A stretch of DNA of 64,000 nucleotides. Origin: an uncultured Planctomycetales bacterium. Its GTDB lineage: Bacteria > Omnitrophota > Gorgyraeia > Zapsychrales > Fredricksoniimonadaceae. Every line of letters starts with the position of its first letter. Positions within the stretch are counted from its first letter, which is position 1. Shown one piece after another: positions 1-64,000 of the stretch. The position numbers and the translations under genes were made by a program. The notes below the pieces were generated by a model. It worked only from the letters and a program-made list of their open reading frames with translations, was not told where the DNA came from and made no database searches. The stretch spans positions 163,552-227,551 of the forward strand of contig CAZOXU010000001.1 in the NCBI GenBank assembly GCA_964583975.1. The letters run 5' to 3'.

Positions 1-781
1 TTTCAGCTTTTCTTGGGGCACCAAACAACTCGATAAATTTGTCACTGAACATTCGGTTCTTGGTACAGAAATCAAAGTACTTCATGTTCATTAAAAAAGA
101 GCCATCGTCTTTTAAATCAATGAGATTATCTAAAATTTGACGCGTGTATTTAGCCTCTCCGTAGGGCGCTAAACCCATGACCTTATACTCACCCGAGTTG
201 ACTTTAAACCCTAAAAATCCTGTAAAGGTTGAGTATAGTAGTCCCAAAGAATTTGGAAAATGTAGTTCTTTTAAGATCTCAATCTTATTTTGATTACCAA
301 CGCCATATGAAGCCGTCGCCCACTCACCTACGCCATCGATCGTTAAAAAAGCTGCTTTTTCAAAAGGAGATGGGAAAAAAGCTGAAGCTGCATGCGATTC
401 GTGATGGTCAAAACAAACCACCTTAACAGAACAGTTAAGTTCCTTTTGAATCAATGCTTGGATATTTAATTTCTTAAATACCCACTCCCTCACCACCTGG
501 GCAAAACGGTCAAATCCTTGGGGCGCATAATCAATATGCGTTTGGATAATACGTTGAAATTTCTTTTTAGGATTATCATAAAAAGCAATCAGATCCAAAT
601 CAGATACCTGGATATTGCCTTCTTTTAAACAATAACGTATGGCATTGATGGGAAAATTCGGATCGTGTTTCTTACGCGTAAAGCTTTCTTCGGACGCCGC
701 AGCCACAATTTGGCCGTCTACCATCAAGGTGGCTGACGCATTATGATAAAAACAAGCTATGCCTAATATCTTTTTACTCAT
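1..781 (-). CDS. Carbamoyltransferase (NodU/CmcH/NovN family), N-terminal part; the C-terminus runs off the window start
   Basis: Manual minus-strand translation from the ATG at 779-781 gives MSKKILGIACFYHNASATLMVDGQIVAAASEESFTRKKHDPNFP... This is the Kae1/HypF-like N-terminal domain typical of O-carbamoyltransferases and a paralog of the 11726..13435 product. Its ATG overlaps the TGA of the upstream gene (ATGA). It is absent from the ORF track because it is truncated by the window edge. Confidence 0.6.
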   Translation of the reverse strand, partial: MSKKILGIACFYHNASATLMVDGQIVAAASEESFTRKKHDPNFPINAIRYCLKEGNIQVSDLDLIAFYDNPKKKFQRIIQTHIDYAPQGFDRFAQVVREWVFKKLNIQALIQKELNCSVKVVCFDHHESHAASAFFPSPFEKAAFLTIDGVGEWATASYGVGNQNKIEILKELHFPNSLGLLYSTFTGFLGFKVNSGEYKVMGLAPYGEAKYTRQILDNLIDLKDDGSFLMNMKYFDFCTKNRMFSDKFIELFGAPRKAE

Positions 782-1533
782 TGCACATCTACGATCGAGT
801 CTTCTCGTAAAGACTTAGCGTACCCTTCTTTTCTGATAATATGTCGGTTAAGCTTAGCAATCTGGGGATTTTGATCGATAAATGCTTTAATCTGTTCAAT
901 CGTAAAAACGCCAGAGCGCAAAGACAAAGCTTCAAAAATCGATTTAATAACCTCAAAATCCTGAGGCTCATCAACAGTCAAACGATACTGGCTATCATCA
1001 GTCGCATTCTCCAAGATGTAAATCTTAAATGATTCAGGATGATTCTTAATATATGGCATAACATGTTCACGCTCTGAGCGCAGCCTAGCATTTTGATGCG
1101 CCTTTTCTAAAGCACTAAAAGAGACAATTTCTACACTCATGCCTTCAGCAAAACTTAAACCGGTACTCAGATAATCGACCTTTTTCTCTAAATATGTTTG
1201 CACGACCGCATCGCACAACGCAGGATCCATAAGGGGACAGTCCCCAGTTAACCTCACCACATGATCGGCCTGGTATTTTTGAGCAGCCAAGAAATATCTA
1301 GAGAGCACATCCTCTTGTGAGCCACGAAAGACTTTGACTCCCAAGAACTCAACGTATCGAACCAGACGATCATCATCAGGACTAACCGAGGTTGCTACCA
1401 CAATTTGGCCCAGAGATTTCGCAAAACTCAAACGATCAAGCAAGTGGCCAATCAAAGGTTTACCACACACCTCTTTCATCACCTTTCCAGGCAATCGTGT
1501 GGAATTCATTCTGGCTTGAATGATGGTTAGCAT
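778..1533 (-). CDS. CMP-sugar cytidylyltransferase (acylneuraminate cytidylyltransferase / SpsF-PseF-like family)
   Basis: N-terminus IIQARMNSTRLPGKV is the hallmark of CTP_transf_3 family cytidylyltransferases. The product is ~250 aa and sits next to PseB/PseC-like genes. Confidence 0.6.
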   Translation of the reverse strand: MLTIIQARMNSTRLPGKVMKEVCGKPLIGHLLDRLSFAKSLGQIVVATSVSPDDDRLVRYVEFLGVKVFRGSQEDVLSRYFLAAQKYQADHVVRLTGDCPLMDPALCDAVVQTYLEKKVDYLSTGLSFAEGMSVEIVSFSALEKAHQNARLRSEREHVMPYIKNHPESFKIYILENATDDSQYRLTVDEPQDFEVIKSIFEALSLRSGVFTIEQIKAFIDQNPQIAKLNRHIIRKEGYAKSLREDSIVDVQ

Positions 1534-1535
1534 AT

Positions 1536-3656
1536 TTAAACATCACCTGTTGTAATCAAGCTGTGGATCAAATTAAACACAGTCGTAACGTCTTGATCAC
1601 TCATCGCTGGGAATAACGGAATCGACAGACACTGACTGTAATATTTCTTCATATTGGGATAATCATCGACATTGGTCTGAAAAGTTTTGGTGTAAAAAGG
1701 TTGCATCACAACCGGAATATAATGCACCTGCGTAATAATATGTTTATCTCGCAATTTTTGCATAAACGCCTTACGACTCATCTTGATCGCTTCAAAATCA
1801 ATAAGCAAAACAAACAGATGAAAATTACTGACACTATCAGGTACAGATGCAGGCAGCACAATATGCGGGGTATTCTTAAAAATTGCGTGGTACTTGTTTG
1901 CAATCTCACGGCGGCGTTCGATAAAAGATGGCAGTTTTTTTAATTGCGATAAGCCTAAAGCACTTTGAATATCGGTTAAACGATAATTAAAACCTAGAAG
2001 CTGTTGTTCATAATACCAAGTGCCTGGCTTCGCCTGGAATAGCTCGTCATCATCATTGGTAATTCCGTGCGAACGTAATTTCTTAAGGGTCTTGTATAAC
2101 TTTGCATCATTGGTTAAAACAGCACCACCTTCGCCTGTTGTTATATGCTTAACAGGATGAAAACTCATAATGGCCATATCCGAGTACTGACACGAACCAA
2201 CTTCGGAATTCTTATATTTTGATCCCAAGGCATGCGAAGCATCTTCAATGATATAGATCTTCTTGCCGAATGCTTTTTCTTTGGCAGTCACGATTTTCTT
2301 AATCGCTTCCATATCACAACTCTGCCCCGCAAAATGCACCGGAATAATGGCCTTTGTTTTAGCCGTAATCTTCTTTTCAATCTCAGAGGGAATAATGTTA
2401 TAGGTCTTTAGATCGATGTCAGCAAAAACTGGCCTGGCCCCGCAATACACAGCGCAATTAGCCGAGGCCACAAAGGTATTAGGTGATGTAATAACTTCAT
2501 CACCGGCAGTCACGCCAGCTGCTAAGCAAGCAATGTGTAAGGCCGATGTTCCTGAATTCACAACCAGGGTGTGCTTAGAAGAACATACCTTGGCTAACGC
2601 AGTTTCTAATTCATTAATCTTAGGACCTTGTGTGAGATTACTCGATTTTAAGACGCTAACTACAGCATCAATATCTTCCTGCGTAATGCTTTGACGCCCG
2701 TAAGGAATAGAATCTAGTTTCGGATAAATATCCGCTAGCTGACCTTGCTTGATTTGCGAAGGAACGCCTTTTTGATAGTCTTGATAGAATAGCTCGATGC
2801 ACTCTTCCATTGTAGGACATTGAGCATCAAGTGCTTGTTGGATTTTGGTTGTGTCTAAGGCCATAAATTTGCGACGCTTGGCTTTAAAATCAAAATCATC
2901 AATCGAAGTAGAGTCGATCAATTGCTCATCCAATTGAAAACGCTTGGCAATCTGGCGCGCAAATTGGTATTTGGACAAATGCGTGCGACTCGCTGCATTG
3001 TAGGTGCCTTTAATATTCTTTTGGATGGCCTTGTCGATCATCTTGGCTAACTCAAAGGTATAAATCGATGAGAATTGGGCATCTTGAAATCCTTTGATGC
3101 GATTGCGATTGGAAAGTTCATTGATCACCCACTCGCCTAAACTAAATTTATTCTGAATATTCCAACCAAAAATATTGGTCCTCAATATAAGAGTATTGGG
3201 ATGCTTGGAAGCCTCCTTTTCTGCTTCAATCTTGGTTTGAGCATAATAATTTGAAGGAATCACCGCATGCTCTTCATTAATCAAATGTGTTTGCTCATCG
3301 TAAATAGCATCGGTGGAGATATAAATAAAATGACAATCTCTCCTGGCCAGAGCTTCCACAAGATAACGTGTGGCTAAAACATTGCTCTTATAGGCTAAAT
3401 CTTGGTTGGCTTCGCAGTACTCAATATTGGAAAGGGCTGCGCAATGGATAAGGACATCTGGTTGGAATTCATCGACTAGAGATTTAGCTTGCCCAGGGTC
3501 GGTTAAGTCCAGTTTCTTCAAGGCGATCCCATCAATACTGCAAGCATGTTGATAGTATAAGCCTAAAATGCTGTATTGATCCTTCAGACAATGAGCTAAA
3601 TTATTGCCTAAAAGACCGCTGATCCCGGTGATTAAGACTTTTTTTTTAGTTTTCAT
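1536..3656 (-). CDS. Bifunctional fusion: N-terminal RmlD-like NAD(P)-dependent sugar reductase/epimerase domain plus C-terminal DegT/DnrJ/EryC1 (PseC-like) PLP aminotransferase
   Basis: The N-terminal 300 aa show a GxxGxxG-like Rossmann start (LITGISGLLG), a YAQTK (YxxxK) motif and RmlD-like context. The C-terminal half has VNSGTSALHIA, GDEVI and SFHPVKHITTGEGG (lysine motif of the DegT family). Confidence 0.6.
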   Translation of the reverse strand: MKTKKKVLITGISGLLGNNLAHCLKDQYSILGLYYQHACSIDGIALKKLDLTDPGQAKSLVDEFQPDVLIHCAALSNIEYCEANQDLAYKSNVLATRYLVEALARRDCHFIYISTDAIYDEQTHLINEEHAVIPSNYYAQTKIEAEKEASKHPNTLILRTNIFGWNIQNKFSLGEWVINELSNRNRIKGFQDAQFSSIYTFELAKMIDKAIQKNIKGTYNAASRTHLSKYQFARQIAKRFQLDEQLIDSTSIDDFDFKAKRRKFMALDTTKIQQALDAQCPTMEECIELFYQDYQKGVPSQIKQGQLADIYPKLDSIPYGRQSITQEDIDAVVSVLKSSNLTQGPKINELETALAKVCSSKHTLVVNSGTSALHIACLAAGVTAGDEVITSPNTFVASANCAVYCGARPVFADIDLKTYNIIPSEIEKKITAKTKAIIPVHFAGQSCDMEAIKKIVTAKEKAFGKKIYIIEDASHALGSKYKNSEVGSCQYSDMAIMSFHPVKHITTGEGGAVLTNDAKLYKTLKKLRSHGITNDDDELFQAKPGTWYYEQQLLGFNYRLTDIQSALGLSQLKKLPSFIERRREIANKYHAIFKNTPHIVLPASVPDSVSNFHLFVLLIDFEAIKMSRKAFMQKLRDKHIITQVHYIPVVMQPFYTKTFQTNVDDYPNMKKYYSQCLSIPLFPAMSDQDVTTVFNLIHSLITTGDV

Positions 3657-3662
3657 CGAATT

Positions 3663-4700
3663 TTATTGTGGAATATCATCCATGGCCCAACGAGATTGCT
3701 CGATGGTGTAATCATCAGCGATTTGCTCAACTAAACGACTTAATTCAGCCACACTCAACCATTGATCATTGTCGCCAGAGTTAAAACAGAAACCTTCATC
3801 ACAAAGCTTACCCTTACTTTTTAATAATTCCTCGCGTAAGGTCTTCTCGGGTTGTACAACAAAACAATCTTTAAAGCGTACGGCATTACGAGCCTCATCT
3901 TCACTGATCAACATTTCATGGATTTTCTCACCTGGGCGGATACCAACGACTTCTTGTTTGCAATCAGGACCAATGGCAGTCGCCAAATCGGTAATTTTCA
4001 TTGATGGAATATGAGGAACAAAGATTTCTCCACCTTTCATACGGGTTAATGATTCAATAACAAAATAAACAGTTTGATCCAAGGTAATCCAAAAACGAGT
4101 CATGCGAGGATCGGTGATCGGTAAGACGCCACTTTTCACTCTTTCCTTAAAGAAAGGAACGACCGATCCGCGACTTCCTAAAACATTACCATAACGTACA
4201 ACTGAAAAACGTGTACCACCTTCGTTCGAATAAATGTTAGCGGCAGTAAAGAGTTTATCGGAGCATAATTTGGTTGCACCATACAAATTGATTGGATTAC
4301 AAGCTTTATCAGTCGAAAGCGCAATGACCTTCTTAACGCCATTTTCCAAACAGGCTTGGATAATATTCATGGCTCCGTCGACATTGGTCTTGATATACTC
4401 TTCAGGATTGCGTTCAGCCGCAGGCACTTGTTTGAGTGCGGCTGCATGGATGACATAATCAACGCCACGAAAAACACGATTTAAACGGCCAAGATCTCTA
4501 ACATCACCTAAAACATAATCGAGGCATGGATATTTATGTGGATTAAAATACTGCGACATTTCAAATTGCTTTAACTCATCGCGGCTAAAAACGATCAGTC
4601 GTTTAGGTTTAGCTTGAGTCAATACGATTTGTAAGAACTTCTTACCAAAAGAACCTGTTGCCCCTGTTACTAAGATTGTTTTTCCATTCAATAAGTTCAT
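3663..4700 (-). CDS. pseB: UDP-N-acetylglucosamine 4,6-dehydratase (inverting), PseB/FlaA1/CapD family
   Basis: KTILVTGATGSFGKKF...LIVFSRDELKQFEM...GDVRD matches the extended-SDR PseB/FlaA1 family signature very closely. Confidence 0.7.
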   Translation of the reverse strand: MNLLNGKTILVTGATGSFGKKFLQIVLTQAKPKRLIVFSRDELKQFEMSQYFNPHKYPCLDYVLGDVRDLGRLNRVFRGVDYVIHAAALKQVPAAERNPEEYIKTNVDGAMNIIQACLENGVKKVIALSTDKACNPINLYGATKLCSDKLFTAANIYSNEGGTRFSVVRYGNVLGSRGSVVPFFKERVKSGVLPITDPRMTRFWITLDQTVYFVIESLTRMKGGEIFVPHIPSMKITDLATAIGPDCKQEVVGIRPGEKIHEMLISEDEARNAVRFKDCFVVQPEKTLREELLKSKGKLCDEGFCFNSGDNDQWLSVAELSRLVEQIADDYTIEQSRWAMDDIPQ

Positions 4701-4704
4701 AGTT

Positions 4705-5274
4705 TTATTCCACCTTTGCTATCAATAAACCATCTTTAGATAATTCATGCATTACGTCTATGACCTTTAAATACTCGGCCCCTTCAACCTGTACATCTTC
4801 TTTTCCTATCAATAAAACCCCTTTGGAGGTCTGATTCGTCCACTCATTAATATAATGAGTCTGGCAATTAGCCAAATCAGCTTCCTTGACCACCATTTCA
4901 ATGAGTGTGGCTAAATCCACGGTCGCTAAGACCCAAAATTCCCGTTCGCCTTGGGCATACAAAGCGACCATCATGTCGCGTAAACACGTTTTAATGAGGG
5001 AAATCGAATTAAGAGTTTTGATGGTGTATTTAATGGATTTACGCATCTTTTCGCTAAATCCTTTAGAGGTAAGAATGTACTGTATCTTGCGGCTATTGAG
5101 CTGTTGAATACGAATGTAACCTTTAGCAATCATTCGCTTTAAAAGCATATTGGTCATCCCTAAAGAAATGTCCATCTGGGTAGAGAGATTGCGCTGATTA
5201 TTGGCTATTTGGGAACCAATAATATTGATTAATTCAAATTCCCGCTCGTTTAAAGAACTGTTTTTTATGTTCAT
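4705..5274 (-). CDS. Putative winged-helix (MarR-like) transcriptional regulator
   Basis: The 189-aa product has an N-terminal segment resembling a wHTH (NQRNLSTQMDISLGMTNMLLKRMIAKGYI). This is a weak call. Confidence 0.3.
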   Translation of the reverse strand: MNIKNSSLNEREFELINIIGSQIANNQRNLSTQMDISLGMTNMLLKRMIAKGYIRIQQLNSRKIQYILTSKGFSEKMRKSIKYTIKTLNSISLIKTCLRDMMVALYAQGEREFWVLATVDLATLIEMVVKEADLANCQTHYINEWTNQTSKGVLLIGKEDVQVEGAEYLKVIDVMHELSKDGLLIAKVE

Positions 5275-5388
5275 TGTTTGAACATTATAAAAATAACGAC
5301 CATTAAGTCAAGTCATTTTAAACTTGGAAACCCGAATTTATAGAAAGTTTTTGTTTCCCTTGCTCTATGTAAACCTCGATGCTAATCT

Positions 5389-6816
5389 GTGTTCACAATG
5401 AAGCAAAAACCCTTCTCTGTAATCATCTTAGGTGTTTTTTTAAGTTCTCTCCTTTTTTGGATTTATTTAATCTTTAACACTCAGCAGGTCCTGGAAAATG
5501 ATGCGATTGGCTACGAACAATTAGGCCGTCTCATCCATACTCAAGGCTACATTCCCTATTTTGAAACCGGCCCTAACCGTGAACCCTTTTACCCTTCCTT
5601 AGTTGCTTTATCAATGTATCTGGAACCCATGCTCAGCATCTCATACACTAAAATTATCGCCACTTTAAGCGTCATTTTCCTGTTCATAAGCCAACTTTTG
5701 ACCTATTGCCTTTTGCAGCGACTCAATGTCCGCCCTCTGATATGCGTCATTATTCTTATTTATTTCGGACTATCCCCGGCCTTAGCCAACACTGCGTTTA
5801 GCTTATACTCTGAAATCGCAGCCATTCCTTTTGTTTTGATGGCAGCCTGGTTGACCGCTCACTCGTTTGAAACCCTCCCTCGGCAGCGATCAGTTCACAA
5901 TTGCTTGATAGGCGTAGCGCTTGGATTGTTATTTATTACAATCACCTTGACCAAATCGATTTTCGAGCCAATTTTCTTCATTTTTGTGATCGTTTACTTA
6001 GGTTTTTTCTTAAAATCCTTGATCCAAAACAATAAGCGTATCCTTCTAAACACCTTGGTCCTTCTGTTAACCTTTTACACCGTTTATGCCATACCGATTC
6101 ATGCTTATAAGATGTTAAATAAGAAATATAACAATCACTATGCCATCACTGATCGAGGCAGTTGGGCTTTGTATGGCAGCTGTGCTCTTAAAACCGAGCC
6201 GCTTACCCCCAGGGGTTTCTTGATCGCGCTTGCTCACGTGCCTGGCAAAGGTGCTTGCACGAAATTCTTTACAATTGAGGAATGTTCATATTGGGAACCT
6301 AACGTTACGAGTGATTCGCTAGGTGCAGCCAAACTTGGTGAATTTCGAGCTATGAAAATACCTGAAGAAGAAGCGGATCAATTCTTTTTAACAGCTTCGA
6401 AGGATAGAGTAATGGAACATCCTTTTCAGTTCACTCTCTTATCAACTTTGGATTGGATTAAAATGTTTTTCTGGGAATCAACTAAAATTGGATTTGTAAC
6501 CTACCCACCATGGTTAGCCAAGATTCATGATACGGGTATTTTTAAAGATGGTTTGCGCCTATTGGTGTCCTTAGTCTCTTTGATTGCCTTCTTTGGCCTC
6601 ATAGGGTTCCTGCGAAGTCCTTTGGATTTTCGACGCTTGCCTACCACTGAGGCTTACCAATGTTTTAGCTTATTTGTGATTGTTTTATTTTACACAGCTC
6701 TTCATGCACTATTTAACACAGTGCCTCGATGGGCCTTGCCCATTGCGCCATTATATCTCCTTGCTATCGGCTATGCCCTGCAACACTGGTGGCCTCAAAC
6801 AAAAAAGCGATCTTAA
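5389..6816 (+). CDS. Polytopic membrane glycosyltransferase, GT-C fold (ArnT/PMT, GT39/GT83-like)
   Basis: The product has ~12 predicted TM helices. Its first loop carries an acidic motif (ENDAIGYEQLGRL...YFETGPNREPFYPSLVAL) resembling the ArnT/PMT family. Confidence 0.4.
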   Translation: MFTMKQKPFSVIILGVFLSSLLFWIYLIFNTQQVLENDAIGYEQLGRLIHTQGYIPYFETGPNREPFYPSLVALSMYLEPMLSISYTKIIATLSVIFLFISQLLTYCLLQRLNVRPLICVIILIYFGLSPALANTAFSLYSEIAAIPFVLMAAWLTAHSFETLPRQRSVHNCLIGVALGLLFITITLTKSIFEPIFFIFVIVYLGFFLKSLIQNNKRILLNTLVLLLTFYTVYAIPIHAYKMLNKKYNNHYAITDRGSWALYGSCALKTEPLTPRGFLIALAHVPGKGACTKFFTIEECSYWEPNVTSDSLGAAKLGEFRAMKIPEEEADQFFLTASKDRVMEHPFQFTLLSTLDWIKMFFWESTKIGFVTYPPWLAKIHDTGIFKDGLRLLVSLVSLIAFFGLIGFLRSPLDFRRLPTTEAYQCFSLFVIVLFYTALHALFNTVPRWALPIAPLYLLAIGYALQHWWPQTKKRS

Positions 6817-8507
6817 AACTGCAAAACTAATATTTCATCGGATTTAACAGCACTGACGAGGAAAGGTGCAAAAGCCACATCTTGCCTTTGCAAAACGATA
6901 CGTTGATCTTTAGGAATGATCTTAGCCATTTGAACAAACTCTTGGTCTTCGGGTCGTAATACTTCCCAAGAACTTTTCTTAAAATCAGGGGCATTAGCTC
7001 GAAATACGGAAAGGGTTGTCAAGGCAAGCGCGATTAAAATACAACCACGAAACACAACGGTTTGAAATCTCTTCACTGAAACTACAGATATAAACATCAA
7101 AAACAAAGGTACGTACAAGAAGCGGCTTTGTTGAGAGCCCATCCACCAGCACAACCATCCCATTACCACCCAAAAATGAAAAAGTAGAAATTGTCGATGA
7201 CGTAAGGACTGGATAAATAAAGAAAGAAAAAGTCCTAAACATAACAGATAAACCAAACCCAAAGGATAATCAAAACGATTGTTCACATTATCTTCAGGCA
7301 CGCCAATCAGCCACAAATGCTCGATGAAATTTGTCAACGTGCGCGTCATACCATAGGTGTTCTTAACATCAGTCAATTGTTGGGAATTATTTTTAATCGC
7401 CTGCCAGGCCAACGAATTCTGATCAATATTCTTGTTGATCATCACCATACCTGCCCCGAAAGGATAAAGCGGCGTTCCACTGTAATATAACGACTTAAAC
7501 AAAAAAGGACCTGCGATAACGAGACTTGCCAACACAAAGACCCCGACCATGCGTTTAAGTCTAGCTCGATACTCACGCCAATCGTCAGCAGAAATCAATA
7601 AACCTTCGGTGAATCCTAATTGAATATTCTTACCCCATATTTTCTTTAAAAGATAATAACTGACGATGATCGCAACCAAAATTAATCCAACTTCCAACGG
7701 TCGAAATGATTTAGACCAAATAAAAAAAGCAGCCTCGATCGCTGACAAAACCAAGCTCCCTCTTAAGAAACTATCGATGCAAGCCAAAAATAAATACGCT
7801 TCGGCAAGCCCCATCATCGCAGTACCTACTTGAATACCTACACTGTGGGCACCTAATACAGCAAAAACCACGAGCACCTTGCTTAGTAAATCGTTATTAC
7901 CTAAACGTCGCATCAATGACCAACACACTAAAACTAACCCAATGAGAAAAACGAACTGAGGCCACTTATTAGGTAATACATCAATCAACCAAAATGGTGT
8001 TAAAGCAAAATCCATGGGTAGAAGAAAGAAATCTGCCGATGACCATCGCAAGTGTTCGAAGGATCCCATAAGCAAGTGCTGACGCGGGATGGTGATATGA
8101 TAATTAATCACATCAAATTCTTGGGGTAAATGTGGTGCTAAGCGTGAGGCATACAAACCAACCAGAAGTATAAAGAAACATAACCCAGCCCCCAGCCAAA
8201 CAAAAATCTTGTTGGCTAGACTTAAAGCCCCAAAGTCAAGCCGTATCTTCTTTAACGCAGCAACAATGCTTGACCACTCTTTAATCAAGATCACTATGAA
8301 TAAGGAAAGAGTAGCGAGCCAGGCTATGGGAGACACGGTAGCTTTATGGCTCGAAAGAAAATAAAGCTCTATCCAATATAAGGGAAAACCAACAATCAGA
8401 AAGAATGTCGGGAAATGAACACTGTAGGTTAATGTTTTTTTAAAAATACAACCACCCTCCAGGCTAGGTAGGCAACCAGAATAACCAAACAATAGATATC
8501 GACCCAC
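6813..8507 (-). CDS. Large polytopic membrane protein (possible GT-C glycosyltransferase or polymerase)
   Basis: The 564-aa product is highly hydrophobic with many TM segments. No specific motif was recognised. Confidence 0.3.
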   Translation of the reverse strand: MGRYLLFGYSGCLPSLEGGCIFKKTLTYSVHFPTFFLIVGFPLYWIELYFLSSHKATVSPIAWLATLSLFIVILIKEWSSIVAALKKIRLDFGALSLANKIFVWLGAGLCFFILLVGLYASRLAPHLPQEFDVINYHITIPRQHLLMGSFEHLRWSSADFFLLPMDFALTPFWLIDVLPNKWPQFVFLIGLVLVCWSLMRRLGNNDLLSKVLVVFAVLGAHSVGIQVGTAMMGLAEAYLFLACIDSFLRGSLVLSAIEAAFFIWSKSFRPLEVGLILVAIIVSYYLLKKIWGKNIQLGFTEGLLISADDWREYRARLKRMVGVFVLASLVIAGPFLFKSLYYSGTPLYPFGAGMVMINKNIDQNSLAWQAIKNNSQQLTDVKNTYGMTRTLTNFIEHLWLIGVPEDNVNNRFDYPLGLVYLLCLGLFLSLFIQSLRHRQFLLFHFWVVMGWLCWWMGSQQSRFLYVPLFLMFISVVSVKRFQTVVFRGCILIALALTTLSVFRANAPDFKKSSWEVLRPEDQEFVQMAKIIPKDQRIVLQRQDVAFAPFLVSAVKSDEILVLQF

Positions 8508-8513
8508 GTAATC

Positions 8514-9890
8514 TTACGCATAAGCTTCTAACTTATCCTTTGGATGAGTCTTTTCAATGTGCTTAAGCACCATTTCATAGGTTTTGTGCCACTGATAATC
8601 TTCATTACACACTTGCTGGTGCCATGAGACCGCCACATGAACTGATTTACAATGCTCTAGGGCATCTAAAATCTGCAAGGTCCTCTCGACAAAATAGACG
8701 TTTTCAACACCCTGCGACTGGTAAATATTAAAATCCATAATGACCTGTGGGATTTCTACATAATTAAAAGCACAGTCATTCTTGTGATCGTAAGGATGAA
8801 AAAGACTAGCACATCCGTTACGAAAACCCACGCGATCATTCCAACCCAAGGTCGAGTCATACTTAAATAATTTATTATGAATATACGGCGTAATGTCTTC
8901 GTTAAATCGTAACCAATGCTGTCTGACCTTAGTTACTGGCTCTTGAAGCACATTTTCTAAAATTTCTTTTTCTTGGCGTGCTAATTTCTCATTAATGGCT
9001 GCCAAATAACTTCCATGCAAGCCTATTTCAAAGCCTTCTTTTCGTAACTCGCGCAGCTTCTCCTGCAATGGCTTATTCTTTAATAAATCATACGTAGGAT
9101 CAATGATCCATGTGCGCAAATCTTTACGAATGGCCTGAGCGTGTATATAGAATATTGAACGTCGATTCGACTGCTTTTCTATATTCTCCCAGTAATCAAA
9201 ACACCAATACGATGGCTTTGAAAACAAAAATTTGACTGACTGATTAAGGCTTCTTAAGGCATCGGGGCCTTTAAAAATAAAACGAAAGATATCATAGGTG
9301 TTCAAAATGCTTTGCTTAAGCATAAACTGGAGTGTTTTGGAAAGATAGTCCACATCATGCGATAATTCTATCTTGGCTATCGGAGTTGCTTTAAATGTGA
9401 GATGCGGGAAACTTTCTCGAATCAGAATTTCCAAATCATTGAATAACCAATTCACAATGGGAACAGTTAACGACTTCTTGTCGTGACGCGGATGCAAAAG
9501 GCAGTGACTTAAAGTCTTCTGCCCTTTCAACGATGCACGGTATTCTTCCAAACGCGAAAGAAACACAAAGGCATTCCAGAAAAGATCATAGGACAAGGCA
9601 AATCGAAGATCAGACGTTTTAGTGTCTTCAACAACGTAAATCTTCTCATTGATATATTGAATATTGCCTTGCGGAAGGATGTTGGATTTATTAACTAAGG
9701 TAACCTTCCCCCCTTGATAATCTTGAGTATAAAAAATGACATTCTCTAATTTGGAAACATTGATTTTGTTGCTATTAACGATATCAATACCTGCTTCAAA
9801 ACCATTGATACTCTTAAATTCTTCCAGAATATACTTAAGCCAATGTGTATTCTGAAGATCGGTAACAATATTTAAACCAGCTGTTTTCAT
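8514..9890 (-). CDS. Hypothetical protein in the glycan locus
   Basis: The 458-aa ORF has coding-like composition and no motif I can assign. Confidence 0.25.
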   Translation of the reverse strand: MKTAGLNIVTDLQNTHWLKYILEEFKSINGFEAGIDIVNSNKINVSKLENVIFYTQDYQGGKVTLVNKSNILPQGNIQYINEKIYVVEDTKTSDLRFALSYDLFWNAFVFLSRLEEYRASLKGQKTLSHCLLHPRHDKKSLTVPIVNWLFNDLEILIRESFPHLTFKATPIAKIELSHDVDYLSKTLQFMLKQSILNTYDIFRFIFKGPDALRSLNQSVKFLFSKPSYWCFDYWENIEKQSNRRSIFYIHAQAIRKDLRTWIIDPTYDLLKNKPLQEKLRELRKEGFEIGLHGSYLAAINEKLARQEKEILENVLQEPVTKVRQHWLRFNEDITPYIHNKLFKYDSTLGWNDRVGFRNGCASLFHPYDHKNDCAFNYVEIPQVIMDFNIYQSQGVENVYFVERTLQILDALEHCKSVHVAVSWHQQVCNEDYQWHKTYEMVLKHIEKTHPKDKLEAYA

Positions 9891-9893
9891 AAA

Positions 9894-10490
9894 TTATTTC
9901 TCACCATAAACCCAGGTATTTAAACCCACCTGAAAATAACCCGTGTGTGTCTGGTTATGTTTAAAATTCGCTTCTTTCAATAAAGAACGCAGCGAATCGA
10001 TTGAATACGTCGCTTGAATACCCTCAATTTCCTGACGACTGATCAATGATATGCTAGCTAAGACTTTTAATAGCTGGGATGTGCACGGATGAGGCGTTGT
10101 CAGTATAAAACGTCCATGTGGTTTAAGGACGCGATAGACCTGCTTAAAAAGGCTAGCTGCTTGTTCATGATTAAAATGCTCTAAAACACCTAGCATGGTT
10201 ACCACATCAAAGAAATTTTCCTGATAAGGTATCGGCTTATCTTTTTCAATGGCTTCTCGATGAATCTGGATTTCCCCATTATCTGGTAAATCACCCGTTG
10301 ATGAATCGATGCCAAATTTCTCTTGGAAAGATGTTTGCAGAAGAAAGAAAGGAACAAGTCCGCAACCAATATCCAATATTCTCCCCTGTCGGTAAGAAGG
10401 TAATATAAGACTATCAGCCTTTCTCGCCCTTCGCTGGGCTAAGAAATTCTCTAACAAACCCTTACCTCTGGTGAGATTTGTTTGATTCAT
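9894..10490 (-). CDS. Class I SAM-dependent methyltransferase
   Basis: Motif I ILDIGCG is present, together with downstream acidic and VLEHF-type motifs. Confidence 0.6.
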   Translation of the reverse strand: MNQTNLTRGKGLLENFLAQRRARKADSLILPSYRQGRILDIGCGLVPFFLLQTSFQEKFGIDSSTGDLPDNGEIQIHREAIEKDKPIPYQENFFDVVTMLGVLEHFNHEQAASLFKQVYRVLKPHGRFILTTPHPCTSQLLKVLASISLISRQEIEGIQATYSIDSLRSLLKEANFKHNQTHTGYFQVGLNTWVYGEK

Positions 10491-10493
10491 AGA

Positions 10494-11726
10494 TCAAATA
10501 AACTTAATTTTCTTCATGGCAAAGGCACACATCTTCAAGAGCAATAAACCATGACGGAAGCGCTGAATTTGAGTGGTGCCATATTGACGACTTTTATAAC
10601 GGATCGGCAGTTCAACAACCTTCAAATTTAGCTTTACGGCACCGAAAATCAAATCAAAATCACCAAACGGATCAAAATCACCAAAGTAATGACGATTGGC
10701 AACTAGCTCCTCATAATGATGCTTCAAAATGACCTTGGTCCCGCATAAAGTGTCTTTAAATCGCTGGCCTAGCAACCAACTAAAAAACATCCCAAAGAAT
10801 TTATTAGCGAGTAAATTCAGAAATCGCATCGCCTCATCTTCCATTGGATAAATCAAGCGACAGCCGTTAATGAATTCACCCTTACCACTTTTGATGGCCT
10901 CATAAAATTTCGGCATATCTTCTGGTGGCACGGTTAGATCAGCATCAAGAATCATTAGAATCTCGCATTGGGCTTTAGCAAAACCTGCGCGTACCGCATC
11001 ACCCTTGCCCTTACCTGGTTGTTTAAAGAGTTTAATATCTTTATCAGGATAAGCTTTCATGACGCGTTCTACTTCTTCGTAGGTACCGTCCTTCGAATGC
11101 CCCTCAACAAAAATAAATTCCTGATGTCCTCCAAATTTAGGTGTGCGCGTAATGGCGGCCTCGATATTCCCCTTCTCATTACGACAAGGAACCAGAATCG
11201 TTGTTGAATATTCCCTTTCCTCTTTAAATAATGGTCGGGCAATAATGAAATGATTAAGGGTCAGAGCATTAAACAAAGGTAATTTCGCGATGTATCGATT
11301 GATTAAATAACTAAAGCCCCAGATGTTGAAAGGAAAAAGAACGCAGCGTTCGGTTTTGATGGGTTCAAAGCCTGCCAAATGAAGAAAATTAAAAATATCC
11401 TGCCAAGTCAGCCAATTTTGGATTTTCTCAGGCTTTTTAAACCCAAGCTTTTCACCCAGCTTTAAAAGGTATTGCCACAGATAACTGTAATACTCGATGA
11501 TAATGCGGGTATCTTTGTGACAAAAGCCACGCAATTGTTCTAAATATTGCTGAATGTCATCGGTACTGCCAAGCGTTCCTTCCAAAACAATATAATCAAA
11601 TTTCTTTTCTCCTGAAGCCACACGTGGCTTGCCATCAGGGTCAATGGTCAGCACCTTCTTGCCTTGCGAGATGAAATACTGATACTGCTTAGCTCTTAAA
11701 TCATGATAATATTTTTTAAAGCTCAT
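10494..11726 (-). CDS. Glycosyltransferase family 2 (DPM1-like) with an extra N-terminal domain
   Basis: ILVPCRNEKGNI...FIFVEGHSKDGT...LDADLTVPPED shows the DxD-type GT2 motifs. Confidence 0.6.
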   Translation of the reverse strand: MSFKKYYHDLRAKQYQYFISQGKKVLTIDPDGKPRVASGEKKFDYIVLEGTLGSTDDIQQYLEQLRGFCHKDTRIIIEYYSYLWQYLLKLGEKLGFKKPEKIQNWLTWQDIFNFLHLAGFEPIKTERCVLFPFNIWGFSYLINRYIAKLPLFNALTLNHFIIARPLFKEEREYSTTILVPCRNEKGNIEAAITRTPKFGGHQEFIFVEGHSKDGTYEEVERVMKAYPDKDIKLFKQPGKGKGDAVRAGFAKAQCEILMILDADLTVPPEDMPKFYEAIKSGKGEFINGCRLIYPMEDEAMRFLNLLANKFFGMFFSWLLGQRFKDTLCGTKVILKHHYEELVANRHYFGDFDPFGDFDLIFGAVKLNLKVVELPIRYKSRQYGTTQIQRFRHGLLLLKMCAFAMKKIKFI

Positions 11727-13435
11727 TATTTAGTCACCAAAAAGTTACCTATAGCCAACACATCGAACTCAGTACGCAAGAAACAATCAATGGCATTCTC
11801 TGGCGTACACACTATAGGTTCATTCTCATTAAAAGATGTGTTTAACAATACCGGCACACCGCTAATTTTTTCAAACTCGCTGATTAATTCCCAATATTTG
11901 GGTGACACTCTTCGATTAACCGTATGCACCCGTGCTGTGCCATCATTGTGCGTGACAGCAGGCAAAATCTTTTTCTTATCTTCTAACACATCAGCAATCA
12001 AAATCATATATGGTGATTTCTGCCCCTTGGGCATAAGGAAATATTCCTGGGCTTTTTCTTCTAAGACTGACGGTGCAAACGGTCGAAACATCTCACGTCT
12101 TTTCACGCGTGAATTAAGCTTATCCTTCATCTGACTGTTGGTTGGATCAACTACAATACTACGATGTCCAAGAGCGCGCGGACCAGCCTCCATACGATCC
12201 TGGAACCATCCGACAATTTTACCCTGGGCAATATGCTTTGCTGTCTCTTGCGCAATATTGGAAGTCATAACGTATTTTACACCACGGGATCGAAGCGCTT
12301 GCTCGATTTCTTGCTGACCATACTCCATACCCAAATAGGCTGAATCAAAGACATGCTTACGTGGCTGATTTAAAACTTGATGATAATAGTACAAGGCGCT
12401 TCCCAAGGAAGTTCCTGCATCATTGGCAATCGGTTGGAAAAAGAAATTCTTAAAAGGAGTCTGCTCGACAATGCGTTTGTTCATTAAACAATTTAAGACG
12501 ACCCCACCAGTCATACATAAGTTATCTAATTTGGTACGTTGATAAATTCCATTGGCTAAATGAACCCCAGCTTTCTCAATAGTTTTTTGCAAAGCATAGG
12601 CCATATCATAGTGATGCTGGCTGTGCGCCTCACCCTTGGTGTGTCGCGGCCCAAATGTCGTTAAAAATTTCTCGCTCAACCACTGATTGCCACCATGCGT
12701 ATGAAATGATATGTAATCCAAATTCAATTGGTAGGTGCCCTCAGATAATAATTGGACGATGTTAGCAAAATCAGCAACGTAGGTGTCTTTACCATAAGCT
12801 GACATGCCCATGACCTTCCATTCATCAAAGAATGGCTTAAAGCCCAGATAATCAGTTATGGCAGCATACAAATGCCCTAGCGAATGAGGAACCTTGATCT
12901 CTAATAATTTCTGGATACCGTTTTGATCACCCAATGACATCATGGTACTGGTCGATTCACCGCGTCCATCAATGGTTAAAATCGCAGCCTTTTCAAAGGG
13001 GCTGACAAAAAAAGCACTGGCGGCGTGGGCCAGGTGATGTTCGATAAAATGAATTCGTGGTGTTTTGAGTAAGCTAAACTGTTCCTGGACCTTGCGGCCA
13101 ATATTATTCATCAATTGAACGCGAGTCAGAAAAGAAAGTTCGCCGCCACCAGACGACCCTTTTAAAAGATTAAGACTTTCAGGGAAATATTTAAAGAAGT
13201 GAGTCGCGTTGCCTAAAATTTCTCGGTTGGGAACCCAGAAAAATGTGATGTGATCAATATCTTGGATAGTTATCCCCTCTAATGCCAAACACTTAGCGAT
13301 CGCATTAGCTGGATATTTCCAGGTGTGCTTTTCACGATTTAAACGCTCTTCTTCAATGACAAATTTAATTTGCCCGTCCTTAATTAAGGAACAAGAAGCT
13401 TCGTGAGAATAGCTGCTGAGGCCTAAAATGTACAT
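11726..13435 (-). CDS. Carbamoyltransferase (NodU/CmcH family)
   Basis: The 569-aa product begins with the N-terminal YgjD/Kae1-like domain (MYILGLSSYSHEASCSLIKDGQI...EERLNREKH). The C-terminal carbamoyltransferase domain is present. Confidence 0.7.
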   Translation of the reverse strand: MYILGLSSYSHEASCSLIKDGQIKFVIEEERLNREKHTWKYPANAIAKCLALEGITIQDIDHITFFWVPNREILGNATHFFKYFPESLNLLKGSSGGGELSFLTRVQLMNNIGRKVQEQFSLLKTPRIHFIEHHLAHAASAFFVSPFEKAAILTIDGRGESTSTMMSLGDQNGIQKLLEIKVPHSLGHLYAAITDYLGFKPFFDEWKVMGMSAYGKDTYVADFANIVQLLSEGTYQLNLDYISFHTHGGNQWLSEKFLTTFGPRHTKGEAHSQHHYDMAYALQKTIEKAGVHLANGIYQRTKLDNLCMTGGVVLNCLMNKRIVEQTPFKNFFFQPIANDAGTSLGSALYYYHQVLNQPRKHVFDSAYLGMEYGQQEIEQALRSRGVKYVMTSNIAQETAKHIAQGKIVGWFQDRMEAGPRALGHRSIVVDPTNSQMKDKLNSRVKRREMFRPFAPSVLEEKAQEYFLMPKGQKSPYMILIADVLEDKKKILPAVTHNDGTARVHTVNRRVSPKYWELISEFEKISGVPVLLNTSFNENEPIVCTPENAIDCFLRTEFDVLAIGNFLVTK

Positions 13436-13569
13436 AGTATCTCTACTCTTTTAGCCAAAAAGGGGTCAAAACGCTTTTAATAAACAGTCAATATTAGAAG
13501 ATATATGCATGGATTGCAATCTAAAAAATTGAGCTTCTCGGGAGAAGATTCTGTTATATAATAGGCCCC

Positions 13570-14433
13570 ATGAATCCAAATGATTTATCTATTAATCCGC
13601 CTTTCACACATTCGTTTGAACTTTTTCCGCCTAAAACGGAAGAAGGTCATCAAAAACTTTTAGCGACCATTGCCAGCCTTGCTCAACTTAAGCCCAAATT
13701 TTTTTCCTGTACTTATGGTGCTGGTGGTAGCAGCCGCGGCAAGACCTTGGATATTGTGCAATATATTCAAGAAACCCATGGGATTCCTGCCATGGCGCAT
13801 TTAACCTGCGTGCTTCACACTAAGGATGAAATTAAAGCTATTTTACAAGACATGAAGAATCGCGGGATCAGCAATGTGCTAGCCTTGCGCGGCGATCCTC
13901 CTCGTGATAATCCCAATTGGACGCCCGGGCCAGAGAATTTCCAATACAGCTGTCAACTGGTCGCCTTTATCCGCGAACATTTTGGATCTTATTTTAAGAT
14001 TGGTGTGGCGGGGTTTCCTGAAGGGCATCTGCTAGCTGCCTCGCGTGATCTCGATGCGCAATACCTCAAATCCAAAATTGATGCTGGCGCTGACTTTATC
14101 ATCACTCAGTTATTCTTTAATAATCAGGATTATTTCGATTATGTGGCCCGACTCAGGAAAATAGGTGTGAACAAGCCTGTGATCCCAGGAATTCTACCTA
14201 TTACCGATTACAATGCGCTATTGCGATTCTGTGCACTGTGTGGAGCTTCCGTTCCAGCCCAAGTGCATGAAATCTTTAAACCTATTGTAGAAGATCCAGA
14301 AAAGACATTACAGGCAGGTATTGCTTTTGCAGTAAAACAAAGCCAGGAGCTCCTTAAAAGTGGCGCCCCTGGCTTACATTTCTACACGCTTAATAAACTC
14401 TCTCCTATTGATACTATCCTTCAACGTATCTAG
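13570..14433 (+). CDS. metF: 5,10-methylenetetrahydrofolate reductase
   Basis: FELFPPKTEEG, KPKFFSCTYGAGGSSRGKT, HLTCV and ALRGDPP are signature MetF motifs. Confidence 0.8.
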   Translation: MNPNDLSINPPFTHSFELFPPKTEEGHQKLLATIASLAQLKPKFFSCTYGAGGSSRGKTLDIVQYIQETHGIPAMAHLTCVLHTKDEIKAILQDMKNRGISNVLALRGDPPRDNPNWTPGPENFQYSCQLVAFIREHFGSYFKIGVAGFPEGHLLAASRDLDAQYLKSKIDAGADFIITQLFFNNQDYFDYVARLRKIGVNKPVIPGILPITDYNALLRFCALCGASVPAQVHEIFKPIVEDPEKTLQAGIAFAVKQSQELLKSGAPGLHFYTLNKLSPIDTILQRI

Positions 14434-16433
14434 AATTTCAAGCTCATCCCTGCTGTAAAATTACGCTCTGGTGCTGGAAAGAAATCCTTAATGCTAGAAG
14501 TCGTCGATTTGACTGCGGTCGAATAATACTTTTGATCAAAGATATTATTCACAGCAAAGAATATCTCGAGAGCCTGATACACATAGCTCAATTTACTATC
14601 TAACGTAAAATACTTCTTTAATTGAGGAGTAGCATTAAAAGTATCGTTGATCGCATAGCGCTCACCAACATAGGTACCAATAAGTGAAGCATTGTAACGA
14701 TCATACACGCCTAAGGTAAGCACTCCATTGGCCTGATGTTGGGCTACCATCGGGATACGATTACCATCAAAGGCTCCCCCATCAAATTCTGGATTTTGAT
14801 AATTATAACTGGTTGAAAAATCAATTTTGTTAACATTATTAATAGGAGGTAAAAGTTTCAAAAGACTAGTTGTTTGTCCTACTTCAACCCCTCGCCGGAT
14901 AGTACGATCATAGTTACTATTATCACCAAAACCCCCTCCAGCTGTTGGATCTACAAAGATTTCATTACGTAACTTTGTGATATATGGAGTCACATGCACC
15001 GTGACCGTATCTTTGAAATTATGTTTAACTCCAAGTTCATATTGCGTACCCGTCTGTTGTTTGAGATTGGTATTCAAGCCTGAAAATGAACTGTACCATT
15101 CATCGGTTGCCAGAAAACGAAAACTTTGCTGGATATTAGCAAAGACATTGGATCCTTTGGCATATTCATATTTCAAACCAACCATCGAAGCCTGCTTATC
15201 TGGAGCTTGTTTCTGGAAGCTCTGAGGTGAATTCTTTTGGTTAAAGGTGTACCAGGCTTTCTGATATCGAGTACCACCGGTTAAGAATAAGTGGTTCCAT
15301 ACTTCAAATTCGCTTGAAATATAGGCCCCATATTCTCTTTTGGAGATCGTGATATCATCCGTACTAAATCCACCTCCAAGAATATCTTGATCGGTGTTGT
15401 AATAATCAACGCCAGTCACGATATTGACTTCGTGATCCAATATCAATTTGTCAAAAATATACTTTCCTGTGAAACCTAATGTATTGCTATCACGCTTTGT
15501 GTCGATTCCTTGGCTAACAAAATTTGCATAGGTATCTCGATCACGGTAGGACGTATCCATGACCAAATGACCAAAATCTTCATCCAAAGGATTGATATCA
15601 AATGTTCCCTGGATCGCTCGATCTTTGGTGGAAGCTTTATCCGAAGGATTTCTTGAGCCACGTCGGCCTAATTGTTCTATTTCCGTACCCTTTAAACCTC
15701 CTGGAAGACCATAATCATCCTCATGCCATGTGGCGTCAAGGCCAACCTTAAGCCAATCTGAAGGTTTGGTGCTCAAACGAGTCTGGAAATTCTTACTTAA
15801 AACGTCGCTATTTTGGCGATAGCCATGTTGATCGTCGTAATCAGAGTAGGCATAATACGAAACATTCTTCGTGCTTCCTGAAACTTCAGCAGCAGTGCCC
15901 CGGCTGTCATAACTGCCATAAGTACCACTGATTTTCCCGGATAACTTTCCTTTTCCTTCTTTAGTAATAATATTCACAACTCCACCTACAGCATTATCCC
16001 CATAAAGCACCGTTCCAAAACCCCGAACAATTTCAATACGCTCAACAGAATCCAAAGGAATCTGCAGTAAATCAGGACCTGAAACATCTACAGGGTTAAC
16101 TTTACGATCGTTGACCAACATCAATATATTACGATTGGCTGTATCACCAAAACCGCGGATATCAATGGTAGCTGTTTTCACCGTACCGTTATCATAAATA
16201 TTGACTCCTAATTGTTGTGAAAGGATTTGAGCTACGGTGCTAGCATTGGAGGCTTCGATCATCTCTTGAGTGATGACAGTTACATCCGAAGACAATTTGT
16301 AATCATTTTGAGCCAAACGACTTGAAATGATGACAATTTTATTTAAATCATAGTTCTTTCCTTCATCAGCGGACGATACTGATGTTAAACCTACCGTCAC
16401 CACTAAACTTAAAAACCACTTAAACATTCTCAT
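14430..16433 (-). CDS. TonB-dependent outer-membrane receptor (BtuB-like by context)
   Basis: The product has a signal peptide and a plug-domain motif (SVERIEIVRG). It is 667 aa of beta-barrel-like alternating sequence with a C-terminal aromatic residue (..SLKF). A candidate cobalamin riboswitch sits in its 5' leader. Confidence 0.75.
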   Translation of the reverse strand: MRMFKWFLSLVVTVGLTSVSSADEGKNYDLNKIVIISSRLAQNDYKLSSDVTVITQEMIEASNASTVAQILSQQLGVNIYDNGTVKTATIDIRGFGDTANRNILMLVNDRKVNPVDVSGPDLLQIPLDSVERIEIVRGFGTVLYGDNAVGGVVNIITKEGKGKLSGKISGTYGSYDSRGTAAEVSGSTKNVSYYAYSDYDDQHGYRQNSDVLSKNFQTRLSTKPSDWLKVGLDATWHEDDYGLPGGLKGTEIEQLGRRGSRNPSDKASTKDRAIQGTFDINPLDEDFGHLVMDTSYRDRDTYANFVSQGIDTKRDSNTLGFTGKYIFDKLILDHEVNIVTGVDYYNTDQDILGGGFSTDDITISKREYGAYISSEFEVWNHLFLTGGTRYQKAWYTFNQKNSPQSFQKQAPDKQASMVGLKYEYAKGSNVFANIQQSFRFLATDEWYSSFSGLNTNLKQQTGTQYELGVKHNFKDTVTVHVTPYITKLRNEIFVDPTAGGGFGDNSNYDRTIRRGVEVGQTTSLLKLLPPINNVNKIDFSTSYNYQNPEFDGGAFDGNRIPMVAQHQANGVLTLGVYDRYNASLIGTYVGERYAINDTFNATPQLKKYFTLDSKLSYVYQALEIFFAVNNIFDQKYYSTAVKSTTSSIKDFFPAPERNFTAGMSLKF

Positions 16434-16439
16434 AATTTC

Positions 16440-16638
16440 TCCTTAAAATAAAAAACCCCCAACCGTAATTAAACGATTGAGGGCGTTCCCTGACAACCTT
16501 CTCAATATGCGCATCCTGTCCTGTTCTCTCGCAGGCATTCAGCTATTAAATATTCTTCAGGTGTTGGGACTTTCCTTATGATGGAATAACCCTAGCGGGA
16601 CTGTTCTTGATTCTCACAAGATTTCCCTGAACAATATG
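16440..16638 (-). promoter_or_regulatory. Candidate cobalamin (B12) riboswitch with an intrinsic terminator in the 5' leader of the TonB-dependent receptor
   Basis: The minus-strand RNA contains ..CAGGGAAAUCUUGUGAGAAUCAAGAACAGUCCCGCUA.. This matches the conserved AAGGGAA / GGUGnGAAUCC / GCnGUnCCCGC core of cobalamin riboswitches. Further on is AGUCCCAACACCUG (B12-box-like). Then comes a CCCUCAA..UUGGGGG hairpin followed by UUUUUUAUUUU and the RBS AAGGAG 7 nt before the AUG. Confidence 0.45.
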
Positions 16639-17148
16639 CTATTTTTTTACGCGGGCCAATGAAGCTTCGGTGGTGCGTTTTAAAATCCATTCAAAAGCTA
16701 AAAAGACAATCACACTATAGGCAACTGTACTTAAAAGAGTCGTTCTAAAAAAAGGTATGGCCATAAAATAACACTGCTTCAAACCATCCCATGTTTGAGG
16801 ATACAAGGTAAACCATGCACCAAAATTCGTAATAATAAAGAAAATGATAGATGACACGAGACTACCCGCGAAAACATTGGCTAAACTTTTACGATCTCGA
16901 ACAAATAATCCGATGGCGCTAATAATGAGCATGCTTCCCCAGGTGAAAAACATTGTATTGTGAAAACCTAGAAAAAGATCCGTAACAATCATGATGGTCA
17001 ATGGCAAGGCCAAAGCAATCCGTCGATCTAAATACATTCCACCTAACATTGCAACTGCTAACATAGCTGTAAACTGACTAGCATGAGGAACGCAACGCGT
17101 TACAACTCCTAACACAACGAGACATACGGCAAAAATGATATTAGTCAT
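16639..17148 (-). CDS. Small integral membrane protein (~5 TM)
   Basis: The 169-aa product is hydrophobic. It may be a transporter substrate-binding component, but the family was not recognised. Confidence 0.3.
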   Translation of the reverse strand: MTNIIFAVCLVVLGVVTRCVPHASQFTAMLAVAMLGGMYLDRRIALALPLTIMIVTDLFLGFHNTMFFTWGSMLIISAIGLFVRDRKSLANVFAGSLVSSIIFFIITNFGAWFTLYPQTWDGLKQCYFMAIPFFRTTLLSTVAYSVIVFLAFEWILKRTTEASLARVKK

Positions 17149-17226
17149 GAAAATCCTTTCCTTTGGGAAATCCTTCTTTGAAATATGGGCCTATTTTACA
17201 TATGGGTTTGCGACAGTCAATAGGAT

Positions 17227-17583
17227 TTATTCTTGAACGTAAGTGGTTGCTGCACTTAGAGCTATCTCTGCTTTTTTAAGTTCCTTGCCCAAATAAGCAA
17301 TGTGATCTTTTCTTCTAAACCATTCACAGCCATGCTTTTGCTCGTATTCAAAAATAGCAAAGTATAAATCCTGGACCTTTTTGCCTCGAAAAACTTTGAT
17401 AATTGTATGCCGCTTATCGCAAATGGCTACTTCAATTACGCCAGCTTTATGTTCGGCTCGAATCAGCACATAAAAACCAGTTGGATCCATTCTAAAATCT
17501 CGGATTGGATCATAGGCAGCGCAATTAATGATCTGGAGGTCTTTTGCTAGGGTTTGTTTTGACCACACATATTCTTTTGCCAT
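17227..17583 (-). CDS. Hypothetical small protein
   Basis: The 118-aa product has coding-like composition and no motif assigned. Confidence 0.3.
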   Translation of the reverse strand: MAKEYVWSKQTLAKDLQIINCAAYDPIRDFRMDPTGFYVLIRAEHKAGVIEVAICDKRHTIIKVFRGKKVQDLYFAIFEYEQKHGCEWFRRKDHIAYLGKELKKAEIALSAATTYVQE

Positions 17584-17587
17584 ATTT

Positions 17588-18766
17588 TTACCAAATAAAA
17601 CAGATACTTCCCAAGTCCTTGGTCATGACCACCTTGGCAATGCCAACAGCAACTACCAATAAAAAGATCACGAATGCAGCCATTATAAAACGATACAGAT
17701 CTCGATGATAGGTTTTAATAAGATCCAAAGCTTTGAGCGTCATCAGAAATGTGATTGGACAATAAAACAACGAGGTTCTAGGTACAGTAAAGGGGTATTT
17801 CTTTAAGGCCCCTAGGATGACTAATTCAATATATAAAGGAAAGGCCAAAAGTTCAACCGAGCTTAATTGGCGATTGCCCTTCGTCCAATTATGAAAAAAG
17901 GCCCAAGGAATATAGCCGATACCTAAGACCATAAATACAAGTCCTACCTTCTTCATCCAACGTGGTTGCTCGGTAAACCATCTGGAGAATAAATTCATGG
18001 TCCCTTCCCACCAGGTTCGCAAAAATTCCGGAAATGATTGAAAACTAATAGCATAATCATTAAATCCTTGGGTATCGGCATTAGCTTTGGATATCCTTAA
18101 ATCAAAGGCATACAGAGCAGCTAACACCATCAAACACACCGATATATACAACAATATCTGCATCCACGATTTTTGCTTTTCGCGAAGCATGTTATATAAA
18201 GGAAAGGCCATAAATATAAAAGCGGGATACGAAAAGAGTCCTAATAAAGGCAGAGCCATCAGCAAGGCTGTGTACTGACTGCGGCTTAAACTGCGAGCCA
18301 GATTAGTTTGATTATAAAGAAAGAGGACAAAACATCCTGAAACTAGAACATCCATGGAATATTGCTTAAGTTCGGCAGAATAATAAATCAGCGGGATCGA
18401 GGCCGTCCAACACAAGACAAAAACAAGATATTGGATATTATCTTTTAAGGCTAGTCGTCCTATTCTCATCCAAAGAGCAAAAGCCAATAACATGCTTAGA
18501 TATGGTAATAATCTCACACCCCAGACACTTAAATCAAAAGGCTGGGCAATCTTTTGGATGACACACAGGTAAAGCCGAGGAAAGATTTGAGCAACTTGAA
18601 GAGGCTTGGTAAAGAAATCTTCAGTCGAATTAAGCTGAACGCTTTTAAAAACGCTGATCTCATCTAACCACAACGGCCGACCGCGAAGATAATGAATCGT
18701 ACAGAGAACGACAAATAAGCAACATAAACTTAAGAACAATAGTAAAAATCTATCGATTTTTCTCAT
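17588..18766 (-). CDS. Polytopic membrane protein, GT-C-like (ArnT/PMT-type acidic loop motif RPLWLDE)
   Basis: The 392-aa product has many TM helices. It has an N-terminal ..RGRPLWLDEISVF.. loop reminiscent of GT-C DE motifs. Confidence 0.35.
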   Translation of the reverse strand: MRKIDRFLLLFLSLCCLFVVLCTIHYLRGRPLWLDEISVFKSVQLNSTEDFFTKPLQVAQIFPRLYLCVIQKIAQPFDLSVWGVRLLPYLSMLLAFALWMRIGRLALKDNIQYLVFVLCWTASIPLIYYSAELKQYSMDVLVSGCFVLFLYNQTNLARSLSRSQYTALLMALPLLGLFSYPAFIFMAFPLYNMLREKQKSWMQILLYISVCLMVLAALYAFDLRISKANADTQGFNDYAISFQSFPEFLRTWWEGTMNLFSRWFTEQPRWMKKVGLVFMVLGIGYIPWAFFHNWTKGNRQLSSVELLAFPLYIELVILGALKKYPFTVPRTSLFYCPITFLMTLKALDLIKTYHRDLYRFIMAAFVIFLLVVAVGIAKVVMTKDLGSICFIW

Positions 18767-18783
18767 GTATTGTCTGTAATGGA

Positions 18784-19221
18784 TTATTCGTCGTACTTCT
18801 TTGTTTTCAATTCCTCTAAAACTAATTTTACTTCATTAACAAGAATTTTAGAATCAATGGGTTTGTGCAAATAAATCTCTGCTCCGACTTCATAAAAATC
18901 AATAATATCTCCACCCACATCACTCAAAGACTGAAAAATGATAGGAATATTTCTAGTGCGGGGGTCTTTCTTTAATATAGTACAAACTTCAATACCATTG
19001 AGACCCGGCAAATGATAATCAAGGAGAATCAAATCAATTTTTTCTGCATTAGCTAATTTAATACCACTCTCACCATCAACAGCCGTTAGAACAGTACAAT
19101 TATTCTTTTGTAGAATTCGTTGAACAAGGGTTCGATCGACCTCATTATCATCTACAACTAAAACAGTGCCTAATTGAACACTGGATTTTTTGGTTTTAAA
19201 CATTTGAAATAAATTAAACAC
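18784..19221 (-). CDS. Single-domain response regulator (CheY-like receiver)
   Basis: VLVVDDNEVDR...LILLDYHLPGLNG...IPIIFQS contains the receiver-domain Asp pocket and the phospho-acceptor D in LLD. Confidence 0.7.
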   Translation of the reverse strand: MFNLFQMFKTKKSSVQLGTVLVVDDNEVDRTLVQRILQKNNCTVLTAVDGESGIKLANAEKIDLILLDYHLPGLNGIEVCTILKKDPRTRNIPIIFQSLSDVGGDIIDFYEVGAEIYLHKPIDSKILVNEVKLVLEELKTKKYDE

Positions 19222-19340
19222 TTTGCGCTCCTCATGATTTGTAGGGGCACGCTCTGCCTACCGCAAGCAGGATGCCATTTCCCTACGATTTGAAAGATAG
19301 CAATAATAGCATGCACATAAATTTTGAAAATCTAATTTAG

Positions 19341-19395
19341 AATTTTTTTTGAGGGCGAGGAAACCTCGCCCGTACGGGCTGGGTCTCCCAGCCCT
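19341..19395. repeat. GC-rich palindromic (REP-like) intergenic element, copy 1
   Basis: GGGCGAGGaaaCCTCGCCC and GGGCTGGGtctCCCAGCCC are tandem stem-loops. They are related to the elements at 28968-29012 and 35266-35325, which share GTACGGGC and GGGCGAGG..CCTCGCCC. Confidence 0.45.
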
Positions 19396-20817
19396 CTACG
19401 TTTCTTTAATCAATCCCGTTTTCGTAATGATATACGACTCTTGATAATCATCAAAGTCGGTATTGATTTCCCACAGATCGTGGCTAGTGCCGCAGCTGAT
19501 ATTGGATGCTGCTTGGATGCCCATCAAAATACTATGGTCTTGATTATTGTATTTAAATGCACCGTAACGGCCAATCACACTTAAACCTTCGATGACGGTT
19601 AAATGTTCCTGAATAATCTTAACCTTGTCCTTATAGCCTTTGTGGTAAACAGGATAACATCGGGGAATACGTTCTACATGTCCAGCTAAAATTCCGCCTT
19701 TGGCAAAATCCATTTGTGTCAATTCCTGGCTCGCTAAAGCAATCAATTCTTCCGAAGCAGAGCTCCAAATCTCATCCCCATCATTGCACCAGTACTCCAT
19801 AACCAAGATGGTAGTCTTGGATTCCCCATAAAGCCCGGGGGTCCAATTCCTAAAATTGGTAATGCGTCCGGTCTTGAATTCCGGTGACTGCACATAGATC
19901 CATTGATCGGGAAACAGATGAGTATTATTAACGTGTAAATAAACCAGAATGGTATTTCTAAATTTCAAAGCAGCCGCAGCCTCCTTAACCTTTGAAGGCA
20001 CATTAGCCAGGCGACTCACCAACAAGGTTAACGGCATCGTTGAGACAATGTGATCATATCCGCTACAGACCTTGCCATCACTCAAGACCAAGGTGTTGGC
20101 ACGACCTTCCTCTACAACAATCTTTTCTACCGGCGTTTGATAGTGTATTGTGCCCTTATGTTGAACAATGAAAGCTGCCATGCGTTCATAAAGCGTGCCT
20201 GTACCTTGATTCGGATAGGCAAATTGGTCCAAAAGAGAACGGTGTTTTTTCGTTTTATTGGCATTGATGGCGTTTTTGACCACCTCGAGCATAGAAAGTT
20301 TTTTGATGCGCTGTGAGGCGAAATCAGAATCAAGCTCATTACAGGGGATACCCCATAATTTCTCGCTATAGGGCTTAAAGAATATCTCAAAGAGGCGCCG
20401 ACCAAAACGGCCCGTCACCCAGGATTCGAAATTCCCTTCCTGCCGGGTGGGAAACATCATTTCCTTCACATAATAGGCAAAACACACCAACGCCTTCCAC
20501 AGCCCCAAATTCTTAAAGGCATTGAGGGGACTTAAGGGGTAATTATAAAATTTGCGGTCGTAAAGAATGCGGGTAAGACGATTGACGATCTGGTAATCAT
20601 CCTTAAGAACTTCCAACCAAAGCTCATTGACTCTCTTGTCCTTGCTAAAGAATCTGTGAGGCCCTAGATCTGCCCGTTGACCCCACAGGGCGATGGTCTT
20701 AGCCATCCCACCAGGACTCTTGCCTGCTTCAAAAACTTCTACTTCTATCCCCTGCTTGGCTAGCTCATAAGCGGCTGTCAATCCAGCTGGTCCAGCTCCG
20801 ATGATTGCAATTTTCAT
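19396..20817 (-). CDS. FAD-dependent oxidoreductase (amine oxidase / phytoene desaturase-like superfamily)
   Basis: The N-terminal dinucleotide-binding motif KIAIIGAGPAGLTAAYELAKQG...FEAGKSPGGMAKT is present. Confidence 0.55.
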   Translation of the reverse strand: MKIAIIGAGPAGLTAAYELAKQGIEVEVFEAGKSPGGMAKTIALWGQRADLGPHRFFSKDKRVNELWLEVLKDDYQIVNRLTRILYDRKFYNYPLSPLNAFKNLGLWKALVCFAYYVKEMMFPTRQEGNFESWVTGRFGRRLFEIFFKPYSEKLWGIPCNELDSDFASQRIKKLSMLEVVKNAINANKTKKHRSLLDQFAYPNQGTGTLYERMAAFIVQHKGTIHYQTPVEKIVVEEGRANTLVLSDGKVCSGYDHIVSTMPLTLLVSRLANVPSKVKEAAAALKFRNTILVYLHVNNTHLFPDQWIYVQSPEFKTGRITNFRNWTPGLYGESKTTILVMEYWCNDGDEIWSSASEELIALASQELTQMDFAKGGILAGHVERIPRCYPVYHKGYKDKVKIIQEHLTVIEGLSVIGRYGAFKYNNQDHSILMGIQAASNISCGTSHDLWEINTDFDDYQESYIITKTGLIKET

Positions 20818-20857
20818 TCATTTCTCCTAAAGGCAATCTATCTTAATTAAATAAACC

Positions 20858-22837
20858 TTGCCAGGAAAGATTTTTAATAATAATATTTTTCTCATTGTGC
20901 GTTATCTCAAAACAGCCTCTATTTTCTTAGTACTCATTTTCCTTCCGGCTTTCATCTTCCCTTTCAGCGCTCATACAGATGGATTCTATATTGTCACGCT
21001 CAAGGGTAACTGGCTCGGTAATAATGAAGCTCCGGCTCTCATTATGCAAGGCCGGCCGTTCTTTGCTTGGTTGAATAGTTTTCTGGGATGGCATATCAGC
21101 AGCATTGAACAATTCACCTATTTAAGAATATTTATTTTCCTTACCAAAATGGCGGCCAGTTGGCTTGTATTCAAATTCTGCACTTCTTTGTCGATGAGCT
21201 ATCTGTGTTCCTTTGCCACGGCCTTCTTCTTTATTTTGCTGCCAGCCAATATTTTAAACGTACTTTGGACATCCAACGGTATGCCTGAGTCAATCGCCTT
21301 GCTCTTTGGCTTGACCTCCTATGTCATGCTGACAACCACCCTACTCAAGAAAAAGAATGCCATCCTTGCGGCTGCCTTATTCCTATGTTCACTCTTGACC
21401 TATCAACCCATGGCCATGATCGTATTTGCCATGATGTTTCTTAAAATGCTCTTTGCCCAAGAATCGTGGGCATCGACCCGAGCTTCGATCATCAAGGAGT
21501 GCTGCTTCTTTGGTGTGCTTTTGGCCGTATATTGGGCCATTGTCAAAATTGTCATCCTTCCTTACGGCAAGAACGTTCTGAAATTTCCCACGCTTAATTC
21601 GAATATTTACGACATGGAATTGGTCCACAATTTCTCTAAGAAATATGACTTGGCCTGTGAGCTTTTAAGAAACTCCTTGATCGGAACATGGGATGCACTT
21701 TTGCATAATCATCCACGCATTGAATGGCTGGCGATCGCAGCGTTTTGGATCGTAGCAGGGACTGTGCTGTTGATTTATAAGAAACGCGTGACGGGAATAT
21801 CGAACATCGCAATCCAAAAACTTGCCTGCGGTGTCATCTTATTTTTATTGGCCAATACACCCTCACTCATGCCTGTTAATTACACATCGATCATCGGCTA
21901 TCGCACCTTTCTGTCATCAAGCTTGATGGGCTTGGCGTTAGTCATCTTTTATTTTAACTATCTCGCCCGCAGCGTTGACAATCGTCCTTCTAAGAAAATT
22001 GTACATGCAGTGGTGGCTATTTATTTCTTAAGCATGACACTGACGGCCACATGGTTAATTCATCAAACCGTCCGCAATTACCGTAAAGAAAACCATTTCG
22101 TTCAAGCGATTGCCGCCAAAACGGATTATAGCCGTGTTGATACGGTTGCGATCATCCTTAACCGCCGAGGCGACTCGGTCATTGAATATGAACTGCCCTT
22201 TGAATTTGGCTTGACTACAACAACGACTGATCATATCCGTTTTATGTTTGAGAAATACAGTTTACCGCTTGGTAAGACACTCACCTTCCAAGAAGTCTTT
22301 CTAGATTGGCCTGTGGTGGCGGATGATCATATGCAGGTCGTTGATATGCCTTCTTTGCGGGGGGTCGAGCGCATTAAATATGCCAAGCCAGGGGTCAGGA
22401 TGAAGGTTCATTTATCAGCAGAGCCCCAAGCGAACATCTCAATTATCAACGTGTCTTCTACGGCTCATCCTTTACTCGTGTTTAAAGAGATCGACACTCA
22501 AACCCATAAAGAACGCTTCTGGACACTTAAACCCGGGACTCGACAAGAATATATTGAGGTTGAATTTATCGATAAACCTAAATTGACAGCGGGATATAAA
22601 CTGCAAGCCGTATGCGAGGATAGCAAAAAAAATCCCTGCCATTTTTCATGGCAGATCCAGACATCCAACGATCATCAACAGTGGCAAGATTTATCTTTTC
22701 AAACATCGAGGATCCCCAAACCCGAAATCTTCGAGCTGCCTTCCAGGGAAACCAGTAGGTATATCCGCTTTATCATCACCAAGGACAATCCCGATGACAC
22801 GCTGCTTATCCAAGCGGTGCAGTTGTTTAATTTTTGA
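20858..22837 (+). CDS. Polytopic membrane protein with a C-terminal beta-sandwich (discoidin/F5-8 type C-like) domain
   Basis: The N-terminal ~400 aa have multiple TM helices. The C-terminal ~150 aa are hydrophilic and end ..YIRFIITKDNPDDTLLIQAVQLFNF. This is a weak domain call. Confidence 0.3.
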   Translation: MPGKIFNNNIFLIVRYLKTASIFLVLIFLPAFIFPFSAHTDGFYIVTLKGNWLGNNEAPALIMQGRPFFAWLNSFLGWHISSIEQFTYLRIFIFLTKMAASWLVFKFCTSLSMSYLCSFATAFFFILLPANILNVLWTSNGMPESIALLFGLTSYVMLTTTLLKKKNAILAAALFLCSLLTYQPMAMIVFAMMFLKMLFAQESWASTRASIIKECCFFGVLLAVYWAIVKIVILPYGKNVLKFPTLNSNIYDMELVHNFSKKYDLACELLRNSLIGTWDALLHNHPRIEWLAIAAFWIVAGTVLLIYKKRVTGISNIAIQKLACGVILFLLANTPSLMPVNYTSIIGYRTFLSSSLMGLALVIFYFNYLARSVDNRPSKKIVHAVVAIYFLSMTLTATWLIHQTVRNYRKENHFVQAIAAKTDYSRVDTVAIILNRRGDSVIEYELPFEFGLTTTTTDHIRFMFEKYSLPLGKTLTFQEVFLDWPVVADDHMQVVDMPSLRGVERIKYAKPGVRMKVHLSAEPQANISIINVSSTAHPLLVFKEIDTQTHKERFWTLKPGTRQEYIEVEFIDKPKLTAGYKLQAVCEDSKKNPCHFSWQIQTSNDHQQWQDLSFQTSRIPKPEIFELPSRETSRYIRFIITKDNPDDTLLIQAVQLFNF

Positions 22838-23252
22838 CAAAATCTACCATCCATTCAATACCATATTTGTCTCTGAACATACCAAAATATGAGCCCCAAG
22901 GACTATTCTCCATAGGCATCTCTATGTTTCCACCTGCTGAAAGGCCATTAAATAATTTATCTGCCTCTTCTTTGCTTTCTGCACTTATGACAATCTTGCT
23001 TCTGTTTTCATTTTCGTTTGTGCGTCCCATAAATTCCGGCACATCGTTTGCCATTAACACACTGCCTTTACCAATGGGCAAAGCAATATGCATAATTTTA
23101 TTCTTCTCTTTTTCTGCTATTGGCATTCCCGAGACTGCCAGGTCTTTAAAACGTATGACTTTTGCAAACTCCCCGCCGAACACTGATTTGTAAAATGTAA
23201 ATGCTTCTTCGGCATCGCCGTTAAAATTAATGTGTGGATTGATTGTTGCCAT
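22827..23252 (-). CDS. VOC-family protein (glyoxalase/bleomycin-resistance/PhnB-like)
   Basis: The 141-aa product begins MATINPHINFNGDAEEAFTFYKSVFGG, which is PhnB-like. Confidence 0.55.
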   Translation of the reverse strand: MATINPHINFNGDAEEAFTFYKSVFGGEFAKVIRFKDLAVSGMPIAEKEKNKIMHIALPIGKGSVLMANDVPEFMGRTNENENRSKIVISAESKEEADKLFNGLSAGGNIEMPMENSPWGSYFGMFRDKYGIEWMVDFVKN

Positions 23253-23323
23253 AGCTTACCTCCATTTGTTCTGGGCGTGTCATCTGCCCACAACTATTTC
23301 TAGTTACAGGGCGTTGGTGTTGT

Positions 23324-23803
23324 TTAATCTTTAGCTGCTACCTCTAGTAACCCATCAAGATCAAGGGGCTTTGTATACATTTGAACCTCACCGTTCGCAT
23401 CCCGCGGCCATTCTTCCTTGGGCCTGTCTCTATAAATTTCGATGCCATTATTATCTGGATCTCTTAGATAAATTGCTTCACTCACTCCATGATCAGCAGC
23501 ACCTTCAATTGGCCAGTTGTGATCGAGCAATCTTTTTAATGCCCGGGCTAACTCACGACGATCCGGCACAAGGATTGCAAAATGATATAACCCAGTGGTA
23601 TTAGGTGCCGGCGAGGATCCTCCCTGGCTTTCCCAAGTATTTAAACCAATGTGATGATGATACCCGCCTACCGAAAGAAAAGCCGCGTTCTTTCCTATTC
23701 TGGTTGTGATATCAAATCCCAATATCTGCGTATAAAATTTAACGGCGCGCTCAAGGTCGGAAACTTTAAGATGAACGTGGCCTATATGTGTTTTTGAATG
23801 CAT
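23324..23803 (-). CDS. VOC-family protein (glyoxalase I / extradiol-dioxygenase-like)
   Basis: HIGHVHLKVSDLERAVKFYTQILGFDIT ... GIEIY is present. The likely true start is MHSKTH at 23803, with an AAAGGA RBS. The ORF-track start at 23842 lies inside repeat R1. Confidence 0.6.
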   Translation of the reverse strand: MHSKTHIGHVHLKVSDLERAVKFYTQILGFDITTRIGKNAAFLSVGGYHHHIGLNTWESQGGSSPAPNTTGLYHFAILVPDRRELARALKRLLDHNWPIEGAADHGVSEAIYLRDPDNNGIEIYRDRPKEEWPRDANGEVQMYTKPLDLDGLLEVAAKD

Positions 23804-23828
23804 AAACAGTCCTTTGGTACAAATCACG

Positions 23829-23879
23829 AGACATACAACCATTTCTTTCTCATTAATTAAGTAGTGTGGCCCCGGAACT
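23829..23879. repeat. Cassette-boundary repeat R1 (attC-like imperfect inverted repeat)
   Basis: gagacatacaaccatttctttctcattaattaagtagtgtggccccggaac. Arms GGGACACACAACTTA / TAAGTAGTGTGGCCCC are inverted around a T-rich centre. Confidence 0.5.
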
Positions 23880-24147
23880 ATTCGGCATTTTCTTCATAAG
23901 AATCAAGTGTTATTTGTACTGAATCTCCTCTAGAATTTGTTCCTGACGCCTCTCCATCAGAAATCTCTGCTCCATAAACATGCATATCTCCTCCATTGGG
24001 CCAATGGACATACCTCACTTCTCCATCTTCAACTTCTACAGAAACGGCATATGATCCACTCTCCGTGGTAACAGTAGCATCATATGTATCCGCAGATGCA
24101 ATTGATGTAAAGAATAAAAACAGCGATATAAAAATTGATAATTGCAT
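23878..24147 (-). CDS. Small secreted protein (signal peptide MQLSIFISLFLFFTSIASA)
   Basis: The internal ATG at 24145-24147 gives a clean Sec signal peptide. The ORF-track GTG start lies inside repeat R2. Confidence 0.35.
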   Translation of the reverse strand: MQLSIFISLFLFFTSIASADTYDATVTTESGSYAVSVEVEDGEVRYVHWPNGGDMHVYGAEISDGEASGTNSRGDSVQITLDSYEENAE

Positions 24148-24189
24148 ATTAATATGGGCTCTTAGTTCACATTTTTCACATATACATCC

Positions 24190-24246
24190 ATCTAGAAACA
24201 CACAACTTCTCTTTTTCTCATTAATTAAGTAGTGTGGACCCGGAAC
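24190..24246. repeat. Cassette-boundary repeat R2
   Basis: atctagaaacacacaacttctctttttctcattaattaagtagtgtggacccggaac. Confidence 0.5.
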
Positions 24247-24274
24247 ATATTTTGGGCACCATATTGGACGCTCG

Positions 24275-25105
24275 TTATCTACCCTCAGTCTTAACTTTCA
24301 AATTAGCATTAACAGGATTCAATGTAGAATCAAATTTGCCAACATTCACCTCGGGATTGATTCCTTTTATTCTAAGCACTTTCTCACTATCGCTGGAAAT
24401 ATATACCGTTTTGTTTTTCTTTGTATCACCACCTAAATATTCTGAGGCAGCAGCAATCATTACAGGAAACATCTTTCGCAAGTCACTAGAACTACCTGAA
24501 CTTGAAATCTCTGTTCTCCATAATTCTTTTTGCGTTTTATTTTCTCTATAAAACTTTAAGTCAAATGCATCCAAAACAATATCCTTTGCATAAGTTTCGT
24601 AAGTTCCAACATGAGAAGTTGCTCCTATTACACCATAAGAAGGGGTATAAACTGTAGTAGATTGCTGTGTTGTTGCTCCAAATAAGCTAGCATTATTCCC
24701 GTAAACATTCATGTTTCCTGTAGTGTTAGCTGCTCCAGTTGTTGTTGAAGATAATACTCCGGTTTTCCCATACACAGGCATAGCATAGGAATACACATGT
24801 TCTTTTGGATCACCAATTCCATAGCCAAGAAATATCACAATATTAGCTTCCTCTTCCTTATCGACCAATTCATATCCCTTCCATTCCAAGGCTATCTTTA
24901 CATAAGCAAGGTATTCTTTGAATTGGAGGTCATAATTATGCACATTCTGCATACCTGATAGGACAACACATTTCTTTTCAGAAACCTGCTCACTGCTGCT
25001 TATTGAATTTACAACTATAGGTATCTCCGGTGTGATATCTGCATACTGTACTGTCGAACAACCAGATAAAATTAAACATAGTAAAAACCCTAGCAATTCT
25101 TTCAT
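24275..25105 (-). CDS. Lipoprotein (lipobox LSGC), Ser/Thr/Gly-rich
   Basis: MKELLGFLLCLILSGCSTV gives a signal peptide with a lipobox. The remainder has low complexity and no enzymatic motif. Confidence 0.4.
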   Translation of the reverse strand: MKELLGFLLCLILSGCSTVQYADITPEIPIVVNSISSSEQVSEKKCVVLSGMQNVHNYDLQFKEYLAYVKIALEWKGYELVDKEEEANIVIFLGYGIGDPKEHVYSYAMPVYGKTGVLSSTTTGAANTTGNMNVYGNNASLFGATTQQSTTVYTPSYGVIGATSHVGTYETYAKDIVLDAFDLKFYRENKTQKELWRTEISSSGSSSDLRKMFPVMIAAASEYLGGDTKKNKTVYISSDSEKVLRIKGINPEVNVGKFDSTLNPVNANLKVKTEGR

Positions 25106-25164
25106 AATCCTCCCAAGATAATCAGTTCTAGCTTATTGATTAATCATACGTTAAAAAATACAAA

Positions 25165-25220
25165 ATCTAGGGACATACAACTTAACTTTTCTCATAAATT
25201 AAGCAGTGTGGCCCCTGAAC
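25165..25220. repeat. Cassette-boundary repeat R3
   Basis: atctagggacatacaacttaacttttctcataaattaagcagtgtggcccctgaac. Confidence 0.5.
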
Positions 25221-25261
25221 TAGCTAATGATCCAACGATGTCTTTGATGTATGCCCCTTAC

Positions 25262-25846
25262 TTATTTCTTTTTATCGCGGAAATTATAAATTGAACCACT
25301 AGCAACGACCGTGTCTCCACTCGCTGCATGAATTTCAGAATTCTCTTTAAAATAATTACTACACCCATAGCTATTTTCTAATTGTTCTAAAACATTTTTT
25401 CCCTGTCCCAAAACTTCTCGAATTTGTTGCGGAGAATACTCTGGTGTTTTTTTCAAATTTACATAAAAGTTCCCAATTTGCATGTCTAATGAATATTTTC
25501 CGAAACCATTATATTTTTCATAATTATCAAAAATGAATCTATACGTGTTTATATTAGAATTCCGTTCATCTCGATTACTTAAAATCTTCTCAATTTCTTG
25601 TACATTTGCTAATACTTCAGTATAAAAACGGCATTCAAAATTCTCAGATTGCGATTTCATAACGAATTGTGGTGTAATTGTTTTTGGATTAGATGAACCC
25701 ATTGATGGCCAAAATTTTAATGCCGATAATATTACGATAATAATAAATATCGCAATCTTTAACCGTTCAGGAATTAACTTCCAGATTTGGTTAATGAATT
25801 CTTGCATCTCATCTTTAAAATTATCTTTTGATTGTTTCTTTACCAC
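25262..25846 (-). CDS. Hypothetical protein with one N-terminal TM helix
   Basis: The 194-aa product contains the hydrophobic segment IAIFIIIVILSALKFWP. Confidence 0.3.
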   Translation of the reverse strand: MVKKQSKDNFKDEMQEFINQIWKLIPERLKIAIFIIIVILSALKFWPSMGSSNPKTITPQFVMKSQSENFECRFYTEVLANVQEIEKILSNRDERNSNINTYRFIFDNYEKYNGFGKYSLDMQIGNFYVNLKKTPEYSPQQIREVLGQGKNVLEQLENSYGCSNYFKENSEIHAASGDTVVASGSIYNFRDKKK

Positions 25847-25956
25847 ACTTGACTCCTTCTTTCCATATGAACTACTTCAATATTCTCGCTAGTACCTGAA
25901 TTCTAAAAATTATTATCCATTTCTTGAACAAATGAGCTTCTAGTTAAAACATCTAA

Positions 25957-26026
25957 ATCTAGGGACACACAACTTATCTTTTTCTCATTAATTAAGTAGT
26001 GTGGCCCCGGAACTTGGCCCCGGAAC
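25957..26026. repeat. Cassette-boundary repeat R4 (with an internal duplication of the ggccccggaac arm)
   Basis: atctagggacacacaacttatctttttctcattaattaagtagtgtggccccggaacttggccccggaac. The stop codon of the upstream cassette ORF lies within the repeat. Confidence 0.5.
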
Positions 26027-27047
26027 TATTTGTTCTCTCTACTTCAACTAAAGGCTTTATCCAACCCCAGAGTTCATCAAATGGAGCATCTTTGGGAAAC
26101 TTTCTATCTGGATATAATTTACATTGCATTAACATTTCCCACATAGCTTCACACGATCGTCTCGGATGCCTGGCTAAGAATGAATCGTAAAAGTTATGGT
26201 AAACCATAGAATGATGCGTATGAATAAAATCTTTCCAAGTTAATTCTAATGCTGTTTTATCTTTTATATCAATAATTTCGACCTCTTCTAATTTACGTTG
26301 ATGGACATCTCCCCATCCTTCTTTTAATAATCTAATAGCCTCAACATCCGTAGTTGGAGCGCTATAACCAAAAATAGTGAATATATAGGCATGACCCATG
26401 AATTTCTTTACTTCATCCCAGCAATTGCTAATAAAAGGATCTGCCGTGTAATTTTTCTTCATCACTGGATATAAAAGAGGAATGTTGGTGAATATTTCAT
26501 TGCATTTACTGCATCTCTGATTAACAACACCCATAATTTTGTCACTCATACAATAACCAACACCAACATTACCATGAAGAAATAGTGGGTGTGGCATATC
26601 CGCATACTTATAATTTCTACATAAACTCCAGTAAAGAAATGGATCCCAATTAAAAGTAGCAACTATATCTTTTGCTCGGAGACAAAGCACCAGGTGATCA
26701 TATAAGGTTGGAGTTGAAGGCAATTTTAAAGATACGAAATATCCATGCACCTTCTTTTCGATTTGAGGCAGTAGATCTAAGTATTTTGGATCGGCATGTA
26801 GCAAACTATATAGTTGTTCGAAATTCTCACTCTTATATTGAATATCCCATTGCTTTAGCAGAGATCCTAACTCCAAGACCTCAACAAAATCTGCCATTAA
26901 TGGTAAATTTTTCCCTTGTCGTTCTCCTTGAGGGAATGCAGCCCTACTGACGCCAGCACCTAATATGAAGAGGTGTGGCCTTCCAAAAGTAACATTTTGA
27001 ATTTCTTCCTCTTCTGTTCCATTTATGTCATGTACCTTATTAGACAT
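25992..27047 (-). CDS. SIR2-like (DHS-like NAD-binding) domain protein, possible defence-type cargo
   Basis: The N-terminal motif HLFILGAGVSRAAFPQG resembles the SIR2_2 GAGxS glycine-rich motif. The family assignment is tentative. Confidence 0.35.
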   Translation of the reverse strand: MSNKVHDINGTEEEEIQNVTFGRPHLFILGAGVSRAAFPQGERQGKNLPLMADFVEVLELGSLLKQWDIQYKSENFEQLYSLLHADPKYLDLLPQIEKKVHGYFVSLKLPSTPTLYDHLVLCLRAKDIVATFNWDPFLYWSLCRNYKYADMPHPLFLHGNVGVGYCMSDKIMGVVNQRCSKCNEIFTNIPLLYPVMKKNYTADPFISNCWDEVKKFMGHAYIFTIFGYSAPTTDVEAIRLLKEGWGDVHQRKLEEVEIIDIKDKTALELTWKDFIHTHHSMVYHNFYDSFLARHPRRSCEAMWEMLMQCKLYPDRKFPKDAPFDELWGWIKPLVEVERTNSSGAKFRGHTT

Positions 27048-27083
27048 CTGTAAGTAATCTTAATTATGTGCAAGTTTGCATAT

Positions 27084-27159
27084 ATTTAGGGACACACAAC
27101 TTATCTTTCTCTTATTAATTAAGTAGTGTAGCCCCGGAATTCTTTTGGCCCCGGAATTC
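27084..27159. repeat. Cassette-boundary repeat R5 (duplicated right arm)
   Basis: atttagggacacacaacttatctttctcttattaattaagtagtgtagccccggaattcttttggccccggaattc. Confidence 0.5.
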
Positions 27160-27175
27160 TTTATGATAAAGTCTT

Positions 27176-28099
27176 CTATTGAAAAATTAAATTATTTAGA
27201 TATTCTTCTCGTCTTTGACCATCAAACACGCCTCTTAATTGAGAGTTTTCTAATATTTTAAACAGAGAATCTCTAACAAAAAATTCAGTTTCATACAAAA
27301 TACCTTCTGACTGCTCACTTTGGCTAGCCACATCTCTCCCGTGAACAATTTTTGATCTTAATTTATAGGATCGCCTTACTTTTTCATAGATTTCTTTGGC
27401 TACCCCTTTCCTTGATCCTAGAAAAAAGGCTATTCTCTCTGAAATCTTATGAGTAATCTCACTATCACAACCAAAAAGAGATTCTAAGGCTACCCACAAA
27501 AGAAGAAATCTAACCTCCGGATAAGGAGCAGTTAATGCTTGGATGAGTGAATGTATAGGAACCCATAAACTGCTCTTCTTTGAAAGCGACTGTAAAATCA
27601 AATTTAAATCTTTAGCACAATTCAGCTCTACTCTTCCAAATTCATCTGTTGCATACCTGCTATTGGGTAAATAAGAAAATACCGAAGAGGCTTGTCGCAT
27701 AACTGGATAAGAATCAATATTTTCTACATGAAAAACTGTTTTTCCAGATATTCCTGTAGGTTTAACGATCCACATAGCTAGATTAGCGAATAATATGCTC
27801 TCAGTTGCAGCATCTTGCTTGGATCGTTGCTTTTCTCCTTTCCATTCCTTATCTACATCACCTAAAGAATCAGCTTGATATTCGCAAACAAACATAAATT
27901 CCGAATCTTCAAACCGTTCTTTTTGGATAAAACTCAAATAATTAAGCCCCTGCATATTTCGCAAACTATCGGGGATTTGAATAATTTTTACATTTCCTAA
28001 GTCAGCCCCCGAACTTAAACTTCTACAAAAATCTATAGGCTTGATTGTCATCCATTGAGCCATACTTTCTCCTCTTCTAAAGAATCTGGGGACATACAA
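27176..28099 (-). CDS. Hypothetical protein
   Basis: The 307-aa product has no motif assigned. Confidence 0.3.
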   Translation of the reverse strand: MYVPRFFRRGESMAQWMTIKPIDFCRSLSSGADLGNVKIIQIPDSLRNMQGLNYLSFIQKERFEDSEFMFVCEYQADSLGDVDKEWKGEKQRSKQDAATESILFANLAMWIVKPTGISGKTVFHVENIDSYPVMRQASSVFSYLPNSRYATDEFGRVELNCAKDLNLILQSLSKKSSLWVPIHSLIQALTAPYPEVRFLLLWVALESLFGCDSEITHKISERIAFFLGSRKGVAKEIYEKVRRSYKLRSKIVHGRDVASQSEQSEGILYETEFFVRDSLFKILENSQLRGVFDGQRREEYLNNLIFQ

Positions 28100-28137
28100 C
28101 TTATCTATTTCTTACTAATTAAGTAGTGTGGTTCCGA
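28083..28137. repeat. Cassette-boundary repeat R6
   Basis: atctggggacatacaacttatctatttcttactaattaagtagtgtggttccgaa. Confidence 0.5.
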
Positions 28138-28151
28138 AAATCTATTCACTC

Positions 28152-28880
28152 TTAATTCTCAATTTCTAATAGTTCTAAAATCTCTTTAGAAATCTCTCTT
28201 AGGCCAAATTTCTGTGCAACAAAACCTAAAGTTAATAATACAGTATCATAAGCAGTTTCAACAATTTGCATTTGATCATTTTTATATTGAATTGAATTTA
28301 CTCCTCCAAGATTAAAACTTCTTGGATTGCCTCCATAAATTTGCATTATATGTCCATAATGTGCATGGATATAACCTGAGAAAATTTTATAAACATTCAA
28401 ATTTCTCTTTCTAGTTCCTTCGTCTTCTTTAAGTCCTGATATGACCCTTACCATTGCATTATGAATCTTTCTAGTTTCGACATGTTCAGTTACAATTTCC
28501 CATTTACCATCAATATTTGCCTCAAAGAAAGCTTTAATAAACTGATCAACATGCTGAGACTTCTCAGGGTATTTCTCAAGTAAAAAATAAATTTCAGACG
28601 AGCAGTCATTAATACAACGAAAAAGCGCACTCATATCAATAAATAAACCATGATCACATAATACCTTCATGGATTGTATACTTTGAGTTGCCCTTATTGC
28701 TTTTAGAACAACAACCACTTCTATAGTTTGATTAGAATATTCGAATGTTTTCTTCTCAGACAGCCATGCTGGTTCTCCTATTGTTTGTCGTTGAAGTTTT
28801 TCTGTAATGGAAAACAACTTATTTAAATCCATAAATTCTCCGATATACACATTTGTGCTAAAGATAGGTAAAATTAGCAT
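28152..28880 (-). CDS. Hypothetical protein (last/first cassette of the array)
   Basis: The 242-aa product has an alternative start MDLNKLF at 28832. No motif is assigned. Confidence 0.3.
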   Translation of the reverse strand: MLILPIFSTNVYIGEFMDLNKLFSITEKLQRQTIGEPAWLSEKKTFEYSNQTIEVVVVLKAIRATQSIQSMKVLCDHGLFIDMSALFRCINDCSSEIYFLLEKYPEKSQHVDQFIKAFFEANIDGKWEIVTEHVETRKIHNAMVRVISGLKEDEGTRKRNLNVYKIFSGYIHAHYGHIMQIYGGNPRSFNLGGVNSIQYKNDQMQIVETAYDTVLLTLGFVAQKFGLREISKEILELLEIEN

Positions 28881-28921
28881 AAATTAACCAAAATTGACAG
28901 TACTTAGATAAGCACCCAGGT

Positions 28922-28960
28922 AAAACAAAAAAGCCAGCACGTTTTAGCGTACTGGCTTTT
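28922..28960 (-). terminator. Intrinsic terminator downstream of gap (hairpin + U-tract on the minus strand)
   Basis: The minus-strand RNA AAGCCAGUACGCUAAAACGUGCUGGCUUUUUUGUUUU forms a 9-bp stem followed by a U-run. Confidence 0.55.
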
Positions 28961-28967
28961 GGGAATG

Positions 28968-29012
28968 CGTACGGGCTGGTAATCCGCCCCTGTACGGGCG
29001 AGGTAACCTCGC
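28968..29012. repeat. GC-rich palindromic (REP-like) element, copy 2
   Basis: gtacgggctggtaatccgcccctgtacgggcgaggtaacctcgcccctac shares GTACGGGC and GGGCGAGGnAACCTCGCCC with copy 1. Confidence 0.45.
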
Positions 29013-29014
29013 CC

Positions 29015-30184
<1,170 letters not shown>

Positions 30185-30262
30185 CTATACTATCGCCTCA
30201 AATTTCCCGCTAGAAGCGGGTCAGCCTTTGGCTGAACGGGCATTATAATTTTGACATTTTTA

Positions 30263-30337
30263 CGGGGAGTAGCGCAGTTGGCTTAGCGCGCTTGCTTTGG
30301 GAGCAAGAGGTCCCGGGTTCGAGCCCCGGCTTCCCGA
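30263..30337 (+). tRNA. tRNA-Pro (anticodon UGG)
   Basis: The cloverleaf was folded by hand. Acceptor CGGGGAG/CUUCCCG includes one G-U pair. D-stem is GCGC/GCGC and anticodon stem CUUGC/GCAAG, with loop UUUGGGA giving anticodon UGG and G37. T-arm is CCGGG-UUCGAGC-CCCGG, the discriminator is A, and no CCA is encoded. Confidence 0.8.
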
Positions 30338-30373
30338 TTTTTCTCCAACTGGCAATATTATCCTTAAGATGCC

Positions 30374-33300
30374 ATGCGACATAAATGGATCACCATAAGT
30401 CTTGCCATTGTTTTTCTGTTAGGTTGCTTAACCTACTACGCTAATCGAGTTTTACTGCCCACCTTTGTTAAGAATCTCGCTATTGAAAATGCCCAGAAAT
30501 TCCTGCACCGTAAGGTGGAAATCGAATCGCTGCACTTTAACTGGCTGCGCGGGGTTATGGTTAACCGTATCAAGATCTATCAAAAAGACTCAACTACCAA
30601 CATCTTCTTCCAGGCTGAGCGAATCTCTTCAGCCATTGTCTTTATTCCAGGTATTAAGAAGCATTCGCTGGTCTTTCCTAACGTCAAAATTGAATCGCCC
30701 TCTGGGCATCTGATTCATCAAGCGGATAATCAGTGGAATTTCTCAGATCTCTTAAACGCAGCTCCAGAAGCTAAACCTGTAGAATCTCCTATAAATGTAT
30801 CAGTGGGTATGGTCACTATCACAGGTGGCAGGCTTCTTTTGGAAGATAATCAGCCGCAAGGCGTATGGAGTGAAGATATTGACCAAATCAATTTAAAAAC
30901 CGGCTTATCATTCTCAGGCATAGGCGTGTCGTTTGACGGATCCTTGGCTATTCCTAAAAAACAAGGGTTTATCTCTCTGGCTGGTACCTATTCTCCTTCT
31001 AACCAAACGCTTAAAACCGACATTAACATTAAAAATATCAAACCAGCCGATTACCTAAGCCTGGTGCCAGGCAAGCTGCCACTAACTCTCATGAGTGCTA
31101 CTATTAAAGAAGTCAAAGCCCAGGTGGATTATGCGCCTGAAAACATCAAGATCAATGGTGATTGGTCCATTAAAAACCTGGATGCCACTTTTGCCGAACA
31201 CAATGTCAAAGCTGATATCGATCTGACCAATGCCACTATTGGAATTAAAAAGAACGTTGTTAATCTTAAAGGCGGCTATTCTTTCACCAACACCCAAATC
31301 ACCACACCCACCCTTTTTGTAGCTGGATCGTTTAAAGCAACGGTTGATGACTTTTTGATGAACTCAATCGATGATATCACGATGAAAGCCACTGTTTCAG
31401 GCGATTCACTGCAAATTAAATTGCCTAACGAACAGACATTTTCTGGCCAACTACTTGCGCAAATCAACAATAGCCACTGGCAGAAAGATAAAGGAACCTT
31501 AGAAGGTCATATTACGCTGAATCAAGCCTCGATATCGTTAAGCGAACGAGAAAACATCACTGGCAGTCTGGAATTAAAAAACATTAAAGCACGTAAAGAT
31601 AAAACTTCCACGCATGCTGATCTGGATATCAATTTAAAACGTTTGGCCGTTCGCTTTCCTGGAAAAATCCTTAAAGGAGATCTTTTAGCTAATCATTTGA
31701 ATGTAAGTCTAGATGATAAAAATACCATCAAAATTAATACCGCTCTTGATTTTCAAAATATCGATGCCACGCTTGATAAAACCACCTTTGCGGGCTCAGT
31801 GCATTTAACCCAACTCAAATTAAGCTTTGATCAGACCCAACAAATCCTCGATGCTCAATCCAAAGGATCGCTTGATCAGATCACCTTAAAAATCGATGAG
31901 CAAAAGGCCTTGAATACAACCACCCGTTTTGATCTTCAAGTCAGCTATCCTCTGAAGAAACCTGCTGATTTAACCTATCAGGGTACTGTGGCGCTCGAAC
32001 AAACGAATGTGCAAGGTCTTCCCTTTGGAGATATTAAAAATCTTAATCTAAACGCTGATATCAAAACCGATGCAGCTGACATTAAAAAATTAACCTTGGA
32101 GGTCTTAGAGACACCTATTGCTGCTACGGGAACGGTTAAAAACTTCACCAAACCACTTTTGAATATCCAGGCCCGCTCAGAAAATTTTGATTTAAGCAAA
32201 CTCAAAACCCTGGCCCCTCATCTTTTAAAACCCTACGGTTTAAATGTGGATGGCCGAGGGGCATTCCAAGTTCAATTTGCCGGGCCAGCCTTGGATCCAT
32301 TAAGCGCCTCGATCATTGCTGAGGCTAAGCTTGAAAACGTCAATGTGGAAAGCTCTACACTGCATCAAAAACTTAACAATATCTCAGGGACCTTCAAAGC
32401 TGATGGCGAGACTTTATCCTGGAATGATTTTACAGCCACCTACATGGATAAGACAGCCACGCTCAACGGCCATTTAAGAGATTTCAAAAATCCAACGATC
32501 AGCACATCTTTGGCTATGGATGGCTTGGAACTCAATGGCGAGCTTGAAAAAAATGATTCGATCATTACCATCAAAAGCATTGCCGGCCACTATCTTTCTG
32601 CCCAGTTTAACAGTACGGGAACCATTGATGTCAGCTCCAAAACGCCTCAATTAAAACTCAACAATGATTTAAAGTTCAAACTTGAAGATCTTAGCAATTT
32701 CTTGCCTGCTCAAAAGAAAAGTTTAGATGGACTTAAGCTTTCAGGATTGATTGTCAGTAAAGCGACCCTCAGCGGGCCAGCTGCTAATTGGAAAGACTGG
32801 ACTGTTACCTTGCATTCCAGTAGCGATGCGATCAGTGCAGCAGGATTAAAATTTGAAAGCGTTAATCTTGATTTGAACCAAGACGAACAGCAGATCAAGA
32901 AATTTAATATTATTAGCAATTTCTATGACGGCAATTTAAATGTGGTTACAACGGCAGACTTGAGACCTGCCGCGATTCCTTTTGAAATAGCCATCCATTT
33001 AGAAAATACTAATCTGGCTAAGCTTAAGAACGATACACCAGCTAAGGACGAAGACTTACGCGGCTTTATTGCTTTTACCACCATGATTAAAGGTGATGTA
33101 AGTAACATGATGAATCTGACAGGTAACGGGGCTTTGAATATTTCGCAAGGCTATTTAATGAAGAAAGAATATACGTCGCTGTTTTTAATCTCAGAGCTTA
33201 ACAATCTGATTTTCACCGATGCCACGGCTAACTTCGATATTGCTAATCAGAAGGTCACAACCGAGAATTTTACTCTTAAAAGTGAAGGCGCCACCTTAAA

Positions 33301-33571
33301 TGGTAACGGCTGGGTTGGTTTTGATCATCGCCTGCAGTTTGAATTGCATCCTGAGTTTAATTCTAATGCCATTGCCCAGTCTGGCTCGCTTAAAAAAGGA
33401 CCGTCGGCCATTATTGCCCTGGCGGCTAGTAAGTATTTGACCATCAATATTGATGGGACCTTAGAAAAACCAGGCATCCACACCATCAAAAAGCCTACCG
33501 AACTCATCAAAAAGACTGGTGAGATCCTCAAAGACAATGTCGGGCAAATCTTAGAAGGTATTTTCCAATAA
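30374..33571 (+). CDS. AsmA-family (AsmA/TamB-like) large envelope-biogenesis protein
   Basis: The 1065-aa product has an N-terminal TM anchor (ISLAIVFLLGCLTYYANRVLLP) followed by a long repetitive beta-rich body typical of the AsmA family. Confidence 0.5.
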   Translation: MRHKWITISLAIVFLLGCLTYYANRVLLPTFVKNLAIENAQKFLHRKVEIESLHFNWLRGVMVNRIKIYQKDSTTNIFFQAERISSAIVFIPGIKKHSLVFPNVKIESPSGHLIHQADNQWNFSDLLNAAPEAKPVESPINVSVGMVTITGGRLLLEDNQPQGVWSEDIDQINLKTGLSFSGIGVSFDGSLAIPKKQGFISLAGTYSPSNQTLKTDINIKNIKPADYLSLVPGKLPLTLMSATIKEVKAQVDYAPENIKINGDWSIKNLDATFAEHNVKADIDLTNATIGIKKNVVNLKGGYSFTNTQITTPTLFVAGSFKATVDDFLMNSIDDITMKATVSGDSLQIKLPNEQTFSGQLLAQINNSHWQKDKGTLEGHITLNQASISLSERENITGSLELKNIKARKDKTSTHADLDINLKRLAVRFPGKILKGDLLANHLNVSLDDKNTIKINTALDFQNIDATLDKTTFAGSVHLTQLKLSFDQTQQILDAQSKGSLDQITLKIDEQKALNTTTRFDLQVSYPLKKPADLTYQGTVALEQTNVQGLPFGDIKNLNLNADIKTDAADIKKLTLEVLETPIAATGTVKNFTKPLLNIQARSENFDLSKLKTLAPHLLKPYGLNVDGRGAFQVQFAGPALDPLSASIIAEAKLENVNVESSTLHQKLNNISGTFKADGETLSWNDFTATYMDKTATLNGHLRDFKNPTISTSLAMDGLELNGELEKNDSIITIKSIAGHYLSAQFNSTGTIDVSSKTPQLKLNNDLKFKLEDLSNFLPAQKKSLDGLKLSGLIVSKATLSGPAANWKDWTVTLHSSSDAISAAGLKFESVNLDLNQDEQQIKKFNIISNFYDGNLNVVTTADLRPAAIPFEIAIHLENTNLAKLKNDTPAKDEDLRGFIAFTTMIKGDVSNMMNLTGNGALNISQGYLMKKEYTSLFLISELNNLIFTDATANFDIANQKVTTENFTLKSEGATLNGNGWVGFDHRLQFELHPEFNSNAIAQSGSLKKGPSAIIALAASKYLTINIDGTLEKPGIHTIKKPTELIKKTGEILKDNVGQILEGIFQ

Positions 33572-34147
33572 ACGGCGGAATTTCTTAAGAGCGCGGGCGC
33601 GATGAGAGATCTTAGCCTTGATTGAAGGATCTAATTCGCCAAATGTTTTCTTGTAGCGAGGCACGAAAAAAAGAGGATCAAAACCAAAGCCATTGCTGCC
33701 TCGTTCCTTGGTAGCAATTAATCCACTGCAGGTCCCTTCAACTGTTCCTAATTCACGACCCTTGCCATCCACCAAGGCAATCACGCAACGATAGCGGGCC
33801 TGGCGTTTAGACATAGGAACATTTTTAAGCATGCGAAAGAGTTTCTGGTTTTTTTGCTTCTCGGTCTTTCCCTCGCCAGCAAAACGGGCCGAGTAAATCC
33901 CAGGAGCATTATTTAAGACTTTAACTTCGATGCCTGAATCATCGGACATCGTCATCTTGCCGGTTAATTTAGCAATCTCACGAGCTTTTTTTAGGGCATT
34001 GGCTTTATAGGTCAGACCATCTTCAACAACATCAGGGAGATTGGGATGTTCTAAAAGGGAAGTAACTTTGAAACCCAAGTCAGCTAACAGCGCCTTGATT
34101 TCACCGACCTTACCTTTATTGCGTGAGGCAACGATCAGTTCTTTCAT
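33551..34147 (-). CDS. rdgB: Non-canonical purine NTP pyrophosphatase (RdgB/HAM1)
   Basis: [16 protein letters not shown] ... [10 protein letters not shown] are Ham1-family motifs. Confidence 0.75.
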
Positions 34148-34857
34148 ATTCCAGCGAGATTCTTCTTTTGAATAGCGAGTAATTCTTTAATGCCTTTTTT
34201 AGCCAGCTTGAGTAATGCAGCCATCTGCTTTTCTGAAAATGTGCCACCCTCACCTGTGCCTTGCACTTCCACAAAATCGCCACCTGCCAACATAACCACA
34301 TTCATATCTACATCGGCCTTCGAATCTTCGGCATAATTTAAATCTAAAACCGGAGTTCCTTCAAAAACGCCAACGCTTACGGCTGCGACATAATCTTTGA
34401 TCGGCAGGCTTTCAATCATACCTCTCTTTTTCATCCAACCTAAAGCCATAGCTAAAGCAATGAATCCACCGGTAATTGAGGCTGTACGTGTGCCACCATC
34501 GCCTTGAAGCACATCGCAGTCAATACGAATCGAGCGCTCACCTATTTTGGTCATATCCACAACGCTACGTAAGGAACGGCCAACCAAGCGTTGGATTTCT
34601 TCCGAGCGGCCAGAGGTCTTCTCGCGCTTGATGCGTGTACCGCATGATCGAGGCAGCATGCCGTATTCAGCAGTCACCCATCCTTTGCCTGAACCTTTTA
34701 AAAATGGTGGAACACTCTCTTCAACCGAGGCCGAGCAAATCACCTTGGTTTCGCCAAACTCAATTAAACATGAACCTTCGGCATTCTTCATATAATTCTT
34801 CGTCACCTTGATCTTACGCATTTGATCGGGTTTGCGTCCATCTGGTCTTTTACTCAT
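34144..34857 (-). CDS. rph: Ribonuclease PH
   Basis: The 237-aa product contains ..[18 protein letters not shown]...VTAEYGMLP.. in the RNase PH fold. Confidence 0.8.
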
Positions 34858-35252
34858 CGTCTTTTACCTTTCGGGAATTCTGCGGTCACTGTGGTGGCAA
34901 TGCCTCCGCGTGGATTCATCACAACTTCCACCTTCATCGAGCGTGGCTTGCAAGCTTTTACAAAATCATCGAGCAGCTTATTGACTAAATGTTCATGAAA
35001 AATACCGACGTTGCGGTATTCGACTAAATATAATTTAAGAGATTTGAGTTCTAAACATGTCTTGGCCGGTCTGTAACTGACATTGATTACGGCGAAGTCT
35101 GGTAAGGATGTTTTTGGACAGATGCAGGTGAATTCTGGGATACTTAAATCAACCACGTAATCTCTGTCTGCGTATTGATTCTCCCAGACTTCAATGGAAG
35201 GCATTTTTAATGCCCGGATGTGTTTTTGTTTGCCTTCATAAGAATTGCCCAT
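34854..35252 (-). CDS. queF: NADPH-dependent 7-cyano-7-deazaguanine (preQ0) reductase, unimodular type
   Basis: [14 protein letters not shown] and the QueF motif region are present in a 132-aa product. Confidence 0.8.
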
Positions 35253-35265
35253 GTTATTCCTTTTC

Positions 35266-35325
35266 GTAGGGGCAGGCCCCTGTGCCTGCCCGGCTTGAGG
35301 GCGACCACTGGGGGTCGCCCCTACC
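35266..35325. repeat. GC-rich palindromic (REP-like) element, copy 3, between queE and queF
   Basis: GGGCAGGCccctgtGCCTGCCC and GGGCGACCactgGGGGTCGCCC are stem-loops flanked by GTAGGGG..CCCCTAC. Confidence 0.4.
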
Positions 35326-36016
35326 GTAATTTCATAAATTTATGCATTTGAGGCAGTATTCTAACGTCTTTGAGAATTTTTGCACAAACATTTTGATGTC
35401 CCACACATCGCTCAACCACGCCCTTTTTCATATCCAAGAAATTAGGCTGCAAAATAAAAAGGATCTTTGGATCCACTTCAGCCACAAGCCGAGCTGCCTT
35501 CACAATTTCATTACGATCCGTATCTAACGAAATCACCACTTTGACAAAAACTTCTTTGGCCTTGGCGATTTTCAAGAAGGCTTTATGCTCCGACCAATAG
35601 GCCTTTTGCTTAGTTGAAGAAGGAAGCTTTAAGTCCATGGCAATTATATCGACATCTTTAATAATGCTTTTAAGCGCCTCGGGCAGCGTTCCATTAGTAT
35701 CAAGATATACTTTCTTCTTCGAACGTTTTAAAGCATGGCAGAAACCTCGCAAGAAATCGGCCTGTACGAGCGGCTCGCCGCCAGTGATACTTACCGAATG
35801 GCAACCTTCATATAATTCATCAACTTGAGCGAGGAGCTTCTCCTGACTAAAATTCTTATATTCACGCTTTCCATCACCGATCGAGGCAGGTGTATCGCAC
35901 CAGACACAATGCATATTGCATTCAAAAAAACGCACGAAGACCTGTGGCAGGCCGACATACTTGCCTTCACCTTGGATCGAACGAAATATCTCTAAGATTT
36001 TAGCGTTATCGGTCAC
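35321..36016 (-). CDS. queE: 7-carboxy-7-deazaguanine synthase (radical SAM)
   Basis: IFRSIQGEGKYVGLPQVFVRFFECNMHCVWCDTP is the QueE signature. Confidence 0.8.
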   Translation of the reverse strand: MTDNAKILEIFRSIQGEGKYVGLPQVFVRFFECNMHCVWCDTPASIGDGKREYKNFSQEKLLAQVDELYEGCHSVSITGGEPLVQADFLRGFCHALKRSKKKVYLDTNGTLPEALKSIIKDVDIIAMDLKLPSSTKQKAYWSEHKAFLKIAKAKEVFVKVVISLDTDRNEIVKAARLVAEVDPKILFILQPNFLDMKKGVVERCVGHQNVCAKILKDVRILPQMHKFMKLR

Positions 36017-36656
36017 TTACTCTCGCCTCCTCAAAACCTTTAGCTCTGAATCGACAGCTATCACAAGTCCCACATGGTCGGCTGCCGCCTTTATAGCAAG
36101 ACCAGGTTAATCTAACAGGGACTTTAAGTTTGACAGCAAGCTTAACAATTTGGGCCTTGGTCATATGAATGAGTGGTGTATCCACCCGGATCTGTTGATG
36201 CTCGACTCCTGCCTTTAATCCTTGAGCTAGCATGGCTTGATAGCTCTTAATGAATCGCGGGCGGCAATCAGGATAACCTGAATAATCAATGGCATTAGCA
36301 CCAATAAAAATATGACGTGCCCCGATAGCCTCGGCACACGAGGCTGCAAAACTTAAGAAAATAATATTACGCGCAGGCACGTAGGTGGCAGGAATGCCCG
36401 CTCGAGTCAGCGATTTGTTCTTAGGCAAAGAAATATTCTTATCTAACAGCGCAGAGCCTTTCCAAGGTAGATTAATCTTTACTAACGAATACGCACATCG
36501 GGCTTTTTTAGCCACAGCGATGGCTGATCGAATCTCGCGACGATGGCGTTGGCCATAATCAAAAATCACACAGTGACATGCGTAGCCTTTAGATCGGGCA
36601 TAGTAAAGCGTGGTTGCTGAGTCAAGGCCTCCGGATAAAAGCACTACAGCTTTCAT
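36006..36656 (-). CDS. queC: 7-cyano-7-deazaguanine synthase
   Basis: AVVLLSGGLDSAT is a PP-loop motif, and the C-terminal CGTCDSCRFR is a zinc motif. Confidence 0.8.
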   Translation of the reverse strand: MKAVVLLSGGLDSATTLYYARSKGYACHCVIFDYGQRHRREIRSAIAVAKKARCAYSLVKINLPWKGSALLDKNISLPKNKSLTRAGIPATYVPARNIIFLSFAASCAEAIGARHIFIGANAIDYSGYPDCRPRFIKSYQAMLAQGLKAGVEHQQIRVDTPLIHMTKAQIVKLAVKLKVPVRLTWSCYKGGSRPCGTCDSCRFRAKGFEEARVSDR

Positions 36657-36743
36657 AGGATCCTTGTCTTTCCCGAAAGCTTCAATCGGGAATCTAGTTC
36701 ACTGGATCCCCGATAAAAACATTCGGGGATGACAATTATTTTA
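36657..36743 (-). promoter_or_regulatory. Structured 5' leader upstream of queC (copy A of a duplicated element); candidate riboswitch/attenuator
   Basis: The minus-strand RNA has three stem-loops: CCCCGAAUGUUUUUAUCGGGG, AUCCAGUGAACUAGAU and UCCCGAUUGAAGCUUUCGGGA. These are followed by AAGACAAGGAuccuAUG. The same architecture recurs upstream of queD. Confidence 0.35.
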
Positions 36744-37106
36744 TTATTCATAATAGATAACGCTCGCTGTGTCAGATTCCCAAACCTGAACATGCTTGAG
36801 CTTTAAAGGACTACATTGTCGGGAAAATTCACGGTAAATATGACGGGCTAAATTCTCAGTGGATGGATTTAAATCTTTAAACGCAGGAAGATTGTTTAAG
36901 CACACATGATCTAAGGGGCCTAAGACTGCTTTTAATTTGGTTTTTAAGATCTTAAAATCGGTAAGTAAGCCAATATTGTTTAATTGATCACCAGTCACCA
37001 CCACTTCAATATGCCACGTATGCCCATGCAAATCTTTGCAAGGACCATCGTAGCCGTGAAGCTGATGGGCTGAAGCAATATGGTCTCGAACGGTTATTTC
37101 AAACAT
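36744..37106 (-). CDS. queD: 6-carboxy-5,6,7,8-tetrahydropterin synthase
   Basis: The 120-aa product has HGHTWHIEV, a zinc-binding motif of the PTPS/QueD family. Confidence 0.8.
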   Translation of the reverse strand: MFEITVRDHIASAHQLHGYDGPCKDLHGHTWHIEVVVTGDQLNNIGLLTDFKILKTKLKAVLGPLDHVCLNNLPAFKDLNPSTENLARHIYREFSRQCSPLKLKHVQVWESDTASVIYYE

Positions 37107-37220
37107 AAAACCTTGTCTTGCCCGAGTTTTTCCGCCAAAGGCGGATCCGCCTCTGGCGGAAGTCGGGCATCTAGTACACTAGATCCCCGATAAAAACATT
37201 CGGGGAGGACAATTAAGGTA
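37107..37220 (-). promoter_or_regulatory. Structured 5' leader upstream of queD (copy B of the duplicated element)
   Basis: The minus-strand RNA has CCCCGAAUGUUUUUAUCGGGG and AUCUAGUGUACUAGAU. It also has GCCCGA..(two CCGCCnnnGGCGG hairpins)..UCGGGC, followed by AAGACAAGGuuuuAUG. Confidence 0.35.
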
Positions 37221-38030
37221 CTAGAAGCTGTGTTTTTTAACGTTTTTAATATTGGTACCTAAGAATCGAACGGCACGGTACTTAAACATTTCTGGCTCAT
37301 CACTCACTAGATATAAATGATCGCACTTTCCCTTATTGCGTAACAAATTCTCGGCTTTTAAAATATTCTTAACTTCTAAGGCCACTTCCCTTGCTGAATC
37401 AACCAGGGTTACCTTTGGTCCCATGACCCGGGCGATCACCTTTTTAAGAAGCGGATAATGCGTACAGCCTAAAATTAACGCATCAACCTTTTTACCCTTC
37501 AACGGCTTTAAATATTCTTCAGCCACACGCCGGGTTATATCGTGTTCGAACCAGCCTTCTTCAACCAACGGGACAAATAAAGGACATGGATAACTAACCA
37601 CATCGGCCTTGGGTTCAAAATCGATAATTCGCCTGGCGTACTTACCGCTTTTGACCGTTGACTGGGTGGCAATAATACCAATTTTTCGAGACTTTGTCGA
37701 TAGTACAGCTTTCTTGGCCCCTGGCTCGATTACTCCTACGATTGGCACTGGACATTCTTTCTGTAATACATCTAAGGCCAGGGATGAGGCGGTATTACAA
37801 GCCACCACGATCATCTTGACCTTATGTTTTAAAAGTACTGCTACAATCTCACGTGAATAACGCAAAATCGTCTCACGAGATTTGGTTCCGTACGGCACGC
37901 GGGCAGTATCACCAAAATAAACAATATTCTCTTTAGGCAGTACGGAAAAGAGTTCTTTGACCACGGTCAATCCACCCAGACCAGAATCAAATACACCTAT
38001 AGGATTATTCGGATTAGTTCGATGAAGCAT
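37221..38030 (-). CDS. murI: Glutamate racemase
   Basis: IGVFDSGLGGLTV and the two catalytic Cys regions (VVACNTAS, ILGCTHYP) are present. Confidence 0.8.
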   Translation of the reverse strand: MLHRTNPNNPIGVFDSGLGGLTVVKELFSVLPKENIVYFGDTARVPYGTKSRETILRYSREIVAVLLKHKVKMIVVACNTASSLALDVLQKECPVPIVGVIEPGAKKAVLSTKSRKIGIIATQSTVKSGKYARRIIDFEPKADVVSYPCPLFVPLVEEGWFEHDITRRVAEEYLKPLKGKKVDALILGCTHYPLLKKVIARVMGPKVTLVDSAREVALEVKNILKAENLLRNKGKCDHLYLVSDEPEMFKYRAVRFLGTNIKNVKKHSF

Positions 38031-39048
38031 AGGTCAAAATACTGCGGGCGATAGATTCAGCTAATTTCTGACGGTATTCGCTGGAATTAAGCCTTCGTTC
38101 TTCTTGTTTATTAGTTAAAAATCCTGTCTCAACCAAAACAGCAGGTTGAACGGTATTACGCACCACAAAGTAACGGCAATGACGGGCGCCTCGGTTTGGA
38201 ATCGAGAGATCTTGGGAAATATTATGAGCTAAACGCATGGCTACTCTACCTGATTCGCGAACTTTAATCTGATACATCATATCAGCCACAATCGCATTCA
38301 ATGTATTATTGGATTCAGAATCAAGACTACGAACAAACATTTTTTCATTCTTCTGGCGCTGCTCTTCATCTAAATCACGTTTATTCTTGGTTTTAACATA
38401 GTAGACTTCCACTCCCTGAATCTTTCGAGAAGGCATGGAGTTTGCATGAATACTCACAAATAGATCAATGTCCTTATCTGTACCCATCTTAGTACGCTCT
38501 TCCAAGGTCGGGTAAGAATCAGATTCTCTGGTCATTAATACTTTTAATCCAGCTTCTTGTAAAAGAACCTTTAAACGCTTAGAAATATCTAAAACCACAT
38601 CCTTTTCTCTGACTCCAGCAAACCCCTTGGCTCCTGGATCTTTGCCTCCGTGGCCTGGATCAATCATGATGGTGCGTACCTTTAAACTAGTGGTTTCCAC
38701 ACTATAACCTAATTTCGAACGAACCGCGCCAAAAGGACCGATGACCTTGGATTCAAAATCACTGGGCACCAAAATGGTGCTGTTTTTACGACGAAGTGGA
38801 CCGCTTAAGGTTATTTTAGATTGGCCAATGAGAACAACAGCTGAACCGACCAAGGCCTTGGCCTTGTGGTCTTTATACTCAAGCAATATAACCTGGGTCA
38901 CATTATCAAACTGCCATTGGATATTGTAACGCTTACACACATCTTCTAAAGGAATGTCAGCTGTGGGAGTCACTGGCGGAACAGTGGCGCAACCGCCGAT
39001 GAAAGCAACGACCATGATAAGTAAGAATAATCTAAAATGATAAACCAT
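38014..39048 (-). CDS. N-acetylmuramoyl-L-alanine amidase (AmiC-like) lipoprotein
   Basis: The lipobox is FIGGC. The Amidase_3 motifs IMIDPGHGG and SIHANS are present. Confidence 0.75.
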   Translation of the reverse strand: MVYHFRLFLLIMVVAFIGGCATVPPVTPTADIPLEDVCKRYNIQWQFDNVTQVILLEYKDHKAKALVGSAVVLIGQSKITLSGPLRRKNSTILVPSDFESKVIGPFGAVRSKLGYSVETTSLKVRTIMIDPGHGGKDPGAKGFAGVREKDVVLDISKRLKVLLQEAGLKVLMTRESDSYPTLEERTKMGTDKDIDLFVSIHANSMPSRKIQGVEVYYVKTKNKRDLDEEQRQKNEKMFVRSLDSESNNTLNAIVADMMYQIKVRESGRVAMRLAHNISQDLSIPNRGARHCRYFVVRNTVQPAVLVETGFLTNKQEERRLNSSEYRQKLAESIARSILTYASSN

Positions 39049-39049
39049 T

Positions 39050-39787
39050 TTATGTTTGCACCGGATTCGTATGGATCGTCAAAAATATCACTGTTTCAGT
39101 TTTTTGCATTAATCGACCTTGCTTACGAAACACCAAACCCAGCAAGGGTAAATCTCCCAAAAGAGGGAGTTTCTGGGTCTTAGACATTTCTTGTTCCTGC
39201 ATCAGCCCACCAATGATGACAGAATACGTATCTTTTAGTTCAACCTCGGTCTGACTTTTTAAAATCACTGGGCTTAAAGGATCGCTGCTGTCTTTAATGA
39301 TCATTCCTAATTCAGGTAAGATTCGCAGTTTAGCCTCACCTGCAGGAGTAGTGATCCACGTCAAATCTAAATGGATAGTCGGTACTTTTTGAGGGTCAAC
39401 TGAAACGTCAATGGTGCGAGGTTCATTTTTCACCAAGGAGATAGGGCCAAAGTCATTTTGCATATAATGACCTACCGTGTCTAAGGCATCTAACAAAACG
39501 GTATAATCTTCGCTAGAAACCTCCCCCACACTAAGTCGATATCGCTTATCGGCCCAAACAGGATTATCAGCCTTTTTTAATTGCAAACTATGGAAATCTG
39601 CCACAATGGCTTCCCAGTCAATACCTTTACGATGCTCATCGTTAAGAATAATCTCAACAACCTTAGCTTCGATGGTGATCGTTTCTGAAACGCTCGTAGG
39701 AGCAGTAGCCTGCGCAATTTGTGTGTTTTGGGCAAAGAGAATCGTTGGAGTGATGAGACTGATAACAATAAAAGCTAAATACCGCAT
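39050..39787 (-). CDS. Short secreted protein carrying a secretin C-terminal signature (minimal secretin-like protein)
   Basis: It has a signal peptide (MRYLAFIVISLITPTILFAQ). The C-terminal ..SVIIGGLMQEQEMSKTQKLPLLGDLPLLGLVFRKQ...TETVIFLTIHT matches the conserved secretin motif (V/I)P(L/I)LGD(I/L)P(L/I)LGxLF ... (V/I)(I/F)(L/I)(T/V)P. The product is only ~245 aa. Confidence 0.4.
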   Translation of the reverse strand: MRYLAFIVISLITPTILFAQNTQIAQATAPTSVSETITIEAKVVEIILNDEHRKGIDWEAIVADFHSLQLKKADNPVWADKRYRLSVGEVSSEDYTVLLDALDTVGHYMQNDFGPISLVKNEPRTIDVSVDPQKVPTIHLDLTWITTPAGEAKLRILPELGMIIKDSSDPLSPVILKSQTEVELKDTYSVIIGGLMQEQEMSKTQKLPLLGDLPLLGLVFRKQGRLMQKTETVIFLTIHTNPVQT

Positions 39788-39800
39788 GGCATCTAGAATA

Positions 39801-40634
39801 TTAAATTTTCGACCACTTCGCAATGAAAAATCCTTCCATTCGACCATCGGGTATAATTCGCTCTTTGGACTCTAAAACCAGCCCCTCGGATTTGCGGGCT
39901 AACCATTCTACCACTTCTTCGTTTTCTTCCACAGCAAAGGTACAAGTACTATAAACTAATACGCCTCCTGGCTTCACCAATCGACTAGCATTGAGCATAA
40001 GTCCTTTTTGTTTATGGGCCATTTCTTTGATCTTACGTGGAGACCAATAGGCATAACTCTTGGGCTCGTCATATTTAAATCGCCCTTCCGAGGAGCAAGG
40101 CGCATCTACCAAGACCCTATCAAATGGTCGATCTTTAATGCGATATCGTCGTCCATCGACCATCGAAAGGGTCGCCTTGGCTCCGGTGGGCTCGAGCACG
40201 CTTTTAAGGCGATAGAATCGCCCTCGCACCGCTTCATTAGCCATTAAAACCCCTTCATTGTTCATAAGCGCTGCGATCTGTGAGGTTTTACTGCCAGGCG
40301 CTGCACATAAATCTAAGATCGTTTCCCCAGGCTGCGGATCTAAAAACATGACCGCTTTCATACTTTCAAGACCCTGCGGATAAAGCAATCCTTGTTCAAC
40401 CAACGATGAACTCATCAATTGTCGACTCTGGACGGCTGGAACGCTTAGGACAAGTGGAAAATCTGAGCTTATCGTAAAATCGACCCCTAGCTCTTTAACC
40501 TGCTCTTGCGCTTGCGCTACAGATAACTTCAAAGTGTTCACACGAAAATGCGTTGATGAAAGCGGTCGGCCAAAATGTTCAAAGGCTTCAGGGGGCAGTG
40601 TCGCTTGTAAGCGTTTTAAAAATAGTTCATCCAT
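39801..40634 (-). CDS. rRNA cytosine-C5 methyltransferase, NOL1/NOP2/Sun (RsmB/RsmF-like) family
   Basis: DLCAAPGSKTSQ (SAM motif), the catalytic DAPCS(S) and the TC-Cys region are present. Confidence 0.65.
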   Translation of the reverse strand: MDELFLKRLQATLPPEAFEHFGRPLSSTHFRVNTLKLSVAQAQEQVKELGVDFTISSDFPLVLSVPAVQSRQLMSSSLVEQGLLYPQGLESMKAVMFLDPQPGETILDLCAAPGSKTSQIAALMNNEGVLMANEAVRGRFYRLKSVLEPTGAKATLSMVDGRRYRIKDRPFDRVLVDAPCSSEGRFKYDEPKSYAYWSPRKIKEMAHKQKGLMLNASRLVKPGGVLVYSTCTFAVEENEEVVEWLARKSEGLVLESKERIIPDGRMEGFFIAKWSKI

Positions 40635-40708
40635 ATCAATTGTTAAAATATAGCATATTCTTGCCTTTATTCGAGACGTAATATATACTTTTATTGTCTT
40701 ATCACGTT

Positions 40709-41728
40709 ATGATATCTAAAAAAATAGGTCAATCCATTATTGAGTATGTCCTTCTGGCAATGCTGGTCATTGTTGGCACCATTGTCATGGGCCCCTATTT
40801 TATCCGTTCGATTGGTTCCCATTTTCATTTGTGGCAAGAAGCTGTTGACGACTCGATCGATGATCGCATGGTCCAGGCCAAAGGCGTTTCAATTCCCACG
40901 ATCTGTCAATGCGGCCCGCTTCAATCCGGAGCTTGCGGAGGCCATTTTCAAACTTCCAGTGCCAGCTGTCCGGTTGATTCTCGCTATTCTTACACTCCTT
41001 GTTCGCCGCCTGGTTGCGGGTTCACCTCTCCAGGATTTCAAGAAACATGTGTCTTAGATACTAATTTCTGCTGTGCTAACTACCGGCTTTGTTCTAATTT
41101 TTACAATCCAGGCAATCCAGGATGCTGTGGCCGAACTCCTTTAAATAATCCAGGATGTCTCAATAGGCCAGTGGGAGTTGAGTTAAATGCAGTGAATAAC
41201 CCTGGCACGGCCCCTAGCAATTACTCCAACTATTGTTGTTACAATGAAATGGCCCTTATCAATAACTGCTATCAAGATGCTGCTCATTATGCTTTTATTA
41301 AATGTCAACGTGTTCCAGGCCAATGTCAACCGATGTGTACCGGCACGCCTCATGCCCACTCGCATGCTTGTCCCGTTGGTACATTAACTCAAGATAGACC
41401 TTATACTGTGGTTCCAGGAGCTACTTGCCCCGCTCCCGGTGATGCATGTAATGAGATTTGTGATGTTGGGTATCAATGGAATGGTACTGCGTGTGCTACA
41501 CCAATGTACCAAATAGCTAGTAATCCCAATACAAATCCACCTGAACAAGAAACAAACTCCAATAATCTACCTCAAGGTCCTTGGTGCTTTAGCGGAATAG
41601 TCACTTCCATTACTTCAGCTGGAGTTGGATGTAACGTAGGACCCGACCCTAATCCAGGACAAGCTGGATCTGGATCAGGCGCCAATGCTGGACCTCCCGG
41701 ACAAAATTGCTCCTTAGTTGTTAATTAA
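40709..41728 (+). CDS. Cysteine-rich secreted protein with an Flp-pilin / class III signal-peptide leader (candidate hyper-modified pilin-like or RiPP-like precursor)
   Basis: From the ATG at 40709 the product begins MISKKIG|QSIIEYVLLAMLVIVGTIVMG, which fits the Flp prepilin motif G|xxxxEY followed by a hydrophobic helix. The ORF-track start at 40694 is a TTG 15 nt upstream. The mature region of ~310 aa has about 27 Cys (~9-10%), many NPG/PG repeats and Ser/Thr/Asn-rich stretches. Its stop overlaps the start of the kinase gene by 1 nt. Confidence 0.5.
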   Translation: MISKKIGQSIIEYVLLAMLVIVGTIVMGPYFIRSIGSHFHLWQEAVDDSIDDRMVQAKGVSIPTICQCGPLQSGACGGHFQTSSASCPVDSRYSYTPCSPPGCGFTSPGFQETCVLDTNFCCANYRLCSNFYNPGNPGCCGRTPLNNPGCLNRPVGVELNAVNNPGTAPSNYSNYCCYNEMALINNCYQDAAHYAFIKCQRVPGQCQPMCTGTPHAHSHACPVGTLTQDRPYTVVPGATCPAPGDACNEICDVGYQWNGTACATPMYQIASNPNTNPPEQETNSNNLPQGPWCFSGIVTSITSAGVGCNVGPDPNPGQAGSGSGANAGPPGQNCSLVVN

Positions 41729-42705
41729 TGTACTCAAAAACTTCTGCCTCGACCTCTCGCGGAATAAATCCTAAGCTCCTTGCTTCCCCGAAGGATATTA
41801 CTGAGCTCTGCAAATTTTTTAAAATAGGCAAGCTCCAATCTTATGAACAAGAAAAAGATATTCTTCGTTGTCACTTCAATGTATCGATTTTTGTCGTTAC
41901 AACTCAGGGTGAGTTTAGATTTAAGTTCTACCCTTCTCATAGAACCAAAAATATTCTATTCGAATATAAAATTAACCATATTCTGAGGGCTCATCGTTTT
42001 CTGACCCCTTCCATGTACGCTGGCTCTAATCATCGCAGCTTTTTTACCCACAAAAATCATCTTGTTACCTGCTATTCGTATATCGAAGGGTCTGTGTTAG
42101 ATAAAAAACATATCCAACGACCAAAAATCGTTGAACAAATTAACGCTGGCCTACTTTCTTTAAAAAATATTTTAGCTGCTAAATTGCGATCCATTCCTTG
42201 TGAGAGACAAGAAAATTTTGTTACCACCGTTCATATGCTAATCCAAAAACATCGGGCCATGTCTGCATCGAACAAAAAAAAGGTCATTGAAACATCGCTC
42301 CTGGAGATCTGCCGAACCTATCAACACCATCAAACGTTATTTACCCAACAATGGATACATAATGACGCTATTTTAAATAATTTTCTTATTTCTAAAAAAA
42401 CCATCTACACTCTAGATCTCGAACATATCCAGAAAACGTACATACTCACTGATTTAGCAAAACTCGTCATCTCGTGTTTGTCTTTTGATGCTTCCACCTC
42501 AACGATCAAAAACATCGTTAAGAACTACTTCGCTCAACATCAATTAAAACCTCAATATTTGATAGTTCTCGAGACTCTCATTAAAATGTATCTCATTTGG
42601 GAATATTTAGGGGCCTACCAAAACGCAGATATCCATCAACAACGTAAGAAATCTATTACTCAACTCATAGAGAAAATAAACGAAATCCCAGAGCTTATTA
42701 GGTAA
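41728..42705 (+). CDS. Protein kinase-like phosphotransferase (APH/choline-kinase/HSK-II fold)
   Basis: The catalytic-loop-like WIHNDAILNNFLI (HxDxxxxN) is followed by YTLDLEHI (DxE/DFG-like). The gene is translationally coupled to the upstream Cys-rich protein gene. Confidence 0.45.
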   Translation: MYSKTSASTSRGINPKLLASPKDITELCKFFKIGKLQSYEQEKDILRCHFNVSIFVVTTQGEFRFKFYPSHRTKNILFEYKINHILRAHRFLTPSMYAGSNHRSFFTHKNHLVTCYSYIEGSVLDKKHIQRPKIVEQINAGLLSLKNILAAKLRSIPCERQENFVTTVHMLIQKHRAMSASNKKKVIETSLLEICRTYQHHQTLFTQQWIHNDAILNNFLISKKTIYTLDLEHIQKTYILTDLAKLVISCLSFDASTSTIKNIVKNYFAQHQLKPQYLIVLETLIKMYLIWEYLGAYQNADIHQQRKKSITQLIEKINEIPELIR

Positions 42706-42706
42706 T

Positions 42707-43528
42707 TTATTCTCTTCTCTTAGCGCCTTCTAACCAAAGACCGTGAATAATCGCTTTTAGCTTCGAATCATCGATAGGGTCACTGTCTGAAACGATTGGC
42801 GCAGGTGAAGCTCGGTGACCAAAGGCCTTGACCAAAAGAGGACGTACTAATAAAGGAACTTGGACTTCACGAGGAGTATTTAGGTGAGGAATTTGTTGAG
42901 CAATGTCTAATGCACGTAAGAGCTTCTTGTCTTTCTTTAAAGCAACTGGAATGGATTGGGACAATTTGAGCATTGAATCAGAGAGAAATGGAAAAACGAA
43001 GCGACATCCATGCTTCTGGGCCACCTGGTGATGCGCCTGGGTATCAGCCATGGCCCAATCCCAAGCTTGGGTAAAGCGAGGGTCTTCTCGATCGAGCGCC
43101 TGATCACCCAACCACTGATCACTTCCCATTCCAGAGATAAAGGTATCTCCAGCTATTTGAGTATCATATTTCTTGAGTGCCGCATACACAACAGCCAGAT
43201 CGAGGTCTAAGAGAGGTTTGTCTGTCATCGGACAGAGAGCTTCAAACGCAGATAAGAATTCTACAGTCTTAACAGGTAAAATGTGATGTTCAATTCCAAG
43301 TGTCCGGGCACTTTGGATCGAACTTTGCACAGTTAAGGGATTAAAATCTTCAAACTGCACTGTTACAGCAACGATCTTAGCTCCGCAGTGCTGGGCCAAG
43401 CATGCCATAAGCATCGAATCAAAACCGCCGCTAAACATAATGGCCTTGCGAGTGCCTTTAATCTGACCGACACTCTCAATCAGTGTTTCTTGAAGGTTCA
43501 GAAGCGTTTTATCCCCTGCGTTAATCAT
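42707..43528 (-). CDS. PP-loop ATP pyrophosphatase, asparagine-synthetase C-domain-like (amidotransferase/adenylating)
   Basis: AIMFSGGFDSMLMA is an SGGxDS PP-loop. The product is ~270 aa and stands alone. Confidence 0.5.
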   Translation of the reverse strand: MINAGDKTLLNLQETLIESVGQIKGTRKAIMFSGGFDSMLMACLAQHCGAKIVAVTVQFEDFNPLTVQSSIQSARTLGIEHHILPVKTVEFLSAFEALCPMTDKPLLDLDLAVVYAALKKYDTQIAGDTFISGMGSDQWLGDQALDREDPRFTQAWDWAMADTQAHHQVAQKHGCRFVFPFLSDSMLKLSQSIPVALKKDKKLLRALDIAQQIPHLNTPREVQVPLLVRPLLVKAFGHRASPAPIVSDSDPIDDSKLKAIIHGLWLEGAKRRE

Positions 43529-44255
43529 TGCTTATGTCCTTAAACAGCTGTCCTTTCCATCCCTGCTTCACATTTAAAGCAGCCATATACTTAAAAAATT
43601 GAACCAATTCCTTACGCGAAGCTGCAGTTTTAAAATCAGCGTGATGAGTCACTACCCCTGCAATCGAATGAGCAGCCACACTCTTAACGAGGTTAGCAAT
43701 TACTTCCGAGGCTTTATAAACACTGGTTTCACCCAAATCATATCGACTAAAAGAGACTTGAACTGACAAATCAATGAAACGTCGCTTGATTCCTCTTGAA
43801 GGATAGCCTGCAGAGAAAATCTTAAAGCCTTCTTCTTTGAGAATCCGTAAGGTGCGTTCATCATAGCCATGATATGGTGGGACAAAGGCGCGAGTGAAAT
43901 ATTCTCCAAAAGCTTGCTGCATCTTTCTTAACCCTTGTTGAATATCTTCACGCTGAGATTTTAGTGATCGCAAAGGTCCAAACTCATATTTGGTGCCGAT
44001 CTTCTTAGAATAATTCTTATGCATCCATCCATGCTGGACAATATCAAGTAAATGGGGATTTCTGGCCTTGGCTTGGCAGAGAAATCGAACTGTCGGTTCA
44101 TCAATTTTGCCCGGGATCACGGCATGAATTACAGGAATCTTATGCTTGATCGCTAAATCAAAGAAGTAACGAAACTCTCGATCCAGCGTCCAGGGATCAT
44201 CGTTCCTGATAAAAAAACGTGCACTCGTCATATTATTAAGTATACTATTTTTCAC
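43521..44255 (-). CDS. Polysaccharide-deacetylase-like (NodB homology / CE4-like) hydrolase
   Basis: FIRNDDPW (DD motif) and VQHGWMH (His pair) are spaced as in NodB-domain motifs 1 and 2. This is a tentative call. Confidence 0.35.
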   Translation of the reverse strand: MKNSILNNMTSARFFIRNDDPWTLDREFRYFFDLAIKHKIPVIHAVIPGKIDEPTVRFLCQAKARNPHLLDIVQHGWMHKNYSKKIGTKYEFGPLRSLKSQREDIQQGLRKMQQAFGEYFTRAFVPPYHGYDERTLRILKEEGFKIFSAGYPSRGIKRRFIDLSVQVSFSRYDLGETSVYKASEVIANLVKSVAAHSIAGVVTHHADFKTAASRKELVQFFKYMAALNVKQGWKGQLFKDISND

Positions 44256-44261
44256 AAAACA

Positions 44262-45461
44262 ATGCGCGTCTTATTCCATTACACTCATAAACAAACCCTC
44301 GGACATACCACCAGAAGCGTTGCTCTTTGCAATGCTATTTTACATCATAAAGCTGATCTTCTGATCCTCCAAGGCGGGGTGCCGCAGCCTTTTATTCATT
44401 TTCCCAAAGGCGCTCGAGTCCTAGATATTCCTTCACCATTTGATGATCGTCGCAGTTTTCAAACGCTTCCAGCTGCTGTATCAGCAGCTCAACGGGCCCA
44501 ATTTATCCTCAAAGTGGCAGAAGAATTTGCTCCCGATGTTTTTATTACAGAATTCTTTCCCTTTGGCAGAATGGCCTACATGTCCGAACTTCTGCCGACC
44601 TTACGCACCTTACGTAAAAAAGGCACTCGCATTATAGCTAGTATTGGCTATCCCTTTCTGGCGGAATTAAATCGGATCGAGGATCCTAAACAAGCTGAGC
44701 TTCAGCAAGCCCTCTTTGCCTTCTATGATCGATTCTTAATTCATACACCTAAGGATCTCGAGACTCCTTACATCAAAAAGAGCATTGCCTCGCCAACGCT
44801 TGCCAAGTTATACACCCGAGTCCTCAAGGATTTAGCGAAGAAAATTGTTTATACAGGCTATGTCTACCCTGAAAAAATCATGACTGGTGGCGGTCAGCTG
44901 CCGACGTTTAAGAAATCAACGAACACCATTGTTGTTTCGCGTGGCGGTGGTGCGGTTTATCCTAAACTTATTACAGCAGCGATCGAAGCGCAACGTCAAC
45001 TGGATCAAACCTACCAAACCATCCTTGCCTGCGGGCCAACCACCACCGAGGCAGAAATGAAGTTATTTCAATCTTACATTAAGCCTCAAGATAAAAATCG
45101 TATCCATCTTGTCAGTCACCTGGATAATCTCGATGATCACTTAAGTCAATGCCATGTTTCGGTGAGTCTGTCGGGATATAACACCTCGGTGCAATTGATG
45201 CGCCATGGCACACCATCGGTGATTGTCCCTTACAGAAATACCCTTGCTAAAATCTCAACGAGCGATCAGGTTGCTCGAGCTGCACTTTTGCAAGCAAAGT
45301 TTCAAAGCACCATCCTTGATTATGAGAGCTTAACTGAAAACTCCCTTGCTAGCGCCATCCAAAAACAGATAAGCCAGCCACGACCCAAGGCCGCACCTGC
45401 CAACTGGTTTAAAGGCGCTGATCATTCGGCACGTATTATCGTTGAAGATACTCGAGATTGA
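44262..45461 (+). CDS. GT-B fold glycosyltransferase (GT1/GT28-like), paralog of 62600..63826
   Basis: The N-terminus is MRVLFHYTHKQTLGHTTRSVAL. The internal VVSRGGGAVYPKLITAAIEA block is shared almost verbatim with the 62600..63826 product (VVRGGGAVYPKVIAEAIRA). Confidence 0.4.
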   Translation: MRVLFHYTHKQTLGHTTRSVALCNAILHHKADLLILQGGVPQPFIHFPKGARVLDIPSPFDDRRSFQTLPAAVSAAQRAQFILKVAEEFAPDVFITEFFPFGRMAYMSELLPTLRTLRKKGTRIIASIGYPFLAELNRIEDPKQAELQQALFAFYDRFLIHTPKDLETPYIKKSIASPTLAKLYTRVLKDLAKKIVYTGYVYPEKIMTGGGQLPTFKKSTNTIVVSRGGGAVYPKLITAAIEAQRQLDQTYQTILACGPTTTEAEMKLFQSYIKPQDKNRIHLVSHLDNLDDHLSQCHVSVSLSGYNTSVQLMRHGTPSVIVPYRNTLAKISTSDQVARAALLQAKFQSTILDYESLTENSLASAIQKQISQPRPKAAPANWFKGADHSARIIVEDTRD

Positions 45462-46422
45462 ATTTCTTTAAAAAACCATGGTAGGCAAAACAACGAGGAC
45501 AATCGCCCTTGGCTGCAGCTTCACTATGTTGCTTTCTGATCGGATCTAATTGCTCAGGCAAGGATCCATCAAAGCCAACCTGGCCCGCTGGTGAGAGATA
45601 AAGACACGGATAAACATTACGCCTGGAATTAATAAACAACGATTTGGCAGGTGTAGCACAAGCTCGAATACATTGCCTTCCACCTTCTAATAAAACCATG
45701 CTGGCTTCAACCAATTTCCTATCGACTCCTGGATAGTTATCTTTAAGGATCTCATTAATCTGAGCTTGCACGCTTCGAACCATGTCAGGGCCTATGGCTG
45801 CTAATGTATCTGTATTAAGCATCGAATGGCGATGATAATAATCTTCAACACCTGATTCCATGATCTTAGGTGAAAATCTGGCTTTAAACTGGCGAGCTAA
45901 TTGATAGACATCCTTGATCTCAAGATAATTGAGTTGATTGATCGTAAATTTAAATTCCATCTCAACATCTTGGCCATGATTCTCTGCGAGCCATTGAATG
46001 GTCTTGATCGTCTTGGCATAAGCTCCTGGCCCACGCAAACGATCGTGGGTAGCTGGGAGGCCATCAATGCTGATACCCATATCTATCCCCTTCAAGAACG
46101 GGCCATAATTCGTAAAAACCCGACGGACGCCTTCAAAATACGCTGCATTGCTGTACACCCCAAAACTTCGAATGGCTCCTTGAGTACGCAATAAAGATAA
46201 CGCTTTTAACAAACGACCACAGTTACGATTTAAAAATGGTTCGCCACCTGTAATCGATACCGAGAAAATCTGATAACGTTCTAAGAGCTCACGCATCATG
46301 CGTACAACCATCGAAGCGGTCATTTCATGGCGCTCTTTTTCCGCCCATATGCCACAATGCTGACAGTGCAGTTGGCAATGATTGGTTATTTCAACGGTGA
46401 CATTCTCAAGTACGGGCTTCAT
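45436..46422 (-). CDS. Radical SAM / SPASM-domain enzyme (peptide-maturase type)
   Basis: The cluster CQLHCQHCG (CxxxCxxC), GGEPFL and C-terminal Cys arrays CIRAC...YPCLY...GDCPRCF are SPASM-like. Confidence 0.65.
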   Translation of the reverse strand: MKPVLENVTVEITNHCQLHCQHCGIWAEKERHEMTASMVVRMMRELLERYQIFSVSITGGEPFLNRNCGRLLKALSLLRTQGAIRSFGVYSNAAYFEGVRRVFTNYGPFLKGIDMGISIDGLPATHDRLRGPGAYAKTIKTIQWLAENHGQDVEMEFKFTINQLNYLEIKDVYQLARQFKARFSPKIMESGVEDYYHRHSMLNTDTLAAIGPDMVRSVQAQINEILKDNYPGVDRKLVEASMVLLEGGRQCIRACATPAKSLFINSRRNVYPCLYLSPAGQVGFDGSLPEQLDPIRKQHSEAAAKGDCPRCFAYHGFLKKFNLEYLQR

Positions 46423-47407
46423 TTTCCACCATTCGACCTAAGGCCAGGGCCCGGTTTATATTTCTTTCATAAAAAGGACATGTCAGACAAGCTTTAAACA
46501 TTTTCTGGACATGGCCATATTTTCCTAAACTACGAAGTTCATTCATCTGCTCTGATAGCCAAAATTCCTTAAAACCTGATTGATCAAAATCACTACTTCG
46601 CATCTTAGCAATACGGTAGCAATAACTATAGTTATCATCGACATTCACAATCGAGTGAAACCAGCCATTCAAGCAGCTCGGAGGAGTCCGCTTAATCTCT
46701 CCTCCCATATCTCCAGGATGTCCTTCAGGCAAAGCAAATTCCTTGTTATACGGCACCTCATTCATTCGTCCGTAATAAACTGAATTGACTCGCAATTGGG
46801 CAGCTAGCTCTCTCATTTTCTGGTGTTCGTTAATATTGCCTGTATGAAGAATGTAGGCAATTTCGATATGAAAATCAGGCTTGATCGAGTCACGCAGGGC
46901 CACAAAACGTCGAATATTATTAATCACCCGATCAAAAAGGTCCTTGCCTTGCAAATCGATAAAGTGCTGGCGATCGACCGCGCCTAGATTGACCACCACA
47001 TGATCGCCTTTAATAATTTCATCACATAACTCTTCTGGAAAGGTGGCGTTGGTAAACAGCTTGACGCTCAGCGGCTTCTCTGCCAAATAGCGCATCATGT
47101 CTTTAAACAAAGGATGTAAGGTTGGCTCGCCTGAACCGACAATTTGAATTTGATCTACATTAAGCTCAACCGCATCATCAACAATCCCCACAAATTTCTC
47201 CCAGGGAAAATGATGTGCTTTCTCTAAATGAGCTGGGTTACCATTACCGTGGATCCAACAATACTGACAAGTTAGATTGCACGAATTGGTAAAACCTATC
47301 CCTATCACCTCAGGACCAATATAGGCTTTATTATCACGGGCCCCGGCAATCCTCAATAAATACCGTCGTTTTAATTCTGCAGCATCAATAATCATTGTTG
47401 TCCTCAA
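46406..47407 (-). CDS. Radical SAM enzyme, tandem paralog A (with a C-terminal 4-Cys auxiliary motif)
   Basis: CNLTCQYC and GSGEPTLHP are present. The C-terminal Cys residues are in CLNGWF, ..YCY.. and KACLTCPFYE. The N-terminal MIIDAAELKRRY..RIAGARDNKAYIGPE is shared by the four tandem copies. Confidence 0.65.
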   Translation of the reverse strand: MRTTMIIDAAELKRRYLLRIAGARDNKAYIGPEVIGIGFTNSCNLTCQYCWIHGNGNPAHLEKAHHFPWEKFVGIVDDAVELNVDQIQIVGSGEPTLHPLFKDMMRYLAEKPLSVKLFTNATFPEELCDEIIKGDHVVVNLGAVDRQHFIDLQGKDLFDRVINNIRRFVALRDSIKPDFHIEIAYILHTGNINEHQKMRELAAQLRVNSVYYGRMNEVPYNKEFALPEGHPGDMGGEIKRTPPSCLNGWFHSIVNVDDNYSYCYRIAKMRSSDFDQSGFKEFWLSEQMNELRSLGKYGHVQKMFKACLTCPFYERNINRALALGRMVENEART

Positions 47408-47416
47408 TAAAACCCA

Positions 47417-48319
47417 TCACGCAAAATTTCTACCTACTCCTTGAACCTGACCCGATTTTCCTAAAAGACGTAATTTCATCATTTCTGGTGATAGCCAGAA
47501 CGCTTTTAAAGAATCCTGGTCAAAATCACTGCCAGAATCTTTATAACAACTATTAAACTTACCGTCCGATGTCAGTAATACAAAAAACCAACCATTTAAT
47601 CCTCTGGGAGGATTTTCTTTGCGATAAATATCTAACTCAGGATATTCTGACAAGGCAATGTTTTGATTATATGTATATGGCCTCATTTTTTGAAAATCGA
47701 CCAAATTAACTCCTAGTTGAGAACTCAACTCTTTCATCCGTTGCATTTCATTAACATTCAAAGCATTAACGATATAAGCAATTTCAATCTCAAATTCAGG
47801 TTTATGAGCATCGCGCATCAATACTAACTGTCGGATATTGGCTACCACTCTGTCAAAAAAATCTTTTCCCTGCAACTCGTGATAATGTTGTTTATCCACT
47901 GAACTAAGATTAACAATTACCTTATCAGCCTTGATGACATCTGAACAAAAATCAATAGGAAAGGTCGCATTGGTGAATACTTTTACATACAGTGGTTGAT
48001 TTTCTAAATGTCGCATCATATCTCGAAAAGATGGATGGATCGTGGGTTCTCCTGTTCCCATCACAGTCACCTGATCAACATTAAGATCAACACAATCACG
48101 AATGGTTTCAAGAAATCTTTCCCAAGAAAGGAATTGGGCTTTATTAAAATGAGCTGGATTTCCAAGAGAGTGATCAGCATAACAAAACTGGCATCTAATG
48201 TTACAGGCATTGGTAAGTTCGATCGTAACGATTTCAGGGCCAATGTAAGCTTTATGATCGCGCACACCCATCAGGCGTCGTTCATAGCGGCATTTTAACT
48301 CTGTAGCATCAATGATCAT
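47417..48319 (-). CDS. Radical SAM enzyme, tandem paralog B (C-terminal Cys motif lost)
   Basis: CNIRCQFC and GTGEPTIHP are present. The product ends ..GKSGQVQGVGRNFA without the CxxC. No frameshifted continuation is visible. Confidence 0.6.
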   Translation of the reverse strand: MIIDATELKCRYERRLMGVRDHKAYIGPEIVTIELTNACNIRCQFCYADHSLGNPAHFNKAQFLSWERFLETIRDCVDLNVDQVTVMGTGEPTIHPSFRDMMRHLENQPLYVKVFTNATFPIDFCSDVIKADKVIVNLSSVDKQHYHELQGKDFFDRVVANIRQLVLMRDAHKPEFEIEIAYIVNALNVNEMQRMKELSSQLGVNLVDFQKMRPYTYNQNIALSEYPELDIYRKENPPRGLNGWFFVLLTSDGKFNSCYKDSGSDFDQDSLKAFWLSPEMMKLRLLGKSGQVQGVGRNFA

Positions 48320-49296
48320 ACCTTATTCTCTTCTAGCGCAGCCTGCGCACGTTGAATATTCTCATCGTAAGATGGACATTTTTGACAAGCTTTGTATTTT
48401 TTCTGTGTATGTCCATATTTTCCCAAAAGCCGTATCTTATCCATATGAGACGAGAACCAATATTGTTTCAAAGACCACTTATTTAAATCTCCGAAACCCA
48501 GCTGAGAAATCATATAACAGTTAGTAAAATTACCGCCGGACATAATGAGAATATAAAACCAACCATTCAAACAAGCCTCGGGAGACCTTGCTCCATCACT
48601 CGTTAAATCTCGACTCAAGCTTTCTGGCACGATAATGTCTCGGTTATACTCAGTGACAATCATTTTTCTATAATCCACCCGATTGACACCTAGCTCGTCT
48701 GCCAAATCGTTCATCTGTGGTATTTGATTAAAATTAACTGTGTTCACAATATAAGCGATTTCTATTTTAAAGCCGGGTTTGGCAGCATCGCGCATAGCCA
48801 CAAGACGCTTAATATTGGCTACGACTCGATCGAATAAGTCTTTGCCCTTCATCTGAATATAATGTTCTCGATTAACAGCACTGAGATTAATGATGACATG
48901 ATCGACCTTAAATACCTCGGCACAAAGATCCAAAGGAAACGCTGCATTCGTATGCAATTTAATGTACAAGGGTTGATTCTCCACATGTCGCATCATCTGC
49001 CGAAATGATGGATGTAAGGTTGGCTCACCTGAGCCAACAATAGTCATTTCATCAACTTTCATCTCAACACAATCATCGACAATCCCCTGAAACTTTTCTA
49101 GAGACAAAAAATGGGCCTTATCAAAATGAGCTGGATTTCCAGGCGCATGTTCGGTGACACAAAACTGACAGCGCACATTACAGGCATTGGTGAGCTCGAG
49201 CGTTACATTTTCAGGTCCAATATAAACCTTATTATTACGCACTCCGGAGATGCGTTGGGTGTGTCGATGTTTTAATTCTAGAGGATCAATAATCAT
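48316..49296 (-). CDS. Radical SAM enzyme, tandem paralog C (C-terminal CxxC retained)
   Basis: CNVRCQFC and GSGEPTLHP are present, with C-terminal CLNGWF ... KACQKCPSYDE. Confidence 0.65.
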   Translation of the reverse strand: MIIDPLELKHRHTQRISGVRNNKVYIGPENVTLELTNACNVRCQFCVTEHAPGNPAHFDKAHFLSLEKFQGIVDDCVEMKVDEMTIVGSGEPTLHPSFRQMMRHVENQPLYIKLHTNAAFPLDLCAEVFKVDHVIINLSAVNREHYIQMKGKDLFDRVVANIKRLVAMRDAAKPGFKIEIAYIVNTVNFNQIPQMNDLADELGVNRVDYRKMIVTEYNRDIIVPESLSRDLTSDGARSPEACLNGWFYILIMSGGNFTNCYMISQLGFGDLNKWSLKQYWFSSHMDKIRLLGKYGHTQKKYKACQKCPSYDENIQRAQAALEENKV

Positions 49297-49304
49297 AATA
49301 TTCT

Positions 49305-50246
49305 CTACTGATCAACCAACTGATGATTGAGACGAAACTGTCTTTCAAATGCCCTGATTTGACCATTCTTTCCTAATAGCCGCAATTTCATCATTTGAGT
49401 CGAAAGCCAAAAGTCTTTCAAAGAGTACTTATCAAAACCCCCTAGACTCCCCTCAGGAATTTGATAAAAAGGATCAAAGTTACCCTCTGTTCCAACTAAT
49501 ATATAAAACCAACCATTCAAAGATGATGGAGGAAATATGATTTCTTCATATTCTGCTTCTGTTTTTAAATCTTCAGGTATGGCTACAGACTGGTTATATT
49601 CATGTACTTTCATCTTTTTAAAAAAGACGGAATTAACACCTAATTCTGCGACGAGTTCCTGCATTCTTTGTTTTTGATGAATATTCATCATGTTCATCAC
49701 ATAATCAATCTCAATATGAAACCCTGGCTTCATGGTATTGCGCAAGGCAACCAAACGTTTAATATTGGCAATGACTCGATCGAAAAAGTCTTTTCCTTGT
49801 AATAGCCGATATTGTTCTTGATCAACGGCGCCGAGATTAACCACAACGTGGTCGCCTTTGATGACATCGGAACAATAATCTAAATCAAAAGCTCCGTTGG
49901 TAACTAGAACGACCCTGATGGGTTGTTGTTCTAAATGTCGCATCATCTCTCTAAAGGATGGATGCATGGTTGGTTCCCCTGAACCTATCAGGGTGATCTG
50001 ATCAACCTTTAATTCCACACAATCACGGACTATTTCCACAAATTTCTCCCATGACAAAAAACGGGCCTTATCAAAATGAGCCGGGTTTCCAGGAGAATGA
50101 TCGGTAATACAGTACTGGCATCGAAGATTACAGACATTGGTCAGTTCCAATGTCACAATCTCAGGTCCGATGTACACTTGATGATCGCGTACGCCTGCAA
50201 TCCTTTGCAAGTATCGTTGTTTTAATTCCGCAGCATCAATGATCAT
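49305..50246 (-). CDS. Radical SAM enzyme, tandem paralog D (C-terminal Cys motif absent)
   Basis: CNLRCQYC and GSGEPTMHP are present. The product ends ..GKNGQIRAFERQFRLNHQLVDQ. Confidence 0.6.
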   Translation of the reverse strand: MIIDAAELKQRYLQRIAGVRDHQVYIGPEIVTLELTNVCNLRCQYCITDHSPGNPAHFDKARFLSWEKFVEIVRDCVELKVDQITLIGSGEPTMHPSFREMMRHLEQQPIRVVLVTNGAFDLDYCSDVIKGDHVVVNLGAVDQEQYRLLQGKDFFDRVIANIKRLVALRNTMKPGFHIEIDYVMNMMNIHQKQRMQELVAELGVNSVFFKKMKVHEYNQSVAIPEDLKTEAEYEEIIFPPSSLNGWFYILVGTEGNFDPFYQIPEGSLGGFDKYSLKDFWLSTQMMKLRLLGKNGQIRAFERQFRLNHQLVDQ

Positions 50247-51352
50247 ATTTTTTTCTTAAAAAAAGCACGACAGATTTGAATAGTCTGCTCGGCTTTGTCT
50301 TGGCTCATGAAAGAATGCAATGGCAGATGCAAAGCACAATCCCCATACCATTGACTGACAGGATATCGATCTTTCTTTAATCCTTTAAAAACCTTCATCT
50401 GGTGAAGAGGCAAATATGGCTTTTGGTACATCACCCCTTCTTGCGTTAAAAAATTAGCTAATTTGTCTCTATGCGAAGAACATATCACAAAATTCTGGGC
50501 TACACCCACTGTATCAGGCTGGTCTTTAAAGATTGTCAGGCTCTTAATAGAACCCAATTCCTTTTCATAAAGCGATTTGATCTTATGACGAGAATTGATG
50601 ATTTCTTTTAAGTGAGCAAATTTAACGCGTAAGGCAATCAGATCCAAAAAAGCCATCGGTGCAAATCGCTGCCCGAGCTTCAAAAGTTCTGCATCATCGC
50701 GCCAGTCTTCCATCCAATGACGGATGCGATTTCCTCCATCATGATTAAAAACTACCATCCCACCCCCACCCCCGCATGAAGATAATGGCTTATAGTAAGA
50801 AAATGAAAACACTGAAATATCTCCAAAGCTTCCTAACATGCGCCCCTTATAGCGCGAACTTTCTGCCTGGCATACATCTTCAATAAAGGCGATCTTCTTA
50901 GCTCGAGCCAGTTTGCTGATACGCTCAATATCACACGGACGACCAAACATATGGGCTGCAACGATGGCCTTGGTTTTCTTAGTAATGGCCTTCTCTAACA
51001 AAGCAGGATCTATTTGCAAATCATCCTTACTGGCATCCACAGGCACGGGTGTGGCCCCACAATAAAACACAGCTAAGGCAACTGCCTGGTAGGTCAAATT
51101 TGGCACAATGACTTCATCGCCAGCTCCTACGCCAGCGAGCAGCAAAGCCATTTTAAGCGCATCGCTGCCTGAGTTGACCGCTACAGCTTCTTTCACGCCA
51201 ATGTAACGAGCAAATGTTCGTTCAAATTCGCGAAGTGCAGGCTTAATATCATTAAGCCCTTTCATAGCCTTAAGAGCTGTTTGCATTTCCATAGCATACT
51301 CACGGCTTAAGGCCTGCTCAACTAAGAGACTTTCATATCTTATAGCTGCCAT
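50243..51352 (-). CDS. DegT/DnrJ/EryC1/StrS-family PLP-dependent aminotransferase
   Basis: VNSGSDALKMALLLAGVGAGDEVIVP and SFSYYKPL (lysine motif) are present. The likely start is MAAIRY at 51352. The ORF-track start at 51379 overlaps the upstream gene further. Confidence 0.65.
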   Translation of the reverse strand: MAAIRYESLLVEQALSREYAMEMQTALKAMKGLNDIKPALREFERTFARYIGVKEAVAVNSGSDALKMALLLAGVGAGDEVIVPNLTYQAVALAVFYCGATPVPVDASKDDLQIDPALLEKAITKKTKAIVAAHMFGRPCDIERISKLARAKKIAFIEDVCQAESSRYKGRMLGSFGDISVFSFSYYKPLSSCGGGGGMVVFNHDGGNRIRHWMEDWRDDAELLKLGQRFAPMAFLDLIALRVKFAHLKEIINSRHKIKSLYEKELGSIKSLTIFKDQPDTVGVAQNFVICSSHRDKLANFLTQEGVMYQKPYLPLHQMKVFKGLKKDRYPVSQWYGDCALHLPLHSFMSQDKAEQTIQICRAFFKKKI

Positions 51353-52364
51353 GCAACGCTCCCATGATCTTATGATCAATTTCCTCGATCTGCTTGCACA
51401 GATCGATGTAATTCATGACACGTGGTTCAAAACGACGTCCTGGTGGTGTTTGAACAGCTTGTAGGGCATTAAAATTGCTGATGCTGCGATAAGAGCAGCT
51501 CGGATGGTTGGTGACATATTCATGCAAGGCCTTAAAATATCGCACGCCCTGCGGCAGCAAATCACCGGATGAACTTTGAGAAAAATCCATCAGATACAAA
51601 TGTTCGCGCACCTCTTCTGGAAAAGATAGCAATAACCAATTGGCTAGGATCTTGCCGCTCGGCACAGACAATAAATCCCATGTACCGCGAGCCGCTTCAC
51701 TATATCCGCGACCGATCAACCCTTGCCGTCCCTCTTTTAATTCCCAGGCACAGGCCCTACGATACTGATCTAAGAAAATCTTGGCCGCCTCGCTATCCCA
51801 TACTTCAAGAAAGGCTGGATGCACTTCCAAAGACTTTAATCCCATCGAAGCTAATAATTTTACATTTTCAAAAAGTTTGGCAACACTCGATGGATGCACA
51901 ACCATGGTAGCCGTCATAGGTCCCTTGGCGTTAATAGCTAGGTTCACACCACGCAAAATATCTCTGTAATAGTATTCACCAATACCAGGACGATTGCGTT
52001 GGGTGGTAGCCTCATCGCCATCAATACCCACTTCCAAATTAACGTTATGCTGCACGAAGAAATTCATGAGGCTAGCATCAAGCAAGGTCGCATTGGTTTG
52101 TACGGAAATGTAGCGAGCTAGTTCCTGCTGGCGGATCACACTAATCATCTCTTTGAGCCTGTCTGCATCCATTAACGGCTCACCGCCTGAAAAAACAAAT
52201 TCCGCCGGAACAACTGGGCGGATGTATTTTAAAATATTTTCGAATGTCTTTAACTCAATGACCTGGCTCTGAGATCGGTATTTATAAAAACAATAGCCGC
52301 AGCCGAGATTGCAGCGGTCGGTAAAGAACAACCAGACATGGTTGATATTATTAAGCATGGCCAA
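51333..52364 (-). CDS. Radical SAM enzyme, anSME-like N-terminal core, paralog 1 (no SPASM Cys array)
   Basis: FFTDRCNLGCGYCFY and FSGGEPLM are present. It is a paralog of the 52351..53454 product. Confidence 0.6.
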   Translation of the reverse strand: MAMLNNINHVWLFFTDRCNLGCGYCFYKYRSQSQVIELKTFENILKYIRPVVPAEFVFSGGEPLMDADRLKEMISVIRQQELARYISVQTNATLLDASLMNFFVQHNVNLEVGIDGDEATTQRNRPGIGEYYYRDILRGVNLAINAKGPMTATMVVHPSSVAKLFENVKLLASMGLKSLEVHPAFLEVWDSEAAKIFLDQYRRACAWELKEGRQGLIGRGYSEAARGTWDLLSVPSGKILANWLLLSFPEEVREHLYLMDFSQSSSGDLLPQGVRYFKALHEYVTNHPSCSYRSISNFNALQAVQTPPGRRFEPRVMNYIDLCKQIEEIDHKIMGALHGSYKI

Positions 52365-53454
52365 ATCTCTTTAATTTAAGTTTCAAGTGCGTACGTGTTA
52401 AAAATCGCATAATGTCATTAATGGCCCAGGTATTCATATATTGGCGGCCCATCATTGTGTTCATTAATTCAAAGTTGTGACAAACATGTTCACGATACGG
52501 CAGGCGCTTGTGTTGCTGATGCATTTGTTCATAAGCTTCGGTGTAAATCGCCATGATCTCAGGTCGAAACTCGCCGGTTGTCGCATCCCACAGATTAAAC
52601 TCAATGCGTTTTTCTTCAGGCAGACACAGAAAAGGATCGCCTCCGAATAAATACCCGGGTGGATGCAGGCTTAAATCCATGACTCCGGGCTCAATCCACT
52701 CGACATCTTCATTCACATACATCCCATGGCGAAGCTCAGGACGGCGAGCTAGGCTCAAATAGTTTTGTTTAAAAAGCGCGACCGTTTCAGGGGTCCAAGG
52801 CATGAAAGCTGCTGGCGTGATATCAATATGCGGGATTCCTAGCTTCACTAAGAAATCCAAACCTTTTTCCATATGTTGCACTTCGTGCGGATGCACCGTC
52901 ATGGTTGAGCCGCACGAGATGCCTGCAGCCACACATTTTTGGATGGTATCAGTTAATTTCTTAAACGAAGCTGGTTTTAATCCGCAACGATGCTCGGCCG
53001 TTGTTTCAAAAGCCCCATCAATACCAAACTCAAGGCTGACTTTTAATCGACGTAACTCTTCAATTGAGGCATCATCAATCAATAAACCATTGGTTTGAAT
53101 ATGCAGTGAGGTGTTCTTGAAACGATGGTGGGCTTCATTAAGGATCTTAAAAAGATTCTCTTTGGCTAGAAAGGCTTCCCCACCGCTAAAGATCAGGGTT
53201 GAAGGAGCTGTTTGTTCTCTTTCAAACAATAAAAAAAGCTGTTCGACAGCAGCCATGGAGATTTCCCGACCGTGCATGTGTCTAAAGAAACAATAGTCGC
53301 AATGCAAATTGCAACGCTCGGTCACATAAATCCAGGTGTAATGGACCTTAAATTTCTTATGCGTCTTTTCTTGAATCAATGAAGTAACGGATTTTTCCAT
53401 TAGTGGTCCTTGGAATGCTTCCTTGATGCGTTCTGACATCGATGCAGCGGTCAA
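52351..53454 (-). CDS. Radical SAM enzyme, anSME-like N-terminal core, paralog 2
   Basis: YVTERCNLHCDYCFF and FSGGEAFL are present. The ORF-track N-terminus overlaps the upstream gene, so the true start is probably an internal Met (e.g. MEKSV..). Confidence 0.6.
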   Translation of the reverse strand: MTAASMSERIKEAFQGPLMEKSVTSLIQEKTHKKFKVHYTWIYVTERCNLHCDYCFFRHMHGREISMAAVEQLFLLFEREQTAPSTLIFSGGEAFLAKENLFKILNEAHHRFKNTSLHIQTNGLLIDDASIEELRRLKVSLEFGIDGAFETTAEHRCGLKPASFKKLTDTIQKCVAAGISCGSTMTVHPHEVQHMEKGLDFLVKLGIPHIDITPAAFMPWTPETVALFKQNYLSLARRPELRHGMYVNEDVEWIEPGVMDLSLHPPGYLFGGDPFLCLPEEKRIEFNLWDATTGEFRPEIMAIYTEAYEQMHQQHKRLPYREHVCHNFELMNTMMGRQYMNTWAINDIMRFLTRTHLKLKLKRFGHA

Positions 53455-54523
53455 TGCCGGTGGCCTTCACGATAGCCTGTATTAAGGCTGCAGCTGCTCG
53501 AGGCTTTTTATCGACTAGATTTACTATAAGTTTATCATAATATTTCAACGGATGCTTGTCTAACACGAAGAAGAACCGTGGGTGGCCCAGGGAATCATTG
53601 ACCGCCCGAATCAGCTCTTGTTTCAACACCACAACCCCGTTGATGAGAAGGCTGTCCTCGGTTCTACTTAAAACCTTAATGCCCAATGCTCCTCGGTGGC
53701 GAATCAACTCAACGCGATCTCCCAGGCGATAACGGATAAAAGGCATGCTGGTGTTATTCAAATCGGTCACCAGAAGATCGCCCGAGCCACTCTGGCTAGT
53801 CTCGCCCGAGGCGCTTAGCACCTCTAACAATAAATCATCAGCCACAACTCTCATGTACTGGTCAGCAGGTTTAAGCGCCACTGCTAATCCTGAGATTTCC
53901 ATAGCTCCGTAATGATCGTGGATATGAACGCCTCCCATCTTTTCAATACGCTGGCGGTATTGCGGCCACAGCGGCTCGCCATTGACCAAACAACGCTTAA
54001 TCGAATGGTTTTTTCTCAATAGAGCAAAAATATCAAAAAGCTGATTAGTGTAAGCATTGATCATGGTGGGCTTCAAAGCCTTGATCAAACCAATGGCTTC
54101 TTTAAGTCGTTCAGGAGTACTTGTGGAACCTAAAGGAATAACTCCACAGCCTGCCGCTTTAAAACCAGCTTCCATCAAACGGCCACCGCTATTAAGTTCA
54201 TACGAACACAGATTCAGGCACAGCATACCCTTTTTAACACCCACCAGTCGATAGAGTTTAACCAACCGAGCCAGATGTGCTGCGTAGGCTGGCTCGCTAT
54301 GGGCAATCATCATGCGTGAAGACGATGATCCTGAAGTAGCTGCCAAATTAAAAGCATTACTTATCAGGCCTGACTCGGCAAATCGCTTCATTTCACTTCT
54401 GCCAGTAATTGGCAATTGTTTAAAATCCTCCCAAGAACGTATCTGCTTTCGATAATAACGGTCTTTCTTAGCAAAGACCGATACTAATTGGGCCGCTTGC
54501 TTTAAATTTTTAGCATTAAACAT
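53357..54523 (-). CDS. Adenylate-forming enzyme, PaaK / coenzyme F390 synthetase / CapK-like
   Basis: TSGSSSSRMMIAH resembles the P-loop-like (S/T)SG(S/T)(S/T)G motif of the PaaK-family ANL superfamily. The ~390-aa size fits. This is a tentative call. Confidence 0.4.
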   Translation of the reverse strand: MFNAKNLKQAAQLVSVFAKKDRYYRKQIRSWEDFKQLPITGRSEMKRFAESGLISNAFNLAATSGSSSSRMMIAHSEPAYAAHLARLVKLYRLVGVKKGMLCLNLCSYELNSGGRLMEAGFKAAGCGVIPLGSTSTPERLKEAIGLIKALKPTMINAYTNQLFDIFALLRKNHSIKRCLVNGEPLWPQYRQRIEKMGGVHIHDHYGAMEISGLAVALKPADQYMRVVADDLLLEVLSASGETSQSGSGDLLVTDLNNTSMPFIRYRLGDRVELIRHRGALGIKVLSRTEDSLLINGVVVLKQELIRAVNDSLGHPRFFFVLDKHPLKYYDKLIVNLVDKKPRAAAALIQAIVKATGIDRCIDVRTHQGSIPRTTNGKIRYFIDSRKDA

Positions 54524-54526
54524 AGG

Positions 54527-55960
54527 TTATAAGGTTACCTCGGCTAATAATTCTTTGGAAATTGCAGGTTCATGGCTCTTGTCTGGCTCGCTAGAGTATA
54601 TCATTTTATAAAAATGAATCTTCGAATACCTGCTTAAGTCCATACCATCCCTCTGCATCAGAATGATCAAGGTCTTTAATCGTTCGTTTTTTTGACTTCC
54701 CTCTGGCATGGCCAGAATACCATTGATCATACTGGTAAATCGAAAAGCTTCCATCTGTTGCTTTAAGACCTTAAAACTGATCAACTCTTCCTGATCACCC
54801 TTAACACCGTAGGCTTCGATGGTAGCTACTCTTGCCTCGGTGATTCGATTAGCAAATGTTGGATAACATGCAAAAGGCCAGCCCGCTATTGTTTCTTTAA
54901 ACCCAAAAAAGCAATTAACCATCAACAAGACTGATCCAACGCCTATGATAATTTTCTGGTCTAAAGCAGATTTCTTAGATGGATTATAATTCATTTTCTC
55001 GGGATTGCTTTTGCTTATCCTAGCTAACAAACCATCCCAATTAATAAAGGCAACATAACAAATTAGCAGATTAAAAAAACTGATCTTCATAAACACATAA
55101 ATCATTGTATGAAAAAATAAACCTGCAGTGACAGCTATTGGTCGTAATGTGGGGAAAAATATAAACACCACAAAGAACAACTCAAAGATAATAATTCCTA
55201 AACTAGCCGCCTTATATAACACAGGATATTGGTCTAAACGAAAGAATGGCAGCCACCCATCGAGCTCAAACCATTTGGCATATAGATGATATTTTAAATT
55301 ATCGGACCAAGCCCAATCCGCCGATACAGCCAATTTCCAAAAACCCGGAAAGAAATAAATCATTGCTATCAAAAGCCAGATAAAACGTAACGGCAAGGCA
55401 TATTCAACCGAATTGGGAATTCTGCTCATCATTCTCTTCCGGGCTTGCCATAATGAGTCTATGGACAACACATCGGCACAACGTGAAGCGCTTAAGATCA
55501 ACATAAACCATATCAAATGATGGTTATGATCGACCTTGCCATAACATTGGCTGATGCCCATCACATAAATGCCACTGATAGCAGCGATAAAACAGGTCCA
55601 GCGGGCAAAGCATCCAAACATGGCCAAAATACAAGCAACTGTAAACACAAATAGGCTCTTCTCAACCAATGCAGGATTGATGGGAACAATGGATAACAAG
55701 GTGTTCATCCCTATCGGAACCACTCTCATCTCAGACGGTAATTGGCTAAATCCAATGCTTGTGGCCCATAAGCCCTGTAATTGTGTGAGAATGAAAAGAA
55801 ATAGGATGATACGAAATATGGCAAGGTTAAAAGGCGAGCCTTTCTCTGAGAAGAAATTCTTAACGACTGATTTTATCCGAGGCAGCAGACGCCATGGATC
55901 GCCATTCAATATGTATAAGAATAGGAAGAAAAAGAATACAAAAAATACGGTGAATTTCAT
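54527..55960 (-). CDS. HTTM-domain (vitamin K-dependent gamma-carboxylase-like) polytopic membrane protein
   Basis: N-terminal ..SPFNLAIFRIILFLFILTQL.. matches the HTTM L-x-x-F-R-I motif. The ~477-aa product has many TM helices. Confidence 0.4.
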   Translation of the reverse strand: MKFTVFFVFFFFLFLYILNGDPWRLLPRIKSVVKNFFSEKGSPFNLAIFRIILFLFILTQLQGLWATSIGFSQLPSEMRVVPIGMNTLLSIVPINPALVEKSLFVFTVACILAMFGCFARWTCFIAAISGIYVMGISQCYGKVDHNHHLIWFMLILSASRCADVLSIDSLWQARKRMMSRIPNSVEYALPLRFIWLLIAMIYFFPGFWKLAVSADWAWSDNLKYHLYAKWFELDGWLPFFRLDQYPVLYKAASLGIIIFELFFVVFIFFPTLRPIAVTAGLFFHTMIYVFMKISFFNLLICYVAFINWDGLLARISKSNPEKMNYNPSKKSALDQKIIIGVGSVLLMVNCFFGFKETIAGWPFACYPTFANRITEARVATIEAYGVKGDQEELISFKVLKQQMEAFRFTSMINGILAMPEGSQKNERLKTLIILMQRDGMDLSRYSKIHFYKMIYSSEPDKSHEPAISKELLAEVTL

Positions 55961-56835
55961 TACGCTCCGGCTGCTTTGGCTTTCTTTAAAATAAATTCCA
56001 GGGCTGGCACCTTGACTCGCAATTTGTGCGCCTGTTTGACCAGCGCTCCTGTTATAAAATCAAGTTCTGTCTTTCGATGCGCAAAGGCATCATCAGCAAT
56101 AGATCCCCGATGACGAATACCAGCTAAATCTCCCGTACGTACTCTAGAGATTAATTGCAGCGGATCAAAGGCAAGCCGTATCTTTAAGGCGCGAGCCACA
56201 CTACGGCCTTCTGCTGCTGCCTGGCGTACCAATCGCCAAATTTCTGGGTCCTTCGCTAAAACATCATATCCACCTGATGTGATGACTGGCAGAGGATTCA
56301 TCACTGCACTGAAAATCAATTTAGCCCAAACGATACTTTGTGGATTAGAGACCACTGATGTGTTTAAACCTGCCTCGGTAAAAAGCTGTCGAAACCACAT
56401 CGCAGCCTGAGAATCCTTCCCCTGATGAGGACTAACGAAGAATTCGCCCTGGTAATAAAACAAGGGTTTTCCACCAGGGATACCGATCGCTGATGTTGTC
56501 ACCCCACGGACAAAGGAAGTTGTGGGAAATAGGCGTTCTATGGAAGAGAGATTCAGGATTCCGTTTTGCAGAAAGAGAATTCTTTGAGCAGTGATTGTAT
56601 TTTTTAAAGGTATTAATGACGACTCAAGATCGTAACATTTGGTGGAAACAATCAAACCATCAAAGGATTTCCCCTTTAAGGCTTTAGCATTCGTAACGAT
56701 ATGACGTCGATTTTTAACACGGGCTGAAGGATCTAAACCTACAACGTTGGTAAATTGCTCGAGACGTTCAATTAAAATTCCACCTAAAGCCCCACAACCG
56801 ACAACAAGGATACGTCGCTTTGCCACCTTGCTCAC
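55960..56835 (-). CDS. NAD(P)-binding oxidoreductase, 2-dehydropantoate 2-reductase (ApbA/PanE/KPR)-like
   Basis: RILVVGCGALGGILIERL is a GxGxxG Rossmann motif. The ~290-aa size and C-terminal helical domain are consistent with the KPR family. Confidence 0.45.
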   Translation of the reverse strand: MSKVAKRRILVVGCGALGGILIERLEQFTNVVGLDPSARVKNRRHIVTNAKALKGKSFDGLIVSTKCYDLESSLIPLKNTITAQRILFLQNGILNLSSIERLFPTTSFVRGVTTSAIGIPGGKPLFYYQGEFFVSPHQGKDSQAAMWFRQLFTEAGLNTSVVSNPQSIVWAKLIFSAVMNPLPVITSGGYDVLAKDPEIWRLVRQAAAEGRSVARALKIRLAFDPLQLISRVRTGDLAGIRHRGSIADDAFAHRKTELDFITGALVKQAHKLRVKVPALEFILKKAKAAGA

Positions 56836-58016
56836 ACAAGCTCCTTCTCATTGTAAAAAATAATGCCTTCATCCTCAAAAAATGATTTTGGAGTATACCA
56901 GCCTTCCTTCAAACCTTTGCGATAAAAGGCTGTGCCAGGCAATATCACTAAGCGATTGGTTGTCACCGCAACCTCTGACCCTAATTCTTCTAAAACTGAT
57001 AAGGTCATTTTCTTATCAAGATCTGTTTCACCAGGATTTCCCACTGTAATTAACACTTCCACCCTTAAACCCGCTTCTTGAGACCAGCGCACCGCATCGA
57101 GGATTTCCTGACGGCTATAAACCTTACCAATTCTCCGTAAAACTTCGGGCGAAGCTGACTCGACTCCAAAATAAATCTCCCGGCAATGAGAACGTCCCAT
57201 CAGTAAAAGTGTTTTCTGGCTTACTGAGTTAATACAGGCGGAACAACTCCAATAAAACTCACCCTTAATTTTTCGTAAACCTTCGCATAAGGCGGCCAGA
57301 CGCTTATGATCAGCGGCAATGTCTTCATCAAGGAACTGGATGTTTTTGACCTTATGGACTTCCACAAGCTCACGGATTTCTTGCAAAACATTTTCAACGC
57401 TTCGATTACGAACCTTACCTCCCCACAGTACATTGCGATCACAATACACACAATGATACTGGCATCCGCGGGCAGTCATAATAAAGGCTGGCTGAAATCC
57501 CTGCTTATGAAAATAAGGGCTGATAAAAGGAATTTGATCTAAATCATGGTTGGAATGTTTTGGCGTATGAATGACCTTGCCATCTTCGAGAAAAGATATG
57601 TTTGGAATCTTCTTCCAAGAGGCAGTCTCTTGAGGCGCTTGCAATATGGCTGGGATCACAAATTCTGGATCATGCGATACAACAATATCAGCCAATCCCC
57701 GAGTCAGCATTTCTTCAGGAAATGAAGAGGCGAAAGATCCGAAAGCAATAATCAACTGTGGGGATTTCTTAGCAGCGCGGGCCTTTTCTATGTGACGAAA
57801 GGCATTGATCTTATTGCCAAAGAAAACCGCATAACAACAAATATCAGCCTGCCCTTCCTTAGGGGTTTGGCCTTTCATATCTGACATGAAATCAATATAT
57901 CTAGCCTCAAACCCTTTATTCTGTAGGGCTAGAAATACTCCCCCAGCCGTATAACTAACCAATAAAGGCCCACAGCACGGCGGGCGGCTATTAGCTTCTA
58001 TAATCACGTCAATCAA
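56832..58016 (-). CDS. Radical SAM enzyme with an N-terminal B12-binding-like domain (class B, cobalamin-dependent type)
   Basis: RGCQYHCVYCD (CxxxCxxC) sits in the middle of the protein. The N-terminal ~150 aa are Rossmann-like with a CCGP segment. Confidence 0.5.
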   Translation of the reverse strand: MIDVIIEANSRPPCCGPLLVSYTAGGVFLALQNKGFEARYIDFMSDMKGQTPKEGQADICCYAVFFGNKINAFRHIEKARAAKKSPQLIIAFGSFASSFPEEMLTRGLADIVVSHDPEFVIPAILQAPQETASWKKIPNISFLEDGKVIHTPKHSNHDLDQIPFISPYFHKQGFQPAFIMTARGCQYHCVYCDRNVLWGGKVRNRSVENVLQEIRELVEVHKVKNIQFLDEDIAADHKRLAALCEGLRKIKGEFYWSCSACINSVSQKTLLLMGRSHCREIYFGVESASPEVLRRIGKVYSRQEILDAVRWSQEAGLRVEVLITVGNPGETDLDKKMTLSVLEELGSEVAVTTNRLVILPGTAFYRKGLKEGWYTPKSFFEDEGIIFYNEKELV

Positions 58017-58888
58017 GATGCGCTCCTTTGGCTTCTTCTCGCATTGAAATTAAAATAAAATTGCATCTTCTGCTTGGGATTCCACTGCATACTTAAGTAC
58101 TCTAATTTTAAATCATGAAAAATTTGATAAAAATCAGCTATAAACCGTGCCACGTTTTGTCGCGGATCAAATATCTTTAACAAAGTGACAAACTTCCTGG
58201 TCTGATAACGCATGTCTGCTCTTAAAGAACGACCCTTCGGTGAATATTTCACACAAATAAGGAATTTCTCTGAAAGAAGTCCTTTTTGACGTAATAGATC
58301 ATATTTTAACATTTCCCCTCGAGCGAACTCTCCAGAGAATTTCTCAAACAATTCTTCTAAATTAAATAGGCCAAAATAAACCTTAATCGTGGCCTGACCC
58401 TCATGGTCCCAATCGATCCCTGAAAACTCTATTCGTTTAAACAGGCTTTGATCTTTTTTGAATGCAGCCTGTGGGATATTTAGAAGCGTGAATGATTTCG
58501 CAATATGCTCGACCTTTTGGGCTTGCAACTGCTGACGTCCATAAAAGTTATAAATCTTGATGCGACCAACGCCTTTACCCGATGGATAATCCGCTAAGCC
58601 AATCCCAAAACATTTTTCTGTTGTATTTGTATAAAGCAAATCCTCAATCAGTGGTATTTTTCGGCGGCACGCAGCGAACCATTTTAAAACATCTTGCCTG
58701 CCAAGCCCTTCAATCGATAATCTCATACGATCTAATCTAAGACCATCGACCACTTCACAGGAAATTTCAAATTTCTCATCGGGTATTTCAAGTTTTTCGT
58801 AGGCCCGCAAGTATTGGGCAAATTCTCCAGAACTGTCGCAACTCAATGCGTCAAAGAACTTTGTTCTGAAATCTTTAGGAATTTTCAC
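58013..58888 (-). CDS. Hypothetical protein (cluster-specific, unknown fold)
   Basis: The 291-aa product has no motif assigned. It sits between two radical SAM genes with 4-nt and 15-nt spacing. Confidence 0.3.
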   Translation of the reverse strand: MKIPKDFRTKFFDALSCDSSGEFAQYLRAYEKLEIPDEKFEISCEVVDGLRLDRMRLSIEGLGRQDVLKWFAACRRKIPLIEDLLYTNTTEKCFGIGLADYPSGKGVGRIKIYNFYGRQQLQAQKVEHIAKSFTLLNIPQAAFKKDQSLFKRIEFSGIDWDHEGQATIKVYFGLFNLEELFEKFSGEFARGEMLKYDLLRQKGLLSEKFLICVKYSPKGRSLRADMRYQTRKFVTLLKIFDPRQNVARFIADFYQIFHDLKLEYLSMQWNPKQKMQFYFNFNARRSQRSAS

Positions 58889-58903
58889 AGTGACCTATAA
58901 ATT

Positions 58904-59800
58904 TTAGACAGCAGTGCTGGCCTGTCGTGATATCCAACTATTGGAAGACATCGTATCTCTATACATTTTAGGCAGCCCTATGCAGTCAGTCCCTTTACAA
59001 CAGGCATAACTTTGATACTCACAAGCCTCAAATCTTTGATCAACAAACTTATCAATGATGCCAAAAGTAATGGGCTGTCTATTATCATGGTATTTCTTAT
59101 AAGGTTCATCTAAAAGACAGGCGGGGAAAAATTTAACACAGATCCTCCTATTGTGACTCAGAAGATATTTGATTGTCTTATTAAGATAGGGTCCGGTTAA
59201 TTCATAAGGCAATAATAATTCGGGTGCCTGCACAGTCATAGGCACGTATCCCCAAAAATGCATTCCCAGGATATTATCAAACCCTTGAAGAAATTCTCCA
59301 ATTTCTGGCAATACCTTGTAATTTTGCGAACTCATGACCGTATTAGTAAATACCGTCAGATCTAGTTCCCTAAGATTTTCCAAAGCTTTGACTGTTTGAG
59401 CATGAGCTCCAACTCGACCAGTGATCTTGTCAGAAAGATCATAATCAGCGCTATGGAAAGAAACAAAATAATGATTAATGCCGGCATTTTTAAGTTGTTG
59501 GGCTTTTTCGATTTTAGATAAGGCCCTGGCATTGGTTTGAATCATAATATTCTTAAATCCCTTGTCCCGGGCTACAGCAGCATATTCGGGCAATTCCTCA
59601 TTGATCGTCACTTCCCCGCCAGAAAAAACAACACCCGAATATTTACCCTTAGGGATCAGGTCTAAGGATTTCTTAAAAAGAGGCAACGACACTTTGCGCA
59701 AATCTACGAGCTGTTCTTCGCTGCCTTCAATAAAACAGATCCCGCATTTGCTATTACATTTGTGTTCAATGACAAACACTAGATATTCATCTAAGTTCAT
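58904..59800 (-). CDS. Radical SAM enzyme with a C-terminal Cys-rich (twitch/SPASM-like) segment
   Basis: HKCNSKCGICF and FSGGEVTI are present. The C-terminal segment is CEYQSYACCKGTDCIG. Confidence 0.6.
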   Translation of the reverse strand: MNLDEYLVFVIEHKCNSKCGICFIEGSEEQLVDLRKVSLPLFKKSLDLIPKGKYSGVVFSGGEVTINEELPEYAAVARDKGFKNIMIQTNARALSKIEKAQQLKNAGINHYFVSFHSADYDLSDKITGRVGAHAQTVKALENLRELDLTVFTNTVMSSQNYKVLPEIGEFLQGFDNILGMHFWGYVPMTVQAPELLLPYELTGPYLNKTIKYLLSHNRRICVKFFPACLLDEPYKKYHDNRQPITFGIIDKFVDQRFEACEYQSYACCKGTDCIGLPKMYRDTMSSNSWISRQASTAV

Positions 59801-59818
59801 CTCATACCCTTCCTGAGC

Positions 59819-60679
59819 TTAAAAAACATTGTAGTAACTGCTTTTACTAAATACTGGGCCTTGTGGTCCTAAGGCGCAATCAAAAGCCACATCATATAAC
59901 AAATGGTTAAATTTAACTTTATTCGACTTCATAAAATCCAAAATATGTGAAGGATAAGCGAAAAATTCTAAGAAATATAACAGTTGATCGACGTTCACTC
60001 TTGAGAAGTAAATCCCGTCCGTATTCTTCTTATGGGCTACGCATATTTTGTGGCATGACATTAATTTTCTAATCAAAACATGCTTTAACAGAGCGACCCT
60101 ATCTTTGGCAAAGAAAACACCCTGCTTAATTTTATAAATAAACGGCTTTGCCTCTTGTGGCATCAAATAAAAATCGTAATAGTTTTCAAACACAATGCCA
60201 TCTTGCCCCCAACAGTAACTCGTTCCCTGGGATATTCCAGATCTTCCTTCCATATACAGATGGACATTTTTAATTTGTCGGGATTTTAAAATAGCATCAG
60301 ACAAATCAATTGAGAACATCAAATAAGGCTGATTTTCAATGCTAATGTCAGCAAATTCGGGAATTTTAAAGTGTGATCGAAGGGTTTTAAGGACATGTTC
60401 GACTTTTTTGCGTGGATCTTTGCGGCCATTATTATAAAAGTAGAGCTCCCAGGTGAGGTGTCGGTTATCCCATTTAACTCCCCAAACGGTATTCCATGGA
60501 CCCAAAGAGTCTTGTAGCCTTTTGCTGACGTTTAAGAAATCTTTTTGGTAAGTGCTATGCAGTAAAGAGTTCTGAAAAATTAGATCTGAGGAAAGTTTAC
60601 CCTTAACAGGCTTAATCGGCACATAGGGGTTATGACAATAATCATAATATTCCCAATTTTTCTTCATAACAGGATCCAT
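59819..60679 (-). CDS. Hypothetical protein (cluster-specific)
   Basis: The 286-aa product has no motif assigned. It is divergent from the prepilin peptidase gene. Confidence 0.3.
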   Translation of the reverse strand: MDPVMKKNWEYYDYCHNPYVPIKPVKGKLSSDLIFQNSLLHSTYQKDFLNVSKRLQDSLGPWNTVWGVKWDNRHLTWELYFYNNGRKDPRKKVEHVLKTLRSHFKIPEFADISIENQPYLMFSIDLSDAILKSRQIKNVHLYMEGRSGISQGTSYCWGQDGIVFENYYDFYLMPQEAKPFIYKIKQGVFFAKDRVALLKHVLIRKLMSCHKICVAHKKNTDGIYFSRVNVDQLLYFLEFFAYPSHILDFMKSNKVKFNHLLYDVAFDCALGPQGPVFSKSSYYNVF

Positions 60680-60775
60680 TCTACAAGTAAATCCCCACTT
60701 AAGAACACCCTTCTAATATTAAATATTATAACATATAATACGGCTGTTTATTAATGCTTCGAGGAGGAACATCGC

Positions 60776-61648
60776 TTGGAATCAACCATTGTCTTTTCTT
60801 CTATTATCCTCATTGTCGGTTTATTGACCATACTTTCCGATTTAAAAAATAAGAAAATTTATAATAGTCATCTTATGATTGGATTCGTTCTAGGCCTCGC
60901 AGGGATCGTTTATACCTCAATTTGGACCCAGGAACCGGTGGTCTTTCATATCATTAACGGTATTATCGCCTTTATAACTGGGACCTTTCTCCATCGGATC
61001 AGTATATGGAAAGGCGGAGATGCTAAATTATTTGCACTCTACGCTTTTCTCATGCCTGCCATCGAACCTAATCCCTTGCCTTCGAGCGTCATCAATCTGT
61101 TCGCCTGCTCTTTTATTGCCGGGACGATGGTCATCCTGCCTTTCTTAATAAAAGATACCTTTTTAAATTATAAAGCTATATTAAGAAAAATCACTTCTCC
61201 TGATCAACGCAAGCCACTGCTCACAGCTATTGGTATAACCTGCTTCTACTCCTGGATTTTCTTTCCTCTTTATTATTTCGCAGGGTTTATCCGCATTCCT
61301 GCGCTATCAATGCTCATTACCTATTTTATTTTTTACATTGTCCGCCGCTATATAAAAAAGGCCCCCATAACACGTCAGACCCAAAACATATTGATCGGCT
61401 GTGGTATTGCTCTGGGATTCTTAATGCGTTTTTGGTTAAGTCCTTCTTCTTTATCCTGGCCAATCCTAGGCTATTCTATTCTTAAAATAGTTGTCTTTTC
61501 CACTCTAGCGGCTGGCATTTACATAGTCATTGATTTTTTTAGTAAACAATATCACGATCGTGTTGCTTTTGCGCCTTTGTTGTTTATAGGCTGTGTTCTG
61601 AGTTATACTCCCTTTATAACCTGGATCATGCATCTTAGACATTTATGA
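60776..61648 (+). CDS. A24-family prepilin peptidase (TadV/CpaA-like Flp-type leader peptidase) with an extended C-terminal membrane domain
   Basis: The two catalytic-Asp motifs of A24 peptidases are present: LSDLKNKKIYN (D-x-x-x-[RK]-x-I-P/Y-N) and WKGGDAKLFA (GGD[AV]KL). The start is a TTG with a GGAGG RBS 8 nt upstream. The product is 290 aa versus ~150 aa for a typical TadV. Its stop overlaps the start of the next radical SAM gene (ATGA). Confidence 0.55.
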   Translation: MESTIVFSSIILIVGLLTILSDLKNKKIYNSHLMIGFVLGLAGIVYTSIWTQEPVVFHIINGIIAFITGTFLHRISIWKGGDAKLFALYAFLMPAIEPNPLPSSVINLFACSFIAGTMVILPFLIKDTFLNYKAILRKITSPDQRKPLLTAIGITCFYSWIFFPLYYFAGFIRIPALSMLITYFIFYIVRRYIKKAPITRQTQNILIGCGIALGFLMRFWLSPSSLSWPILGYSILKIVVFSTLAAGIYIVIDFFSKQYHDRVAFAPLLFIGCVLSYTPFITWIMHLRHL

Positions 61649-62643
61649 GACCATCTTCTCCTTTAGAAATCATCATTGAAATTACCGGCAAATGTCGTCT
61701 GGTTTGCCCCTACTGCACGGGCCCACGAAGCGCTGATGTTCCCTTAAAAGATATTAAATCGACCCTGGATGAAGCAGCCAGCCTAGGTGTTAAGGCTATT
61801 CGTATTACGGGCGGCGAGCCGCTCCTGCATCCTGAGATTAAAACCATCCTGACCTACGCTAAGTCTAAGAAATTTTCGGTCTTACTCAACACAGCGGCTG
61901 AAGATATCTCCCCCGCTTTAATGAAGACTCTTATTGCTACCGTTGATGTGGCCTTAATTTCTCTGCAAGGATATGATGAAAAATCTAACGCCGCCTATAC
62001 GCGCTCGCGTCTGGCTTATTTGGATAAAATCAAAAATATCTTTCTCTTAAAATCGTATCTGCCAACCTTGTGGTTGGCCACTGTCATTACTCCAACCATG
62101 GCCGACTCTTTCGACCGATTCGTGCCGCTTATTAAAAAGATCAATCCAGTGGCTTGGACACTTCTGCGACCGATTAGCGATGCCAATGAAGACCTTCAAC
62201 ACATGGATCTAGCTTTCTATCGCGGACTCACACTTAAAATCATGCGAGCCAGAAAAGACATCAATGTTTTTATAGCCAACCCCATCCCGCTTTGTATTAC
62301 AGGAAATTTGACCATCGGCAAGGAAGCATTTTTCGGAGCAAACTTTGATGACGGTCATGTACGCATTGTGCGTAGCGCCCAAGGCTACTACAAACCCAGT
62401 TATTTTATTGAGAAGAATTTAGGTGATACGATCAAGGCTGCTTGGGCGCATCCTTTTTTAAATGATATTGACCGAACAGATTATTTACCTGATTTATGCC
62501 AACGCTGTCCGGTGCTTGATACCTGTCGTGGCGGCTGTCGAGCCATGGCCCTGCGGGCTTATGGGAACGCTCTTGATAAAGACCCTCTTTTTGATCCTCT
62601 TAAAGCAAAGAAAGCTCTGTTAAGTGCTTCTCTAAAATCTTAG
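61645..62643 (+). CDS. Radical SAM / SPASM-domain enzyme, translationally coupled to the prepilin peptidase gene
   Basis: GKCRLVCPYCTG and ITGGEPLLHP are present. The C-terminal CQRCPVLDTCRGGCRA is a SPASM-type CxxC..CxxxC segment. Confidence 0.65.
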   Translation: MRPSSPLEIIIEITGKCRLVCPYCTGPRSADVPLKDIKSTLDEAASLGVKAIRITGGEPLLHPEIKTILTYAKSKKFSVLLNTAAEDISPALMKTLIATVDVALISLQGYDEKSNAAYTRSRLAYLDKIKNIFLLKSYLPTLWLATVITPTMADSFDRFVPLIKKINPVAWTLLRPISDANEDLQHMDLAFYRGLTLKIMRARKDINVFIANPIPLCITGNLTIGKEAFFGANFDDGHVRIVRSAQGYYKPSYFIEKNLGDTIKAAWAHPFLNDIDRTDYLPDLCQRCPVLDTCRGGCRAMALRAYGNALDKDPLFDPLKAKKALLSASLKS

Positions 62644-63826
62644 CCCCGCTAAACCATTCTTTAGGAATGTTACGAATTTTTGCTCGAGAAGTGCAAACTT
62701 TCTTGATGGAGCGAGCTAAACTTTCTGCGGTTAATTCTTGGTAAGGTACAATTTGTGCACCTAGTACATCTTTGAGCATTCTGGCTCGGGCTGGTTGTTC
62801 AGAATGAGATTTTGCTCCATAGCCTTCAAAAGGAACGATCACAGCCCTTTTGTGATGTTTAAGCAGCATGACTGAGGAATGGTATGAGGCAAGCGATACA
62901 CACGCATCGCTACTTTTAATTAATCCCTCATAATCGCCCAAGGATCGGCGTAATACTAAATTCTTGACCTTCTTTTTAGCCATCAGGGTCGAAAATAGAT
63001 ACCATTCCTGAGTGGTGGTTGATGGTCCTGTCACAACTGTAAAATAATAGTCTGGACCCAATAGCTCACTGGCCCGGATAGCCTCAGCAATGACCTTCGG
63101 ATAAACAGCCCCGCCTCCTCTTACAACAGCGATGCGATAAGCACCCTTGGCGACGGACGGCCGCGGTGAATTGACATCGGTATCATCTTTGACCACTTCT
63201 TGCTCAGGCAAAAGATAGCCTGCAAAGATGATCTTTTGTTCGTGTTCTTTGAAAAAATCTAAATAGCGTTGTCTCTCTTTAAGTGAAGATAAAGAATCGA
63301 CAATCCGATCTTTTTCCATCTCAGGTGAAAAAATAATTATTTTCTGAAACAGTTTTAAAATATTTTGACGCCATTCTTTTGTGCCTGTTAATAGTGGATA
63401 CCCTGCAACCGACCAGACAGCAGCTCCACCTTTGGAAGCCTCCACCAAAGAAGGAATCAATTCATACCGCGATTCTTCACGACCCAGTGGAAAAAATTCT
63501 GTGACAAAAAGATCGGGTTTCTGACGGGTAATAATATCTCGGCATAGTACAGAACGTGCCTCGGTATCGATGGCATTGGGTTGGATTGGTTCTCGAAAGC
63601 TATTTCGATCCACAAAAGCTTTAGGTAAGGAATAGATCTTGCCCCATTGCTCTAATTGAGACTTAGGCTGGGTAACTCCTGCTTGAATAAAAAAGAGGTT
63701 CCCTGATGGAAATCTCTTTTTAAAAACCTCACTGATGGCTGCCACACGAGAAGTATGGCCAAAACATTCGTAGTGAGAGAAATATATACCTATTTTTGGA
63801 TCAGCCTTAGTGACTAAGCCTCTCAT
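62600..63826 (-). CDS. GT-B fold glycosyltransferase (GT1/GT28-like), paralog of 44262..45461
   Basis: N-terminal IGIYFSHYECFGHTSRVAAI parallels LFHYTHKQTLGHTTRSVAL of the 44262..45461 product. The VVRGGGAVYPKV block is shared. Confidence 0.4.
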   Translation of the reverse strand: MRGLVTKADPKIGIYFSHYECFGHTSRVAAISEVFKKRFPSGNLFFIQAGVTQPKSQLEQWGKIYSLPKAFVDRNSFREPIQPNAIDTEARSVLCRDIITRQKPDLFVTEFFPLGREESRYELIPSLVEASKGGAAVWSVAGYPLLTGTKEWRQNILKLFQKIIIFSPEMEKDRIVDSLSSLKERQRYLDFFKEHEQKIIFAGYLLPEQEVVKDDTDVNSPRPSVAKGAYRIAVVRGGGAVYPKVIAEAIRASELLGPDYYFTVVTGPSTTTQEWYLFSTLMAKKKVKNLVLRRSLGDYEGLIKSSDACVSLASYHSSVMLLKHHKRAVIVPFEGYGAKSHSEQPARARMLKDVLGAQIVPYQELTAESLARSIKKVCTSRAKIRNIPKEWFSGAKILEKHLTELSLL

Positions 63827-64000
63827 TTAATATAATCTGGTTTAGGGATTGGAGAAGCTGCTCCCTTGGCATTACAGGCATCGCGCATTTCGTTATTAGC
63901 GATGTCTGAACATTTCTTTGATCCTTGAACGACATCATACCAAATATCAAAATCGCCTTCTTCCTGAGCAACGCTTCTTTTGTGCGCTAAAATACGACAC
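63823..64000 (-). CDS. Partial ORF of unknown function; its N-terminus lies beyond the window end
   Basis: Manual translation of the C-terminus gives ...CRILAHKRSVAQEEGDFDIWYDVVQGSKKCSDIANNEMRDACNAKGAASPIPKPDYIK*. The stop overlaps the ATG of the downstream glycosyltransferase (ATGA). Confidence 0.3.
   Translation of the reverse strand, partial: CRILAHKRSVAQEEGDFDIWYDVVQGSKKCSDIANNEMRDACNAKGAASPIPKPDYIK

Follow-up and report, generated by a model that had tools for sequence, protein, structure and literature searches.

Organization of the locus

We analyzed a continuous stretch of DNA of 64,000 nucleotides, hereinafter the window, whose right-hand part carries the gene of a predicted A24-family peptidase among genes of radical-SAM enzymes. 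The features are collected in Table 1.

Table 1. Features of the window, with the basis of each assignment
Position	Strand	Feature	Basis or remark
39050..39847	-	Small secretin, 265 aa, conserved partner of the Flp-leader protein	Pfam Secretin, E 2.6e-16
40694..41728	+	Cys-rich protein with a Flp/class III leader, KKIG/QSIIEY; alternative ATG at 40709	Candidate substrate in the earlier note
41728..58016		Rest of the conserved cluster: APH-type kinase, Asn-synthase-like, DUF2334, GT28-like, radical-SAM gene, four tandem radical-SAM paralogues, DegT aminotransferase, two more radical-SAM genes, AMP-binding, HTTM membrane protein, ApbA-like reductase, B12-radical-SAM	Pfam and NCBIfam scans; same gene set around peptidase homologues in other MAGs
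58013..58888	-	291-aa protein, no assigned family, paralogue of 59819..60679	Pfam, NCBIfam, loci of relatives
58904..59800	-	HxsC/HxsC4-like radical-SAM enzyme, 298 aa	Best NCBIfam matches HxsC4 and HxsC
59819..60679	-	Divergent neighbor, 286 aa, no assigned family, paralogue of 58013..58888	Orthologues in loci L002 and L009
60680..60775		Divergent intergenic region, 96 bp, AT-rich	Between the 286-aa gene (-) and the peptidase gene (+)
60763..60767	+	Shine–Dalgarno sequence GGAGG	8 nt 5' of the peptidase TTG; read from the sequence
60776..61648	+	Predicted Hxs-cluster-associated A24-family (GxGD-type) intramembrane aspartyl peptidase	290 aa, ~10 TM helices, putative catalytic D22 and D82
61645..62643	+	Radical-SAM enzyme, 332 aa (rSAM332), with a C-terminal auxiliary-cluster Cys motif	ATG overlaps the peptidase stop codon
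62600..63826	-	GT28-C-like (MurG-type) glycosyltransferase	Pfam Glyco_tran_28_C, 24.7 bits
63823..64000	-	Secreted Cys-containing protein, ~261 aa, C-terminal end, cut by the window end	Matches the 261-aa protein of L002

The peptidase gene starts with TTG at 60776, which, according to the alignment with homologues, is the sole start that retains the conserved N-terminus. Its stop codon TGA (61646–61648) shares the tetranucleotide ATGA with the ATG (61645–61647) of rSAM332. The TTG start with a strong GGAGG ribosome-binding site and the overlap of the two genes at 61645, both described in an earlier note on this DNA, can thus be read directly from the sequence.

In the intergenic region, that note expected promoters for both halves of the cluster. 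We found a single sigma-70-like match, on the minus strand (60754..60725, TTAATA-18-TATAAT, 10/12), but none on the plus strand of 60680..60775, and promoter-like sites in this region did not exceed the level of shuffled sequences (3 versus 5.9 ± 2.3).

To the left of this region, the 286-aa protein has no match in Pfam, NCBIfam or PADLOC. The product of 58904..59800 appears from its profile scores to be related to HxsC and HxsC4, at levels under the equivalog thresholds (80.6 bits against a cut-off of 500 for HxsC4, NF038332, and 54.7 against 267.9 for HxsC, TIGR03977); it is also the closest relative in the window of the radical-SAM genes that flank the peptidase gene in the Paceibacterota-type operons described below. 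To the right, the glycosyltransferase gene converges on rSAM332 with a 44-nt overlap, and its orthologue comes after rSAM332 in most loci. The translation of 63823..64000, CRILAHKRSVAQEEGDFDIWYDVVQG...EMRDACNAKG, matches the C-terminus of the 261-aa protein of L002. In relatives, the 261-aa gene is followed by genes of a HxsA3-like precursor, HxsB and HxsD (this order was seen in about 20 loci); the three genes are not inside the window, and their presence beyond position 64000 is suggested by synteny, given the 261-aa C-terminus at its right end.

The rSAM332 product has a clear radical-SAM core (Pfam Radical_SAM, E 2.4e-14) with the invariant cysteines C17, C21 and C24 of the CX3CX2C motif, and its NCBIfam matches, PqqE, AhbD and NirJ2, all lie far under their cut-offs. 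Four C-terminal cysteines, C217, C285, C288 and C294, are kept in 17 of 18 orthologues, and the last cysteine of CX2CX5CX3C, the fifth in the C-terminal part, in 7 of 18. Since there is no match to Pfam SPASM (PF13186) at E ≤ 0.1 and only four C-terminal cysteines are conserved, the enzyme is better described as SPASM/twitch-like than as a full seven-cysteine SPASM protein, so that of its previous designation as a SPASM radical-SAM enzyme the radical-SAM part stands.

The peptidase and its family

The product of 60776..61648 matches the A24 family in Pfam (PF01478) with 28.6 bits, a narrow margin over the gathering cut-off of 26.5 (E 2.1e-06). The match spans residues 11–119 and profile positions 3–102 of 104, and a precomputed PF01478 assignment is present in most of the 115 homologues. 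Both aspartate motifs named in the earlier note are in place, SDLKNKKIYN at residues 21–30 and GGDAKLF at residues 80–86. D22 and D82 are invariant in all 29 aligned homologues, as are their equivalents D24 and D86 in all 14 sequences of the sister family; D22 and D82 were matched to the known catalytic residues by means of the Pfam hit and by inspecting the motifs alongside GspO. In the family as a whole, the second motif reads W-[RKS]-[GPA]-G-D, so that GGDAKLF is found here as described but the first glycine of the canonical GxGD is not conserved. The A24 profile search that the note had proposed, and the alignment around D82, whose absence it would have taken as a refutation, thus both speak for its assignment: the ORF is a genuine though unusual A24-family homologue with both aspartates.

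The AlphaFold model (pLDDT 89.6) contains about 10 long helices and has the membrane fold of a GxGD protease. Since the Pfam match ends at residue 119, there are additional TM helices C-terminal to the Pfam core, as the note had described. K/R-rich loops alternate with the predicted helices. By hydropathy and the positive-inside rule, D22 and D82 are thereby predicted at loop or helix ends that face the cytoplasm.

It should be noted that comparison with known structures gave little. A profile search of the PDB by sequence returned no match for the family, and Foldseek against the PDB gave only non-significant matches to ABC transporters. The C-terminal motif of the family, R-V-(P/A)-F-A-P-L-L-F-x-G-C, resembles AFGP of GspO in its PFAP segment; as hhalign could not align the family with the one E. 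coli GspO sequence used, this equivalence was judged by eye only. Neither NCBIfam nor PADLOC has a model for the peptidase, and in PADLOC we found only a generic viperin-like radical-SAM similarity.

The subfamily comprises 52 representatives among 1.84 billion proteins, nearly all with the same architecture of ~280–300 aa. The homologues form 115 clusters at 90% identity and come from at least 31 species-level loci, counted by a pattern scan that was not exhaustive. The nearest outgroup is a sister family from Paceibacterota-type genomes, homologous over residues 3–232 (hhalign 99.7%, E 7.7e-26), more distant relatives of which carry the archaeal A24 C-terminal domain PF06819. The extra membrane part, about four TM helices, is specific to the family and is shared with the sister family through residue ~232. 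We can therefore rule out that the extra helices are a fused foreign domain; the fusion suggested in the earlier note gives way to an architecture that nearly the whole family has and that extends into the sister family.

On sequence grounds, the protein looks active as an A24 peptidase. A loss of protease function, with the protein serving the modified peptide, or a glycolipid-like compound made by the DegT, GT28 and AMP-binding enzymes, as a membrane scaffold or exporter, would agree with the roughly four family-specific helices, the unconserved first glycine of GxGD and the sugar- and lipid-type enzymes of the cluster. We nevertheless regard it as highly improbable: both aspartates and GDAKLF are invariant across the 43 sequences of the two families, which is hard to explain without catalysis.

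Association with radical-SAM clusters

With a handful of exceptions among ~30 loci of Candidatus Omnitrophota, homologues of the peptidase are encoded within the same radical-SAM-rich cluster. The sister-family gene is found inside Hxs radical-SAM operons in all three Paceibacterota-type loci examined, in the order HxsD, HxsD-like, HxsB, SPASM radical-SAM, HxsA3-like, TPR, HxsC4-like radical-SAMs, A24, and it abuts or overlaps radical-SAM genes there. Three MAGs have two copies of the peptidase gene. In two of them, radical-SAM genes lie near both copies; in the third, two weak B12-radical-SAM matches are all that lies near the second copy. The second copy in L004 adjoins a second copy of the precursor and of the 261-aa protein, and in L036, the locus that diverges most, the peptidase gene converges directly on precursor-hxsB-hxsD, with little else of the cluster close by. 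When the search was reversed and started from the precursor, the peptidase was present on 7 of 8 metagenome contigs with enough flank, the lone exception (L066) having degenerate leader motifs.

The link between the peptidase and radical-SAM genes is therefore far stronger than one ATGA overlap. The partner gene is another matter. Of the ~28 distinct loci, ~11 have an orthologue of rSAM332 immediately after the peptidase gene; in the closest relative, with 67% identity, gene calls place a 267-aa gene between the two, and in the Paceibacterota-type operons no rSAM332 orthologue stands next to the peptidase. We accordingly rejected rSAM332 as a partner conserved across lineages. The tie to radical-SAM maturation proposed in the earlier note is retained, and rSAM332 as its specific partner is not: the ATGA coupling is a clade-specific, local arrangement and not the defining link.

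These data also bear on the possibility that the protein is a general prepilin peptidase, equivalent to TadV or PilD, which serves Flp, type IV pilins, pseudopilins and the Flp-leader protein, its location among radical-SAM genes being conserved synteny without a dedicated role. Membership in the A24 family agrees with such a role, as do the textbook Flp-type leader in the window, the scans of the 64-kb window, which gave no second A24 gene, a copy in L004 that adjoins T2SSE/T2SSF/MshEN genes, and the presence of genes for Tad and type IV pilus machinery in Omnitrophota (preprint 10.64898/2026.06.07.730766). However, the sister family, from another phylum-level lineage, lies in Hxs operons in every locus examined, with no pilus genes called there; the gene is doubled in three MAGs, two of which have radical-SAM genes beside both copies; the L004 copy near pilus genes has its own precursor and 261-aa gene and lies behind a transposase; and the family is small. 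We consider a general role unlikely.

Candidate substrates

In the related Omnitrophota loci, a HxsA3-like precursor of 80–133 aa is encoded just past the position that corresponds to the right end of the window, with HxsB and HxsD alongside. It consists of a Lys-rich N-terminus, a near-invariant DEDG/FVSKE (the slash marks the proposed cut), a hydrophobic helix and then His-x-Asn/Ser repeats; the leader is long, and the helix contains a lysine. All 16 Omnitrophota precursors match NCBIfam HxsA3 (NF038309), under its cut-off, and the HxsA3-like protein of L076 matches the HxsA3 N-terminal model with at most 31.9 bits against a cut-off of 65. The leaders of the Omnitrophota and Paceibacterota-type lineages have in common an invariant E-x-G followed by a hydrophobic helix; the Paceibacterota-type leaders do not retain the Glu at +5. 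Ahead of the invariant glycine stand acidic residues (DED/EEE), where prepilin and archaeal class III signals usually have basic ones. Alternatively, the conserved motif of the leader could be an element recognized by HxsB or HxsD.

HxsB exceeds its cut-off (TIGR03978, 370) in L002 and L076 with 375 and 442 bits, respectively, and 17 loci have HxsB-like genes at a distance of up to 10 kb from the peptidase. HxsD (PF27806/TIGR03976) was found in L002, L004, L007 and L076–78, and HxsD-like (NF038315) is above its cut-off in L076. The radical-SAM genes that adjoin the peptidase match HxsC4 best (80–155 bits versus 500). In about half of the Omnitrophota loci (for example, L005, L024 and L030), there is no precursor within 10 kb of the peptidase.

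The other candidate, ~20 kb upstream, is the Cys-rich protein with the Flp leader. No other clear ORF of the window has an N-terminus of the form G-xxxx-E-hydrophobic, and only four homologues of the protein were found. It is always paired with the small secretin (L040, L041 and L042). It borders the supercluster in the window, L040 and L030, lying 8 kb from the peptidase gene in L030; in L042 it occurs without the radical-SAM cluster and is followed by a permease and pilin-like genes. None of the 16 genes tested from the Paceibacterota-type operons matches it.

The earlier note took this protein as the joint substrate of the peptidase and the co-translated rSAM332. The ATGA overlap and the position at the border of the supercluster fit this model, and a Cys-rich protein is a conceivable target of thioether-forming radical-SAM enzymes. 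Against it stand the constant pairing with the secretin, the cluster-free locus, the small number of homologues, the low frequency of rSAM332 adjacency with separation of the pair in the closest relative, and the Paceibacterota-type operons, which contain neither a rSAM332 orthologue nor, among the genes tested, a match to the Flp-leader protein. The model was thus not upheld, and we judge it quite improbable. The HxsA3-like precursor, with its invariant glycine and hydrophobic helix and its place beside hxsB/hxsD, is the better candidate, as a candidate only; the Flp-leader protein tracks the small secretin and can occur without the cluster.

Proposed model

Taken together, the data are best explained if the peptidase is a distinct A24 subfamily integral to an expanded HxsA3-type Hxs radical-SAM system, in which it would cut a class-III-like leader; we put the probability of this reading, in which activity and substrate are predictions, at about 0.58. 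As the peptidase travels with the Hxs radical-SAM cluster, it most likely trims small precursor peptides and not ordinary pilins.

The following sequence of events can be proposed. A small precursor would be made with a Lys-rich N-terminus, an acidic stretch up to the invariant glycine, a hydrophobic helix of ~20 residues and a tail rich in His-x-Asn/Ser that ends in HTSY. The tail would be modified by cytoplasmic radical-SAM enzymes: HxsB with HxsD, HxsC-like enzymes, many paralogues and possibly the product of 61645..62643. The hydrophobic helix would then enter the membrane, and the peptidase, with its aspartates predicted at the cytoplasmic membrane face, would cut after the invariant glycine, as prepilin peptidases cut class III signal peptides, so that the mature peptide, already modified, is set free on the outer side. 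In this clade, the ATGA overlap would let one maturase be co-translated with the peptidase. The same peptidase may also process the Flp-leader Cys-rich protein.

A broader and clearly tentative generalization, which may well prove wrong, is that HxsA3-type peptides form a class of radical-SAM-modified peptides whose leader is prepilin-like (class III), and neither a Sec signal nor of the conventional RiPP kind, and are freed at the membrane by a dedicated A24 peptidase after modification in the cytoplasm. If so, they would in effect be modified mini-pilins or membrane-anchored surface peptides, made by a previously undescribed route that joins radical-SAM peptide maturation to processing of the type IV pilin kind, and a protease type could be named for the unexplained N-terminal processing step of HXS antiphage systems. 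The product of the Omnitrophota supercluster, with its more than 20 genes, could be a major envelope or host-interaction molecule.

Comparison with known systems

A24 peptidases are known for processing pilins, pseudopilins and archaellins. TadV typically has 140–170 aa, and the window peptidase is, as the earlier note remarked, roughly twice as long. It shares with TadV/CpaA the A24 core, two aspartates and the lack of a methyltransferase domain, and a protein with a Flp-type leader is encoded in the window; many homologues are named CpaA by automated JGI annotation. In contrast to TadV/CpaA, it does not lie in a tad locus: the scanned parts of the window contain no tad ATPase or platform genes, and the neighbors are radical-SAM genes, a glycosyltransferase gene and genes with no assigned family. 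PilD and GspO (A24A) differ in their N-terminal Cys-rich methyltransferase domain, which we did not find here: the A24 core begins at residue 11 with no other Pfam domain, while the first Asp of E. coli GspO is at about residue 94.

The archaeal A24B peptidases of the FlaK/PibD type (FlaK structure 3S0X) also lack an N-terminal methyltransferase domain. Compared with them, the window peptidase has about four additional TM helices, W-[RKS]-[GPA]-GDAKLF as the second motif and IYN in place of IPN/IPD, and it is found in a radical-SAM peptide system and not in a flagellum or pilus locus.

The NCBIfam Hxs models (HxsA3, HxsC4 and HxsD-like) include no curated model for an associated peptidase; tblastn of the sister-family peptidase and of an HxsA3 leader against plasmids gave nothing useful, and in the literature on Omnitrophota with radical SAM or prepilin peptidases and on HxsA3/HxsC4 we found no description of the cluster or of an Hxs peptidase. 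The one Hxs system with experimental work behind it is the HXS antiphage system HxsD-HxsB-HxsC-HxsA of Pseudomonadota (Li et al., Nat Commun 2026, PMC13128918), which has four genes, a Sec-type signal on HxsA and no dedicated peptidase. Canonical HxsA requires N-terminal processing beyond simple signal-peptide removal, linked to radical-SAM maturation and preceding arrival in the periplasm, by a protease that was not identified (PMC13128918).

The related Omnitrophota loci resemble this system in having HxsB above the NCBIfam cut-off, HxsD, a HxsC-like radical-SAM enzyme and a precursor with His-x-Ser/Asn repeats. They differ in having a HxsA3-like precursor whose leader is class-III-like, an A24 peptidase as an integral part, and a far larger gene set, with more than 10 radical-SAM enzymes together with sugar-type enzymes. 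The comparison marks a large, conserved and uncharacterized radical-SAM supercluster in Omnitrophota, and it would make the peptidase a candidate, concrete and open to testing, for the enzyme that removes the leader in Hxs systems of the HxsA3 type. If an A24 subfamily is indeed tied to radical-SAM peptide maturation in two distant lineages, both mostly uncultured, GxGD proteases would have a wider range of substrates than is known.

Features of the window discussed in the text
Feature	Position	Strand	Description
Secretin/Flp-leader pair	39050-41728		
Flp-leader Cys-rich protein	40694..41728	+	
Four tandem paralogous radical-SAM genes	46406-50246	−	
HTTM-domain membrane protein	54527-55960	−	477 aa
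Paralogous ~290-aa proteins	58013-58888 and 59819-60679	−	on either side of the HxsC-like gene
HxsC-like radical-SAM gene	58904..59800		
Divergent gap 5' of peptidase gene	60680-60775		96 bp
Shine-Dalgarno GGAGG	60763-60767	+	8 nt 5' of the peptidase TTG
A24-family peptidase gene	60776..61648	+	290 aa; TTG start; TGA at 61646-61648
Radical-SAM gene rSAM332	61645..62643	+	332 aa; ATG at 61645-61647, sharing bases with the peptidase TGA
Overlap of rSAM332 and GT28-like gene	62600-62643		convergent 3' ends, 44 nt
GT28-like gene	62600..63826		
C-terminus of 261-aa protein	63823..64000	−	translation; last 178 bases of the window

The Peptidase and the Adjoining Radical-SAM Protein

We conclude from sequence comparison that the peptidase gene encodes a true A24-family homologue, which very probably retains catalysis. 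The Pfam Peptidase_A24 model matches residues 11-119 with 28.6 bits, narrowly above the curated cut-off of 26.5, and both aspartate motifs described in the earlier note are present (SDLKNKKIYN, residues 21-30; GGDAKLF, residues 80-86); no NCBIfam model matches the protein. The putative catalytic D22 and D82 are invariant in all 29 aligned sequences, together with N30, H32, W78, G81, K84-L85-F86, R262, F265, and P267. The second motif reads W-[RKS]-[GPA]-G-D-A-K-L-F in the family and so departs from the canonical GxGD at the first glycine. K/R-rich loops alternate with predicted helices in a topology that would place both aspartates on the cytoplasmic side. Compared by eye only, the C-terminal R-V-P-F-A-P-L-L-F-x-G-C resembles I-A-F-G-P-W-L-A-L-G of E. 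coli GspO. The database search returned 115 homologues, nearly all of 280-300 aa; wherever the source name identifies the organism it is Candidatus Omnitrophota, save for one distant match labelled Clostridia.

A search of 1.84 billion representative proteins with the extra membrane part alone (residues 121-290) gave only 52 matches at E ≤ 0.001, nearly all at the same position in proteins of ~280-300 aa. The extension is therefore family-specific, not a known domain that has been fused on.

The start codon, ribosome-binding site, length, and stop/ATG overlap with rSAM332 were all confirmed by reading the sequence, and the TTG is the sole start that keeps the N-terminus shared by homologues. 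The divergent gap, where the earlier note expected the promoter(s) for both halves of the cluster, contains a single sigma-70-like match, which is on the minus strand, and such matches are not in excess there relative to shuffled sequence; any promoter in it is thus a candidate.

In the description of rSAM332 as a SPASM radical-SAM protein, the term radical-SAM holds: CX3CX2C is invariant among orthologues. SPASM was an overstatement, because Pfam SPASM does not match and only four C-terminal cysteines are conserved (C217, C285, C288, and C294). Of 18 orthologues, 7 retain the last cysteine of CX2CX5CX3C; a single auxiliary cluster is likely from this pattern.

Gene Neighborhoods in Omnitrophota

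We collected ~30 distinct loci by four look-ups and by scanning species-representative genomes; all are on MAGs of Omnitrophota, a few of which bear the label Planctomycetales or archaeon. With only a handful of exceptions, the peptidase gene is surrounded by the same large cluster, comprising at least 10 radical-SAM genes and genes for DegT aminotransferase, AMP-binding, ApbA-like, Asn-synthase-like, DUF2334, GT28-like, and HxsD proteins. Three MAGs carry two peptidase copies; radical-SAM genes lie near both copies in two of them, and only two weak B12-radical-SAM matches lie near the second copy in the third.

An rSAM332 orthologue lies directly 3' of the peptidase gene on the same strand, overlapping or at most 41 nt away, in only ~11 of 28 distinct loci. 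The closest relative (67% identity) has a 267-aa gene on the opposite strand between them. The ATGA coupling is thus real but clade-specific.

Several further features of the cluster were recorded. The radical-SAM paralogues at 46406 and 48316 end in CxxC (KACLTCPFYE and KACQKCPSYD) and those at 47417 and 49305 do not, so that two types alternate along the tandem array. The HTTM protein (vitamin-K-carboxylase-like fold family) also occurs in the closest relative's cluster. The paralogous ~290-aa proteins, unmatched in Pfam, NCBIfam, and PADLOC, are kept beside the peptidase gene in several loci. In the related locus L002, the first HxsD-HxsB module is followed by another three radical-SAM genes and one more HxsD (16227-20891), and the supercluster therefore reaches well past the window's extent.

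Candidate Substrates

The earlier note took the Flp-leader protein as the probable shared substrate of the peptidase and radical-SAM enzymes. Its leader is clearly of the Flp type (KKIG|QSIIEY, then a hydrophobic helix), and any A24 peptidase might cleave it; its tie to the radical-SAM enzymes is weak. The search gave just four homologues, all adjoining a small secretin and an AmiC-MurI-Que block. The radical-SAM cluster comes after the gene in the window, L040, and L030, and a permease gene and pilin-like genes take its place in L042; the constant neighbor is instead the secretin, which argues against the proposal. In the window, L040, and L042, the protein is the conserved divergent partner of this unusually small (~260 aa) secretin, and the pair adjoins AmiC-MurI-QueD/C/E genes. 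The homologues are 339-579 aa long, with variable Cys-rich C-terminal parts.

A better candidate is an HxsA3-like small ORF. In related loci the GT28-like gene is followed by a secreted, Cys-containing protein of ~261 aa, an ORF of 80-133 aa, hxsB (375 bits against the NCBIfam cut-off of 370), and HxsD. Since the C-terminus of the 261-aa protein lies at the window's end, the window stops ~1 kb short of the expected precursor. The small-ORF family (16 sequences from 15 loci) has the consensus MKKKxKxK...KSLGELMKDEDGFVSKETILKVGLSTVAALGxxGAL...HTN...C..HTNVTTHTSY, in which D-E-D-G, V, and K are invariant, and all 16 members hit the NCBIfam model NF038309 (HxsA3) with scores under the cut-off (best E 1.4e-13). 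A charged N-region leads to an invariant glycine and a ~20-residue hydrophobic helix, as in class III signal peptides, but the small ORFs are acidic before the glycine.

The link between peptidase and precursor can be followed in both directions. L004 has a further peptidase copy, located behind a transposase, and with it come a second precursor and a second 261-aa gene; in L036, the most divergent locus, the peptidase gene and precursor-hxsB-hxsD converge directly, with few other cluster genes near. Sampling from the precursor, the peptidase was found on seven of eight metagenome contigs with enough flank; the exception, L066, lacks a peptidase gene within 10 kb, and its leaders, DEGGFVSRG and DEEGHVSRE, are degenerate forms of the otherwise invariant DEDGFVSKE. 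In about half of the Omnitrophota loci, no precursor was seen less than 10 kb from the peptidase gene. A less likely reading is that the enzyme is a housekeeping A24 peptidase. Tandem pairs of HxsA3-like precursor genes occur in some loci, such as L066 (10001-10578) and L064.

A Sister Family of the Paceibacterota Type

The most distant homologue, P0115, is the one labelled Clostridia. The relatives that have names are proteins of Paceibacterota, of Colwellbacteria, and of archaea (A24B), including Aenigmatarchaeota, and the same operon occurs in a Paceibacterota contig. The label of its MAG (locus L076) may be wrong. The operon runs HxsD (62.6 bits, cut-off 50), HxsD-like (62, cut-off 41), HxsB (442, cut-off 370), SPASM radical-SAM, a 215-aa HxsA3-like His-x-Ser protein, TPR, three HxsC4-like radical-SAM genes, a 62-aa ORF, and A24. 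P0176 and P0178 lie in operons of the same form, their genes abutting or overlapping radical-SAM genes on both sides. Across the Paceibacterota-type operons, the radical-SAM genes beside the peptidase are related to the HxsC-like gene of the window, not to rSAM332. Profile-profile comparison of the two peptidase families gave 99.7% probability (E 7.7e-26) over residues 3-232, well past the Pfam core, and in both lineages the precursor leader has an invariant E-x-G ahead of a hydrophobic helix.

Peptidase-bearing Hxs operons are flanked in L076 (145-585 and 9606-10022, paralogous to each other) and L036 (13302-13727) by small proteins of ~140 aa, either secreted or anchored, that match no family.

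Discussion

The peptidase belongs with A24 by homology and fold. In two lineages it is consistently associated with Hxs-type radical-SAM systems, and we infer from its distribution that the subfamily is dedicated to them. Peptidase and radical-SAM maturation thus belong together as the earlier note held, with a likely substrate and conserved partners other than those it proposed. The enzyme would cleave the HxsA3-like precursor after the invariant glycine, at the cytoplasmic face of the membrane, and so remove its leader; cleavage would follow or accompany radical-SAM modification of the His-rich tail. Conservation and the sugar-type enzymes suggest that the Omnitrophota supercluster makes a more elaborate product. 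HxsA3 and HxsC4 are already known to NCBIfam curators, and their tie to an A24 peptidase may be recorded elsewhere.

The one experimentally studied Hxs system is a four-gene antiphage system of Pseudomonadota, whose effector HxsA needs radical-SAM-dependent N-terminal processing rather than canonical signal-peptide removal, by a protease not identified there (PMC13128918). That system has no A24 gene, in contrast to the Omnitrophota and Paceibacterota-type systems, and the small HxsA2 of an Acidiphilium plasmid carries an ordinary Sec-type signal; by this comparison, in HxsA3-type systems a prepilin-style leader and its dedicated peptidase seem to have taken the place of the N-terminal processing step of HxsA.
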